Origin: Auanema rhodensis
Taxonomy: Eukaryota; Animalia; Nematoda
Direction of reading: 5' to 3'
DNA length: 64,000 nucleotides
Assembly: GCA_964057225.1 (NCBI GenBank)
Contig: OZ059895.1
Span: forward strand, 12,586,001-12,650,000
A program made the position numbers and the translations under genes. Below, one piece after another: positions 1 through 64,000 of the stretch. The notes under the pieces were generated by a model, which saw nothing but the letters and a program-made list of their open reading frames with translations, did not search any database and had not been told where the DNA came from. Positions within the stretch are counted from its first letter, which is position 1; every line of letters starts with the position of its first letter.

Positions 1-138
1 GATATTTTGATGCCTTGGGTTGAGCTATCTAAGTAAAACTGCTGGAAAATTAAAAACATTTGTTACGGAAGAGATAAAATTGAAAATCAGCTGCATTGCG
101 TACTTTCAACGTGGTATGATCGTTAAAAAAATTTGAAA

Positions 139-257
139 AGCTTACGGCACCCGGGATTCCCAAGCCGTCTCCGATCCAAGTACTAACCGGGCCCAACGTT
201 GCTTGACTTGCCAGATCGGACGGGATGGCGTACTTTCAACGTGGTATGGTCGTAAGC
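139..257 (-). rRNA. 5S rRNA (representative full copy)
   Basis: Reverse complement is GCTTACGACCATACCACGTTGAAAGTACGCCATCCCGTCCGATCTGGCAAGTCAAGCAACGTTGGGCCCGGTTAGTACTTGGATCGGAGACGGCTTGGGAATCCCGGGTGCCGTAAGCT: 119 nt, terminal GCTTAC/GTAAGC helix, conserved CCGATCT and TTAGTACTTGGAT, followed by oligo-T Pol III terminators. Confidence 0.97.
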
Positions 258-1465
258 GAAAATACCTGATATTCAATGATTTACATACTTATCCTCGTTA
301 TTGTTTTTTTTCCAATTTCATGTTAGTTATGTAATTTTCTACGTTACATCTAAATCCCTCGATGATATCAAATCTTATGAGATCCAAATACAATAAAATA
401 AAAAAGGTTTCACAGTTGTATAGTGTTAAAACAATGTTTGTTTCAATAGGAAATAGATAGAAACAGTAAAGTTAAGATGAAGGTTCATAAACTACTGGTT
501 TATAACTGTAATATAGAAATAAGATTGAAGATATTTTGATGCCTTGGGTTGAGCTATCTAAGTAAAACTGCTGGAAAATTAAAAACATTTGTTACGGAAG
601 AGATAAAATTGAAAATCAGCTGCATGGCGTACTTTCAACGTGGTATGATCGTGAGCGAAAAAATCTGATATTCAATGATTTACATACTTATCCTCGTTAT
701 TGTTTTTTTTTCAATTTCATGTTAGTTATGTAATTTTCTACGTTACATCTAAATTCCTCGATGATATCAAATCTTATGAGCTCCAAATACAATAAATTAA
801 AAAAGATTTCACAGTTGTATAGTGTTAAAACAATGTTTGTTTCAATAGGAAATAGATAGAAACAGTAAAGTTAAGATGAAGGTTCATAAACTACTGGTTT
901 ATAACTGTAACATAGAAATAAGATTGAAGATATTTTGATGCCTTGGGTTGAGCTATCTAAGTAAAACTGCTGGAAAATTAAAAACATTTGTTACGGAAGA
1001 GATAAAATTGAAAATCAGCTGCATGGCGTACTTTCAACGTGGTATGGTCGTGAGCGAAAAAATCTGATATTCAATGATTTACATACTTATCCTCGTTATT
1101 GTTTTTTTTTCAATTTCATGTTAGTTATGTAATTTTCTACGTTACATCTAAATTCCTCGATGATATCAAATCTTATGAGCTCCAAATACAATAAATTAAA
1201 AAAGGTTTCACAGTTGTATAGTGTTAAAACAATGTTTGTTTCAATAGGAAATAGATAGAAACAGTAAAGTTAAGATGAAGGTTCATAAACTACTGGTTTA
1301 TAACTGTAATATAGAAATAAGATTGAAGATATTTTGATGCCTTGGGTTGAGCTATCTAAGTAAAACTGCTGGAAAATTAAAAACATTTGTTACGGAAGAG
1401 ATAAAATTGAAAATCAGCTGCATTGCGTACTTTCAACGTGGTATGATCGTTAAAAAAATTTGAAA

Positions 1466-1584
1466 AGCTTACGGCACCCGGGATTCCCAAGCCGTCTCCG
1501 ATCCAAGTACTAACCGGGCCCAACGTTGCTTGACTTGCCAGATCGGACGGGATGGCGTACTTTCAACGTGGTATGGTCGTAAGC
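1466..1584 (-). rRNA. 5S rRNA
   Basis: Same sequence as 139-257. Confidence 0.95.
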
Positions 1585-3989
1585 GAAAATACCTGATATT
1601 CAATGATTTACATACTTATCCTCGTTATTGTTTTTTTTCCAATTTCATGTTAGTTATGTAATTTTCTACGTTACATCTAAATCCCTCGATGATATCAAAT
1701 CTTATGAGATCCAAATACAATAAAATAAAAAAGGTTTCACAGTTGTATAGTGTTAAAACAATGTTTGTTTCAATAGGAAATAGATAGAAACAGTAAAGTT
1801 AAGATGAAGGTTCATAAACTACTGGTTTATAACTGTAATATAGAAATAAGATTGAAGATATTTTGATGCCTTGGGTTGAGCTATCTAAGTAAAACTGCTG
1901 GAAAATTAAAAACATTTGTTACGGAAGAGATAAAATTGAAAATCAGCTGCATGGCGTACTTTCAACGTGGTATGATCGTGAGCGAAAAAATCTGATATTC
2001 AATGATTTACATACTTATCCTCGTTATTGTTTTTTTTTCAATTTCATGTTAGTTATGTAATTTTCTACGTTACATCTAAATTCCTCGATGATATCAAATC
2101 TTATGAGCTCCAAATACAATAAATTAAAAAAGGTTTCACAGTTGTATAGTGTTAAAACAATGTTTGTTTCAATAGGAAATAGATAGAAACAGTAAAGTTA
2201 AGATGAAGGTTCATAAACTACTGGTTTATAACTGTAACATAGAAATAAGATTGAAGATATTTTGATGCCTTGGGTTGAGCTATCTAAGTAAAACTGCTGG
2301 AAAATTAAAAACATTTGTTACGGAAGAGATAAAATTGAAAATCAGCTGCATGGCGTACTTTCAACGTGGTATGGTCGTGAGCGAAAAAATCTGATATTCA
2401 ATGATTTACATACTTATCCTCGTTATTGTTTTTTTTTCAATTTCATGTTAGTTATGTAATTTTCTACGTTACATCTAAATTCCTCGATGATATCAAATCT
2501 TATGAGCTCCAAATACAATAAATTAAAAAAGGTTTCACAGTTGTATAGTGTTAAAACAATGTTTGTTTCAATAGGAAATAGATAGAAACAGTAAAGTTAA
2601 GATGAAGGTTCATAAACTACTGGTTTATAACTGTAATATAGAAATAAGATTGAAGATATTTTGATGCCTTGGGTTGAGCTATCTAAGTAAAACTGCTGGA
2701 AAATTAAAAACATTTGTTACGGAAGAGATAAAATTGAAAATCAGCTGCATGGCGTACTTTCAACGTGGTATGGTCGTAAGCGAAAATACCTGATATTCAA
2801 TGATTTACATACTTATCCTCGTTATTGTTTTTTTTCCAATTTCATGTTAGTTATGTAATTTTCTACGTTACATCTAAATCCCTCGATGATATCAAATCTT
2901 ATGAGATCCAAATACAATAAATTAAAAAAGGTTTCACAGTTGTATAGTGTTTAAACAATGTTTGTTTCAATAGGAAATAGATAGAAACAGTAAAGTTAAG
3001 ATGAAGGTTCATAAACTACTGGTTTATAACTGTAATATAGAAATAAGATTGAAGATATTTTGATGCCTTGGGTTGAGCTATCTAAGTAAAACTGCTGGAA
3101 AATTAAAAACATTTGTTACGGAAGAGATAAAATTGAAAATCAGCTGCATGGCGTACTTTCAACGTGGTATGGTCGTAAGCGAAAAAATCTGATATTCAAT
3201 GATTTACATACTTATCCTCGTTATTGTTTTTTTTCCAATTTCATGTTAGTTATGTAATTTTCTACGTTACATCTAAATTCCTCGATGATATCAAATCTTA
3301 TGAGCTCCAAATACAATAAATTAAAAAAGGTTTCACAGTTGTATAGTGTTTGAACAATGTTTGTTTCAATAGGAAATAGATAGAAACAGTAAAGTTAAGA
3401 TGAAGGTTCATAAACTACTGGTTTATAACTGTAACATAGAAATAAGATTGAAGATATTTTGATGCCTTGGGTTGAGCTATCTAAGTAAAACTGCTGGAAA
3501 ATTAAAAACATTTGTTACGGAAGAGATAAAATTGAAAATCAGCTGCATGGCGTACTTTCAACGTGGTATGGTCGTGAGCGAAAAAATCTGATATTCAATG
3601 ATTTACATACTTATCCTCGTTATTGTTTTTTTTTCAATTTCATGTTAGTTATGTAATTTTCTACGTTACATCTAAATTCCTCGATGATATCAAATCTTAT
3701 GAGCTCCAAATACAATAAATTAAAAAAGGTTTCACAGTTGTATAGTGTTAAAACAATGTTTGTTTCAATAGGAAATAGATGGAAACAGTAAAGTTAAGAT
3801 GAAGGTTCATAAACCACTGGTTTATAACTGTAATATAGAAATAAGATTGAAGATATTTTGATGCCTTGGGTTGAGCTATCTAAGTAAAACTGCTGGAAAA
3901 TTAAAAACATTTGTTACGGAAGAGATAAAATTGAAAATCAGCTGCATTGCGTACTTTCAACGTGGTATGATCGTTAAAAAAATTTGAAA

Positions 3990-4108
3990 AGCTTACGGCA
4001 CCCGGGATTCCCAATCCGTCTCCGATCCAAGTACTAACCGGGCCCAACGTTGCTTGACTTGCCAGATCGGACGGGATGGCGTACTTTCAACGTGGTATGG
4101 TCGTAAGC
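3990..4108 (-). rRNA. 5S rRNA (variant GACGGATTGGG)
   Basis: Full copy, ccaatccg instead of ccaagccg. Confidence 0.93.
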
Positions 4109-4917
4109 GAAAATACCTGATATTCAATGATTTACATACTTATCCTCGTTATTGTTTTTTTTCCAATTTCATGTTAGTTATGTAATTTTCTACGTTACAT
4201 CTAAATCCCTCGATGATATCAAATCTTATGAGATCCAAATACAATAAAATAAAAAAGGTTTCACAGTTGTATAGTGTTAAAACAATGTTTGTTTCAATAG
4301 GAAATAGATAGAAACAGTAAAGTTAAGATGAAGGTTCATAAACTACTGGTTTATAACTGTAACATAGAAATAAGATTGAAGATATTTTGATGCCTTGGGT
4401 TGAGCTATCTAAGTAAAACTGCTGGAAAATTAAAAACATTTGTTACGGAAGAGATAAAATTGAAAATCAGCTGCATGGCGTACTTTCAACGTGGTATGGT
4501 CGTGAGCGAAAAAATCTGATATTCAATGATTTACATACTTATCCTCGTTATTGTTTTTTTTTCAATTTCATGTTAGTTATGTAATTTTCTACGTTACATC
4601 TAAATTCCTCGATGATATCAAATCTTATGAGCTCCAAATACAATAAATTAAAAAAGGTTTCACAGTTGTATAGTGTTAAAACAATGTTTGTTTCAATAGG
4701 AAATAGATGGAAACAGTAAAGTTAAGATGAAGGTTCATAAACCACTGGTTTATAACTGTAATATAGAAATAAGATTGAAGATATTTTGATGCCTTGGGTT
4801 GAGCTATCTAAGTAAAACTGCTGGAAAATTAAAAACATTTGTTACGGAAGAGATAAAATTGAAAATCAGCTGCATTGCGTACTTTCAACGTGGTATGATC
4901 GTTAAAAAAATTTGAAA

Positions 4918-5036
4918 AGCTTACGGCACCCGGGATTCCCAATCCGTCTCCGATCCAAGTACTAACCGGGCCCAACGTTGCTTGACTTGCCAGATCGGAC
5001 GGGATGGCGTACTTTCAACGTGGTATGGTCGTAAGC
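4918..5036 (-). rRNA. 5S rRNA (variant GACGGATTGGG)
   Basis: Full copy, same SNP as 3990. Confidence 0.93.
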
Positions 5037-6244
5037 GAAAATACCTGATATTCAATGATTTACATACTTATCCTCGTTATTGTTTTTTTTCCAATTTCAT
5101 GTTAGTTATGTAATTTTCTACGTTACATCTAAATCCCTCGATGATATCAAATCTTATGAGATCCAAATACAATAAAATAAAAAAGGTTTCACAGTTGTAT
5201 AGTGTTAAAACAATGTTTGTTTCAATAGGAAATAGATAGAAACAGTAAAGTTAAGATGAAGGTTCATAAACTACTGGTTTATAACTGTAATATAGAAATA
5301 AGATTGAAGATATTTTGATGCCTTGGGTTGAGCTATCTAAGTAAAACTGCTGGAAAATTAAAAACATTTGTTACGGAAGAGATAAAATTGAAAATCAGCT
5401 GCATGGCGTACTTTCAACGTGGTATGATCGTGAGCGAAAAAATCTGATATTCAATGATTTACATACTTATCCTCGTTATTGTTTTTTTTTCAATTTCATG
5501 TTAGTTATGTAATTTTCTACGTTACATCTAAATTCCTCGATGATATCAAATCTTATGAGCTCCAAATACAATAAATTAAAAAAGGTTTCACAGTTGTATA
5601 GTGTTAAAACAATGTTTGTTTCAATAGGAAATAGATAGAAACAGTAAAGTTAAGATGAAGGTTCATAAACTACTGGTTTATAACTGTAACATAGAAATAA
5701 GATTGAAGATATTTTGATGCCTTGGGTTGAGCTATCTAAGTAAAACTGCTGGAAAATTAAAAACATTTGTTACGGAAGAGATAAAATTGAAAATCAGCTG
5801 CATGGCGTACTTTCAACGTGGTATGGTCGTGAGCGAAAAAATCTGATATTCAATGATTTACATACTTATCCTCGTTATTGTTTTTTTTTCAATTTCATGT
5901 TAGTTATGTAATTTTCTACGTTACATCTAAATTCCTCGATGATATCAAATCTTATGAGCTCCAAATACAATAAATTAAAAAAGGTTTCACAGTTGTATAG
6001 TGTTAAAACAATGTTTGTTTCAATAGGAAATAGATAGAAACAGTAAAGTTAAGATGAAGGTTCATAAACTACTGGTTTATAACTGTAATATAGAAATAAG
6101 ATTGAAGATATTTTGATGCCTTGGGTTGAGCTATCTAAGTAAAACTGCTGGAAAATTAAAAACATTTGTTACGGAAGAGATAAAATTGAAAATCAGCTGC
6201 ATTGCGTACTTTCAACGTGGTATGATCGTTAAAAAAATTTGAAA

Positions 6245-6363
6245 AGCTTACGGCACCCGGGATTCCCAAGCCGTCTCCGATCCAAGTACTAACCGGGCCC
6301 AACGTTGCTTGACTTGCCAGATCGGACGGGATGGCGTACTTTCAACGTGGTATGGTCGTAAGC
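6245..6363 (-). rRNA. 5S rRNA
   Basis: Full copy. Confidence 0.95.
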
Positions 6364-7571
6364 GAAAATACCTGATATTCAATGATTTACATACTTATCC
6401 TCGTTATTGTTTTTTTTCCAATTTCATGTTAGTTATGTAATTTTCTACGTTACATCTAAATCCCTCGATGATATCAAATCTTATGAGATCCAAATACAAT
6501 AAATTAAAAAAGGTTTCACAGTTGTATAGTGTTTAAACAATGTTTGTTTCAATAGGAAATAGATAGAAACAGTAAAGTTAAGATGAAGGTTCATAAACTA
6601 CTGGTTTATAACTGTAATATAGAAATAAGATTGAAGATATTTTGATGCCTTGGGTTGAGCTATCTAAGTAAAACTGCTGGAAAATTAAAAACATTTGTTA
6701 CGGAAGAGATAAAATTGAAAATCAGCTGCATGGCGTACTTTCAACGTGGTATGGTCGTAAGCGAAAAAATCTGATATTCAATGATTTACATACTTATCCT
6801 CGTTATTGTTTTTTTTCCAATATCATGTTAGTTATGTAATTTTCTACGTTACATCTAAATTCCTCGATGATATCAAATCTTATGAGCTCCAAATACAATA
6901 AATTAAAAAAGGTTTCACAGTTGTATAGTGTTTGAACAATGTTTGTTTCAATAGGAAATAGATAGAAACAGTAAAGTTAAGATGAAGGTTCATAAACTAC
7001 TGGTTTATAACTGTAACATAGAAATAAGATTGAAGATATTTTGATGCCTTGGGTTGAGCTATCTAAGTAAAACTGCTGGAAAATTAAAAACATTTGTTAC
7101 GGAAGAGATAAAATTGAAAATCAGCTGCATGGCGTACTTTCAACGTGGTATGGTCGTGAGCGAAAAAATCTGATATTCAATGATTTACATACTTATCCTC
7201 GTTATTGTTTTTTTTTCAATTTCATGTTAGTTATGTAATTTTCTACGTTACATCTAAATTCCTCGATGATATCAAATCTTATGAGCTCCAAATACAATAA
7301 ATTAAAAAAGGTTTCACAGTTGTATAGTGTTAAAACAATGTTTGTTTCAATAGGAAATAGATAGAAACAGTAAAGTTAAGATGAAGGTTCATAAACCACT
7401 GGTTTATAACTGTAATATAGAAATAAGATTGAAGATATTTTGATGCCTTGGGTTGAGCTATCTAAGTAAAACTGCTGGAAAATTAAAAACATTTGTTACG
7501 GAAGAGATAAAATTGAAAATCAGCTGCATTGCGTACTTTCAACGTGGTATGATCGTTAAAAAAATTTGAAA

Positions 7572-7690
7572 AGCTTACGGCACCCGGGATTCCCAATCCG
7601 TCTCCGATCCAAGTACTAACCGGGCCCAACGTTGCTTGACTTGCCAGATCGGACGGGATGGCGTACTTTCAACGTGGTATGGTCGTAAGC
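7572..7690 (-). rRNA. 5S rRNA (variant GACGGATTGGG)
   Basis: Full copy, same SNP as 3990. Confidence 0.93.
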
Positions 7691-9297
7691 GAAAATACCT
7701 GATATTCAATGATTTACATACTTATCCTCGTTATTGTTTTTTTTCCAATTTCATGTTAGTTATGTAATTTTCTACGTTACATCTAAATCCCTCGATGATA
7801 TCAAATCTTATGAGATCCAAATACAATAAAATAAAAAAGGTTTCACAGTTGTATAGTGTTAAAACAATGTTTGTTTCAATAGGAAATAGATAGAAACAGT
7901 AAAGTTAAGATGAAGGTTCATAAACTACTGGTTTATAACTGTAACATAGAAATAAGATTGAAGATATTTTGATGCCTTGGGTTGAGCTATCTAAGTAAAA
8001 CTGCTGGAAAATTAAAAACATTTGTTACGGAAGAGATAAAATTGAAAATCAGCTGCATGGCGTACTTTCAACGTGGTATGGTCGTGAGCGAAAAAATCTG
8101 ATATTCAATGATTTACATACTTATCCTCGTTATTGTTTTTTTTTCAATTTCATGTTAGTTATGTAATTTTCTACGTTACATCTAAATTCCTCGATGATAT
8201 CAAATCTTATGAGCTCCAAATACAATAAATTAAAAAAGGTTTCACAGTTGTATAGTGTTAAAACAATGTTTGTTTCAATAGGAAATAGATAGAAACAGTA
8301 AAGTTAAGATGAAGGTTCATAAACCACTGGTTTATAACTGTAATATAGAAATAAGATTGAAGATATTTTGATGCCTTGGGTTGAGCTATCTAAGTAAAAC
8401 TGCTGGAAAATTAAAAACATTTGTTACGGAAGAGATAAAATTGAAAATCAGCTGCATGGCGTACTTTCAACGTGGTATGATCGTGAGCGAAAAAATCTGA
8501 TATTCAATGATTTACATACTTATCCTCGTTATTGTTTTTTTTTCAATTTCATGTTAGTTATGTAATTTTCTACGTTACATCTAAATTCCTCGATGATATC
8601 AAATCTTATGAGCTCCAAATACAATAAATTAAAAAAGGTTTCACAGTTGTATAGTGTTAAAACAATGTTTGTTTCAATAGGAAATAGATAGAAACAGTAA
8701 AGTTAAGATGAAGGTTCATAAACTACTGGTTTATAACTGTAACATAGAAATAAGATTGAAGATATTTTGATGCCTTGGGTTGAGCTATCTAAGTAAAACT
8801 GCTGGAAAATTAAAAACATTTGTTACGGAAGAGATAAAATTGAAAATCAGCTGCATGGCGTACTTTCAACGTGGTATGGTCGTGAGCGAAAAAATCTGAT
8901 ATTCAATGATTTACATACTTATCCTCGTTATTGTTTTTTTTTCAATTTCATGTTAGTTATGTAATTTTCTACGTTACATCTAAATTCCTCGATGATATCA
9001 AATCTTATGAGCTCCAAATACAATAAATTAAAAAAGGTTTCACAGTTGTATAGTGTTAAAACAATGTTTGTTTCAATAGGAAATAGATAGAAACAGTAAA
9101 GTTAAGATGAAGGTTCATAAACTACTGGTTTATAACTGTAATATAGAAATAAGATTGAAGATATTTTGATGCCTTGGGTTGAGCTATCTAAGTAAAACTG
9201 CTGGAAAATTAAAAACATTTGTTACGGAAGAGATAAAATTGAAAATCAGCTGCATTGCGTACTTTCAACGTGGTATGATCGTTAAAAAAATTTGAAA

Positions 9298-9416
9298 AGC
9301 TTACGGCACCCGGGATTCCCAAGCCGTCTCCGATCCAAGTACTAACCGGGCCCAACGTTGCTTGACTTGCCAGATCGGACGGGATGGCGTACTTTCAACG
9401 TGGTATGGTCGTAAGC
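9298..9416 (-). rRNA. 5S rRNA
   Basis: Full copy. Confidence 0.95.
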
Positions 9417-11821
9417 GAAAATACCTGATATTCAATGATTTACATACTTATCCTCGTTATTGTTTTTTTTCCAATTTCATGTTAGTTATGTAATTTTCTA
9501 CGTTACATCTAAATCCCTCGATGATATCAAATCTTATGAGATCCAAATACAATAAATTAAAAAAGGTTTCACAGTTGTATAGTGTTTAAACAATGTTTGT
9601 TTCAATAGGAAATAGATAGAAACAGTAAAGTTAAGATGAAGGTTCATAAACTACTGGTTTATAACTGTAATATAGAAATAAGATTGAAGATATTTTGATG
9701 CCTTGGGTTGAGCTATCTAAGTAAAACTGCTGGAAAATTAAAAACATTTGTTACGGAAGAGATAAAATTGAAAATCAGCTGCATGGCGTACTTTCAACGT
9801 GGTATGGTCGTAAGCGAAAAAATCTGATATTCAATGATTTACATACTTATCCTCGTTATTGTTTTTTTTCCAATTTCATGTTAGTTATGTAATTTTCTAC
9901 GTTACATCTAAATTCCTCGATGATATCAAATCTTATGAGCTCCAAATACAATAAATTAAAAAAGGTTTCACAGTTGTATAGTGTTTGAACAATGTTTGTT
10001 TCAATAGGAAATAGATAGAAACAGTAAAGTTAAAATGAAGGTTCATAAACTACTGGTTTATAACTGTAATATAGAAATAAGATTGAAGATATTTTGATGC
10101 CTTGGGTTGAGCTATCTAAGTAAAACTGCTGGAAAATTAAAAACATTTGTTACGGAAGAGATAAAATTGAAAATCAGCTGCATGGCGTACTTTCAACGTG
10201 GTATGGTCGTAAGCGAAAAAATCTGATATTCAATGATTTACATACTTATCCTCGTTATTGTTTTTTTTCCAATTTCATGTTAGTTATGTAATTTTCTACG
10301 TTACATCTAAATTCCTCGATGATATCAAATCTTATGAGCTCCAAATACAATAAATTAAAAAAGGTTTCACAGTTGTATAGTGTTTAAACAATATTTGTTT
10401 CAATAGGAAATAGATAGAAACAGTAAAGTTAAAATGAAGGTTCATAAACTACTGGTTTATAACTGTAATATAGAAATAAGATTGAAGATATTTTGATGCC
10501 TTGGGTTGAGCTATCTAAGTAAAACTGCTGGAAAATTAAAAACATTTGTTACGGAAGAGATAAAATTGAAAATCAGCTGCATGGCGTACTTTCAACGTGG
10601 TATGGTCGTAAGCAAAAAAAACTGATATTCAATGATTTACATACTTATCCTCGTTATTGTTTTTTTTCCAATTTCATGTTAGTTATGTAATTTTCTACGT
10701 TACATCTAAATTCCTCGATGATATCAAATCTTATGAGCTCCAAATACAATAAATTAAAAAAGGTTTCACAGTTGTATAGTGTTTGAACAATGTTTGTTTC
10801 AATAGGAAATAGATAGAAACAGTAAAGTTAAGATGAAGGTTCATAAACTACTGGTTTATAACTGTAATATAGAAATAAGATTGAAGATATTTTGATGCCT
10901 TGGGTTGAGCTATCTAAGTAAAACTGCTGGAAAATTAAAAACATTTGTTACGGAAGAGATAAAATTGAAAATCAGCTGCATTGCGTACTTTCAACGTGGT
11001 ATGGTCGTAAGCGAAAAAATCTGATATTCAATGATTTACATACTTATCCTCGTTATTGTTTTTTTTCCAATTTCATGTTAGTTATGTAATTTTCTACGTT
11101 ACATCTAAATCCCTCGATGATATCAAATCTTATGAGATCCAAATACAATAAATTAAAAAAGGTTTCACAGTTGTATAGTGTTTAAACAATGTTTGTTTCA
11201 ATAGGAAATAGATAGAAACAGTAAAGTTAAGATGAAGGTTCATAAACTACTGGTTTATAACTGTAATATAGAAATAAGATTGAAGATATTTTGATGCCTT
11301 GGGTTGAGCTATCTAAGTAAAACTGCTGGAAAATTAAAAACATTTGTTACGGAAGAGATAAAATTGAAAATCAGCTGCATGGCGTACTTTCAACGTGGTA
11401 TGGTCGTAAGCGAAAAAATCTGATATTCAATGATTTACATACTTATCCTCGTTATTGTTTTTTTTCCAATTTCATGTTAGTTATGTAATTTTCTACGTTA
11501 CATCTAAATTCCTCGATGATATCAAATCTTATGAGCTCCAAATACAATAAATTAAAAAAGGTTTCACAGTTGTATAGTGTTTGAACAATGTTTGTTTCAA
11601 TAGGAAATAGATAGAAACAGTAAAGTTAAGATGAAGGTTCATAAACTACTGGTTTATAAATGTAATATAGAAAAAAGATTAAAGATATTTTGATGTCTTG
11701 GGTTGAGCTATCTAAGTAAAACTGCTGGAAAATTAAAAACATTTGTTACGGAAGAGATAAAATTGAAAATCAGCTGCATTGCGTACTTTCAACGTGGTAT
11801 GATCGTTAAAAAAAATTGAAA

Positions 11822-11940
11822 AGCTTACGGCACCCGGGATTCCCAAGCCGTCTCCGATCCAAGTACTAACCGGGCCCAACGTTGCTTGACTTGCCAGATC
11901 GGACGGGATGGCGTACTTTCAACGTGGTATGGTCGTAAGC
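11822..11940 (-). rRNA. 5S rRNA
   Basis: Full copy. Confidence 0.95.
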
Positions 11941-12350
11941 GAAAATACCTGATATTCAATGATTTACATACTTATCCTCGTTATTGTTTTTTTTCCAATT
12001 TCATGTTAGTTATGTAATTTTCTACGTTACATCTAAATTCCTCGATGATATCAAATCTTATGAGCTCCAAATACAATAAATTAAAAAAGGTTTCACAGTT
12101 GTATAGTGTTTGAACAATGTTTGTTTCAATAGGAAATAGATAGAAACAGTAAAGTTAAGATGAAGGTTCATAAACTACTGGTTTATAACTGTAATATAGA
12201 AATAAGATTGAAGATATTTTGATGCCTTGGGTTGAGCTATCTAAGTAAAACTGCTGGAAAATTAAAAACATTTGTTACGGAAGAGATAAAATTGAAAATC
12301 AGCTGCATTGCGTACTTTCAACGTGGTATGATCGTTAAAAAAAATTGAAA

Positions 12351-12469
12351 AGCTTACGGCACCCGGGATTCCCAAGCCGTCTCCGATCCAAGTACTAACC
12401 GGGCCCAACGTTGCTTGACTTGCCAGATCGGACGGGATGGCGTACTTTCAACGTGGTATGGTCGTAAGC
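12351..12469 (-). rRNA. 5S rRNA
   Basis: Full copy. Confidence 0.95.
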
Positions 12470-13677
12470 GAAAAAACCTGATATTCAATGATTTACATAC
12501 TTATCCTCGTTATTGTTTTTTTTCCAATTTCATGTTAGTTATGTAATTTTCTACGTTACATCTAAATTCCTCGATGATATCAAATCTTATGAGCTCCAAA
12601 TACAATAAATTAAAAAAGGTTTCACAGTTGTATAGTGTTTAAACAATGTTTGTTTCAATAGGAAATAGATAGAAACAGTAAAGTTAAAATGAAGGTTCAT
12701 AAACTACTGGTTTATAACTGTAATATAGAAATAAGATTGAAGATATTTTGATGCCTTGGGTTGAGCTATCTAAGTAAAACTGCTTGAAAATTAAAAACAT
12801 TTGTTACGGAAGAGATAAAATTGAAAATCAGCTGCATGGCGTACTTTCAACGTGGTATGGTCGTAAGCGAAAAAATCTGATATTCAATGATTTACATACT
12901 TATCCTCGTTATTGTTTTTTTTCCAATTTCATGTTAGTTATGTAATTTTCTACGTTACATCTAAATCCCTCGATGATATCAAATCTTATGAGATCCAAAT
13001 ACAATAAATTAAAAAAGGTTTCACAGTTGTATAGTGTTTAAACAATGTTTGTTTCAATAGGAAATAGATAGAAACAGTAAAGTTAAGATGAAGGTTCATA
13101 AACTACTGGTTTATAACTGTAATATAGAAATAAGATTGAAGATATTTTGATGCCTTGGGTTGAGCTATCTAAGTAAAACTGCTGGAAAATTAAAAACATT
13201 TGTTACGGAAGAGATAAAATTGAAAATCAGCTGCATGGCGTACTTTCAACGTGGTATGGTCGTAAGCGAAAAAATCTGATATTCAATGATTTACATACTT
13301 ATCCTCGTTATTGTTTTTTTTCCAATTTCATGTTAGTTATGTAATTTTCTACGTTACATCTAAATTCCTCGATGATATCAAATCTTATGAGCTCCAAATA
13401 CAATAAATTAAAAAAGGTTTCACAGTTGTATAGTGTTTGAACAATGTTTGTTTCAATAGGAAATAGATAGAAACAGTAAAGTTAAGATGAAGGTTCATAA
13501 ACTACTGGTTTATAACTGTAATATAGAAATAAGATTGAAGATATTTTGATGCCTTGGGTTGAGCTATCTAAGTAAAACTGCTGGAAAATTAAAAACATTT
13601 GTTACGGAATTGATAAAATTGAAAATCAGCTGCATTGCGTACTTTCAACGTGGTATGATCGTTAAAAAAAATTGAAA

Positions 13678-13796
13678 AGCTTACGGCACCCGGGATTCCC
13701 AAGCCGTCTCCGATCCAAGTACTAACCGGGCCCAACGTTGCTTGACTTGCCAGATCGGACGGGATGGCGTACTTTCAACGTGGTATGGTCGTAAGC
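13678..13796 (-). rRNA. 5S rRNA
   Basis: Full copy. Confidence 0.95.
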
Positions 13797-15004
13797 GAAA
13801 ATACCTGATATTCAATGATTTACATACTTATCCTCGTTATTGTTTTTTTTCCAATTTCATGTTAGTTATGTAATTTTCTACGTTACATCTAAATTCCTCG
13901 ATGATATCAAATCTTATGAGCTCCAAATACAATAAATTAAAAAAGGTTTCACAGTTGTATAGTGTTTAAACAATGTTTGTTTCAATAGGAAATAGATAGA
14001 AACAGTAAAGTTAAAATGAAGGTTCATAAACTACTGGTTTATAACTGTAATATAGAAATAAGATTGAAGATATTTTGATGCCTTGGGTTGAGCTATCTAA
14101 GTAAAACTGCTGGAAAATTAAAAACATTTGTTACGGAAGAGATAAAATTGAAAATCAGCTGCATGGCGTACTTTCAACGTGGTATGGTCGTAAGCGAAAA
14201 AATCTGATATTCAATGATTTACATACTTATCCTCGTTATTGTTTTTTTTCCAATTTCATGTTAGTTATGTAATTTTCTACGTTACATCTAAATTCCTCGA
14301 TGATATCAAATCTTATGAGCTCCAAATACAATAAATTGAAAAAGGTTTCACAGTTGTATAGTGTTTGAACAATGTTTGTTTCAATAGGAAATAGATAGAA
14401 ACAGTAAAGTTAAGATGAAGGTTCATAAACTACTGGTTTATAACTGTAATATAGAAATAAGATTGAAGATATTTTGATGCCTTGGGTTGAGCTATCTAAG
14501 TAAAACTGCTGGAAAATTAAAAACATTTGTTACGGAAGAGATAAAATTGAAAATCAGCTGCATGGCGTACTTTCAACGTGGTATGGTCGTAAGCAAAAAA
14601 ATCTGATATTCAATGATTTACATACTTATCCTCGTTATTGTTTTTTTTCCAATTTCATGTTAGTTATGTAATTTTCTACGTTACATCTAAATTCCTCGAT
14701 GATATCAAATCTTATGAGCTCCAAATACAATAAATTAAAAAAGGTTTCACAGTTGTATAGTGTTTGAACAATGTTTGTTTCAATAGGAAATAGATAGAAA
14801 CAGTAAAGTTAAGATGAAGGTTCATAAACTACTGGTTTATAACTGTAATATAGAAATAAGATTGAAGATATTTTGATGCCTTGGGTTGAGCTATCTAAGT
14901 AAAACTGCTGGAAAATTAAAAACATTTGTTACGGAAGAGATAAAATTGAAAATCAGCTGCATTGCGTACTTTCAACGTGGTATGATCGTTAAAAAAAATT
15001 GAAA

Positions 15005-15123
15005 AGCTTACGGCACCCGGGATTCCCAAGCCGTCTCCGATCCAAGTACTAACCGGGCCCAACGTTGCTTGACTTGCCAGATCGGACGGGATGGCGTACT
15101 TTCAACGTGGTATGGTCGTAAGC
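15005..15123 (-). rRNA. 5S rRNA
   Basis: Full copy. Confidence 0.95.
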
Positions 15124-16730
15124 GAAAATACCTGATATTCAATGATTTACATACTTATCCTCGTTATTGTTTTTTTTCCAATTTCATGTTAGTTATGTAA
15201 TTTTCTACGTTACATCTAAATTCCTCGATGATATCAAATCTTATGAGCTCCAAATACAATAAATTAAAAAAGGTTTCACAGTTGTATAGTGTTTAAACAA
15301 TGTTTGTTTCAATAGGAAATAGATAGAAACAGTAAAGTTAAAATGAAGGTTCATAAACTACTGGTTTATAACTGTAATATAGAAATAAGATTGAAGATAT
15401 TTTGATGCCTTGGGTTGAGCTATCTAAGTAAAACTGCTGGAAAATTAAAAACATTTGTTACGGAAGAGATAAAATTGAAAATCAGCTGCATGGCGTACTT
15501 TCAACGTGGTATGGTCGTAAGCAAAAAAATCTGATATTCAATGATTTACATACTTATCCTCGTTATTGTTTTTTTTCCAATTTCATGTTAGTTATGTAAT
15601 TTTCTACGTTACATCTAAATTCCTCGATAATATCAAATCTTATGAGCTCCAAATACAATAAATTAAAAAAGGTTTCACAGTTGTATAGTGTTTGAACAAT
15701 GTTTGTTTCAATAGGAAATAGATAGAAACAGTAAAGTTAAAATGAAGGTTCATAAACTACTGGTTTATAACTGTAATATAGAAATAAGATTGAAGATATT
15801 TTGATGCCTTGGGTTGAGCTATCTAAGTAAAACTGCTGGAAAATTAAAAACATTTGTTACGGAAGAGATAAAATTGAAAATCAGCTGCATGGCGTACTTT
15901 CAACGTGGTATGGTCGTAAGCGAAAAAATCTGATATTCAATGATTTACATACTTATCCTCGTTATTGTTTTTTTTCCAATTTCATGTTAGTTATGTAATT
16001 TTCTACGTTACATCTAAATTCCTCGATGATATCAAATCTTATGAGCTCCAAATACAATAAATTAAAAAAGGTTTCACAGTTGTATAGTGTTTAAACAATG
16101 TTTGTTTCAATAGGAAATAGATAGAAACAGTAAAGTTAAAATGAAGGTTCATAAACTACTGGTTTATAACTGTAATATAGAAATAAGATTGAAGATATTT
16201 TGATGCCTTGGGTTGAGCTATCTAAGTAAAACTGCTGGAAAATTAAAAACATTTGTTACGGAAGAGATAAAATTGAAAATCAGCTGCATGGCGTACTTTC
16301 AACGTGGTATGGTCGTAAGCAAAAAAAACTGATATTCAATGATTTACATACTTATCCTCGTTATTGTTTTTTTTCCAATTTCATGTTAGTTATGTAATTT
16401 TCTACGTTACATCTAAATTCCTCGATGATATCAAATCTTATGAGCTCCAAATACAATAAATTAAAAAAGGTTTCACAGTTGTATAGTGTTTGAACAATGT
16501 TTGTTTCAATAGGAAATAGATAGAAACAGTAAAGTTAAGATGAAGGTTCATAAACTACTGGTTTATAACTGTAATATAGAAATAAGATTGAAGATATTTT
16601 GATGCCTTGGGTTGAGCTATCTAAGTAAAACTGCTGGAAAATTAAAAACATTTGTTACGGAAGAGATAAAATTGAAAATCAGCTGCATTGCGTACTTTCA
16701 ACGTGGTATGATCGTTAAAAAAAACTGAAA

Positions 16731-16849
16731 AGCTTACGGCACCCGGGATTCCCAAGCCGTCTCCGATCCAAGTACTAACCGGGCCCAACGTTGCTTGACT
16801 TGCCAGATCGGACGGGATGGCGTACTTTCAACGTGGTATGGTCGTAAGC
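16731..16849 (-). rRNA. 5S rRNA
   Basis: Full copy. Confidence 0.95.
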
Positions 16850-18057
16850 GAAAAAATCTGATATTCAATGATTTACATACTTATCCTCGTTATTGTTTTT
16901 TTTCCAATTTCATGTTAGTTATGTAATTTTCTACGTTACATCTAAATCCCTCGATGATATCAAATCTTATGAGATCCAAATACAATAAATTAAAAAAGGT
17001 TTCACAGTTGTATAGTGTTTAAACAATGTTTGTTTCAATAGGAAATAGATAGAAACAGTAAAGTTAAGATGAAGGTTCATAAACTACTGGTTTATAACTG
17101 TAATATAGAAATAAGATTGAAGATATTTTGATGCCTTGGGTTGAGCTATCTAAGTAAAACTGCTGGAAAATTAAAAACATTTGTTACGGAAGAGATAAAA
17201 TTGAAAATCAGCTGCATGGCGTACTTTCAACGTGGTATGGTCGTAAGCGAAAAAATCTGATATTCAATGATTTACATACTTATCCTCGTTATTGTTTTTT
17301 TTCCAATTTCATGTTAGTTATGTAATTTTCTACGTTACATCTAAATTCCTCGATGATATCAAATCTTATGAGCTCCAAATACAATAAATTAAAAAAGGTT
17401 TCACAGTTGTATAGTGTTTGAACAATGTTTGTTTCAATAGGAAATAGATAGAAACAGTAAAGTTAAGATGAAGGTTCATAAACTACTGGTTTATAACTGT
17501 AATATAGAAATAAGATTGAAGATATTTTGATGCCTTGGGTTGAGCTATCTAAGTAAAACTGCTGGAAAATTAAAAACATTTGTTACGGAATTGATAAAAT
17601 TGAAAATCAGCTGCATGGCGTACTTTCAACGTGGTATGGTCGTAAGCAAAAAAATCTGATATTCAATGATTTACATACTTATCCTCGTTATTGTTTTTTT
17701 TCCAATTTCATGTTAGTTATGTAATTTTCTACGTTACATCTAAATTCCTCGATGATATCAAATCTTATGAGCTCCAAATACAATAAATTAAAAAAGGTTT
17801 CACAGTTGTATAGTGTTTGAACAATGTTTGTTTCAATAGGAAATAGATAGAAACAGTAAAGTTAAGATGAAGGTTCATAAACTACTGGTTTATAACTGTA
17901 ATATAGAAATAAGATTGAAGATATTTTGATGCCTTGGGTTGAGCTATCTAAGTAAAACTGCTGGAAAATTAAAAACATTTGTTACGGAAGAGATAAAATT
18001 GAAAATCAGCTGCATTGCGTACTTTCAACGTGGTATGATCGTTAAAAAAAATTGAAA

Positions 18058-18176
18058 AGCTTACGGCACCCGGGATTCCCAAGCCGTCTCCGATCCAAGT
18101 ACTAACCGGGCCCAACGTTGCTTGACTTGCCAGATCGGACGGGATGGCGTACTTTCAACGTGGTATGGTCGTAAGC
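18058..18176 (-). rRNA. 5S rRNA
   Basis: Full copy. Confidence 0.95.
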
Positions 18177-18586
18177 GAAAATACCTGATATTCAATGATT
18201 TACATACTTATCCTCGTTATTGTTTTTTTTCCAATTTCATGTTAGTTATGTAATTTTCTACGTTACATCTAAATTCCTCGATGATATCAAATCTTATGAG
18301 CTCCAAATACAATAAATTAAAAAAGGTTTCACAGTTGTATAGTGTTTGAACAATGTTTGTTTCAATAGGAAATAGATAGAAACAGTAAAGTTAAGATGAA
18401 GGTTCATAAACTACTGGTTTATAACTGTAATATAGAAATAAGATTGAAGATATTTTGATGCCTTGGGTTGAGCTATCTAAGTAAAACTGCTGGAAAATTA
18501 AAAACATTTGTTACGGAAGAGATAAAATTGAAAATCAGCTGCATTGCGTACTTTCAACGTGGTATGATCGTTAAAAAAAACTGAAA

Positions 18587-18705
18587 AGCTTACGGCACCC
18601 GGGATTCCCAAGCCGTCTCCGATCCAAGTACTAACCGGGCCCAACGTTGCTTGACTTGCCAGATCGGACGGGATGGCGTACTTTCAACGTGGTATGGTCG
18701 TAAGC
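18587..18705 (-). rRNA. 5S rRNA
   Basis: Full copy. Confidence 0.95.
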
Positions 18706-19913
18706 GAAAAAATCTGATATTCAATGATTTACATACTTATCCTCGTTATTGTTTTTTTTCCAATTTCATGTTAGTTATGTAATTTTCTACGTTACATCTA
18801 AATCCCTCGATGATATCAAATCTTATGAGATCCAAATACAATAAATTAAAAAAGGTTTCACAGTTGTATAGTGTTTAAACAATGTTTGTTTCAATAGGAA
18901 ATAGATAGAAACAGTAAAGTTAAGATGAAGGTTCATAAACTACTGGTTTATAACTGTAATATAGAAATAAGATTGAAGATATTTTGATGCCTTGGGTTGA
19001 GCTATCTAAGTAAAACTGCTGGAAAATTAAAAACATTTGTTACGGAAGAGATAAAATTGAAAATCAGCTGCATGGCGTACTTTCAACGTGGTATGGTCGT
19101 AAGCGAAAAAATCTGATATTCAATGATTTACATACTTATCCTCGTTATTGTTTTTTTTCCAATTTCATGTTAGTTATGTAATTTTCTACGTTACATCTAA
19201 ATTCCTCGATGATATCAAATCTTATGAGCTCCAAATACAATAAATTAAAAAAGGTTTCACAGTTGTATAGTGTTTGAACAATGTTTGTTTCAATAGGAAA
19301 TAGATAGAAACAGTAAAGTTAAGATGAAGGTTCATAAACTACTGGTTTATAACTGTAATATAGAAATAAGATTGAAGATATTTTGATGCCTTGGGTTGAG
19401 CTATCTAAGTAAAACTGCTGGAAAATTAAAAACATTTGTTACGGAATTGATAAAATTGAAAATCAGCTGCATGGCGTACTTTCAACGTGGTATGGTCGTA
19501 AGCAAAAAAATCTGATATTCAATGATTTACATACTTATCCTCGTTATTGTTTTTTTTCCAATTTCATGTTAGTTATGTAATTTTCTACGTTACATCTAAA
19601 TTCCTCGATGATATCAAATCTTATGAGCTCCAAATACAATAAATTAAAAAAGGTTTCACAGTTGTATAGTGTTTGAACAATGTTTGTTTCAATAGGAAAT
19701 AGATAGAAACAGTAAAGTTAAGATGAAGGTTCATAAACTACTGGTTTATAACTGTAATATAGAAATAAGATTGAAGATATTTTGATGCCTTGGGTTGAGC
19801 TATCTAAGTAAAACTGCTGGAAAATTAAAAACATTTGTTACGGAAGAGATAAAATTGAAAATCAGCTGCATTGCGTACTTTCAACGTGGTATGATCGTTA
19901 AAAAAAATTGAAA

Positions 19914-20032
19914 AGCTTACGGCACCCGGGATTCCCAAGCCGTCTCCGATCCAAGTACTAACCGGGCCCAACGTTGCTTGACTTGCCAGATCGGACGGGA
20001 TGGCGTACTTTCAACGTGGTATGGTCGTAAGC
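19914..20032 (-). rRNA. 5S rRNA
   Basis: Full copy. Confidence 0.95.
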
Positions 20033-21240
20033 GAAAATACCTGATATTCAATGATTTACATACTTATCCTCGTTATTGTTTTTTTTCCAATTTCATGTTA
20101 GTTATGTAATTTTCTACGTTACATCTAAATTCCTCGATGATATCAAATCTTATGAGCTCCAAATACAATAAATTAAAAAAGGTTTCACAGTTGTATAGTG
20201 TTTAAACAATGTTTGTTTCAATAGGAAATAGATAGAAACAGTAAAGTTAAAATGAAGGTTCATAAACTACTGGTTTATAACTGTAATATAGAAATAAGAT
20301 TGAAGATATTTTGATGCCTTGGGTTGAGCTATCTAAGTAAAACTGCTGGAAAATTAAAAACATTTGTTACGGAAGAGATAAAATTGAAAATCAGCTGCAT
20401 GGCGTACTTTCAACGTGGTATGGTCGTAAGCGAAAAAATCTGATATTCAATGATTTACATACTTATCCTCGTTATTGTTTTTTTTCCAATTTCATGTTAG
20501 TTATGTAATTTTCTACGTTACATCTAAATCCCTCGATGATATCAAATCTTATGAGATCCAAATACAATAAATTAAAAAAGGTTTCACAGTTGTATAGTGT
20601 TTAAACAATGTTTGTTTCAATAGGAAATAGATAGAAACAGTAAAGTTAAGATGAAGGTTCATAAACTACTGGTTTATAACTGTAATATAGAAATAAGATT
20701 GAAGATATTTTGATGCCTTGGGTTGAGCTATCTAAGTAAAACTGCTGGAAAATTAAAAACATTTGTTACGGAAGAGATAAAATTGAAAATCAGCTGCATG
20801 GCGTACTTTCAACGTGGTATGGTCGTAAGCGAAAAAATCTGATATTCAATGATTTACATACTTATCCTCGTTATTGTTTTTTTTCCAATTTCATGTTAGT
20901 TATGTAATTTTCTACGTTACATCTAAATTCCTCGATGATATCAAATCTTATGAGCTCGAAATACAATAAATTAAAAAAGGTTTCACAGTTGTATAGTGTT
21001 TGAACAATGTTTGTTTCAATAGGAAATAGATAGAAACAGTAAAGTTAAGATGAAGGTTCATAAACTACTGGTTTATAACTGTAATATAGAAATAAGATTG
21101 AAGATATTTTGATGCCTTGGGTTGAGCTATCTAAGTAAAACTGCTGGAAAATTAAAAACATTTGTTACGGAATTGATAAAATTGAAAATCAGCTGCATTG
21201 CGTACTTTCAACGTGGTATGATCGTTAAAAAAAATTGAAA

Positions 21241-21359
21241 AGCTTACGGCACCCGGGATTCCCAAGCCGTCTCCGATCCAAGTACTAACCGGGCCCAACG
21301 TTGCTTGACTTGCCAGATCGGACGGGATGGCGTACTTTCAACGTGGTATGGTCGTAAGC
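21241..21359 (-). rRNA. 5S rRNA
   Basis: Full copy. Confidence 0.95.
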
Positions 21360-23366
21360 GAAAATACCTGATATTCAATGATTTACATACTTATCCTCGT
21401 TATTGTTTTTTTTCCAATTTCATGTTAGTTATGTAATTTTCTACGTTACATCTAAATTCCTCGATGATATCAAATCTTATGAGCTCCAAATACAATAAAT
21501 TAAAAAAGGTTTCACAGTTGTATAGTGTTTAAACAATGTTTGTTTCAATAGGAAATAGATAGAAACAGTAAAGTTAAAATGAAGGTTCATAAACTACTGG
21601 TTTATAACTGTAATATAGAAATAAGATTGAAGATATTTTGATGCCTTGGGTTGAGCTATCTAAGTAAAACTGCTGGAAAATTAAAAACATTTGTTACGGA
21701 AGAGATAAAATTGAAAATCAGCTGCATGGCGTACTTTCAACGTGGTATGGTCGTAAGCGAAAAAATCTGATATTCAATGATTTACATACTTATCCTCGTT
21801 ATTGTTTTTTTTCCAATTTCATGTTAGTTATGTAATTTTCTACGTTACATCTAAATTCCTCGATGATATCAAATCTTATGAGCTCCAAATACAATAAATT
21901 GAAAAAGGTTTCACAGTTGTATAGTGTTTGAACAATGTTTGTTTCAATAGGAAATAGATAGAAACAGTAAAGTTAAGATGAAGGTTCATAAACTACTGGT
22001 TTATAACTGTAATATAGAAATAAGATTGAAGATATTTTGATGCCTTGGGTTGAGCTATCTAAGTAAAACTGCTGGAAAATTAAAAACATTTGTTACGGAA
22101 GAGATAAAATTGAAAATCAGCTGCATGGCGTACTTTCAACGTGGTATGGTCGTAAGCGAAAAAATCTGATATTCAATGATTTACATACTTATCCTCGTTA
22201 TTGTTTTTTTTCCAATTTCATGTTAGTTATGTAATTTTCTACGTTACATCTAAATTCCTCGATGATATCAAATCTTATGAGCTCCAAATACAATAAATTA
22301 AAAAAGGTTTTACAGTTGTATAGTGTTTGAACAATGTTTGTTTCAATAGGAAATAGATAGAAACAGTAAAGTTAAAATGAAGGTTCATAAACTACTGGTT
22401 TATAACTGTAATATAGAAATAAGATTGAAGATATTTTGATGCCTTCGGTTGAGCTATCTAAGTAAAACTGCTGGAAAATTAAAAACATTTGTTACGGAAG
22501 AGATAAAATTGAAAATCAGCTGCATGGCGTACTTTCAACGTGGTATGGTCGTAAGCGAAAAAATCTGATATTCAATGATTTACATACTTATCCTCGTTAT
22601 TGTTTTTTTTCCAATTTCATGTTAGTTATGTAATTTTCTACGTTACATCTAAATTCCTCGATGATATCAAATCTTATGAGCTCCAAATACAATAAATTGA
22701 AAAAGGTTTCACAGTTGTATAGTGTTTGAACAATGTTTGTTTCAATAGGAAATAGATAGAAACAGTAAAGTTAAAATAAAGGTTCATAAACTACTGGTTT
22801 ATAACTGTAATATAGAAATAAGATTGAAGATATTTTGATGCCTTGGGTTGAGCTATCTAAGTAAAACTGCTGGAAAATTAAAAACATTTGTTACGGAAGA
22901 GATAAAATTGAAAATCAGCTGCATGGCGTACTTTCAACGTGGTATGGTCGTAAGCGAAAAAATCTGATATTCAATGATTTACATACTTATCCACGTTATT
23001 GTTTTTTTTCCAATTTCATGTTAGTTATGTAATTTTCTACGTTACATCTAAATTCCTCGATGATATCAAATCTTATGAGCTCCAAATACAATAAATTAAA
23101 AAAGGTTTCACAGTTGTATAGTGTTTGAACAATGTTTGTTTCAATAGGAAATAGATAGAAACAGTAAAGTTAAAATGAAGGTTCATAAACTACTGGTTTA
23201 TAACTGTAATATAGAAATAAGATTGAAGATATTTTGATGCCTTCGGTTGAGCTATCTAAGTAAAACTGCTGGAAAATTAAAAACATTTGTTACGGAAGAG
23301 ATAAAATTGAAAATCAGCTGCATTGCGTACTTTCAACGTGGTATGATCGTTAAAAAAAAATTGAAA

Positions 23367-23485
23367 AGCTTACGGCACCCGGGATTCCCAAGCCGTCTCC
23401 GTTCCAAGTACTAACCGGGCCCAACGTTGCTTGACTTGCCAGATCGGACGGGATGGCGTACTTTCAACGTGGTATGGTCGTAAGC
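23367..23485 (-). rRNA. 5S rRNA (variant, TTGGAACGG in the C-box region)
   Basis: Full copy, tccgttccaag instead of tccgatccaag. Confidence 0.9.
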
Positions 23486-24295
23486 GAAAATACCTGATAT
23501 TCAATGATTTACATACTTATCCTCGTTATTGTTTTTTTTTCCAATTTCATGTTAGTTATGTAATTTTCTACGTTACATCTAAATTCCTCGATGATATCAA
23601 ATCTTATGAGCTCCAAATACAATAAATTAAAAAAGGTTTCACAGTTGTATAGTGTTTAAACAATGTTTGTTTCAATAGGAAATAGAAAGAAACAGTAAAG
23701 TTAAGATGAAGGTTCATAAACTACTGGTTTATAACTGTAATATAGAAATAAGATTGAAGATATTTTGATGCCTTGGGTTGAGCTATCTAAGTAAAACTGC
23801 TGGAAAATTAAAAACATTTGTTACGGAAGAGATAAAATTGAAAATCAGCTGCATGGCGTACTTTCAACGTGGTATGGTCGTAAGCGAAAAAATCTGATAT
23901 TCAATGATTTACATACTTATCCTCGTTATTGTTTTTTTTCCAATTTCATGTTAGTTATGTGATTTTCTACGTTACATCTAAATCCCTCGATGATATCAAA
24001 TCTTATGAGATCCAAATACAATAAAATAAAAAAGGTTTCACAGTTGTATAGTGTTAAAACAATGTTTGTTTCAATAGGAAATAGATAGAAACAGTAAAGT
24101 TAAGATGAAGGTTCATAAACTACTGGTTTATAACTGTAATATAGAAATAAGATTGAAGATATTTTGATGCCTTGGGTTGAGCTATCTAAGTAAAACTGCT
24201 GGAAAATTAAAAACATTTGTTACGGAAGAGATAAAATTGAAAATCAGCTGCATTGCGTACTTTCAACGTGGTATGATCGTTAAAAAAATTTGAAA

Positions 24296-24414
24296 AGCTT
24301 ACGGCACCCGGGATTCCCAAGCCGTCTCCGATCCAAGTACTAACCGGGCCCAACGTTGCTTGACTTGCCAGATCGGACGGGATGGCGTACTTTCAACGTG
24401 GTATGGTCGTAAGC
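24296..24414 (-). rRNA. 5S rRNA
   Basis: Full copy. Confidence 0.95.
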
Positions 24415-24824
24415 GAAAATACCTGATATTCAATGATTTACATACTTATCCTCGTTATTGTTTTTTTTCCAATTTCATGTTAGTTATGTGATTTTCTACG
24501 TTACATCTAAATCCCTCGATGATATCAAATCTTATGAGATCCAAATACAATAAAATAAAAAAGGTTTCACAGTTGTATAGTGTTAAAACAATGTTTGTTT
24601 CAATAGGAAATAGATAGAAACAGTAAAGTTAAGATGAAGGTTCATAAACTACTGGTTTATAACTGTAATATAGAAATAAGATTGAAGATATTTTGATGCC
24701 TTGGGTTGAGCTATCTAAGTAAAACTGCTGGAAAATTAAAAACATTTGTTACGGAAGAGATAAAATTGAAAATCAGCTGCATTGCGTACTTTCAACGTGG
24801 TATGATCGTTAAAAAAATTTGAAA

Positions 24825-24943
24825 AGCTTACGGCACCCGGGATTCCCAAGCCGTCTCCGATCCAAGTACTAACCGGACCCAACGTTGCTTGACTTGCCAG
24901 ATCGGACGGGATGGCGTACTTTCAACGTGGTATGGTCGTAGGC
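24825..24943 (-). rRNA. 5S rRNA abutting the left TIR; first 3 nt (GCC) come from the transposon end
   Basis: ...tatggtcgta|ggcctttc; also a ggaccc SNP. Confidence 0.85.
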
Positions 24944-25415
24944 CTTTCTACAAGTACGGAGAAATGTATAGGCGGGATTGCGTACATACTACTTGTGCGG
25001 ACCGTTTGATACAAGTACGGGAAAATGAATAAATAGGATCGTGTACATATTACATCTACGGACTCTTTAATTACGTAGACAATCATTTTAAACACATACT
25101 ACTTTTACGGAATGTATAATTCCACTTAACTTTTGTTATGTTTCGATAGGTTTTTTAAACTCTAAATTCATATTTATATCAAACATTCTTTCTAACACAA
25201 TATTAAATTCAAAAATTTTGAATATATTAGTCACTGTCCTGTTGGTATGTATCGTTGATGTCTTTATCTTCAAAATCGAAAGATGATGCTGTTGTGGTAT
25301 AGCTTTAAGATGAAAACCCTGTTAAATAAGTTCAAACTTACTCTACCAGTCCTGCAAAGCGTCTGCTATAATTATTCTGACTGAACTGTTTTCCTTTACG
25401 TTTTCGAAATTTGGT
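24941..25415 (+). repeat. Left TIR (475 bp)
   Basis: ggcctttctacaagtacgg...ttttcgaaatttggt pairs with accaaatttcgaaaa...ccgtacttgtagaaaggcc. Confidence 0.95.
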
Positions 25416-25540
25416 AAAGAAAATGAACTATTATAATGGGTGGTCCTACTGGGTGGTCTGTCTTTTTCTCTGAAAAAGCTCCTTGTCTGTCTGTCGTGTT
25501 CTTTTTTTCGCCATATATTTTGGTGATGTTATCTCAAACA

Positions 25541-28392
25541 ATGAGTACCAAGTACTTCTCTCTTACGAAAGTTGTTGAATTGTTGAACTCAAAAAGGTAA
25601 GATGTTTCCTTATTTTTTTCATTCATTTTTCAAATTATTTATTATTGTAGTCAAAAGGATTCTTTGGAAGTATTTCCAAATTTAAAAGAAATGAAAGCAG
25701 GGAAACTAATTTTTACTGTGTCGAGGGAAAACATCAGTACTCTTGCTAGCATTACTCGTGATTGTTTTGCACCCTGGACCGGCAATTGTAACATAGCGAA
25801 TATGTGCTATACATATGTATATTTATTTATTTTGTTCCAGTCAATAATAAACGGTTCACTACCACCACAGATAAGGCATGTTTATATTATGAAGATGGGA
25901 AATTCTTGGAGAATGACAATGGAAGTAATATTATTTTAAAAATTTTTAGGAATGATCACCGAGAGTTTCCAGCTTTCTATAGAGAAGTGTGAAAACGTAT
26001 CTTAATAATAATATAAAAATAAAATTCAGATTTACTACGTATTGAACAATCAAGAGTTATTTTCAGATGTTCTTTACGTATATACTAGTGAGGTATTCAA
26101 TATTTAATAATTATTAATGCTTTGTTGTTATATCTTAAGTTCAATTTTACCATACCGGAAAGAAACGTTAAGAGAAGGCTTGATCCAGCAGACTCCGAAC
26201 ATGCAAAAGAAGTTCTAAAATTTAGAACCACCCGAGAAGCTCATAATATGCTTCAGGATGAAGGTATGACAATTTCCAGAAAAACAGTTAGTTTACTAAA
26301 AACGTTATTTAACTTTCTACTACTTTTAAGTTGAGCAGTTTAAGCCGTAGCGTTAAAGACCATGTTAAAACCCGTCAGGGTAGAAAAAGTCCAATTGATT
26401 TTTATTCAATTATGGATAGATATTTAGCTCAGATACACCCTGAAGAAAAATTAGATAAGCCTATTATAGAAAAACATGGTATTTTTCTTTGCAGATCGTA
26501 CCGAAATTTAAGATTTATATTTGAAGTCGATGGTTCTTTGAAAGTTCGAGTACTTATTGGTTATCCTGTAGCAGTAACCTGTTTTTCACGTGCCCTTCCG
26601 ACTAAAGAAGATTTAGAAAATCATCACATAGCAGTAAAAAAGTTGAATTTTATGGACAAAGAAGATCGAGACAATTATTTCGGTTAGCTCTTCTAAATTT
26701 ATTGTCATTTTATAATAGTCTTATAGCTTCATTTCTTTCAACAACAAACGAAAGTGGAAGTTTACCAGTTGTAGGATCATGTGTCATGATAGACACAACA
26801 TTCTCGCTTTGTACATCTGAATATGTCACTCTCGTGTTAGGTGTTAGTGAAACTTTCAAGTTAGTGGCTGATCAAAATCTAATTAAACATTAATTACTAG
26901 ATCGCGTACATCCGGGAAAAGTTCATCATTGCTTCTAGCTCTTATGATTCATTCTCGTAAAGAAAATGAGGATCACGAAAATTTTAGTCACTTTCTTAAT
27001 TCATTGTTTAAAGAGTATGGAAATGACAGAACCGTAGGATTATTAGTCCACGACGGTGAAAGCAGTTTTAGTAATTACAATACGGTATTGTCAAGAGAGA
27101 GCTTATAAAAAAAATATTTTTAGGGTTCCTACTTCAAAGATGCATTATTGATTCGCTGCGATTTACATAGGATAGATAATTTGAAAGATGTTCTGAAGGA
27201 CGACGTGTATGACTTTGAAACAGTTAAAATAGCATTGTGGGGCGAGAAAAAAACAGTATTATATTTTGAAGAAAAATAAATAAAACCAAGTTTTTCAGAG
27301 AAACGGAAATCAGGTTCTCAAAAGAGGTATTCTTGATTCGTTAAATAAAACAGAATTTTCACAAAGCATGATCAGATATATTTCTTCTTTGAACGATGGG
27401 AAGCTTAAATCTTGGTTTACTTTTACTTTTTATCATGTTGACGTTCATTTACTTAGGCTCACATCAAATTTTGATAATTTGTTTACATTTAACAGTATGT
27501 TCTCAAAATTGTTAGCTGGATGGCCGGTTCAGTTTTTGTCCTCGAATATCATTGAAGCAAAAAATGCTCATATAAAAATGTTGATTGATCATAAAAAACC
27601 AGCGCAAAAAATACTTGACGATTTTTTGCGATGCCATAAAGGTAAGATAACAATGATAATTCATCTAACTTACCCGTTTAGAGGAAATCCAGGAATGTGT
27701 TCGAGCAATCACGGGAGTACCTTCAAAACTTCTAACCGGAAATTCTTTCACCGCCTATGAATGGGCAAACATGAGCATATCAAAAAAAAGAGAAGTGTTC
27801 ACTATATTTGGTTTACAAAGTCTAATGCCAGGAGATATTCTCGAAAACGTTCCTAGTTTTCTACTACCGGGTATTTTTCTGATATAATATATGATATGAA
27901 TTAATTAAAAGTTATAGCTGGTAAAAATAACAGAGAAAATGTAATTCAATCCGTGGCAAACTTAACAGTTAAATCGGTGGACAATTGTTTTTTTCTTCTG
28001 AACAGGGAAAGAAAATTTGAGTTAGTTATAATATTCAATATTCACTTGTAGTGTTAACAGATGTTCTTACGCAACTCTCGATGATGATGAACTAGTTTGT
28101 TTTCACTTTTCTTGCAAGAAAAAGTCTTTGAGGCTATGCATTCATCTGTAAAACTATCTCCAATTATTTTCATTGTTCCGAAAACTTTAGGATAGCTGTA
28201 TACATATTCATGGAGCCCATTCAAAAAGAAAAAGTTCTGAAGAAAAGGCAAGAAAAAATTAACGAAATTTCTTGTGTTAATCTTATGAGAATTCAAATGC
28301 ATCCCAGTAACGGAACCAAATTTCGAAAACGTAAAGGAAAACAGTTCAGTCAGAATAATTATAGCAGACGCTTTGCAGGACTGGTAGAGTAA
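25541..28392 (+). CDS. Multi-exon MULE-type DDE transposase (exon model partly manual)
   Basis: Candidate ATG at 25541, first intron aaaag|gtaag...ttgtag. Manual splicing across ~40-55-bp GT-AG introns gives ...CVMIDTTFSLCTSEYVT (D at 26792)...LMIHSRKENEDHENF...LLVHDGESSF (D at 27052)...LIRCDLHRIDN (CxxH at 27157-27168)...SSNIIEAKNAHIK (E at 27554). This matches the MULE order D-x-T-F / D-x-E / CxxH / N-x-x-E-S/A-x-N. The last ORF piece, 28210-28392, is basic (KFRKRKGK). 3' exon boundaries are uncertain. Confidence 0.78.
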
Positions 28393-28789
28393 GTTTGAAC
28401 TTATTTAACAGGGTTTTCATCTTAAAGCTATAGCACAACAGCATCATCTTTCGATTTTGAAGATAAGGACATCAACGATACATACCAACAGGACAGTGAC
28501 TAATATATTCAAAATTTTTGAATTTAATATTGTGTTAGAAAGAATGTTTGATATAAATATGAATTTAGAGTTTAAAAAACCTATCGAAACATAACAAAAG
28601 TTAAGTGGAATTATACATTCCGTAAAAGTAGTATGTGTTCAAAATGATTGTCTACGTAATTAAAGAGTCCGTAGATGTAATATGTACACGATCCTATTTA
28701 TTCATTTTCCCGTACTTGTATCAAACGGTCCGCACAAGTAGTATGTACGCAATCCCGCCTATACATTTCTCCGTACTTGTAGAAAGGCC
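28315..28789 (-). repeat. Right TIR (475 bp)
   Basis: Reverse complement of the left TIR. Confidence 0.95.
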
Positions 28790-28905
28790 TACGACCATAC
28801 CACGTTGAAAGTACGCCATCCCGTCCGATCTGGCAAGTCAAGCAACGTTGGGCCCGGTTAGTACTTGGATCGGAGACGGCTTGGGAATCCCGGGTGCCGT
28901 AAGCT
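28787..28905 (+). rRNA. 5S rRNA abutting the right TIR; starts GCCTACGACC
   Basis: agaaaggcc|tacgaccatac...gtaagctttt. Confidence 0.85.
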
Positions 28906-29315
28906 TTTCAAATTTTTTTAACGATCATACCACGTTGAAAGTACGCAATGCAGCTGATTTTCAATTTTATCTCTTCCGTAACAAATGTTTTTAATTTTCC
29001 AGCAGTTTTACTTAGATAGCTCAACCCAAGGCATCAAAATATCTTCAATCTTATTTCTATATTACAGTTATAAACCAGTAGTTTATGAACCTTCATCTTA
29101 ACTTTACTGTTTCTATCTATTTCCTATTGAAACAAACATTGTTTTAACACTATACAACTGTGAAACCTTTTTTATTTTATTGTATTTGGATCTCATAAGA
29201 TTTGATATCATCGAGGGATTTAGATGTAACGTAGAAAATTACATAACTAACATGAAATTGGAAAAAAAACAATAACGAGGATAAGTATGTAAATCATTGA
29301 ATATCAGGTATTTTC

Positions 29316-29434
29316 GCTTACGACCATACCACGTTGAAAGTACGCCATCCCGTCCGATCTGGCAAGTCAAGCAACGTTGGGCCCGGTTAGTACTTGGATC
29401 GGAGACGGCTTGGGAATCCCGGGTGCCGTAAGCT
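29316..29434 (+). rRNA. 5S rRNA
   Basis: Full copy. Confidence 0.95.
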
Positions 29435-30243
29435 TTTCAAATTTTTTTAACGATCATACCACGTTGAAAGTACGCAATGCAGCTGATTTTCAATTTTATC
29501 TCTTCCGTAACAAATGTTTTTAATTTTCCAGCAGTTTTACTTAGATAGCTCAACCCAAGGCATCAAAATATCTTCAATCTTATTTCTATATTACAGTTAT
29601 AAACCAGTAGTTTATGAACCTTCATCTTAACTTTACTGTTTCTATCTATTTCCTATTGAAACAAACATTGTTCAAACACTATACAACTGTGAAACCTTTT
29701 TTAATTTATTGTATTTGGAGCTCATAAGATTTGATATTATCGAGGAATTTAGATGTAACGTAGAAAATTACATAACTAACATGAAATTGGAAAAAAAACA
29801 ATAACGAGGATAAGTATGTAAATCATTGAATATCAGAATTTTTCGCTTACGACCATACCACGTTGAAAGTACGCCATGCAGCTGATTTTCAATTTTATCT
29901 CTTCCGTAACAAATGTTTTTAATTTTCCAGCAGTTTTACTTAGATAGCTCAACCCAAGGCATCAAAATATCTTCAATCTTATTTCTATATTACAGTTATA
30001 AACCAGTAGTTTATGAACCTTCATCTTAACTTTACTGTTTCTATCTATTTCCTATTGAAACAAACATTGTTTTAACACTATACAACTGTGAAACCTTTTT
30101 TAATTTATTGTATTTGGATCTCATAAGATTTGATATCATCGAGGGATTTAGATGTAACGTAGAAAATTACATAACTAACATGAAATTGGAAAAAAAACAA
30201 TAACGAGGATAAGTATGTAAATCATTGAATATCAGGTATTTTC

Positions 30244-30362
30244 GCTTACGACCATACCACGTTGAAAGTACGCCATCCCGTCCGATCTGGCAAGTCAAGC
30301 AACGTTGGGCCCGGTTAGTACTTGGATCGGAGACGGCTTGGGAATCCCGGGTGCCGTAAGCT
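30244..30362 (+). rRNA. 5S rRNA
   Basis: Full copy. Confidence 0.95.
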
Positions 30363-31171
30363 TTTCAAATTTTTTTAACGATCATACCACGTTGAAAGTA
30401 CGCAATGCAGCTGATTTTCAATTTTATCTCTTCCGTAACAAATGTTTTTAATTTTCCAGCAGTTTTACTTAGATAGCTCAACCCAAGGCATCAAAATATC
30501 TTCAATCTTATTTCTATATTACAGTTATAAACCAGTAGTTTATGAACCTTCATCTTAACTTTACTGTTTCTATCTATTTCCTATTGAAACAAACATTGTT
30601 TTAACACTATACAACTGTGAAACCTTTTTTAATTTATTGTATTTGGAGCTCATAAGATTTGATATCATCGAGGAATTTAGATGTAACGTAGAAAATTACA
30701 TAACTAACATGAAATTGAAAAAAAAACAATAACGAGGATAAGTATGTAAATCATTGAATATCAGATTTTTTCGCTCACGACCATACCACGTTGAAAGTAC
30801 GCCATGCAGCTGATTTTCAATTTTATCTCTTCCGTAACAAATGTTTTTAATTTTCCAGCAGTTTTACTTAGATAGCTCAACCCAAGGCATCAAAATATCT
30901 TCAATCTTATTTCTATATTACAGTTATAAACCAGTAGTTTATGAACCTTCATCTTAACTTTACTGTTTCTATCTATTTCCTATTGAAACAAACATTGTTT
31001 TAACACTATACAACTGTGAAACCTTTTTTAATTTATTGTATTTGGATCTCATAAGATTTGATATCATCGAGGGATTTAGATGTAACGTAGAAAATTACAT
31101 AACTAACATGAAATTGGAAAAAAAACAATAACGAGGATAAGTATGTAAATCATTGAATATCAGGTATTTTC

Positions 31172-31290
31172 GCTTACGACCATACCACGTTGAAAGTACG
31201 CCATCCCGTCCGATCTGGCAAGTCAAGCAACGTTGGGCCCGGTTAGTACTTGGATCGGAGACGGCTTGGGAATCCCGGGTGCCGTAAGCT
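31172..31290 (+). rRNA. 5S rRNA
   Basis: Full copy. Confidence 0.95.
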
Positions 31291-32498
31291 TTTCAAATTT
31301 TTTTAACGATCATACCACGTTGAAAGTACGCCATGCAGCTGATTTTCAATTTTATCTCTTCCGTAACAAATGTTTTTAATTTTCCAGCAGTTTTACTTAG
31401 ATAGCTCAACCCAAGGCATCAAAATATCTTCAATCTTATTTCTATATTACAGTTATAAACCAGTAGTTTATGAACCTTCATCTTAACTTTACTGTTTCTA
31501 TCTATTTCCTATTGAAACAAACATTGTTTTAACACTATACAACTGTGAAACCTTTTTTAATTTATTGTATTTGGAGCTCATAAGATTTGATATCATCGAG
31601 GAATTTAGATGTAACGTAGAAAATTACATAACTAACATGAAATTGAAAAAAAAACAATAACGAGGATAAGTATGTAAATCATTGAATATCAGATTTTTTC
31701 GCTCACGACCATACCACGTTGAAAGTACGCCATGCAGCTGATTTTCAATTTTATCTCTTCCGTAACAAATGTTTTTAATTTTCCAGCAGTTTTACTTAGA
31801 TAGCTCAACCCAAGGCATCAAAATATCTTCAATCTTATTTCTATATTACAGTTATAAACCAGTAGTTTATGAACCTTCATCTTAACTTTACTGTTTCTAT
31901 CTATTTCCTATTGAAACAAACATTGTTTTAACACTATACAACTGTGAAACCTTTTTTAATTTATTGTATTTGGAGCTCATAAGATTTGATATCATCGAGG
32001 AATTTAGATGTAACGTAGAAAATTACATAACTAACATGAAATTGAAAAAAAAACAATAACGAGGATAAGTATGTAAATCATTGAATATCAGATTTTTTCG
32101 CTCACGATCATACCACGTTGAAAGTACGCCATGCAGCTGATTTTCAATTTTATCTCTTCCGTAACAAATGTTTTTAATTTTCCAGCAGTTTTACTTAGAT
32201 AGCTCAACCCAAGGCATCAAAATATCTTCAATCTTATTTCTATATTACAGTTATAAACCAGTAGTTTATGAACCTTCATCTTAACTTTACTGTTTCTATC
32301 TATTTCCTATTGAAACAAACATTGTTTTAACACTATACAACTGTGAAACCTTTTTTATTTTATTGTATTTGGATCTCATAAGATTTGATATCATCGAGGG
32401 ATTTAGATGTAACGTAGAAAATTACATAACTAACATGAAATTGGAAAAAAAACAATAACGAGGATAAGTATGTAAATCATTGAATATCAGGTATTTTC

Positions 32499-32617
32499 GC
32501 TTACGACCATACCACGTTGAAAGTACGCCATCCCGTCCGATCTGGCAAGTCAAGCAACGTTGGGCCCGGTTAGTACTTGGATCGGAGACGGCTTGGGAAT
32601 CCCGGGTGCCGTAAGCT
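32499..32617 (+). rRNA. 5S rRNA
   Basis: Full copy. Confidence 0.95.
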
Positions 32618-33771
32618 TTTCAAATTTTTTTAACGATCATACCACGTTGAAAGTACGCAATGCAGCTGATTTTCAATTTTATCTCTTCCGTAACAAATGT
32701 TTTTAATTTTCCAGCAGTTTTACTTAGATAGCTCAACCCAAGGCATCAAAATATCTTCAATCTTATTTCTATATTACAGTTATAAACCAGTAGTTTATGA
32801 ACCTTCATCTTAACTTTACTGTTTCTATCTATTTCCTATTGAAACAAACATTGTTTTAACACTATACAACTGTGAAACCTTTTTTAATTCATTGTATTTG
32901 GAGCTCATAAGATTTGATATCATCGAGGAATTTAGATGTAACGTAGAAAATTACATAACTAACATGAAATTGAAAAAAAAACAATAACGAGGATAAGTAT
33001 GTAAATCATTGAATATCAGATTTTTTCGCTCACGACCATACCACGTTGAAAGTACGCCATGCAGCTGATTTTCAATGTTATCTCTTCCGTAACAAATGTT
33101 TTTAATTTTCCAGCAGTTTTACTTAGATAGCTCAACCCAAGGCATCAAAATATCTTCAATCTTATTTCTATATTACAGTTATAAACCAGTAGTTTATGAA
33201 ACTTCATCTTAACTTTACTGTTTCTATCTATTTCCTATTGAAACAAACATTGTTTTAACACTATACAACTGTGAAACCTTTTTTAATTTATTGTATTTGG
33301 AGCTCATAAGATTTGATATCATCGAGGAATTTAGATGTAACGTAGAAAATTACATAACTAACATGAAATTGAAAAAAAAACAATAACGAGGATAAGTATG
33401 TAAATCATTGAATATCAGATTTTTTCGCTCACGACCATACCACGTTGAAAGTACGCCATGCAGCTGATTTTCAATTTTATCTCTTCCGTAACAAATGTTT
33501 TTAATTTTCCAGCAGTTTTACTTAGATAGCTCAACCCAAGGCATCAAAATATCTTCAATCTTATTTCTATATTACAGTTATAAACCAGTAGTTTATGAAC
33601 CTTCATCTTAACTTTACTGTTTCTATCTATTTCCTATTGAAACAAACATTGTTTTAACACTATACAACTGTGAAACCTTTTTTATTTTATTGTATTTGGA
33701 TCTCATAAGATTTGATATCATTGAGGGATTTAGATGTAACGTAGAAAATCACATAACTAACATGAAATTGG

Positions 33772-34260
33772 TGTTACATACATATCTCAAAGGAAAGCAG
33801 CTGACCATGGCAGCTGCTATTATAAAACTAATGCAGATAGTTTTTAAGCAATTCTGAGAATATTCTAGATGCACTTTTTATAAGCTTTGTAACAATTTGT
33901 GTAAACTGAGTAGGAGTTGTATGGATATATAAACCTGAGTCCTCAAGACTCAGGCATCTCATTATCTCATTATCTTACTTTCTCTTTATCTTCTTTATAT
34001 TCTCTTTCTTAACTCTAGCTTTAATCTTTGTATAATTATATTATAATGCGAACAATAAACCTTTATATATTTCATCTCTTGTTTCTTATTTCACCTTACA
34101 TTACACACTTATATTCAAAATCATACTCATCTTCTCATAGTCTGTTTGGATCTCTCAACTTGGAACCATTGGGAATCCAAATGGAACGTGGAGGTTCCAC
34201 CGAGATCCTTCCTTTCGGACAGGATCTCGTAAAGGAACTCAAGCGCTACCGTCTACAACT
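33772..34260 (+). promoter_or_regulatory. Putative 5' LTR of element A (3' end not determinable)
   Basis: TG start, TATATAAA at ~33926, AATAAA at ~34054. There is no second copy and no recognisable PBS, so the end coordinate is a guess. Confidence 0.45.
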
Positions 34261-35360
34261 CTTATTCATTTAAAAATCTTATCTCTCTCTTAAAGTTAGC
34301 TTATAATTCATTTTCAATTATTCATAAGAGTACTTATATCATTTATCATTCTCTCTATCCAAAATCCTATATACGAAAATTATTCAAATTCAATAATTAA
34401 CTTTTCTAAGAATTATAAGTTTATTTTCACATTTTTTGAACAAAAATAGTTAAGTTCTTTATAAAATTAATTTAGAATTAAGAAATAAAAAGAAATATTG
34501 CTTCTATACCTCTCAATCTTAATCATCTTATCATATTATCTGAATCTTCATCTTATCATACTATCTTAATCATCCTATCATACCATATTTTCATTATTTT
34601 CTTTATGTTTAAAACTATTATTCTTATGCTACTACACTGTATTCTCATAAACCCACCCCTTCCCCCCCCCCCCCCCCCGTAATTTCATAAGCAAGAAATC
34701 CCGTGTTAAACACGACAGTAAAAATATTTATTAGGCGCAGCGTATCCAAATTCCGATTACCTTAGCACCTGAAAAAAAAAACGAAAAATAATTAAACTAA
34801 TCAATAAGTTTTAACTCATACGCAAAAACCATCCCCCCCCTCGTTAAGAATAATGCCAGACACTCAAGAGACTCGAGCGGAGGCCGACACTCAGGATAAG
34901 ACGTACGCCCCATGAAATAATTAGAGAATTTTTGAATTAAAATCTGCCCCACATTGATATAAATAATAAGAGTGGTCTCGCCATCATAGAGTCAGGGAGC
35001 AGGATGCAGAAGGCAGCTGACATACCTGTGACTCAGATAGGTTAATGAGGTCTGGGAAAATGAAATGATTGCGAAAATTCTATTTTGTATCCTTGTCCCA
35101 AAAGACTGGCGAACTATTAACTTTCATTTCATGCCTTTTTCACAATATAGAACTTGTCCCTTCGAAAAGGCACACTAGTTTCAAACCTGTGTTAGACCCG
35201 GACGAGCTATATTGGTAAAGAGATTACTTGCAAGACTAGCTACCTTCATAAGAATCGCGCACACAAACCCAACATTATTCTTTACGTTTTTTTTATATAC
35301 ATATATAAAATTATTTTGGCACACGTTGGATATAACAAATTTCCTTACAGGATACCAACG

Positions 35361-38300
35361 ATGCTGCCCAATACTGGTCCAAAACCTCCGCTGGACCCTG
35401 CTGCCACTTCAAATATTATAAGAAGAAAAAGACAACCGCCCGCAACATATTCTCCCCCCTCTGCAAAACAAGCGAAGTTAAGCATTAAAACAAAGTCAAT
35501 GGTAATACATACCCCAAGACATCGCGACATTCAAAAACAATTCACCAATCCCAAATCACATGAAAAAACGAAGAAACAAAAAACAGACATAGTCGAAAGA
35601 AACACCTTAGAAAAGAAAATTATCCCAAACATTAAACCTATTCCTAAAAATATAGCAAGCAAAGGGAACCCTCAAAACCCCCCAACCAACACCATACCAA
35701 ATACAATCAACCCAATCAATCCTTTAATAGCCACCCCTAGAAGAAGCAATACACCAACCACACAAAAATCACCTACGCCCGCACTTTCTTCAACCACACC
35801 CGCAGTAAGCTCATCCCCACCTTTACGAAACTCACCTTCATCCATTGATCATTCTACATCTGGGCATTCTTCATCTCCGTCTCTTCCATCGCAAACTAAT
35901 CAAGCAAATACTTTTGTTGCAGAAAACAAAAGAATTAACCCAAGAATGGACCCAATGGACGAAGGCGCACCACTTACGCAAACCTCGGGAAGGGCACCTG
36001 TTCCAACACCTACAATCATCCCTCAACCAGCAGCGATTCCGTCCGCCATACGCGATATAAAAGCTCCACGCTACGATGGAAAAACACCATTCAACCGCTA
36101 TCTACTATACCTAGACGAACACTTCAACGCTACAAGAACAACTATGCCCGAACGTCTTCAAAGCATACAATTATTGCTAGAAGATGATCGAGCAAGAGAA
36201 GCGTACAGAAAACTCACAACCGAAGATAAGCGACTTGGATGGGACCATGTCAAGAAGCGACTCTCAGAAATGATCACACCGAAAAAACAGAGAGAACGAG
36301 CAATGCACCGCCTACATGGCTTGAAACAGTTACCAACGGAATCGGTACAAAGCTTTGCAACAAGATGTTCTAACGAAGCCTACTCGGCTATGGACATGAA
36401 CAACGAAAGTGAGCTTAACATGCTCCGATCCACCTTCACCTGGGGACTAAGACCCGAAATAAGCGAACATGTTAGCCGTCTAGACCCACCAAACTTTGAG
36501 GAAGCTTACGAAATGGCCTTACGAGAAGAACTCTTTATACAAAATAGACCACCATCGTTCGTCAACAATATGGAGAAGTCGTTCAACAACCTCAACATTC
36601 GAGACTCAAAGGACAACAATCAATACCAGAGAAACGAATCTAAGGAATTCAAAGGAACCAAACCGATGTATAATGGCAATGGCAAACCACACAACCGATA
36701 TCCGGACAGATACAACAACCAATATCGGCCTCATCAACACCAATACAGGAACCATAACTCACGATTCTCTCAAAATAAGGGATCAAGACAAAACTACTTC
36801 GACAGATCACGGAACAGAAGCCAAGAAAGACCATACTATCGAAACCGCGACCAAAACTATAGCGGACACAACAACCGGCGACAATCAAATAATCACGAAC
36901 AATACCCCTCTCAATACAATCGAAGCCAATACAACAATTATAGAAGTCGCCCGCGCAGCACCTCCAATGGACCGGAACGGTATAGAGAACGCACACAGAG
37001 CCCAGGAGTACGTTTTCAAGTCAACAACGTCACGGAAAACGAAGTACCGAACAACAAAAGAAAATCAACACCATTCCTACCCCTCTTTATCACAATTATC
37101 GCACTCATTATAAACACATGCAGTGCAGAAACAACGTACCAGTTATGCACAGGAAACAGAGGAGGAATATATGTCGAGCCGCCATCTCCAACAGCTTGCC
37201 GATTCATCGCACCAACTAATAACCATATCCAGAAGACTACAGCAGAATTGTTCATCCAAAACCTACAACCAAAAGAATGGGAAGCATGGAAATGTGCAAT
37301 TGAAACTTACCAACTCTGCATTCACGACGTTTTCTTCATCAGAGAAACTAATGTCTCACTAGCAAAAGTTTCACCAACAACACTGCAAGAATGTTCGTCA
37401 GCTATTAAAGAAAGAATATTCAACGGTACCAACCTTCAAAGAGAAGCACCAGGACTCTATGGAACTCCATTCCCACATACAACTATTACTAATGGTATAT
37501 GGAAACAGGAATGCGAACAACGTACCAGATTCATAGCTGAAAGAGGACACATGACCAGCCTACAAGACAATACAGTACTCTCAGATATATTCATAAACGA
37601 CAACGGATGCACCAGTGACAAAGGACAATGCCTAACCAACAACGCTCTCATCATATGGACCCCACCATTAGAAAAACATAGTTGCTCGTACACTTCATTA
37701 GGCTCTCACGAAGTTTTTATATCAGAAGACACCATATTGATTCCCGGAATTCAAAGTGCTTTTATTCTAAACAATAAAACACCGGAAAAAGAAGCCTCCT
37801 CATGCTTACAAAAAGATATATTTACTACAAATAGTGGAACTCTAATCTCCTTCAACTCAACCTCAAGCTTAGGACGATCAAGAAGACACGCAATCACGGA
37901 ATACCCTAAAGGATTCTTGACAGTTCATCAATACCCCTCGCTAAGATATTCAGCCAGCAAAACTGGAACTATTCTACTATATACAACCTATATTCAACGA
38001 AAAAGACTTGACATACATTACAATCTCAATAACATAACAAATATGTTACCTAAGTATATCGCAATCTTCAAATACCTAGGTATAAATTTTGATGTTATCA
38101 AAAATCGTCTTATATGGCACAAATATGAAGACGTCAACATAGCCATTCTACACGCCCTAGGAGAAGCAGAAATAAGAGAAGCAACAAAAATCGCGATCGA
38201 TAATCTATCGTATAAGGAACTTACGCAAAAACTTAGCAAACGGATCACAATTAAGGATTTTAAGAAGATACTACCAACCAAAACAGGAGACTACTATGAA

Positions 38301-38660
38301 ATCGCGAAAGAAATTGCTTACTCACTTGCGGAAATACCTACTACATTAGCTACAGGAGAAACAACACCATCTTTAGAAGAATACTTATATCAACTTATGC
38401 CACCAAGAAAACCAAGACTCACCAAGACACGAAACGATTTAGAACTGTACGAACAACTAGCACAAGCAAAAATTATCCTGAACGCAATAAATAATCCGAA
38501 GAAGCTACATTCAAAAGAAGAATACGAAGCAGAAATGAAGAAATGGATCAAATATGAAAAAGAACTAAACTTACCACCATTACAACTGCCAAACTACACA
38601 GTTATCTTCGATGGCGACGAGATATTCTACGGCTTCCGGAAAAGAAATCCTACATTATAG
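35361..38660 (+). CDS. Gag-Env(N-terminal) polyprotein: P/S/T-rich N-terminus, capsid-like domain, N/R/S/Y-rich NC-like region, internal signal peptide, Cys-rich glycoprotein ectodomain
   Basis: ORF 35316-38660, first ATG at 35361. Gag motifs PRYDGK, LKQLPTESVQSF, FTWGLRPEI and NFEEAYEMALREE. Signal KRKSTPFLPLFITIIALIINTCSA at ~37056-37127, many Cys and NxS/T sites, furin-like RSRR at 37875-37886. Confidence 0.85.
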   Translation: MLPNTGPKPPLDPAATSNIIRRKRQPPATYSPPSAKQAKLSIKTKSMVIHTPRHRDIQKQFTNPKSHEKTKKQKTDIVERNTLEKKIIPNIKPIPKNIASKGNPQNPPTNTIPNTINPINPLIATPRRSNTPTTQKSPTPALSSTTPAVSSSPPLRNSPSSIDHSTSGHSSSPSLPSQTNQANTFVAENKRINPRMDPMDEGAPLTQTSGRAPVPTPTIIPQPAAIPSAIRDIKAPRYDGKTPFNRYLLYLDEHFNATRTTMPERLQSIQLLLEDDRAREAYRKLTTEDKRLGWDHVKKRLSEMITPKKQRERAMHRLHGLKQLPTESVQSFATRCSNEAYSAMDMNNESELNMLRSTFTWGLRPEISEHVSRLDPPNFEEAYEMALREELFIQNRPPSFVNNMEKSFNNLNIRDSKDNNQYQRNESKEFKGTKPMYNGNGKPHNRYPDRYNNQYRPHQHQYRNHNSRFSQNKGSRQNYFDRSRNRSQERPYYRNRDQNYSGHNNRRQSNNHEQYPSQYNRSQYNNYRSRPRSTSNGPERYRERTQSPGVRFQVNNVTENEVPNNKRKSTPFLPLFITIIALIINTCSAETTYQLCTGNRGGIYVEPPSPTACRFIAPTNNHIQKTTAELFIQNLQPKEWEAWKCAIETYQLCIHDVFFIRETNVSLAKVSPTTLQECSSAIKERIFNGTNLQREAPGLYGTPFPHTTITNGIWKQECEQRTRFIAERGHMTSLQDNTVLSDIFINDNGCTSDKGQCLTNNALIIWTPPLEKHSCSYTSLGSHEVFISEDTILIPGIQSAFILNNKTPEKEASSCLQKDIFTTNSGTLISFNSTSSLGRSRRHAITEYPKGFLTVHQYPSLRYSASKTGTILLYTTYIQRKRLDIHYNLNNITNMLPKYIAIFKYLGINFDVIKNRLIWHKYEDVNIAILHALGEAEIREATKIAIDNLSYKELTQKLSKRITIKDFKKILPTKTGDYYEIAKEIAYSLAEIPTTLATGETTPSLEEYLYQLMPPRKPRLTKTRNDLELYEQLAQAKIILNAINNPKKLHSKEEYEAEMKKWIKYEKELNLPPLQLPNYTVIFDGDEIFYGFRKRNPTL

Positions 38661-40049
38661 CATTACACAAGAGGATAGTGAAAAATTTTATAATCATTAT
38701 CTACCCCTTATCAGTACTCCCGGAACACGACCTTTTGCAACCACAATTAGAAGCACTTCGACCCCCCTACAAACTACTACTACAACCACTACCACGACCC
38801 CTAAGCCTACAACCATAAGGAACGTCATCACTTCGACAATCACACCCAAAACACATATATCCACAACAACTAGACCCAAACCAACAATACCCACGTCTTC
38901 ATCAACTACTACTACTACTACCACTACTACTACTACTACTTCTACTACTGCTAGACCCAGATCAACAACAACCACAACACCTACAACAACCACAACTATA
39001 TTCACCACTCATCGACCAACACAATCATTCTCCACCCCCCAATCTACATTCAATATTACTACAAACCCAATCACGATCACCTCAAGCCAGGAATACAATA
39101 GGAAAGAATCACTCACCAAGTCACCGCCTCCAAGAACTACAAAAAGATCTATCACTACCACTCGCAGCACACCTGAAGAAATATCATCACATATTGGTAA
39201 GAAAGCCCACGTAGACTACCTTAAAGCTAAGAACGATATTGTCCAAAAATGGAATGAACATCTTCATCAACAAGAAACGCAATCTCATCTACAATATGCC
39301 ACTACCAATCTGGAAGATGATATCATACGTACGTTCACAACAAACAGAAACAACATCTGCCACGTACAAAATTAACAACTACTTACCTGGTGGGCTATTC
39401 TTCAAATAAATCCTACTATAGGGATGCGTACAATGCTACGACGACAGGATATATCTGCAAGATTCATAAATGATAAACTAATTTATGTAATGCCATGCAC
39501 ACCAATTCAAATTACAAAAACATACCGTGATCACAAAGTCAACAGCACGTGTTTTCTGGAAACCCCAGTCGAAACGGAACATCACGGCCAACTGTTCATC
39601 CTACCTGGTACAAGAGACCTCACACCGATGGCACATGCCATACCATGCGGACTCACAATCAAGGATCCCTGGAAAGAAAACGATCAATGGACTAATAATA
39701 ACCAATCAATAAATGTAACATCACCAGCATACATCGACGAGTTAGGATCAATCAACCTAGAACATATCAAGTTTAATGGAAGCAACATTTTCAACAACCT
39801 AACAGAATCAACGTTTCCTATGGCACTAGCAATATCATATGGATCCAGCTTAGCAACGCTACAGGCTACTTTACCAGGAAGAATAAAACCTGTAATCAAA
39901 CAAAGATTAATTCCTAACATGAACCCTGTTACCCTAACAGCAGGAGCAGCCAGCAGCTTACTACTCAGCTACGAACATACAAAAGAAGCTATAACTTGGA
40001 AAATGTTTGACTTTCTGTCACCAATATGGGAAAAGATTCAAACCTGGAC
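38611..40049 (+). pseudogene. Env C-terminal part (mucin-like Thr stalk plus gB-like helix and beta domain); frameshifted, with an in-frame stop, truncated
   Basis: +1 frame relative to the gag ORF. TAA at 39373-39375 interrupts ICHVQN*QLLTWWAILQINPTIGMRTMLRRQDISARF, which aligns with element B ICKSQMETVKSWQAILRIHPTIGVRAMLQRDDIVARF. The ORF at 39424 is in the same frame. Confidence 0.8.
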
Positions 40050-40265
40050 ACAACGGATGCTCCATTCAAACTATCATTTTCTAAATAAAGCCAAGCCACC
40101 TGATTTAATAGGAAGACTTTCTTATTTGTTTGCTGACGATATTTGTTGTCACAATAATTGACGATATTTGTTGTCACAATAATAATTTATTATTCATTTG
40201 TTGATGTTATTTATTCTCACAATAGTTTCTTTGTTTATGTAAGAGTATTCTTGGAAAAACCCTGT

Positions 40266-40347
40266 GATCAGGTGGCCGAGTGGTTAAGGCGATGGACTGC
40301 TAATCCATTGGGGTTTCCCCGCGTGAGTTCGAATCTCATCCTGATCG
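40266..40347 (+). tRNA. tRNA-Ser(GCT), first of 56 copies
   Basis: GATCAGG/CCTGATC acceptor stem, TGGCCGAGTGG A box, ATGGA-CTGCTAA-TCCAT anticodon arm, GGGG-TTT-CCCC long variable arm, GTTCGAATC B box, G discriminator. Confidence 0.97.
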
Positions 40348-43300
40348 TTAGTTTTGTTTTTTATGACAACGGATGCTCCATTCAAACTATCATTTTCTAA
40401 ATAAAGCCAAGCCACCTGATTTAACAGGAAGACTTTCTTATTTGTTTGTTGACGATATTTGTTGTCACAATAATTTCTTTGTTTAAGTAAGAGTATTCTT
40501 GGAAAAACCCTGTGATCAGGTGGCCGAGTGGTTAAGGCGATGGACTGCTAATCCATTGGGGTTTCCCCGCGTGAGTTCGAATCTCATCCTGATCGTTAGT
40601 TTTGTTTTTTATGACAACGGATGCTCCATTCAAACTATCATTTTCTAAATAAAGCCAAGCCACCTGATTTAATAGGAAGACTATATTATTCATTTGTTGA
40701 CGTTATTTATTCTCACAATAATTTCTTTGTTTATGTAAGAGTATTCTTGGAAAAACCCTGTGATCAGGTGGATGAGTGGTTAAGGCGATGGACTGCTAAT
40801 CCATTGGGGTTTCCCCGCGTGAGTTCGAATCTCATCCTGATCGTTAGCTTTGTTTTTTATGACAACGGATGCTCCATTCAAACTATCATTTTCTAAATAA
40901 AGCCAAGCCACCTGATTTAATAGGAAGACTATATTATTCATTTGTTGACGTTATTTATTCTCACAATAATTTCTTTGTTTATGTAAGAGTATTCTTAGAA
41001 AAACCCTGTGATCAGGTGGCCGAGTGGTTAAGGCGATGGACTGCTAATCCATTGGGGTTTCCCCGCGTGAGTTCGAATCTCATCCTGATCGTTAGTTTTG
41101 TTTTTTATGACAACGGATGCTCCATTCAAACTATCATTTTCTAAATAAAGCCAAGCCACCTGATTTAATAAGAAGACTATATTATTCATTTGTTGACGTT
41201 ATTTGTTCTCACAATAATTTCTTTGTTTATGTAAGAGTATTCCTGGAAAAACCCAGTGATCAGGTGGCCGAGTGGTTAAGGCGATGGACTGCTAATCCAT
41301 TGGGGTTTCCCCGCGTGAGTTCGAATCTCATTCTGATCGTTAGTTTTGTTTTTTATGACAACGGATGCTCCATTCAAACTATCATTTTCTAAATAAAGCC
41401 AAGCCACCTGATTTAATAAGAAGACTATATTATTCATTTGTTGACGTTATTTGTTCTCACAATAATTTCTTTGTTTATGTAAGAGTATTCTTAGAAAAAC
41501 CCTGTGATCAGGTGGCCGAGTGGTTAAGGCGATGGACTGCTAATCCATTGGGGTTTCCCCGCGTCAGTTCGAATCTCATCCTGATCGTTAGTTTTGTTTT
41601 TTATGACAACGGATGCTCCATTCAAACTATCATTTTCTAAATAAAGCCAAGCCACCTGATTTAATAGGAAGACTATATTATTCATTTGTTGACGTTATTT
41701 ATTTTCACAATAATTTCTTTGTTTATGTAAGAGTATTCTTGGAAAAACCCTGTGATCAGGTGGCCGAGTGGTTAAGGCGATGGACTGCTAATCCATTGGG
41801 GTTTCCCCGCGTGAGTTCGAATCTCATCCTGATCGTTAGTTTTGTTTTTTATGACAACGGATGCTCCATTCAAACTATCATTTTCTAAATAAAGCCAAGC
41901 CACCTGATTTAATAAGAAGACTATATTATTCATTTGTTGACGTTATTTGTTCTCACAATAATTTCTTTGTTTATGTAAGAGTATTCCTGGAAAAACCCAG
42001 TGATCAGGTGGCCGAGTGGTTAAGGCGATGGACTGCTAATCCATTGGGGTTTCCCCGCGTGAGTTCGAATCTCATCCTGATCGTTAGTTTTGTTTTTTAT
42101 GACAACGGATGCTCCATTCAAACTATCATTTTCTAAATAAAGCCAAGCCACCTGATTTAATAGGAAGACTATATTATTCATTTGTTGATGTTATTTATTC
42201 TCACAATAGTTTCTTTGTTTTGTAAGAGTATTCTTGGAAAAACCCTGTGATCAGGTGGCCGAGTGGTTAAGGCGATGGACTGCTAATCCATTGGGGTTTC
42301 CCCGCGTGAATTCGAATCTCATCCTGATCGTTAGTTTTGTTTTTTATGACAACGGATGCTCCATTCAAACTATCATTTTCTAAATGAAGCCAAGCCACCT
42401 GATTTAACAGGAAGACTTTCTTATTTGTTTGTTGACGATATTTGTTGTCACAATAATTTCTTTGTTTAAGTAAGAGTATTCTTGGAAAAACCCTGTGATC
42501 AGGTGGCCGAGTGGTTAAGGCGATGGACTGCTAATCCATTGGGGTTTCCCCGCGTGAGTTCGAATCTCATCCTGATCGTTAGTTTTGTTTTTTATGACAA
42601 CGGATGCTCCATTCAAACTATCATTTTCTAAATAAAGCCAAGCCACCTGATTTAATAGGAAGACTATATTATTCATTTGTTGACGTTATTTATTCTCACA
42701 ATAATTTCTTTGTTTATGTAAGAGTATTCTTGGAAAAACCCTGTGATCAGGTGGCCGAGTGGTTAAGGCGATGGACTGCTAATCCATTGGGGTTTCCCCG
42801 CGTGAGTTCGAATCTCATCCTGATCGTTAGTTTTGTTTTTTATGACAACGGATGCTCCATTCAAACTATCATTTTCTAAATAAAGCCAAGCCACCTGATT
42901 TAATAGGAAGACTATATTATTCATTTGTTGATGTTATTTATTCTCACAATAGTTTCTTTGTTTATGTAAGAGTATTCTTGGAAAAACCCTGTGATCAGGT
43001 GGCCGAGTGGTTAAGGCGATGGACTGCTAATCCATTGGGGTTTCCCCGCGTGAGTTCGAATCTCATCCTGATCGTTAGTTTTGTTTTTTATCACATCGGA
43101 TGCTCCATTCAAACTATCATTTTCTAAATAAAGCCAAGCCACCTGATTTAATAGAAAGACTTTATTATTCATTTGTTGACGTTATTTATTCTCACAATAA
43201 TTTCTTTGTTTAAGTAAGAGTATTCTTGGAAAAACCCTGTGATCAGGTGGCCGAGTGGTTAAGGCGATGGACTGCTAATCCATTGAGGTTTCCCCGCGTG

Positions 43301-46300
43301 AGTTCGAATCTCATCCTGATCGTTAGTTTTGTTTTTTATCACAACGGACGCTCCATTCAAACTATCATTTTCTAAATAAAGCCAAGCCACCTGATTCAAT
43401 AGAAAGACTTTATTATTCATTTGTTGACGTTATTTATTCTCACAATAATTTCTTTGTTTAAGTAAGAGTATTCTTGGAAAAACCCTGTGATCAGGTGGCC
43501 GAGTGGTTAAGGCGATAGACTGCTAATCCATTGGGGTTTCCCCGCGTGAGTTCGAATCTCATCCTGATCGTTAGTTTTGTTTTTTATGACAACGGATGCT
43601 CCATTCAAACTATCATTTTCTAAATAAAGCCAAGCCACCTGATTTAATAGGAAGACTATATTATTCATTTGTTGACGTTATTTATTCTCACAATAATTTC
43701 TTAGTTTATGTAAGAGTATTCTTGGAAAAACCCTGTGATCAGGTGGCCAAGTGGTTAAGGCGATGGACTGCTAATCCATTGCGGTTTCCCCGCGTGAGTT
43801 CGAATCTCATCCTGATCGTTAGTTTTGTTTTTTATGACAACGGATGCTCCATTCAAACTATCATTTTCTAAATAAAGCCAAGCCACCTGATTTAACAGGA
43901 AGACTTTCTTATTTGTTTGTTGACGATATTTGTTGTCACAATAATTTCTTTGTTTATGTAAGAGTATTCTTGGAAAAACCCTGTGATCAGGTGGCCGAGT
44001 GGTTAAGGCGATGGACTGCTAATCCATTGGGGTTTCCCCGCGTGAGTTCGAATCTCATCCTGATCGTTAGTTTTGTTTTTTATGACAACGGATGCTCCAT
44101 TCAAACTATCATTTTCTAAATAAAGCCAAGCCACCTGATTTAATAGGAAGACTATATTATTCATTTGTTGATGTTATTTATTCTCACAATAGTTTCTTTG
44201 TTTATGTAAGAGTATTCTTGGAAAAACCCTGTGATCAGGTGGCCGAGTGGTTAAGGCGATGGACTGCTAATCCATTGGGGTTTCCCCGCGTGAGTTCGAA
44301 TCTCATCCTGATCGTTAGTTTTGTTTTTTATCACATCGGATGCTCCATTCAAACTATCATTTTCTAAATAAAGCCAAGCCACCTGATTTAATAGAAAGAC
44401 TTTATTATTCATTTGTTGACGTTATTTATTCTCACAATAATTTCTTTGTTTAAGTAAGAGTATTCTTGGAAAAACCCTGTGATCAGGTGGCCGAGTGGTT
44501 AAGGCGATGGACTGCTAATCCATTGAGGTTTCCCCGCGTGAGTTCGAATCTCATCCTGATCGTTAGTTTTGTTTTTTATGACAACGGATGCTCCATTCAA
44601 ACTATCATTTTCTAAATAAAGCCAAGCCACCTGATTCAATAGAAAGACTTTATTATTCATTTGTTGACGTTATTTATTCTCACAATAATTTCTTTGTTTA
44701 AGTAAGAGTATTCTTGGAAAAACCCTGTGATCAGGTGGCCGAGTGGTTAAGGCGATAGACTGCTAATCCATTGGGGTTTCCCCGCGTGAGTTCGAATCTC
44801 ATCCTGATCGTTAGTTTTGTTTTTTATGACAACGGATGCTCCATTCAAACTATCATTTTCTAAATAAAGCCAAGCCACCTGATTTAATAGGAAGACTATA
44901 TTATTCATTTGTTGACGTTATTTATTCTCACAATAATTTCTTAGTTTATGTAAGAGTATTCTTGGAAAAACCCTGTGATCAGGTGGCCAAGTGGTTAAGG
45001 CGATGGACTGCTAATCCATTGCGGTTTCCCCGCGTGAGTTCGAATCTCATCCTGATCGTTAGTTTTGTTTTTTATGACAACGGATGCTCCATTCAAACTA
45101 TCATTTTCTAAATAAAGCCAAGCCACCTGATTTAACAGGAAGACTTTCTTATTTGTTTGTTGACGATATTTGTTGTCACAATAATTTCTTTGTTTAAGTA
45201 AGAGTATTCTTGGAAAAACCCTTTGATCAGGTGGCCGAGTGGTTAAGGCGATGGACTGCTAATCCATTGGGGTTTCCCCGCGTGAGTTCGAATCTCATCC
45301 TGATCGTTAGTTTTGTTTTTTATGACAACGGATGCTCCATTCAAACTATCATTTTCTAAATAAAGCCAAGCCACCTGATTTAATAGGAAGAATTTATTAT
45401 TTTTTTGTTGAAATTGTTTATTCTCACAATAATTTCTTTGTTTAAGTAAGAGTATTCTTGGAAAAACCCTGTGATCAGGTGGCCGAGTGGTTAAGGCGAT
45501 AGACTGCTAATCCATTGGGGTTTCCCCGCGTGAGTTCGAATCTCATCCTGATCGTTAGTTTTGTTTTTTATGACAACGGATGCTCCATTCAAACTATCAT
45601 TTTCTAAATAAAGCCAAGCCACCTGATTTAATAGGAAGACTATATTATTCATTTGTTGACGTTATTTATTCTCACAATAATTTCTTAGTTTATGTAAGAG
45701 TATTCTTGGAAAAACCCTGTGATCAGGTGGCCAAGTGGTTAAGGCGATGGACTGCTAATCCATTGCGGTTTCCCCGCGTGAGTTCGAATCTCATCCTGAT
45801 CGTTAGTTTTGTTTTTTATGACAACGGATGCTCCATTCAAACTATCATTTTCTAAATAAAGCCAAGCCACCTGATTTAACAGGAAGACTTTCTTATTTGT
45901 TTGTTGACGATATTTGTTGTCACAATAATTTCTTTGTTTAAGTAAGAGTATTCTTGGAAAAACCCTTTGATCAGGTGGCCGAGTGGTTAAGGCGATGGAC
46001 TGCTAATCCATTGGGGTTTCCCCGCGTGAGTTCGAATCTCATCCTGATCGTTAGTTTTGTTTTTTATGACAACGGATGCTCCATTCAAACTATCATTTTC
46101 TAAATAAAGCCAAGCCACCTGATTTAATAGGAAGAATTTATTATTTTTTTGTTGAAATTGTTTATTCTCACAATAATTTCTTTGTTTAAGTAAGAGTATT
46201 CTTGGAAAAACCCTGTGATCAGGTGGCCGAGTGGTTAAGGCGATGGACTGCTAATCCATTGGGGTTTCCCCGCGTGAGTTCTAATCCCATCCTGATCGTT

Positions 46301-49300
46301 AGTTTTGTTTTTTATGACAACGGATGCTCTATTCAAACTATCATTTTCTAAATAAAGCCAAGCCACCTGATTTAACAGGAAGACTTTCTTATTTGTTTGT
46401 TGACGATATTTGTTGTCACAATAATTTCTTTGTTTAAGTAAGAGTATTCTTGGAAAAACCCTGTGATCAGGTGGCCGAGTGGTTAAGGCGATGGACTGCT
46501 AATCCATTGGGGTTTCCCCGCGTGAGTTCGAATCTCATCCTGATCGTTAGTTTTGTTTTTTATGACAACGGATGCTCCATTCAAACTATCATTTTCTAAA
46601 TAAAGCCAAGCCACCTGATTTAATAGGAAGACTTTATTATTCATTTGTTGACGTTATTTATTCTCACAATAATTTCTTTGTTTAAGTAAGAGTATTCTTG
46701 GAAAAACCCTGTGATCAGGTGGCCGAGTGGTTAAGGCGATGGACTGCTAATCCATTGGGGTTTCCCCGCGTGAGTTCGAATCTCATCCTGATCGTTAATT
46801 TTGTTTTTTATCACAACGGACGCTCCATTCAAACTATCATTTTCTAAATAAAGCCAAGCCACCTGATTTAATAGGAAGACTATATTATTCATTTGTTGAC
46901 GTTATTTATTCTCACAATAATTTCTTTGTTTATGTAAGAGTATTCTTGGAAAAACCCTGTGATCAGGTGGCCGAGTGGTTAAGGCGATAGACTGCTAATC
47001 CATTGGGGTTTCCCCGCGTGAGTTCGAATCTCATCCTGATCGTTAGTTTTGTTTTTTATGACAACGGATGCTCCATTCAAACTATCATTTTCTAAATAAA
47101 GCCAAGCCACCTGATTTAATAGGAAGACTATATTATTCATTTGTTGATGTTATTTATTCTCACAATAGTTTCTTTGTTTATGTAAGAGTATTCTTGGAAA
47201 AACCCTGTGATCAGGTGGCCGAGTGGTTAAGGCGATGGACTGCTAATCCATTGGGGTTTCCCCGCGTGAGTTCGAATCTCATCCTGATCGTTAGTTTTGT
47301 TTTTTATGACAACGGATGCTCCATTCAAACTATCATTTTCTAAATAAAGCCAAGCCACCTGATTTAATAGGAAGACTATATTATTCATTTGTTGATGTTA
47401 TTTATTCTCACAATAGTTTCTTTGTTTATGTAAGAGTATTCTTGGAAAAACCCTGTGATCAGGTGGCCGAGTGGTTAAGGCGATGGACTGCTAATCCATT
47501 GGGGTTTCCCCGCGTGAGTTCGAATCTCATCCTGATCGTTAGTTTTGTTTTTTATCACATCGGATGCTCCATTCAAACTATCATTTTCTAAATAACGCCA
47601 AGCCACCTGATTTAATAGAAAGATTTTATTATTCATTTGTTGACGTTATTTATTCTCACAATAATTTCTTTGTTTAAGTAAGAGTATTCTTGGAAAAACC
47701 CTGTGATCAGGTGGCCGAGTGGTTAAGGCGATGGACTGCTAATCCATTGGGGTTTCCCCGCGTGAGTTCGAATCTCATCCTGATCGTTAATTTTGTTTTT
47801 TATCACAACGGAGGCTCCATTCAAACTATCATTTTCTAAATAAAGCCAAGCCACCTGATTTAATAGGAAGACTTTATTATTCATTTGTTGACGTTATTTA
47901 TTCTCACAATAATTTCTTTGTTTAAGTAAGAGTATTCTTGGAAAAACCCTGTGATCAGGTGGCCGAGTGGTTAAGGCGATGGACTGCTAATCCATTGGGG
48001 TTTCCCCGCGTGAGTTCGAATCTCATCCTGATCGTTAGTTTTGTTTTTTATGACAACGGATGCTCCATTCAAACTATCATTTTCTAAATAAAGCCAAGCC
48101 ACCTGATTTAATAGGAAGACTTTATTATTCATTTGTTGACGTTATTTATTCTCACAATAATTTCTTTGTTTAAGTAAGAGTATTCTTGGAAAAACCCTGT
48201 GATCAGGTGGCCGAGTGGTTAAGGCGATGGACTGCTAATCCATTGGGGTTTCCCCGCGTGAGTTCGAATCTCATCCTGATCGTTAATTTTGTTTTTTATC
48301 ACAACGGACGCTCCATTCAAACTATCATTTTCTAAATAAAGCCAAGCCACCTGATTTAATAGGAAGACTATATTATTCATTTGTTGACGTTATTTATTCT
48401 CACAATAATTTCTTTGTTTATGTAAGAGTATTCTTGGAAAAACCCTGTGATCAGGTGGCCGAGTGGTTAAGGCGATAGACTGCTAATCCATTGGGGTTTC
48501 CCCGCGTGAGTTCGAATCTCATCCTGATCGTTAGTTTTGTTTTTTATGACAACGGATGCTCCATTCAAACTATCATTTTCTAAATAAAGCCAAGCCACCT
48601 GATTTAATAGGAAGACTATATTATTCATTTGTTGATGTTATTTATTCTCACAATAGTTTCTTTGTTTATGTAAGAGTATTCTTGGAAAAACCCTGTGATC
48701 AGGTGGCCGAGTGGTTAAGGCGATGGACTGCTAATCCATTGGGGTTTCCCCGCGTGAGTTCGAATCTCATCCTGATCGTTAGTTTTGTTTTTTATGACAA
48801 CGGATGCTCCATTCAAACTATCATTTTCTAAATAAAGCCAAGCCACCTGATTTAATAGGAAGACTATATTATTCATTTGTTGATGTTATTTATTCTCACA
48901 ATAGTTTCTTTGTTTATGTAAGAGTATTCTTGGAAAAACCCTGTGATCAGGTGGCCGAGTGGTTAAGGCGATGGACTGCTAATCCATTGGGGTTTCCCCG
49001 CGTGAGTTCGAATCTCATCCTGATCGTTAGTTTTGTTTTTTATCACATCGGATGCTCCATTCAAACTATCATTTTCTAAATAACGCCAAGCCACCTGATT
49101 TAATAGAAAGATTTTATTATTCATTTGTTGACGTTATTTATTCTCACAATAATTTCTTTGTTTAAGTAAGAGTATTCTTGGAAAAATCCTGTGATCAGGT
49201 GGCCGAGTGGTTAAGGCGATGGACTGCTAATCCATTGGGGTTTCCCCGCGTGAGTTCGAATCTCATCCTGATCGTTAATTTTGTTTTTTATCACAACGGA

Positions 49301-52300
49301 GGCTCCATTCAAACTATCCTTTTCTAAATAAAGCCAAGCCACCTGATTCAATAGAAAGACTTTATTATTCATTTGTTGACGTTATTTATTCTCACAATAA
49401 TTTCTTTGTTTAAGTAAGAGTATTCTTGGAAAAACCCTGTGATCAGGTGGCCGAGTGGTTAAGGCGATAGACTGCTAATCCATTGGGGTTTCCCCGCGTG
49501 AGTTCGAATCTCATCCTGATCGTTAGTTTTGTTTTTTATGACAACGGATGCTCCATTCAAACTATCATTTTCTAAATAAAGCCAAGGAACCTGATTTAAT
49601 AGGAAGACTATATTATTCATTTGTTGACGTTATTTATTCTCACAATAATTTCTTTGTTTATGTAAGAGTATTCTTGGAAAAACCCTGTGATCAGGTGGCC
49701 GAGTGGTTGAGGCGATGGACTGCTAATCCATTGGGGTTTCCCCGCGTGAGTTCGAATCTCATCCTGATCGTTAGTTTTGTTTTTTATGACAACGGATGCT
49801 CCATTCAAACTATCATTTTCTAAATAAAACCAAGCCACCTGATTTAATAGGAAGACTATATTATTCATTTGTTGATGTTATTTATTCTCACAATAGTTTC
49901 TTTGTTTATGTAAGAGTATTCTTGGAAAAACCCTGTGATCAGGTGGCCGAGTGGTTAAGGCGATGGACTGCTAATCCATTGGGGTTTCCCCGCGTGAGTT
50001 CGAATCTCATCCTGATCGTTAGTCTTGTTTTTTATGACAACGGATGCTCCATTCAGACTATCATTTTCTAAATAAAGCCAAGCCACCTGATTTAATAGGA
50101 AGACTTTTTTATTTGTTTGTTGACGATATTTGTTGTCACAATAATTTCTTTGTTTAAGTAAGAGTATTCTTGGAAAAACCTTTTGATCAGGTGGCCGAGT
50201 GGTTAAGGCGATGGACTGCTAATCCATTGGGGTTTCCCCGCGTGAGTTCGAATCTCATCCTGATCGTTAGTTTTGTTTTTTATGACAACGGATGCTCCAT
50301 TCAAACTATCATTTTCTAAATAAAGCCAAGCCACCTGATTTAATAGGAAGAATTTATTATTTATTTGTTGAAATTGTTTATTCTCACAATAATTTCTTTG
50401 TTTAAGTAAGAGTATTCTTGGAAAAACCCTGTGATCAGGTGGCCGAGTGGTTAAGGCGATGGACTGCTAATCCATTGGGGTTTCCCCGCGTGAGTTCGAA
50501 TCTCATCCTGATCGTTAGTTTTGTTTTTTATGACAACGGATGCTCCATTCAAACTATCATTTTCTAAATAAAGCCAAGCCACCTGATTCAATAGAAAGAC
50601 TATATTATTCATTTGTTGACGTTATTTATTCTCACAATAATTTCTTTGTTTAAGTAAGAGTATTTTTTGAAAAACCCTGTGATCAGGTGGCCGAGTGGTT
50701 AAGGCGATGGACTGCTAATCCATTGGGGTTTCCCCGCGTGAGTTCGAATCTCATCCTGATCGTTAGTTTTGTTTTTTATGACAACGGATGCTCCATTCAA
50801 ACTATCATTTTCTAAATAAAGCCAAGCCACCCGATTTAATAGGAAGAATTTATTTTTTATTTGTTGAAATTATTTATTCTCACAATAATTTCTTTGTTTA
50901 AGTAAGAGTATTCTTGGAAAACCCTGTGATCAGGTGGCCGAGTGGTTAAGGCGATGGACTGCTAATCCATTGGGGTTTCCCCGCGTGAGTTCGAATCTCA
51001 TCCTGATCGTTAATTTTGTTTTTTATGACAACGGATGCTCCATTCAAACTATCATTTTCTAAATAAAGCCAAGCCACCTGATTTAATAGGAAGACTTTTT
51101 TATTTGTTTGTTGACGATATTTGTTGTCACAATAATTTCTTTGTTTAAGTAAGAGTATTCTTGGAAAAACCCTGTGATCAGGTGGCCGAGTGGTTAAGGC
51201 GATGAACTGCTAATCCATTGGGGTTTCCCCGCGTGAGTTCGAATCTCATCCTGATCGTTAATTTTGTTTTTTATCACAACGGAGGCTCCATTCAAACTAT
51301 CCTTTTCTAAATAAAGCCAAGCCACCTGATTTAATAAAAAGATTTTATTATTCATTTGTTGACGTTATTTATTCTCACAATAATTTCTTTGTTTAAGTAA
51401 GAGTATTCTTGGAAAAACCCTGTGATCAGGTGGCCGAGTGGTTAAGGCGATGGACTGCTAATCCATTGGGGTTTCCCCGCGTGAGTTCGAATCTCATCCT
51501 GATCGTTAGTTTTGTTTTTTATGACAACGGATGCTCCATTCAAACTATCATTTTCTAAATAAAGCCAAGCCACCCGATTTAATAGGAAGAATTTATTTTT
51601 TATTTGTTGAAATTATTTATTCTCACAATAATTTCTTTGTTTAAGTAAGAGTATTCTTGGAAAACCCTGTGATCAGGTGGCCGAGTGGTTAAGGCGATGG
51701 ACTGCTAATCCATTGGGGTTTCCCCGCGTGAGTTCGAATCTCATCCTGATCGTTAATTTTGTTTTTTATGACAACGGATGCTCCATTCAAACTATCATTT
51801 TCTAAATAAAGCCAAGCCACCTGATTTAATAGGAAGACTTTTTTATTTGTTTGTTGACGATATTTGTTGTCACAATAATTTCTTTGTTTAAGTAAGAGTA
51901 TTCTTGGAAAAACCCTGTGATCAGGTGGCCGAGTGGTTAAGGCGATGAACTGCTAATCCATTGGGGTTTCCCCGCGTGAGTTCGAATCTCATCCTGATCG
52001 TTAATTTTGTTTTTTATCACAACGGAGGCTCCATTCAAACTATCCTTTTCTAAATAAAGCCAAGCCACCTGATTTAATAAAAAGATTTTATTATTCATTT
52101 GTTGACGTTATTTATTCTCACAATAATTTCTTTGTTTAAGTAAGAGTATTCTTGGAAAAACCCTGTGATCAGGTGGCCGAGTGGTTAAGGCGATGGACTG
52201 CTAATCCATTGGGGTTTCCCCGCGTGAGTTCGAATCTCATCCTGATCGTTAGTTTTGTTTTTTATCACATCGGATGCTCCATTCAAACTATCATTTTCTA

Positions 52301-53902
52301 AATAAAGCCAAGCCACCTGATTTAATAGAAAGATTTTATTATTCATTTGTTGACGTTATTTATTCTCACAATAATTTCTTTGTTTAAGTAAGAGTATTCT
52401 TGGAAAAACCCTGTGATCAGGTGGCCGAGTGGTTAAGGCGATGGACTGCTAATCCATTGGGGTTTCCCCGCGTGAGTTCGAATCTCATCCTGATCGTTAA
52501 TTTTGTTTTTTATCACAACGGAGGCTCCATTCAAACTATCCTTTTCTAAATAAAGCCAAGCCACCTGATTTAATAGAAAGATTTTATTATTCATTTGTTG
52601 ACGTTATTTATTCTCACAATAATTTCTTTGTTTAAGTAAGAGTATTCTTGGAAAAACCCTGTGATCAGGTGGCCGAGTGGTTAAGGCGATGGACTGCTAA
52701 TCCATTGGGGTTTCCCCGCGTGAGTTCGAATCTCATCCTGATCGTTAGTTTTGTTTTTTATGACAACGGATGCTCCATTCAAACTATCATTTTCTAAATA
52801 AAGCCAAGCCACCTGATTTAATAGGAAGACTATATTATTCATTTGTTGATGTTATTTATTCTCACAATAGTTTCTTTGTTTATGTAAGAGTATTCTTGGA
52901 AAAACCCTGTGATCAGGTGGCCGAGTGGTTAAGGCGATGGACTGCTAATCCATTGGGGTTTCCCCGCGTGAGTTCGAATCTCATCCTGATCGTTAGTTTT
53001 GTTTTTTATCACATCGGATGCTCCATTCAAACTATCATTTTCTAAATAAAGCCAAGCCACCTGATTTAATAGAAAGATTTTATTATTCATTTGTTGACGT
53101 TATTTATTCTCACAATAATTTCTTTGTTTAAGTAAGAGTATTCTTGGAAAAACCCTGTGATCAGGTGGCCGAGTGGTTAAGGCGATGGACTGCTAATCCA
53201 TTGGGGTTTCCCCGCGTGAGTTCGAATCTCATCCTGATCGTTAATTTTGTTTTTTATCACAACGGAGGCTCCATTCAAACTATCCTTTTCTAAATAAAGC
53301 CAAGCCACCTGATTTAATAGAAAGATTTTATTATTCATTTGTTGACGTTATTTATTCTCACAATAATTTCTTTGTTTAAGTAAGAGTATTCTTGGAAAAA
53401 CCCTGTGATCAGGTGGCCGAGTGGTTAAGGCGATGGACTGCTAATCCATTGGGGTTTCCCCGCGTGAGTTCGAATCTCATCCTGATCGTTAATTTTGTTT
53501 TTTATCACAACGGAGGCTCCATTCAAACTATCCTTTTCTAAATAAAGCCAAGCCACCTGATTTAATAGAAAGATTTTATTATTCATTTGTTGACGTTATT
53601 TATTCTCACAATAATTTCTTTGTTTAAGTAAGAGTATTCTTGGAAAAACCCTGTGATCAGGTGGCCGAGTGGTTAAGGCGATGGACTGCTAATCCATTGG
53701 GGTTTCCCCGCGTGAGTTCGAATCTCATCCTGATCGTTAATTTTGTTTTTTATCACAACGGAGGCTCCATTCAAACTATCCTTTTCTAAATAAAGCCAAG
53801 CCACCTGATTTAATAGAAAGATTTTATTATTCATTTGTTGACGTTATTTATTCTCACAATAATTTCTTTGTTTAAGTAAGAGTATTCTTGGAAAAACCCT
53901 GT

Positions 53903-53984
53903 GATCAGGTGGCCGAGTGGTTAAGGCGATGGACTGCTAATCCATTGGGGTTTCCCCGCGTGAGTTCGAATCTCATCCTGATCG
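53903..53984 (+). tRNA. tRNA-Ser(GCT), last of 56 copies
   Basis: Same sequence as 40266-40347. Confidence 0.97.
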
Positions 53985-54145
53985 TTAGTTTTGTTTTTTA
54001 TGACAACGGATGCTCCATTCAAACTATCATTTTCTAAATAAAGCCAAGCCACCTGATTTAATAGGAAGACTATATTATTCATTTGTTGATGTTATTTATT
54101 CTCACAATAGTTTCTTTGTTTATGTAAGAGTATTCTTGGAAAAAC

Positions 54146-54741
54146 CGTTACTTATTGTTTCTTCCCGTCTTTTCATGGTCGGAAGATATATGTACTTCTA
54201 CCTTGTTCCTTAGGTAGGCAGACCCGAACGTCCCGATTTCCTTATTAAGACAAATACTTAAAGAGAAAAGGATTCATTATCAGATAACAAGGAAATACAA
54301 TATATGAATTACATTAAGAAAGAATATAAAGAGATATAATAAAGTATTAAATAGAGTATATATATAGATGATATAGAGATGAGACTCACATGACTATAAG
54401 ACAACCTATCTGGGTTAGGCCAGAAGCAAGAGTGCCATGTGTGTCCCATGTTGTAGGCGGGGCTTGTTCAGGCTCCCGCTATTTGAATAGCGCGCACATG
54501 TTTACCATGTGCTTGCAGATGTGACATCCCCCCACCTTAAAAAGTTGAACGTCCTCGTTCAAAAACAAAATAAATTAATTCACTTTTTAAGATAGTTGGA
54601 TGTTGGAAAAAAAAAATCATGGTGTAGTCGATAAAAAATAATGTATACAATACGATTTGAAAGTTTAGCTATTGTCTCTTCAAGTTTGTTGAATTCAAAA
54701 TGTAGTATCGAATAGATTCTATTCCATTCACTTGAGTAGTG
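54146..54741 (-). mobile_element. Fragment of an element-B-family copy: 3' LTR (54146-54526), PPT and ~215 bp of 3' UTR
   Basis: Near-identical to 57151-57735 apart from SNPs and a ~12-bp indel. PPT AAGGTGGGGGGA lies directly before TGTCAC on the minus strand. The internal end is fused to the middle of a tRNA-Thr gene via a TG microhomology. Confidence 0.9.
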
Positions 54742-54784
54742 TCTAGTAAACAGAAGGTCGCTGGTTCGATTCCAGCATGAGGCA
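54740..54784 (+). pseudogene. 5'-truncated tRNA-Thr(AGT)
   Basis: tgtctagtaaacagaaggtcgctggttcgattccagcatgaggca is the 3' part of the gene only. Confidence 0.85.
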
Positions 54785-54956
54785 TCGTTTTAGACTTTTT
54801 CAAACTATTTTGAGGATTAATTCGTGCTTCTCGAAGCTTTTACTTCAGGTTACATCTTCTCTTATTCATTCAAATGAAATGTTTCAATTGAATATGTAAA
54901 CGCATTGTTGAAAGTGACTAAGAGATTATTATCGACAAAAGAAAATAACTTATCAA

Positions 54957-55028
54957 GCCTCATTGGCTCAGGGGCAGAGCGTCTGTCTAGTAAACAGAAG
55001 GTCGCTGGTTCGATTCCAGCATGAGGCA
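54957..55028 (+). tRNA. tRNA-Thr(AGT)
   Basis: GCCTCAT/ATGAGGC acceptor stem, TCTGT-CTAGTAA-ACAGA anticodon arm, GGTTCGATTCC, A discriminator. Confidence 0.95.
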
Positions 55029-55200
55029 TCGTTTTAGACTTTTTCAAACTATTTTGAGGATTAATTCGTGCTTCTTGAAGCTTTTACTTCAGGTTACATC
55101 TTCTCTTATTCATTCGAATGAAATATTTTACTTCAATACGGAGCAGTATTGTTAAAAGTGACAAAGTGATTATTATCGACAAATGAAAACAACTTATCAA

Positions 55201-55272
55201 GCCTCATTGGCTCAGGGGCAGAACGTCTGTCTAGTAAAAAGAAGGTCGCTGGTTCGATTCCAGCATGAGGCA
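55201..55272 (+). tRNA. tRNA-Thr(AGT) variant (D-stem and anticodon-stem mismatches)
   Basis: gaacgtc and agtaaaaaga. Confidence 0.75.
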
Positions 55273-55444
55273 TCGTTTTGGACTTTTTCAAACTATTTTG
55301 AGGATTAATTCGTGCTTCTTGAAGCTTTTACTTCAGGTTACATCTTCTCTTATTCATTCGAATGAAATATTTTACTTCAATACGGAGCAGTATTGTTAAA
55401 AGTGACAAAGTGATTATTATCGACAAATGAAAACAACTTATCAA

Positions 55445-55516
55445 GCCTCATTGGCTCAGGGGCAGAGCGTCTGTCTAGTAAACAGAAGGTCGCTGGTTCG
55501 ATTCCAGCATGAGGCA
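55445..55516 (+). tRNA. tRNA-Thr(AGT)
   Basis: Consensus copy. Confidence 0.95.
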
Positions 55517-55688
55517 TCGTTTTAGACTTTTTCAAACTATTTTGAGGATTAATTCGTGCTTCTCGAAGCTTTTACTTCAGATTACATCTTCTCTTATTCA
55601 TTCAAATGAAATGTTTCAATTGAATATGTAAACGCATTGTTGAAAGTGACTAAGAGATTATTATCGACAAAAGAAAATAACTTATCAA

Positions 55689-55760
55689 GCCTCATTGGCT
55701 CAGGGGCAGAGCGTCTGTCTAGTAAAGAGAAGGTCGCTGGTTCGATTCCAGCATGAGGCA
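55689..55760 (+). tRNA. tRNA-Thr(AGT) variant (anticodon-stem mismatch)
   Basis: agtaaagaga. Confidence 0.8.
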
Positions 55761-55932
55761 TCGTTTTAGACTTTTTCAAACTATTTTGAGGATTAATTCG
55801 TGCTTCTCGAAGCTTTTACTTCAGGTTACATCTTCTCTTATTCATTCAAATGAAATGTTTCAATTGAATATGTAAACGCATTGTTGAAAGTGACTAAGAG
55901 ATTATAATCGAGAAATGAGAATAACTTATCAA

Positions 55933-56004
55933 GCCTCATTGGCTCAGGGGCAGAGCGTCTGTCTAGTAAACAGAAGGTCGCTGGTTCGATTCCAGCATGA
56001 GGCA
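55933..56004 (+). tRNA. tRNA-Thr(AGT)
   Basis: Consensus copy. Confidence 0.95.
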
Positions 56005-56176
56005 TCGTTTTAGACTTTTTCAAACTATTTTGAGGATTAATTCGTGCTTCTCGAAGCTTTTAATTCAGGTTACATCTTCTCTTATTCATTCAAATGAAAT
56101 GTTTCAATTGAATATGTAAACGCATTGTTGAAAGTGACTAAGAGATTATAATCGAGAAATGAGAATAACTTATCAA

Positions 56177-56248
56177 GCCTCATTGGCTCAGGGGCAGAGC
56201 GTCTGTCTAGTAAACAGAAGGTCGCTGGTTCGATTCCAGCATGAGGCA
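56177..56248 (+). tRNA. tRNA-Thr(AGT)
   Basis: Consensus copy. Confidence 0.95.
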
Positions 56249-56420
56249 TCGTTTTAGACTTTTTCAAACCATTTTGAGGATTAATTCGTGCTTCTCGAAG
56301 CTTTTACTTCAGGTTACATCTTCTCTTATTCATTCAAATGAAATGTTTCAATTGAATATGTAAACGCATTGTTGAAAGTGACTAAGAGATTATTATCGAC
56401 AAAAGAAAATAACTTATCAA

Positions 56421-56492
56421 GCCTCATTGGCTCAGGGGCAGAGCGTCTGTCTAGTAAACAGAAGGTCGCTGGTTCGATTCCAGCATGAGGCA
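56421..56492 (+). tRNA. tRNA-Thr(AGT)
   Basis: Consensus copy. Confidence 0.95.
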
Positions 56493-56664
56493 TCGTTTTA
56501 GACTTTTTCAAACTATTTTGAGGATTAATTCGTGCTTCTTGAAGCTTTTACTTCAGGTTACATCTTCTCTTATTCATTCGAATGAAATATTTTACTTCAA
56601 TACGGAGCAGTATTGTTAAAAGTGACAAAGTGATTATTATCGACAAATGAAAACAACTTATCAA

Positions 56665-56736
56665 GCCTCATTGGCTCAGGGGCAGAGCGTCTGTCTAGTA
56701 AAAAGAAGGTCGCTGGTTCGATTCCAGCATGAGGCA
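56665..56736 (+). tRNA. tRNA-Thr(AGT) variant (anticodon-stem mismatch)
   Basis: agtaaaaaga. Confidence 0.8.
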
Positions 56737-56908
56737 TCGTTTTGGACTTTTTCAAACTATTTTGAGGATTAATTCGTGCTTCTTGAAGCTTTTACTTCAG
56801 GTTACATCTTCTCTTATTCATTCGAATGAAATATTTTACTTCAATACGGAGCAGTATTGTTAAAAGTGACAAAGTGATTATTATCGACAAATGAAAACAA
56901 CTTATCAA

Positions 56909-56980
56909 GCCTCATTGGCTCAGGGGCAGAGCGTCTGTCTAGTAAACAGAAGGTCGCTGGTTCGATTCCAGCATGAGGCA
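56909..56980 (+). tRNA. tRNA-Thr(AGT)
   Basis: Consensus copy. Confidence 0.95.
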
Positions 56981-57150
56981 TCGTTTTAGACTTTCTCAAA
57001 CTATTTTGAGGATTAATTCGTGCTTCTTGAAGCTTTTACTTCAGGTTACATCTTCTCTTATTCATTCAAAAAAAAATGTTTCAATTGAATATGTACACGC
57101 ATTGTTGAAAGTGACTAAGAGATTATAATCGAGAAATGAGAATAACTTAT

Positions 57151-57519
57151 CGTTACATATTGTTTCTTCCCGTCTTTTCATGGTCGGAAGATATATGTAC
57201 TTCTACCTTGTTCCTTAGGTAGGCAGACCCGAACGCCCCGATTTCCTTATTAAGACAAATACTTAAAGAGAAAAGGATTCATTATCAGATAACAAGAAAA
57301 TACACATTAAGAAAGAATATAAAGAGATATAATGAAGTATTAAATAGAGTATATATATAGATGATATAGAGATGAGACTCACATGGCTATAAGACAACCT
57401 ATCTGGGTTAGGCCAGAAGCAAGAGTGCCATGTGTGTCCCATGTTGTAGGCGGGGCTTGTTCAGGCTCCCGCTATTTGAATAACGCGCACATGTTTACCA
57501 TGTGCTAGCAGATGTGACA
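57151..57519 (-). repeat. 3' LTR of element B (369 bp)
   Basis: Starts TGTCAC right after the PPT, ends GTAAC(G) at the tRNA-spacer junction; second copy at 54146-54526. Confidence 0.9.
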
Positions 57520-57531
57520 TCCCCCCACCTT
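57520..57531 (-). promoter_or_regulatory. Polypurine tract
   Basis: AAGGTGGGGGGA abutting the LTR TG. Confidence 0.88.
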
Positions 57532-58123
57532 AAAAAGTTGAACGTCCTCGTTCACAAAAAAAAAATTAATTAATTCACTTTTTAAGATAGTTGGGTGTTG
57601 GAAAAAAAAATCATGGTGTAGTGGATAAAAAAAAATGTATACAATACGATTTGAAAGTTTAGCTATCGTCTCTTCAAGTTTGTTGAATTCGAAATGTAGT
57701 ATCGAGTAGATTCTATTCCATTCACTTGAGTAGTGAAATGCTTGCAAACGAGAGCTTTGCTTCTAAACCATTCGACTGTGATATAGTCGTTCATTTTCTC
57801 GAGTTGTACAGGTACGGTGTTACCCTGAGAATAGGTCGAGCCCGTTCTGTACAAAAAAATGAAAACTCGTTTAACCCGTATGACTAATGTCCATAAGGTG
57901 AATACAAGTAATGATTAAGCATAAAAAATAGCAAAATTCACAAGAGAATGTTGAAAAAAAATCTACTCAATGAGAGTTGGAGTAATAAAACAAACTTTTG
58001 TAAAACAATAGCAGACTTCTCAGAGAAAATCAATCAACAACAAAGAAGTGGTACAATCAGAAATGGCACAAAATAAAATAAAAAAAATTTCAACAATTTG
58101 ATTTTGTTAAAAAAAAACTACCT

Positions 58124-61100
58124 TCAAGAAATTGTGATAACCGGAATAGATGTTGTCCGTTGGTAAGGTTTGACGAAGTCCTTGTGTACTCTTCTGCTTT
58201 TTCCTTTATCTGTTTGAACCACGACGAAAGATCTTTGAACTGCTGTAACTAAATAAGGCCCTTCGAATGAAGGTGTTAGTTTGTTTCGAGTAGAATTCAC
58301 TTTTATCATAACTAAGTCATTAACCTGAATTTCTTTATTTTGTGTTCTATTTCGTGTATTGTACCGTTGTTCATTCTTCTTTGTGCATGTTTCAATTCTA
58401 TCTTTTACTATATTAGATGTGCTTTCATTTTGTATTAGCGATCTATTGACAAAATCTTCTGTAGGATTGGCTGGTTCTTCAGTTTGAAGATTATTTCCAG
58501 GCAATTGATGGTCAATAGGAAGTCTTGCATCCCGACCAAATAATACAACATATGGACTAATAGATGTTGATGAGTTTGGTAACGTATTGATCGCAAACAT
58601 AACTTTAGGTAGGTGTATATCCCAGTTAGTTTGTTGTTCATTCACGAATGAAGAGAGAGCTTCTTCTAAAGTTCTATGAAGTCTCTCCACTTGTCCATTA
58701 GCATTTTTATGATATGGTAGCGTAGTAGTGTGTTCAATTCCAAATTGTTTACACATAGCTTGAAATTCAGATGACAAAAAGCTACTACCATTATCGGTTA
58801 TCATACTCATTGGTGGTCCATATATGAAAACAAATCTAATTACAAACGCTTTTGTGATTTCAGTAGCCGTTTGTGTTATTAATGGGCAAGTTGTTCCCCA
58901 TTTACTAAAAGCGTCTTGAATACTCAAGATGTATCGATGTCCATCATTAGTGCGAGGTGAAGGACCTAGTATATCTACATGAATACGATCAAATGGCTTT
59001 TCGGGTACAACAAATCTTCCCATAGGTTGAATATACGATTGGTGTGGGTTAGATTTCCTACTTGCACATTTTGTACAACGATTAATAAATTCAGTTATTT
59101 GTGGAACCATATTAGTCCAAAAGAATCGTCGTCGAATCGCATCAGTAGTTTTATTTATACCTAGGTGTGCACCAATTTTGGAATCTTCATGAAAAAACTT
59201 GATAACAACATCAGTTATTTTGTCGTTACGAGGCAAAATAATAGATGGTTTCAAATAATTTTTCGCTTGTTTTGCATGTAATATGCCTTCTCGTTCTTCA
59301 TACCGGTCTGATATATTAGCCGGACAGTTATCATTATTAATTTGAGAAAGTGCTTCGCGAATCCAGGGAACTCCAGCTTGAACTTTCCGTATTTCTTCAC
59401 AATTTAGTTGGTCAATAGAAGAAATAGTTGTGATATGAGCAATAAAAGCATCAACAGGTTTTACTTTGTCCTTTGGTTTAGTAGGACGACTGTCATTTGC
59501 TTCGTTTCCTATATACCTGGAGAGAGCATCACAGACACTGTTTAATTTGCCAGGACGATATTCAATCTTTATGTTGAAATCTTGTATCATTAGTTGATAC
59601 TTGGCTAATCTACCTATGAGATCTTTACGCGACATTAAACTGGTTAATGGTCGGTGATCTGTGATAACTGTGGTAGGTACTCCTAATACATAGGTACGGA
59701 ATTGTTGAAGAGCAAAGACTAAACCGAGTGCTTCAACTTCAATAGGAGGATATTTCCGTTCCGCTGGAGTCAACTTTCTACTAGCGAACGCAATCGGGTG
59801 TAATGGAGAATTTTTCTCTGCTGATTGCAATAAAACTGCTCCCACAGCGATCATACTGCCATCACTTTCTATAACAAAAGGTTGGTCTGCTTTAGGAGGT
59901 TTCAGTACAGGGGCAGTACACAGTAATGTTTTTAAAGTTTCAAATGCGTCTGCATGTTCCGATTTCCACTCAAAAGGAGTATCCTTATGTGTTAACTTAT
60001 ACAATGGCTCAGCTATTCCGGCATAATTTTGAATAAACCGTCGAAAATAGTTAGTCATACCTAGAAAGGATCTGACAGCCGTAACTGTGCTTGGATTTGG
60101 AAATTCGGAAACAGCCTGTATTTTAGCAGGATCTGGTTTAACACCATTTCTACCTATTATAAAACCCAAAAACTTTACTTCAGTGGCTGCAAAGCAACAT
60201 TTAGATAACTTAATTTTTAACCCTAGTTCAGTGACCTTTTTCAGCACTTCTTGTATATCTCTTAAATGTTCTTCAGCTGAGTTCGAAATTATTAGCAAAT
60301 CATCTAGATATACAAACAGTTTGCATCTAACAAGAGATTGCAAGTATCGTACTGCGGATTGAAAAGTGTGTGGCGCTCCACACAATCCCATAGGCATTCG
60401 GCAATACTGATAGGTACCTGATGGAGTGGTAAAAGCAGTTAAGTATCTATCTGAGCGTTTCAACGGTATTTGGAAGAAACCAGAAATGAGATCAAAATTC
60501 GAAAAGAACTGAGCTCCAGCCGCTAAGTCTATGATATCAGGAATGTGTGGGATGCTGTATGTTTGTTTCTTAGTAACACTATTCAATGCTCTAAAGTCAG
60601 TAACGAACCGGAAAGAATTATCTTTCTTTTTCACAAGAACAACCGGACTAGTGAAAGTAGCCGTCGAATTTTCGATTATACCTTGCGACAACATTTCTTT
60701 CACTTGCCGTTCTACTTCTTCTTGCTTACCCAATGGTACTCTGTAAGATCTACTTTTTGGAAAATCCATATCAGATCTTATAGGAATGGCATGTTCAACT
60801 GGTCCGCAAAAGAGACCAATATTATGATCATGGTTGAAAAATGCCGTTTGGTTTTCCTTAATGATTGTGATCAGATTTTTCTTCATTTTATGAGACAGAG
60901 TGCAAGAATTGAAGTTCAAATCATCCAAAAGATGCTGAGGAAAAGTTGGTAACTTATCTTCCCAATCAGCTTCAGGTGGAACATAATCGTTCATAATTTC
61001 TTTAGATGCTATAAGTCCTGAACCAATGTGGTCATTTTTATTAATTTTAATTGGCTTTGAAGAATTGTTTGATACTACCATAGTAATAGGAAAAGGTCCT

Positions 61101-62830
61101 ATGGCGGCATCTGGAATTGATATAGGACCTGTGCTAGATTTTAAAAGAGCATATTGATCAAAATCTAATTCTGGTCCTGTTTGCAAAGATATGTGGGAGG
61201 TACTATGTGGTGGAACTGTTACTGTGGACAAACTTATGATATTTACTGTTTTAGTTGTGGTTTTATATGCAAAACAACCAGGTTTTACTAAGGGTGTTTC
61301 CATATTACCAACAATCAACTTTCCTTTACATAGTTTTAATGTAGTAAATATCTCTCTTTCTTCCAACGTACACATAAAATCAGTACCAAGTAACATTTGT
61401 CCTGGACAGTCATTGTCTTCAGATATTAAAAATTCGTGTTCCACTTGGTAACCTGCTATACCCACATCTAACTTGCATTTTCCCACAAAGCGAAACTCTG
61501 ATCCATTTGCAGTGGATGCAGATTTAGAATATTTTGTAAAATATTGTCTTCCAATATATGCCAATGTGGAGAACGGAATATATGAGACCGTAGCTCCAGA
61601 ATCCCATAATGCTAACAGTCCTCTACCTTCAATGTCAATATGAACAAACGGTAACATGTGTCCATTTTTCTTTGTTGTTGTGTGACATACAAAAGGTATG
61701 GCTAAAGGAATGTAAGTTATTATGGTGGGAAAATAGCTCCGCATCAATTCATCACTAACTGTTTCATGAATCTCATCTCCCTCAAGTGGTGGAGCTGTTG
61801 GGCTCAACATGATATGGTTTATTTTTAACATAGAAGTAGGGGAGAGATAACATTTTATAGTGAAATATAATGCTATCATTAGACATAATATCAGAGTTAT
61901 ACAACCGATGGTAATGAGTGTTCGTTCAATTGAACCTATACAAAAGTCAATGAACAGATCCCAATTGGAGAAAACAATTTTCCTGGCATCTCTTATAAGT
62001 TTACTTCCTTTGAAGATGAAAGAGGAAATTTGAGGCCAATCACGTGAACGAGAAATTACGCGGAGAAGATCATGGTGAGGTGAAGTAGATAAACTATAAC
62101 CATAAGTTAATCCAATAGATAGGGCTAAGGATTTTTCAGTCGAATTTTCAAACAAATTCCGCCCTGTGAATCGAAGTTTACTCAATTCAGCATAATGATC
62201 ATGTTTTTCTGAATGAATACTATCTACTTTATGTGTGTCACCTTTATAATCTCTCCATGTTCCATTTTCATACCAAATTTCTGTCTCTTTGTGTTCACAA
62301 TTGATCTCATGTCCTTCAGTGCTCAAATCGTAGCTATCGATAGGAGCAAAGAATAATTGTTTATCGTGTGTTAAAACAGGGGTCTCTGCATAACATTTAT
62401 CATTGTAAGAATGATTACGATAAATGAAATGTGGTTCTATTTCCTGACAAGTTGTTATTTTTAAAACATTTCTTCCAACAAATCGGGCAACGATATCATC
62501 CCGCTGAAGCATAGCTCGTACTCCTATTGTAGGATGTATACGTAATATAGCTTGCCAGCTTTTTACAGTTTCCATTTGAGATTTACAGATGGTATGAAAC
62601 TGTTGATGAAATTCGTCAATTATGGAGAGACGCGCTTTCTCAAACCCATAATTCAACTTATTATCTATTATCGTTTTAGTTTTATGCTCTGATTTGTGGA
62701 GAACATTGTCATATACTTCTGCTACATACAACTCTCGACCTCTCTCGTACGCATTAGGGGTAGGAGTTGTTAAACTACGAATTGTAGTTTTGGTGGAAGT
62801 TATTGGGGTTACAGTAGTATGCTGTACCAT
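58124..62830 (-). CDS. pol: Env(C-terminal)-TM-Pol polyprotein (aspartic protease, RT, RNase H, integrase with GPY/F)
   Basis: 1568-aa ORF. Glycoprotein C-terminal half; TM TLITIGCITLILCLMIALYFTI (~61856-61921); LWDSGAT (61601); SPVVLVKKKD...DFRALN, DLISGFFQI, MPMGL, YLDD (60299-60310); RH ESDGS...E...TDHRPL...DALSR; IN H-x7-H...CTKC, IHVDILGP, TDNG, GQVER, GPY. No chromodomain. Confidence 0.95.
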   Translation of the reverse strand: MVQHTTVTPITSTKTTIRSLTTPTPNAYERGRELYVAEVYDNVLHKSEHKTKTIIDNKLNYGFEKARLSIIDEFHQQFHTICKSQMETVKSWQAILRIHPTIGVRAMLQRDDIVARFVGRNVLKITTCQEIEPHFIYRNHSYNDKCYAETPVLTHDKQLFFAPIDSYDLSTEGHEINCEHKETEIWYENGTWRDYKGDTHKVDSIHSEKHDHYAELSKLRFTGRNLFENSTEKSLALSIGLTYGYSLSTSPHHDLLRVISRSRDWPQISSFIFKGSKLIRDARKIVFSNWDLFIDFCIGSIERTLITIGCITLILCLMIALYFTIKCYLSPTSMLKINHIMLSPTAPPLEGDEIHETVSDELMRSYFPTIITYIPLAIPFVCHTTTKKNGHMLPFVHIDIEGRGLLALWDSGATVSYIPFSTLAYIGRQYFTKYSKSASTANGSEFRFVGKCKLDVGIAGYQVEHEFLISEDNDCPGQMLLGTDFMCTLEEREIFTTLKLCKGKLIVGNMETPLVKPGCFAYKTTTKTVNIISLSTVTVPPHSTSHISLQTGPELDFDQYALLKSSTGPISIPDAAIGPFPITMVVSNNSSKPIKINKNDHIGSGLIASKEIMNDYVPPEADWEDKLPTFPQHLLDDLNFNSCTLSHKMKKNLITIIKENQTAFFNHDHNIGLFCGPVEHAIPIRSDMDFPKSRSYRVPLGKQEEVERQVKEMLSQGIIENSTATFTSPVVLVKKKDNSFRFVTDFRALNSVTKKQTYSIPHIPDIIDLAAGAQFFSNFDLISGFFQIPLKRSDRYLTAFTTPSGTYQYCRMPMGLCGAPHTFQSAVRYLQSLVRCKLFVYLDDLLIISNSAEEHLRDIQEVLKKVTELGLKIKLSKCCFAATEVKFLGFIIGRNGVKPDPAKIQAVSEFPNPSTVTAVRSFLGMTNYFRRFIQNYAGIAEPLYKLTHKDTPFEWKSEHADAFETLKTLLCTAPVLKPPKADQPFVIESDGSMIAVGAVLLQSAEKNSPLHPIAFASRKLTPAERKYPPIEVEALGLVFALQQFRTYVLGVPTTVITDHRPLTSLMSRKDLIGRLAKYQLMIQDFNIKIEYRPGKLNSVCDALSRYIGNEANDSRPTKPKDKVKPVDAFIAHITTISSIDQLNCEEIRKVQAGVPWIREALSQINNDNCPANISDRYEEREGILHAKQAKNYLKPSIILPRNDKITDVVIKFFHEDSKIGAHLGINKTTDAIRRRFFWTNMVPQITEFINRCTKCASRKSNPHQSYIQPMGRFVVPEKPFDRIHVDILGPSPRTNDGHRYILSIQDAFSKWGTTCPLITQTATEITKAFVIRFVFIYGPPMSMITDNGSSFLSSEFQAMCKQFGIEHTTTLPYHKNANGQVERLHRTLEEALSSFVNEQQTNWDIHLPKVMFAINTLPNSSTSISPYVVLFGRDARLPIDHQLPGNNLQTEEPANPTEDFVNRSLIQNESTSNIVKDRIETCTKKNEQRYNTRNRTQNKEIQVNDLVMIKVNSTRNKLTPSFEGPYLVTAVQRSFVVVQTDKGKSRRVHKDFVKPYQRTTSIPVITIS

Positions 62831-62874
62831 ATTTTTATCAGTTGTGATTTGAGTTTTAACCCAACTTATGAATT

Positions 62875-63999
62875 CTAAAACTTCTGTTTTATTGAATTAG
62901 GATTTTCCTGTGGGTATTCGATGGACTGTGGAGGAAATCCATAAAATGCTGTACTATTCTTTGTATAAAGGTTGTGATAGTCAGGCAGCTTGGATATAAT
63001 TGCTAAATCTTGCTCTTGGTTGTTTCTAACAGTAGCATCAGCTTTTTGTTGTCGACTGACTTGCATGTCACGAGATATTTGTTCTTTTCCCGATTGTTGT
63101 TGGATCATAAATAACATGCCTTGAGCAGTTGCAATAATTTCAGATTGATTCATATTTCCACTGCGTGGTAATATAGATGGATATAAGGCTCTTGCCAACT
63201 GTTCAATTGATGGAACTGTTTGTGTACCATCAAGAATTGTGGCTTGATATACTACTGCGTGAGCCATTCCTCGAAAGAAATCTTCTATGGTTGTTGTAGA
63301 TTTCATCAAAGATCTTTTTAACCGAGGAACTTCTATACGACGAGCTACTTGAGTGATAAGATCATCCAATTTCATGCTATTAATCACCTGTCTAGTAGCC
63401 AGTTTAATTTCCTCTATACCCATACATTGTAAAATCAAAAGATTGGGGTCTTTGAAATTATTAGACTTTGCCCAGTTAGTTATGTGATCTTTTGTCAATC
63501 CTAAACTAACAATTGTGTCAATGAACAGTGGATTATCTATCGCGAATTGGAGCAAACTCTCATAAGATGATGTAGCTGCATATCTCATATATTTTGCGTA
63601 AAACTTAGTGATAGATGCAGATCCAAAAATGAAAGTAGGTCTTAGAAATGGAAACGCATATGGTTGGGATTTCGCATTAACAAAAAGATAATCATCACTG
63701 AAAGAGCGATGTTTTTGAGGTAATGCATTACGTTTATTTCTGCGTCTATCAGCATTAAGCAAAGTATTGGAAAGATCAAGCAAATTATAAACACGGGGAT
63801 ATGCTGTGAATCGGATAATTGCCTCAGAAGATGATTCAAAAACAGCGAATTCGAAACAAGATTGAACGTGAGCGGATGTGGAATGATTTTGGAGAACAAA
63901 AGCGCTTTCAATAGAGTGAACTAGAAGAATATGATCACCCAACATGGCGGAGAAGGGGCCAAGTTTTTGATAGTGACAGACAACTGATAGGATAGGTGG
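62875..63999 (-). CDS. env: Env middle part (open to the window edge); out of frame with the downstream env-pol ORF
   Basis: PPILSVVCHYQKLGPFSAMLGDHILLVHSIESAFVL aligns with element A PPLEKHSCSYTSLGSHEVFISEDTILIPGIQSAFIL; furin-like RRRNKR at 63730-63747; ends ...FYGFPP...KF*. Confidence 0.85.
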   Translation of the reverse strand, partial: PPILSVVCHYQKLGPFSAMLGDHILLVHSIESAFVLQNHSTSAHVQSCFEFAVFESSSEAIIRFTAYPRVYNLLDLSNTLLNADRRRNKRNALPQKHRSFSDDYLFVNAKSQPYAFPFLRPTFIFGSASITKFYAKYMRYAATSSYESLLQFAIDNPLFIDTIVSLGLTKDHITNWAKSNNFKDPNLLILQCMGIEEIKLATRQVINSMKLDDLITQVARRIEVPRLKRSLMKSTTTIEDFFRGMAHAVVYQATILDGTQTVPSIEQLARALYPSILPRSGNMNQSEIIATAQGMLFMIQQQSGKEQISRDMQVSRQQKADATVRNNQEQDLAIISKLPDYHNLYTKNSTAFYGFPPQSIEYPQENPNSIKQKF

Positions 64000-64000
64000 T

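Follow-up and report, generated by a model that had tools for sequence, protein, structure and literature searches.

In a rhabditid nematode, a group of Mutator-type DNA transposons lands, as we read its insertion sites, almost only in 5S and tRNA genes and would represent a Pol III-gene-targeting lineage, and the copy in the window (the whole stretch of 64,000 nucleotides that was analysed) probably links two 5S blocks of opposite orientation, following a second event at the same site. We assign this reading a probability of about 0.55. The window copy, called e1 here, is described first, followed by its junctions with the 5S genes and by the insertion sites of its second copy and of related families.

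Anatomy of the element and its transposase

The element, its TIRs and its coding exons were placed as follows:

24941..28789, plus strand: element e1, a 3849-bp DNA transposon with termini GGCC...GGCC, its limits set by the second copy
24941..25415, plus strand: left TIR, 475 bp, with subterminal ACAAGTA(CGG) repeats
28315..28789, minus strand: right TIR, 475 bp, with 3 mismatches against the left TIR at positions 150, 323 and 357 from the tip
25541..28151, plus strand: transposase gene, at least 11 short exons with open frames, ends approximate
26735..26860, plus strand: exon with the first catalytic D (VMIDTTF), 60% identity to P0001
26893..27081, plus strand: exon with the second catalytic D (LLVHDGES), open frame collinear with P0001
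27124..27252, plus strand: exon with the CxxH signature (RCDLH), open frame collinear with P0001
27296..27646, plus strand: exon with the catalytic E (SSNIIEAKN), open frame collinear with P0001

Exactly four ends of the e1 family, i.e. two copies, are present in the whole assembly. The second copy differs from e1 at 13 of 3849 positions (99.66% or about 99.7% identity), and its 9-bp TSD lies flush with GGCC/TACC, which fixes the termini of e1. The identity between the two TIRs is 99.4% in e1 and 98.7% in the second copy. An earlier note on this DNA had described a recent, intact-looking DNA transposon with TIRs about 99% identical, and the 3 mismatches in 475 bp of TIR, the near-identity of the copies and the open exons bear this out. 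We regard e1 as probably an autonomous, young cut-and-paste transposon of the IS256/Mutator (MULE) kind.

The exons of e1 are collinear with residues 31-594 of P0001, a 629-aa protein of Auanema sp. JU1783, and stops are confined to introns. As read by eye in the exons and in P0001 rather than by a statistical test, the motifs DxTF, HDGE, RCDLH and NIIEAKN are spaced like those of Mutator transposases, and both proteins display a DDE arrangement with CxxH after the second D and a short D-to-E spacing. Foldseek, run with an AF2 model of middling quality (pLDDT 57), returned ISCth4, an IS256-family transposase, as its top three matches (probability 0.97-1.0) and hAT Hermes at only 0.2. The closest ESM-Atlas clusters, by features and by structure, bear PF10551 MULE or SWIM (TM 0.83 by target over 269 residues). 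The HMMER search for PF10551 that the earlier note had proposed gave no match in the exons, which were searched singly, nor in P0001 or its Caenorhabditis relatives, in these proteins even at E 10; a genome-wide scan with the same model detected another MULE family and nothing at the e1 locus. Searching ten exon pieces one by one against Pfam returned no transposase family, a word-based protein search with P0001 retrieved only P0001 itself, and a PDB sequence search produced no match. By its motifs, language-model neighbours and predicted fold, the transposase fits the IS256/Mutator kind, though it fails the Pfam MULE model. The proposed Mutator affiliation of the element as a whole agrees with its long TIRs, its motif order, a modelled fold near ISCth4 and the 9-bp TSD at the second copy.

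Junctions with the 5S genes and the mirrored arrays

In the assembly, e1 is joined on both sides directly to a 5S gene, and the 5S arrays extend outward from there:

24825..24940, minus strand: left junction 5S gene, bases +4 to +119; Rfam adds 3 nt of the TIR tip
28790..28905, plus strand: right junction 5S gene, bases +4 to +119
1..24940, minus strand: left 5S array, in which full units of 529 bp occur together with 399-bp units whose gene has an internal deletion, extending past the window
28790..33771, plus strand: right 5S array of 10 units, ending inside a spacer
24058..24940, minus strand: inner left flank, mirror of 28790-29672 with 2 mismatches in 883 bp
28790..29672, plus strand: inner right flank, mirror partner of 24058-24940
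33772..40050, plus strand: retroelement fragment, starting with TGTTACAT, 54 nt upstream of the expected next 5S gene start

The left junction reads ...ggtcgta joined to GGCC and the right junction GGCC joined to tacgacc. Normal 5S genes start with GCTTACGACC and the two junction genes with GCCTACGACC, so that 5S homology begins at +4 on both sides; both junction genes point outward from e1, and the window copy has neither a TSD nor an upstream 5S flank. The junction sequences thus agree with the earlier description of two TIRs joined to the same 5S base. Since the TIR tip GCC mimics GCT, Rfam scores the junction genes as full length, at 100.1 and 103.5 bits compared to 107.5 for normal copies. 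Since the e1 family has only the four ends given above, the canonical upstream-side junction expected for this copy (TIR, then ATGGTCGTAAGC and spacer) is absent from the whole assembly, where neither a hidden canonical junction nor a third copy was found. The window locus is the one place at which same-base precision in 5S genes is observed.

All 5S genes from 1 to 24943 lie on the minus strand and those from 28787 to 32617 on the plus strand. Counted outward from e1, the units measure 529, 529, 400, 530 and 399 bp on the left and 529, 529, 399, 529 and 399 bp on the right, and their order diverges at unit 6. We estimate that four unit types would match by chance with a probability of about 0.1, given that about one third of the units are full length. 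The two arms differ by 2 mismatches in the first 883 bp and are then about 98% identical, which is the ordinary divergence between units. Starting at 1.6 kb from e1, the best matches of the right arm (99.3-99.7%) are units of the left array at a distance of 16-25 kb, compared to 98.5% for its mirror partners, and past its first unit the arm also resembles a further plus-strand array, at C3:12.855 Mb. We rejected a recent inverted duplication spanning four or five units because the arms are only about 98% alike beyond the innermost unit and the right arm is nearer to distal-left units. Of the mirrored array reported earlier, the inversion is present in the assembly and the unit lengths do mirror, over five units rather than four, but the inverted duplication of four units fails by sequence beyond about one unit. 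The right arm is bounded by the retroelement fragment, which continues into a tRNA array. A reciprocal head-to-head 5S stub junction was searched for in the assembly and not found.

We infer the following route to these flanks. The window copy would have inserted at 5S +3/+4, and the body side of a 5S gene of opposite orientation, cut at this same preferred position, would later have taken the place of the element's original upstream-side flank, either through one-ended or alternative transposition or through recombination with a second insertion at the same site. Two pre-existing 5S blocks of opposite orientation would thereby have been joined, and gene conversion between the arms, seeded by the 475-bp TIRs, may then have homogenised the innermost unit.

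The missing upstream-side junction could also be a matter of assembly, which we consider unlikely. Reverse-complement reads of one real junction might mimic the right-end junction across the 475-bp TIR, and the assembler could have turned round, or fused two haplotypes or loci via e1, before drifting along near-identical 5S units into a plus-strand array that does exist. Tandem rDNA-type arrays are classic places for such mis-joins, and the special similarity of the arms ends after about one unit, where a read switch could lie. Against this, the 3 TIR and 2 flank mismatches between the arms indicate that two distinct templates were read, the locus lies within a multi-megabase contig and not at its end, the right arm continues into unique DNA, and e1 with its 3.85 kb is well below the length of long reads.

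The innermost 883 bp bear on a further explanation, to which we give a somewhat small chance: a single insertion would have been followed by a break or a stalled fork, the two TIRs would have paired within one strand, and the right one would have primed synthesis across the left flank, yielding an exact inverted copy from the same base, and this short copy would have recombined into the plus-strand 5S array at the right. Such a fold-back would place the same nucleotide at both ends of e1 without any site precision. The 2 differences in the inner 883 bp approximate the divergence of the two element copies, and the spacer type 386T/402T/428G is confined to units L01, L02 and R01 among the 23 full units; both speak for this explanation. 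Units 2-5, which are only 98% alike, and the diverging unit order nevertheless exclude that more than about one unit was copied; a pre-existing plus-strand array is still required, and the spread of the TIR mismatches over positions 150, 323 and 357 leaves no erased outer tract. The joining of two pre-existing blocks is the reading that we favour.

Insertion sites of the second copy and of related families

The second e1 copy lies inside a tRNA-Gly-GCC gene with tRNA genes of the same array on both sides, and it is framed by a perfect 9-bp TSD, CCACCGATG, corresponding to tRNA +2 to +10. The ordinary 9-bp MULE TSD, which the earlier note had found absent from the window copy, is thus present at the second copy. 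Because the only other copy resides in a tRNA-Gly gene, targeting is not 5S-specific, and strict 5S specificity was rejected. What holds of the idea of small-RNA-gene targeting is its broader form, in that tRNA or 5S genes harbour both this copy and the majority of those of related families, whereas 5S specificity fails and no repeated GGCC-TACGACC junction was found. Copies at unrelated sites had been named as evidence against targeting, and on this point the result is divided: the only other copy is outside 5S genes, but still in a small-RNA gene.

Paralogues were searched for with the catalytic-E exon (27296..27646) as query. Among about eight related families in the genome, 14 of the 20 independent end junctions are located within a tRNA or 5S gene or at its start (P = 2e-9, even at the 12% gene density of the window); 5S genes make up only 0.12% of the genome. 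The second e1 copy is the one complete insertion with a TSD in this census, the other families being read at one end. End-motif searches for three low-copy families yielded no further copies, and the end motif of family C/D retrieved right ends only, with no pairing into TSDs. Seven junctions of e1-like families were located at -6, -1, +2, +3, +3/4, +4 and +6 relative to the gene start (range -6 to +7), their sites including tRNA-Arg +3/4, 5S +6, 5S -1, tRNA-Arg -6 and a tRNA stub from +1 to +11. More distant families insert at tRNA-Arg +30, which was hit twice at one site in opposite orientations, and at tRNA-Arg +42, tRNA-Gly-TCC up to +47 and 5S +67, +72 and +79. No recognisable Pol III gene lies at the remaining six junctions, three of which belong to copies of one young family.

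These six junctions, together with the richness of the genome in tRNA and 5S arrays, would suit random insertion with survival only in redundant arrays where it is harmless. We consider this absence of targeting very improbable: the junctions lie in gene bodies of 70-120 bp and not in the far longer spacers of the same arrays, those of e1-like families gather in a 13-bp interval around +1, tRNA-Arg was hit at an identical base by two families, and the P value given above already assumes array density.

The target sites of the e1-like families (5S, tRNA-Gly, tRNA-Arg) share no sequence at the site. Junctions at -6 to +7 of genes without a common site sequence suggest that position, and not a DNA word, guides the transposase, presumably via the initiation complex of Pol III, as with Ty3; the 9-bp staggered cut of these families falls within the first dozen bases of the gene. 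We tentatively put forward a wider hypothesis that we hold to be possible rather than probable, namely that a lineage of the Mutator superfamily independently evolved Ty3-like tethering and cuts within about 7 bases around any 5S or tRNA start, that the TIR tip GCC restores a 5' end close to the native one, which lets the interrupted gene still pass as complete, and that the transposase reshapes arrays by one-ended events at the same site which flip or fuse blocks.

Significance and comparison with known systems

Multicopy Pol III genes are a classic 'safe haven' target, used by the retroelements Ty1, Ty3 and Dictyostelium TRE5 and DGLT-A; among DNA transposons, Pol III-gene targeting is to our knowledge known only for Dada. 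If our reading is correct, a second, unrelated DNA-transposon superfamily would have entered the Pol III niche by convergent evolution, and the e1 lineage would use a window close to the start site, not a sequence word. Its compact transposase and simple TIRs might be of use for studying or borrowing targeted integration, and the mirrored junction would indicate how such elements may join or invert 5S rDNA blocks.

Dada elements are DDE cut-and-paste elements in multicopy small-RNA genes (Kojima and Jurka 2013, PMC3706591), with Dada-5S and tRNA-targeting families (PMC8869645), and they generate TSDs of 6-7 bp (PMC3706591). Chimeric flanks of target-specific DNA transposons were ascribed by the Dada authors to one-ended transposition (PMC3706591). 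The e1 group (14 of 20 junctions) resembles Dada in its insertion inside tRNA and 5S genes, in tRNA sites near the 5' part or A box and around the anticodon, and in the frequency of chimeric flanks. As judged from descriptions of Dada features rather than from Dada sequences, e1 is set apart by its 9-bp TSD, by its 475-bp TIRs in place of short subterminal inverted repeats only, and by CxxH instead of DxxH, its nearest neighbours being MULE/IS256. Dada is thought to read primary sequence, whereas the e1 family uses unrelated sites (5S +4, tRNA-Gly +2).

Alternative, one-ended or reversed-ends transposition is exemplified by Ac/Ds in maize. There, one end joins a new target while the other stays, which leads to mismatched flanks and to inversions or deletions as would be expected for e1; at the e1 locus, in contrast, the event would be read from a single junction pair, with no reciprocal product and no second copy.

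With MULEs and IS256/ISCth4, e1 shares the 9-bp TSD, the long TIRs, the order and spacing of D, D, CxxH and E, and the fold match to ISCth4. It differs from MULEs in lacking a PF10551 match, in an N-terminal region that matches DUF7747 instead of a WRKY/FLYWCH/FAR1-type domain, and in the Pol III genes targeted by its group, a preference that we did not find in the literature on MULEs. Mu elements of plants insert preferentially at gene 5' ends.

An analogy of function exists with Ty3 of yeast, an LTR retrotransposon whose integrase is tethered by TFIIIB. Tethering of e1, a DNA transposon, is proposed from junction positions, and distant families of its lineage, unlike Ty3, insert in the middle of genes. 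Ty3 and the e1-like families both integrate at most a few bases from the Pol III start of tRNA and 5S genes, irrespective of sequence.

5S genes in opposite orientation on either side of a transposon

The window (G000:C3:12586001-12650000, from an assembly of 181 Mb) is AT-rich (34% G+C) and contains, according to Rfam, one 5S rDNA array and long tRNA arrays. A Mutator-type transposon (e1) interrupts the 5S array: all 5S genes to its left lie on the minus strand and the five to its right on the plus strand.

1-33771, minus strand left of e1 and plus strand right of it: 5S array with 529-bp and 399-bp units intermixed, the right part terminating at 33771 within a spacer
24941-28789, gene on the plus strand: e1, 3849 bp, limits confirmed by the second copy
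33772-40050: retroelement fragment beginning TGTTACAT, exactly 54 nt upstream of the next expected 5S start, truncated by a tRNA array near 40050
40266-53984: 56 tRNA genes of 82 nt, spaced 248 bp
54957-56980: nine tRNA genes of 72 nt, spaced 244 bp (some copies of these tRNA arrays have a lower Rfam score)

The 399-bp units carry a 5S gene with a deletion that starts at +32 and reaches into a partial 5S copy further downstream. Units follow a higher-order arrangement, commonly 529+399+399 = 1327 bp, and a 5' 5S fragment lies immediately past the terminator in every full unit.

The TIRs of e1 are 475 bp long and differ at 3 positions. The junction sequences were re-read and are identical to those in the earlier note, which had placed both ends at +4 of a 5S gene. 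Normal 5S genes start with GCTTACGACC and both junction genes with GCCTACGACC, so that 5S homology begins at +4 at both ends and the three preceding bases are the tip of e1. Since this GCC (24941-24943 and 28787-28789) imitates the GCT of 5S +1 to +3 that it replaces, Rfam scores both interrupted genes as complete, with T3C; transcription of both from the internal promoter might continue. No TSD was found at this copy.

Only one other copy is present in the assembly (C6:9986841-9990689), giving exactly four e1-family ends. It differs from e1 at 13 of 3849 positions and interrupts one tRNA-Gly-GCC gene within a tandem array, flanked by a perfect 9-bp duplication, CCACCGATG (tRNA +2 to +10). The duplication directly adjoins both tips, GGCC and TACC, which confirms the limits of e1 and sets the TSD length at 9 bp. 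One tip of this second copy reads GGTA (positions 5340-5346 of its extracted locus, L002) and the remaining three family ends GGCC; the two adjacent changes might impair that end.

A divergent Mutator-type transposase

On the plus strand, 11 or more short exons make up the e1 gene; they align in order with residues 31-594 of the nearest protein, P0001 (629 aa, Auanema sp. JU1783), with stops confined to introns and 37-60% identity from residue 176 onward. The short introns, like the 5S sequence, are nematode-like in appearance. It encodes the motifs VMIDTTF, LLVHDGES, RCDLH and SSNIIEAKN, an order and spacing typical of Mutator/IS256 transposases. The C/DxxH signature has been described (PMC3706591). 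PF10551 matched neither the individual e1 exons nor, even at E 10, P0001 and the Caenorhabditis relatives, and a genome scan left the e1 locus unmatched though it detected another MULE family. The only Pfam match was DUF7747 in the N-terminal part (25688-25989; P0001 residues 39-131), at 24.1 against a cut-off of 25 bits; this region is a candidate for DNA or target binding. By features as well as by structure, the closest ESM-Atlas clusters are ones that carry PF10551, SWIM or ZSWIM1-3. An AlphaFold2 model (mean pLDDT 57; block means mostly 60-97 over residues 320-590) returned the IS256-family transposase ISCth4 as the top three hits of a Foldseek PDB search (probability 0.97-1.0), with hAT Hermes at only 0.2. 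On the basis of the motifs, the ESM-Atlas and Foldseek neighbours, the length of the TSD (9 bp) and the long TIRs, we assign e1 to the Mutator kind as a very divergent element that failed the Pfam MULE test; the earlier assignment as a MULE holds as to kind, and the PF10551 match proposed as its check did not materialize for the individual exons.

Mirrored arms and the origin of two +4 ends

The earlier note described unit order as mirrored for four units. Unit lengths in fact agree over five units, but by sequence only about one unit is specially shared: comparing outward from e1, 2 of the 883 innermost bases differ, and further out the difference is about 2%, as is usual from one unit to another. 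One spacer type is confined to three of the 23 full-length units, the two innermost on the left and the innermost on the right; a 34-mer for it occurs 13 times in the genome, of which 10 lie in the window and 3 in a plus-strand array at a distance of 240 kb. Beyond 1.6 kb, left-array units 16-25 kb away match the right arm at 99.3-99.7% identity, and its mirror partners at 98.5%. This closer match to distal left units, together with the divergence of the arms, excludes that four or five units were recently duplicated in inverted orientation. The plus-strand 5S block on the right is pre-existing in every viable model, and the shared unit could reflect conversion between the arms of the TIR-anchored palindrome or a short fold-back copy.

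We prefer a route in which the preferred base would have been used twice, the second event bringing the other end to +4. That event may have been one-ended or alternative transposition in which the cleaved end joined a 5S gene of opposite orientation, one-ended transposition having been proposed for chimeric flanks of Dada (PMC3706591), or else recombination between two same-site insertions. Against such a second event, the assembly contains neither a second copy at the site nor a reciprocal head-to-head 5S junction. The strongest of the biological alternatives, fold-back copying of about one unit primed by a TIR, appears improbable. An assembly mis-join, a slightly less improbable alternative, would also place inverted arms around e1, but three points argue for a real structure: the arms differ from each other, the locus lies inside a contig of several megabases, and unique DNA follows the right arm.

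Insertion at or within Pol III genes

Searching with the exon that carries the catalytic E (E-exon) gave about 150 genomic matches from several diverged families. Junctions were read at the downstream end of each copy contained in the extracted loci, with the element limit set by copy-to-copy comparison or against uninserted genes. Families with 34-60% E-exon identity to e1 are termed e1-like; two more distant families have the common end ...CTTGTCAGTTTGCC.

Junctions in Pol III genes (copy or locus: position)
e1, window: 5S +4, both ends
second copy: tRNA-Gly +2
three tandem 4-kb units, C7, e1-like: tRNA-Arg-ACG +3/4
L021, e1-like: 5S +6
L026, e1-like: 5S -1
L036, e1-like: tRNA-Arg -6
L031, e1-like: tRNA stub +1 to +11
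L023, e1-like: 5S about +79
distant families, one copy: tRNA-Arg +30
distant families: tRNA-Arg stub to +38/39 (same 9-bp site as +30, opposite orientation)
distant families: tRNA-Arg +42
distant families: tRNA-Gly-TCC stub to +47
distant families, two copies: tRNA 3' parts
distant families: 5S +72 and about +67

Pol III genes host 14 of 20 independent junctions (P = 2e-9, taking the 12% Pol III gene density of this unusually dense window); full 5S genes (1884) make up only 0.12% of the genome. The 6 junctions outside recognisable Pol III genes include three copies of one young family, with tRNA genes 70-270 bp away.

At G000:C7:10176500-10187700 (L032-L034), each of the three tandem units consists of a related element joined to tRNA-Arg-ACG. 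Downstream, their flanks show about 100% identity. Either the element and its target were multiplied as one block, or three genes of the array received insertions in the same way. At G000:C4:18462000-18566000 (L003, L022, L045, L046), each repeat of a satellite of about 100 kb carries a 22-25-codon E-exon piece (>100 matches, 63-77% identity). It adjoins scrambled copies of the element's DNA (78-84%) and a tRNA-Arg-TCG array, and appears to have arisen from a piece of a transposon.

Survival only in harmless DNA, with no targeting, is a very remote explanation and fails because the junctions fall within the genes, which are short, and not in the spacers, which are longer. In the e1-like families seven junctions fall within -6 to +7, in genes that have no common sequence at the site; one and the same family used TACGACCAT and CATCGGTGG. 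From such dissimilar sites near the gene start we infer that insertion is more probably guided by the Pol III initiation complex than by a DNA word. Our literature search found no paper on a Mutator-type element with small-RNA-gene targeting. Target-specific DNA transposons of small-RNA genes are already known in Dada, including Dada-5S (PMC8869645), from whose described features (6-7-bp TSD, no TIRs, DxxH) e1 is set apart by its 9-bp TSD, 475-bp TIRs and RCDLH. The guidance proposed for the e1-like families would instead be like that of Ty3, which is directed by the Pol III initiation complex.

Follow-up and report, generated by a model that had tools for sequence, protein, structure and literature searches.

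Results

Broken retroelement copies in Pol III arrays

The window, i.e. the whole 64-kb stretch of DNA that was analysed, is composed almost wholly of Pol III arrays. It contains parts of two retroelements, named here elements A and B, and a fragment of a second copy of the family of the latter (family B). The following features were distinguished in element A:

33772..34188, + strand: 5' LTR, which begins 54 nt ahead of the position at which a 5S unit of the array starts
34189..34200, + strand: primer-binding site (PBS), exact tRNA-Gln 12-mer complement (cf. the listing of Clat_errantivirus_4 and Ctro_errantivirus_1)
36183..36452, + strand: capsid part of Gag (PF03732)
37071..37127, + strand: internal signal-peptide-like segment at the Gag/Env boundary (hydrophobicity)
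37128..37874, + strand: Env N-half, whose predicted model matches gB domains I/II
37875..37886, + strand: furin-type site RSRR
37887..39168, + strand: inserted domain, frame break (38569-38660) and Thr/Ser-rich linker (55% T+S)
39376..40049, + strand: Env C-half (PF24664, E 1.1e-9), located after an in-frame stop and truncated by a tRNA-Ser array

Element B and the second family-B copy comprise:

54146..54741, - strand: second family-B LTR with a 3' UTR fragment, 95% identical to B (sequence comparison)
57151..57519, - strand: 3' LTR, outer end 2 nt upstream of the expected start of the next tRNA-Thr gene
57520..57531, - strand: polypurine tract (PPT) adjoining the 3' LTR
58124..62896, - strand: stop-free frame of 1590 aa, Env C-half - TM - tail - PR - RT - RH - IN
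58709..59218, - strand: integrase zinc-binding and core domains (Pfam), followed by a GPY motif (aa 1546)
59576..59968, - strand: RNase H (Pfam)
60155..60634, - strand: reverse transcriptase, YLDD (Pfam; nearest solved structure Ty3 RT)
61373..61642, - strand: aspartic protease, DSG (Pfam)
61790..61801, - strand: PTAP motif resembling a late domain (the sole one in the ORF), in the TM-protease linker, which is predicted to be cytosolic
61862..61918, - strand: single predicted transmembrane (TM) helix (hydrophobicity)
62246..62674, - strand: Env C-half (PF24664, PF00606), corresponding to the long helix and crown of a class III fusogen
62875..62896, - strand: frame break within env of this copy
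62878..63729, - strand: domain of ~280 aa inserted into the cleavage loop of Env, with homologues in the inserts of element A and relative P0003
63730..63741, - strand: furin-type site R-x-K-R (sequence motif)
63742..63999, - strand: last part of the Env N-half, in a frame that continues past the window edge

In element A, a single frame (35196-38660, +) encodes a Retrotrans_gag domain (aa 330-419), a basic stretch rich in N, Q and Y that lacks a zinc knuckle, the signal-like segment (aa 626-644) and an ectodomain rich in Cys, in agreement with the first-pass annotation, which had Gag running in frame through an internal signal into the N-half of Env. A frame break in the interval 38569-38660 is followed by an in-frame stop (39373-39375), and near 40049 the tRNA-Ser array takes over, ahead of any TM or pol.

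Element B contains, in one frame (62896-58124, first ATG at 62830), the C-half of a gB/chuvirus-type Env, one TM helix and PR-RT-RH-IN. Pfam analysis revealed PF24664 (Monjiviricetes_fusion; aa 75-217, E 1.8e-7, 29.9 bits with a cut-off of 27) and a match to PF00606 (gB; aa 79-170, E 2.8e-4) that was under the cut-off, followed by PR, RT, RH and IN, i.e. the gypsy order. The only hydrophobic segment of the ORF (19 aa, aa 327-345) has a mean Kyte-Doolittle value of 2.6. The in-frame passage of a glycoprotein through one TM into the enzymes, proposed earlier, was confirmed. The view of env of element B as one frame holds for the C-half, but not for the 5' part (63999-62875), which occupies another frame. 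No Gag is visible for element B inside the window and, as had been noted before, no copy carries all three genes, both being broken. Each is broken within ~30 codons of one common Env motif.

The elements display features typical of Ty3/gypsy elements (Metaviridae), namely (i) the PR-RT-RH-IN order and (ii) a Ty3/gypsy-type RT, both in B, and (iii) a 3' LTR with a PPT in B, and a 5' LTR with a PBS in A, although both LTRs of any single copy do not lie within the window. A tRNA-Gln-type PBS also follows the end of the family-B LTR in contigs of sequencing runs X6, X8 and X12. The closest solved structure to the RT of element B is that of Ty3 (E 1.6e-47), with the next one (2.5e-30) 17 orders of magnitude behind. 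Pfam listed no BEL/Pao families for the window elements and no chromodomain in the integrase of B.

Gene order and predicted topology

The env gene is placed between gag and pol: the env-pol half of this arrangement is present in B, the gag-env half in A, and all three genes in relatives. The latter were 150 predicted proteins taken without genomic context, some of which may be gene models in which breaks were bypassed. In 9 of them a single chain comprises Gag, Env and some Pol, and 5 extend to IN. Among the 40 relatives having Env and RT or IN, 37 have Pol after Env. In an RT tree (27 rows, relatives only) element B grouped with P0025 and P0005 (support 100/100). A metagenome scan with pol of element B detected only two ordinary env-less gag-pol elements.

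In BEL/Pao proteins, Pfam does place the same Env family 3' of IN (P0123 and P0142), and IN precedes Env in P0120 and P0122. Since both window copies are broken and lie within unstable tandem arrays, they might be rearranged relics, in which the insertion of a BEL/Pao piece with env into a gypsy element mimics the gag-env-pol order. We consider this highly improbable: Env and PR of element B share one frame, with neither an LTR nor a junction between them, Env precedes a gypsy-type PR/Pol rather than following a BEL/Pao IN, the order recurs in the relatives counted above, and the layout is in print for 36 nematode elements (PMC13524379).

A signal-like segment was found ahead of Env in 33/37 relatives (1/37 control windows), and exactly one TM between Env and the protease in 37/38, both called with Kyte-Doolittle windows rather than SignalP or DeepTMHMM. 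These values support the topology suggested by the first-pass annotation, and the sequences likely encode a membrane-spanning protein of the type Gag(cytosol)-signal-Env(lumen)-TM-Pol(cytosol). The census of relatives provides numbers for this predicted two-pass arrangement and makes the layout testable. Synthesis of Gag would take place in the cytosol. Env would be threaded into the ER lumen by the internal signal and have its N-terminus freed by signal peptidase, and the TM would halt transfer and return PR-RT-RH-IN to the cytosol; furin would then cut the Env loop, and the element's own protease would release the enzymes. Such a chain would tether Pol to the budding membrane and couple Gag, Env and Pol at 1:1:1.

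Retroelements normally require far more Gag than Pol, and A and B each shift frame close to the same Env motif. The gene order could therefore be real, with the products made apart (by a spliced env RNA, or by programmed frameshift or read-through in env) and no 1:1:1 polyprotein. Contigs of two runs in which the start of PR is joined to the end of IN (with sides of only 25 and 30 letters) hint at pol-less derivatives, which would fit separate production. However, the shifts of A and B are in opposite directions, and the chains of relatives described above unite the three products. Moreover, P0003 has the same region in one frame, and read contigs of all four runs (4/4) differ from the window at the break of element B, which therefore looks private to this copy or to the assembly. 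Separate production thus seems unlikely. We conclude that A and B are probably broken copies of two gag-env-pol Ty3/gypsy families with a gB-type Env, the host being likely a nematode. In intact relatives a single polyprotein is encoded, for which two passages through the ER membrane are predicted.

Envelope fold and cleavage-loop inserts

The resemblance of Env to gB and other class III fusogens, recognised by eye in the first-pass annotation, was borne out. A profile of 35 Env C-halves matched 54 sequences at E <= 1 (best 6e-10), all of which were herpesvirus gB or carried gB gene names. The model of the element A Env N-half matched gB in Foldseek (E 4.6e-12), and herpes gB in VIA (Z ~11, rmsd ~4 A, ~215 residues). 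Env has kept the class III fold, cysteines included. The assignment of both Envs to the class III/gB type is thus supported. The best viral structure matches of the same model were nyamivirus-type G proteins; the nematode endogenous retroviruses (NERV) of Sacco et al. 2022 are reported to have a nyamivirus-like Env within a continuous gag-env-pro-pol ORF.

The Envs of A and B are homologous, as claimed earlier (A1 823-1147 with B1 1-355: 22%, E 3e-21; A3 4-161 with B2 113-271: 37%, E 5e-30), but ~270 residues of the alignment come from the domain inserted in the cleavage loop, outside the fusogen core. The loop is occupied by unrelated inserts of 150-500 aa; P0003 carries the insert found in A and B, in one frame with both Env halves. 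If the furin loop is indeed a cassette for swappable domains, these could set cell tropism.

Searches with a word index of proteins returned no matches for the Env region of element B (at near and longer lengths) or for the loop insert; these blanks reflect limits of sensitivity, since a HMMER library search recovered the Env relatives. The ESM Atlas yielded no usable match for the element A Env N-half plus insert or for the B insert, and Pfam gave only two weak, implausible matches for the B insert and none for that of A. Single-sequence folding reached a pLDDT of 36, and in the alignment-based model the insert was largely below 50. A long helix in this insert (model residues 276-330) probably arose as an artefact of the alignment, in which conserved columns from the C-half of relatives had been placed on insert positions.

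A late-domain-like motif in the Env tail

The motif P[TS]AP was detected in 8/84 Env tails, compared with 0/84 lumenal controls (shuffle mean 0.25, maximum 3). The carriers are ~35% identical in the Env core, and in 6 of the 8 the motif is placed 28-32 aa past the TM. PPxY, YPxL and YxxL showed no enrichment over shuffles in the tails. This suggests a possible budding route for particles, in which PTAP in the Env tail might recruit ESCRT-I.

The motif is absent from 76/84 tails, R-x-K/R-R is present in only 33/72 Env loops, and the transmission mechanism is unknown for most such elements (PMC13524379). Env could accordingly act as a cell-cell fusogen, or as a membrane anchor by which cytosolic cores pass between soma and germline, rather than in budding or infection, the PTAP being a sorting signal or a chance occurrence. 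The excess over shuffles, the similar spacing from the TM in most carriers and the retention of the class III fold with its cysteines argue against this explanation, which we regard as rather unlikely.

LTR ends at Pol III genes

The outer ends of the two family-B LTRs lie 2 nt (tRNA-Thr) and 4 nt (tRNA-Ser) upstream of the expected starts of the next genes. For random placement within these arrays the joint chance of such offsets is ~6e-4, a figure based on a 6-nt window picked after the junctions had been seen. Element A differs in its offset (54 nt from the 5S-unit start). The count comprises both family-B junctions (2/2) of one window, and read contigs across the family-B LTR gave no clearly identified third insertion site (13 loose ends). 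These offsets suggest, with less strength than the gene order, that the integrase of family B may aim at Pol III gene starts, as does that of Ty3. If genome-wide, this would extend a Ty3-like habit from yeasts and amoebae to an envelope-bearing animal retroelement.

Adjacency to tRNA and 5S genes might also result from array dynamics (recombination, or survival in gene-poor arrays) instead of targeting, a possibility that we take seriously while somewhat doubting it. It would suit a window made up almost entirely of Pol III arrays, in which the copy at 54146 and element A are both truncated by joins to array DNA and only two family-B junctions could be measured. On the other hand, the two LTRs differ by 5% and adjoin unlike host units, yet have near-equal offsets and the same orientation. 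The combined picture of an animal env-bearing Ty3/gypsy lineage with an integrase directed to Pol III starts, ESCRT budding by PTAP in the Env tail and a domain cassette in the furin loop is offered as a tentative one.

Comparison with known elements

The novelty of the layout implied by the first-pass annotation was not upheld. GAG-ENV-POL elements with a gB-type Env have been described in nematodes, bryozoans and flatworms (Nematoda, Bryozoa, Platyhelminthes) by Chary and Hayashi (eLife 2026; PMC13524379), who credit Sacco et al. 2022 (J Gen Virol 103:1739) with the nematode case. The nematode "ancient errantiviruses" of that study (e.g. Clat_errantivirus_4 and Ctro_errantivirus_1) share with A and B the gene order, the Ty3/gypsy Pol, the tRNA-Gln PBS, and an HSV/gB-type ENV between the signal and the TM. 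Among the 36 nematode elements of its Supplementary file 1, the PBS is typed Gln in 8, and in 2 it is identical to that of element A, the complement of a Caenorhabditis tRNA-Gln 12-mer. According to the same paper, the NERV resemble A and B as nematode members of Metaviridae with env before pol and a glycoprotein captured from an RNA virus.

BEL/Pao elements with a gB/chuvirus-type env (Tas, mosquito BEL) have in common with A and B the Env family PF24664, in frame with the retroelement polyprotein. In contrast to A and B, their Env follows IN, their Pol is of the Peptidase_A17 type, and it is not placed behind a membrane anchor. Cer1, judged from a portion of PMC10309623, was not a match, and a literature search on the planarian Burro with an envelope found no relevant paper.

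Ty3 of Saccharomyces cerevisiae has the nearest solved RT to that of B, and its insertion at Pol III starts is comparable to the two junctions of family B. Elements of this type integrate exactly where Pol III genes start or within a few bases of that point (PMC5911963). Ty3, Tyl3, Ylt1, Tca8 and DGLT-A lack env and reside in yeasts and amoebae, whereas the A and B families carry env; the review PMC5911963 contains no mention of nematode, metazoa or elegans.

In the main text of PMC13524379 there is no mention of a polyprotein, a fused or single ORF, a late domain, ESCRT or budding, nor of a target site or polymerase III. Insertions next to Pol III genes, a motif in the Env tail and inserts in the loop were likewise absent from the parts of the paper that were covered. 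The gag-env-pol layout with a gB-type Env is thus not new, and A and B are two added families of this kind; the insertion of two family-B copies at tRNA gene starts and the budding-signal-like motif in the Env tail may be new.

Retroelements within the Pol III gene arrays

Almost the entire window consists of arrays of Pol III genes, interrupted by three retroelement pieces:

~1–33770: array of 5S rRNA units, with 24 full 5S matches
33772–40049, + strand: element A
40186–57151: tandem arrays of single tRNA genes (Ser-GCT, 56 copies, 248-bp unit; Thr-AGT, 9 copies, 244-bp unit), which account for the 56 tRNA-Ser and 9 tRNA-Thr genes in the window
54146–54741, − strand: LTR plus 3' UTR fragment of family B
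57151 to past 64000, − strand: element B

The 5S array is built of 399- and 529-bp units, only some of which contain a full 5S gene, others carrying a 5' fragment of it. Its orientation flips around 25400–28300, where a 2.9-kb non-array segment (25415–28315) with intron-like AT-rich breaks separates the inverted arms. This segment may be a remnant of a DNA transposon or of a host gene; its 158-aa frame (27284–27760) had no Pfam match.

Gene content of elements A and B

Element B contains a stop-free frame of 1590 aa (62896–58124), which matches the class III fusion glycoprotein family PF24664 above the Pfam cut-off (E 1.8e-7) and PF00606 below it (E 2.8e-4). The Env match is followed by one hydrophobic segment (aa 327–345) and then by the Pol domains PR (DSG), RT (YLDD), RH and IN, while the 5' part of env lies in a different frame (63999–62875). 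In element A, a single frame encodes Gag (PF03732), a signal-like segment (aa 626–644) and a Cys-rich ectodomain; further 3' the frame is broken, and a Thr/Ser-rich linker and an in-frame stop precede the C-terminal half of Env (PF24664, E 1.1e-9), which the tRNA-Ser array truncates. Alignments between the two Envs cover 362 columns (E 3e-21) and 165 columns (E 5e-30). The first-pass annotation was accurate but omitted the breaks. The 5' leader of A, about 1.2 kb between the primer-binding site (PBS) and the first ATG (34201–35360), holds a poly-C run and a 25-bp repeat.

The breaks in A (38569–38660) and B (62875–62896) shift the frame in opposite directions, and neither lies more than about 30 codons from one shared Env motif at the end of the loop insert, a domain sitting in the furin cleavage loop. 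This shared neighbourhood is perhaps an indel-prone, A-rich linker. P0003, a predicted protein related to the Env C-half, has both Env halves and this insert within a single frame, and contigs from all four DNA sequencing runs compared (4 studies) differ in nucleotide sequence from the window at the B break. On these sequence comparisons, the simplest reading is that the B break would be a lesion or an assembly error of this copy. Across 58325–61659, two DNA runs yield contigs in which the beginning of the protease is joined directly to the integrase end, with short flanks of 25 and 30 letters, and a loose end on the side of the protease is seen in a third; such joins possibly represent pol-less gag-env derivatives of family B.

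Fold of the Env protein

A profile built from 35 Env C-halves matched chains of herpesvirus gB, with 54 sequences reaching E <= 1 and a best value of 6e-10. The predicted model of the A Env N-half, built from a 41-row alignment, is confident over approximately residues 20–240 and unreliable in the insert. It resembled gB in Foldseek (E 4.6e-12) and, over residues 30–247, in VIA-align (Z ~11, rmsd ~4 Å, ~215 residues); its best two matches among viral models were the glycoproteins of Beihai rhabdo-like virus 3 and Nyavirus midwayense. Both halves bear out the earlier suggestion, made by eye, of a gB/class III-like Env.

Gene order and predicted topology among relatives

A HMMER search with the Env C-half yielded 168 representatives, of which 150 were listed and used. 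With the window domains as queries, Gag, Env and some Pol were found in one chain in 9 of these 150 relatives, extending through IN in 5. Pfam analysis of 42 of them (the longest and some of the best matches) concurred; by the same analysis P0087 was a false match. Pol lay 3' of Env in 37 of the 40 chains having Env and RT or IN; IN came first in the other three, one of which (P0142) is BEL/Pao by Pfam.

Among relatives with more than 150 residues ahead of Env, a signal-like segment occurred within 32 aa of the Env start in 33/37, vs 1/37 control windows; P0123, also BEL/Pao by Pfam and left unclassed in the order count, may have entered this test. Of 38 relatives, 37 had a single TM-like segment in the Env–PR interval and the other had none. 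These results support the predicted two-pass topology as a lineage trait, as proposed in the first-pass annotation, on the basis of hydropathy in predicted proteins that share descent. Individual relatives carried additional features: in P0012 the protease and zinc-binding domains are duplicated, P0055 has several stretches resembling a protease, and in P0059 an RRM lies between Gag and Env.

Most likely, the genomic RNA would be translated into a single Gag-Env-Pol polyprotein, which the internal signal and the stop-transfer TM segment would thread so that Gag and Pol are cytosolic and Env lumenal. We infer that cleavage would then fall to signal peptidase, furin and the protease of the element itself. 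Gene order, Env fold and the hydrophobic segments are the observed part of this scheme. In the metagenome sequence L002 (305–10228), retrieved with the B pol as query, identical copies of a gypsy element that lacks env stand in tandem; one stop, of the read-through type, separates their gag from pol.

Env tail motif and loop inserts

In the 60 aa following the TM segment, P[TS]AP was present in 8 of 84 relatives vs 0/84 lumenal controls (shuffle mean 0.25, max 3), leaving 76 tails devoid of it; outside tails it occurred 4 times in 110,038 aa. Element B has one PTAP, 21 aa past the TM segment, and across the Env core the carriers share ~35% identity. During the budding of retroviruses PTAP binds TSG101; the motif is a candidate for a similar role in these elements.

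The furin loop spans 7–503 aa in the 72 relatives with both Env halves placed (>150 aa in 26, up to 60 aa in 39), and R-x-K/R-R is found in 33 of them. BLAST groups the 31 inserts longer than 80 aa, those of A and B among them, into 17 clusters. One comprises the A, B and P0003 inserts, for which Pfam, protein and structure searches and an alignment-based model gave no family or fold.

LTR positions at Pol III genes

The available text of PMC5911963 and PMC13269885 describes Pol III targeting as established for Ty3 and its relatives in yeasts and amoebae. No nematode case was found in the openly accessible literature searched, or by word look-ups in the available text of PMC13524379 and PMC5911963. 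The two family-B LTRs are 95% identical, and their outer ends adjoin different host units in the same orientation, one 2 nt upstream of where the mature tRNA-Thr begins (flank match 34/40) and the other 4 nt upstream of the mature tRNA-Ser (38/40). If placement in these arrays were random, both ends would lie no more than 6 nt upstream with a probability of ~6e-4; the 6-nt limit was picked after the fact. We consider it somewhat probable that family B truly targets the starts of Pol III genes. The start of the A LTR lies 54 nt upstream of the position where the 5S unit starts (39/40).

At both B junctions the last LTR base also matches the host, which leaves the exact end ambiguous by one base. 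In both LTR families (57151, 54146, 34188) the inner, U5 end reads ...AACG instead of the usual CA, and the U3 end starts with TGT.

Comparison with published elements

A continuous gag-env-pro-pol ORF was reportedly described by Sacco et al. 2022. The gag-env-pol layout of A and B, whose novelty the first-pass annotation had left unconfirmed, is already published: according to PMC13524379, which credits the nematode order to Sacco et al. 2022, gB-type ENV is the only ENV type in elements of Nematoda, Bryozoa and Platyhelminthes, which have the order GAG-ENV-POL and do not form one clade. Beyond this layout, LTR position, tail motif and loop inserts provide three modest leads. Our comparison took in each of the 36 Nematoda rows in Supplementary file 1 of PMC13524379. 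A PBS identical to that of A follows family-B LTRs in DNA runs X6, X8 and X12, and the A PBS is exactly complementary to the tRNA-Gln 12-mer given for Clat_4 and Ctro_1 (PMC13524379).
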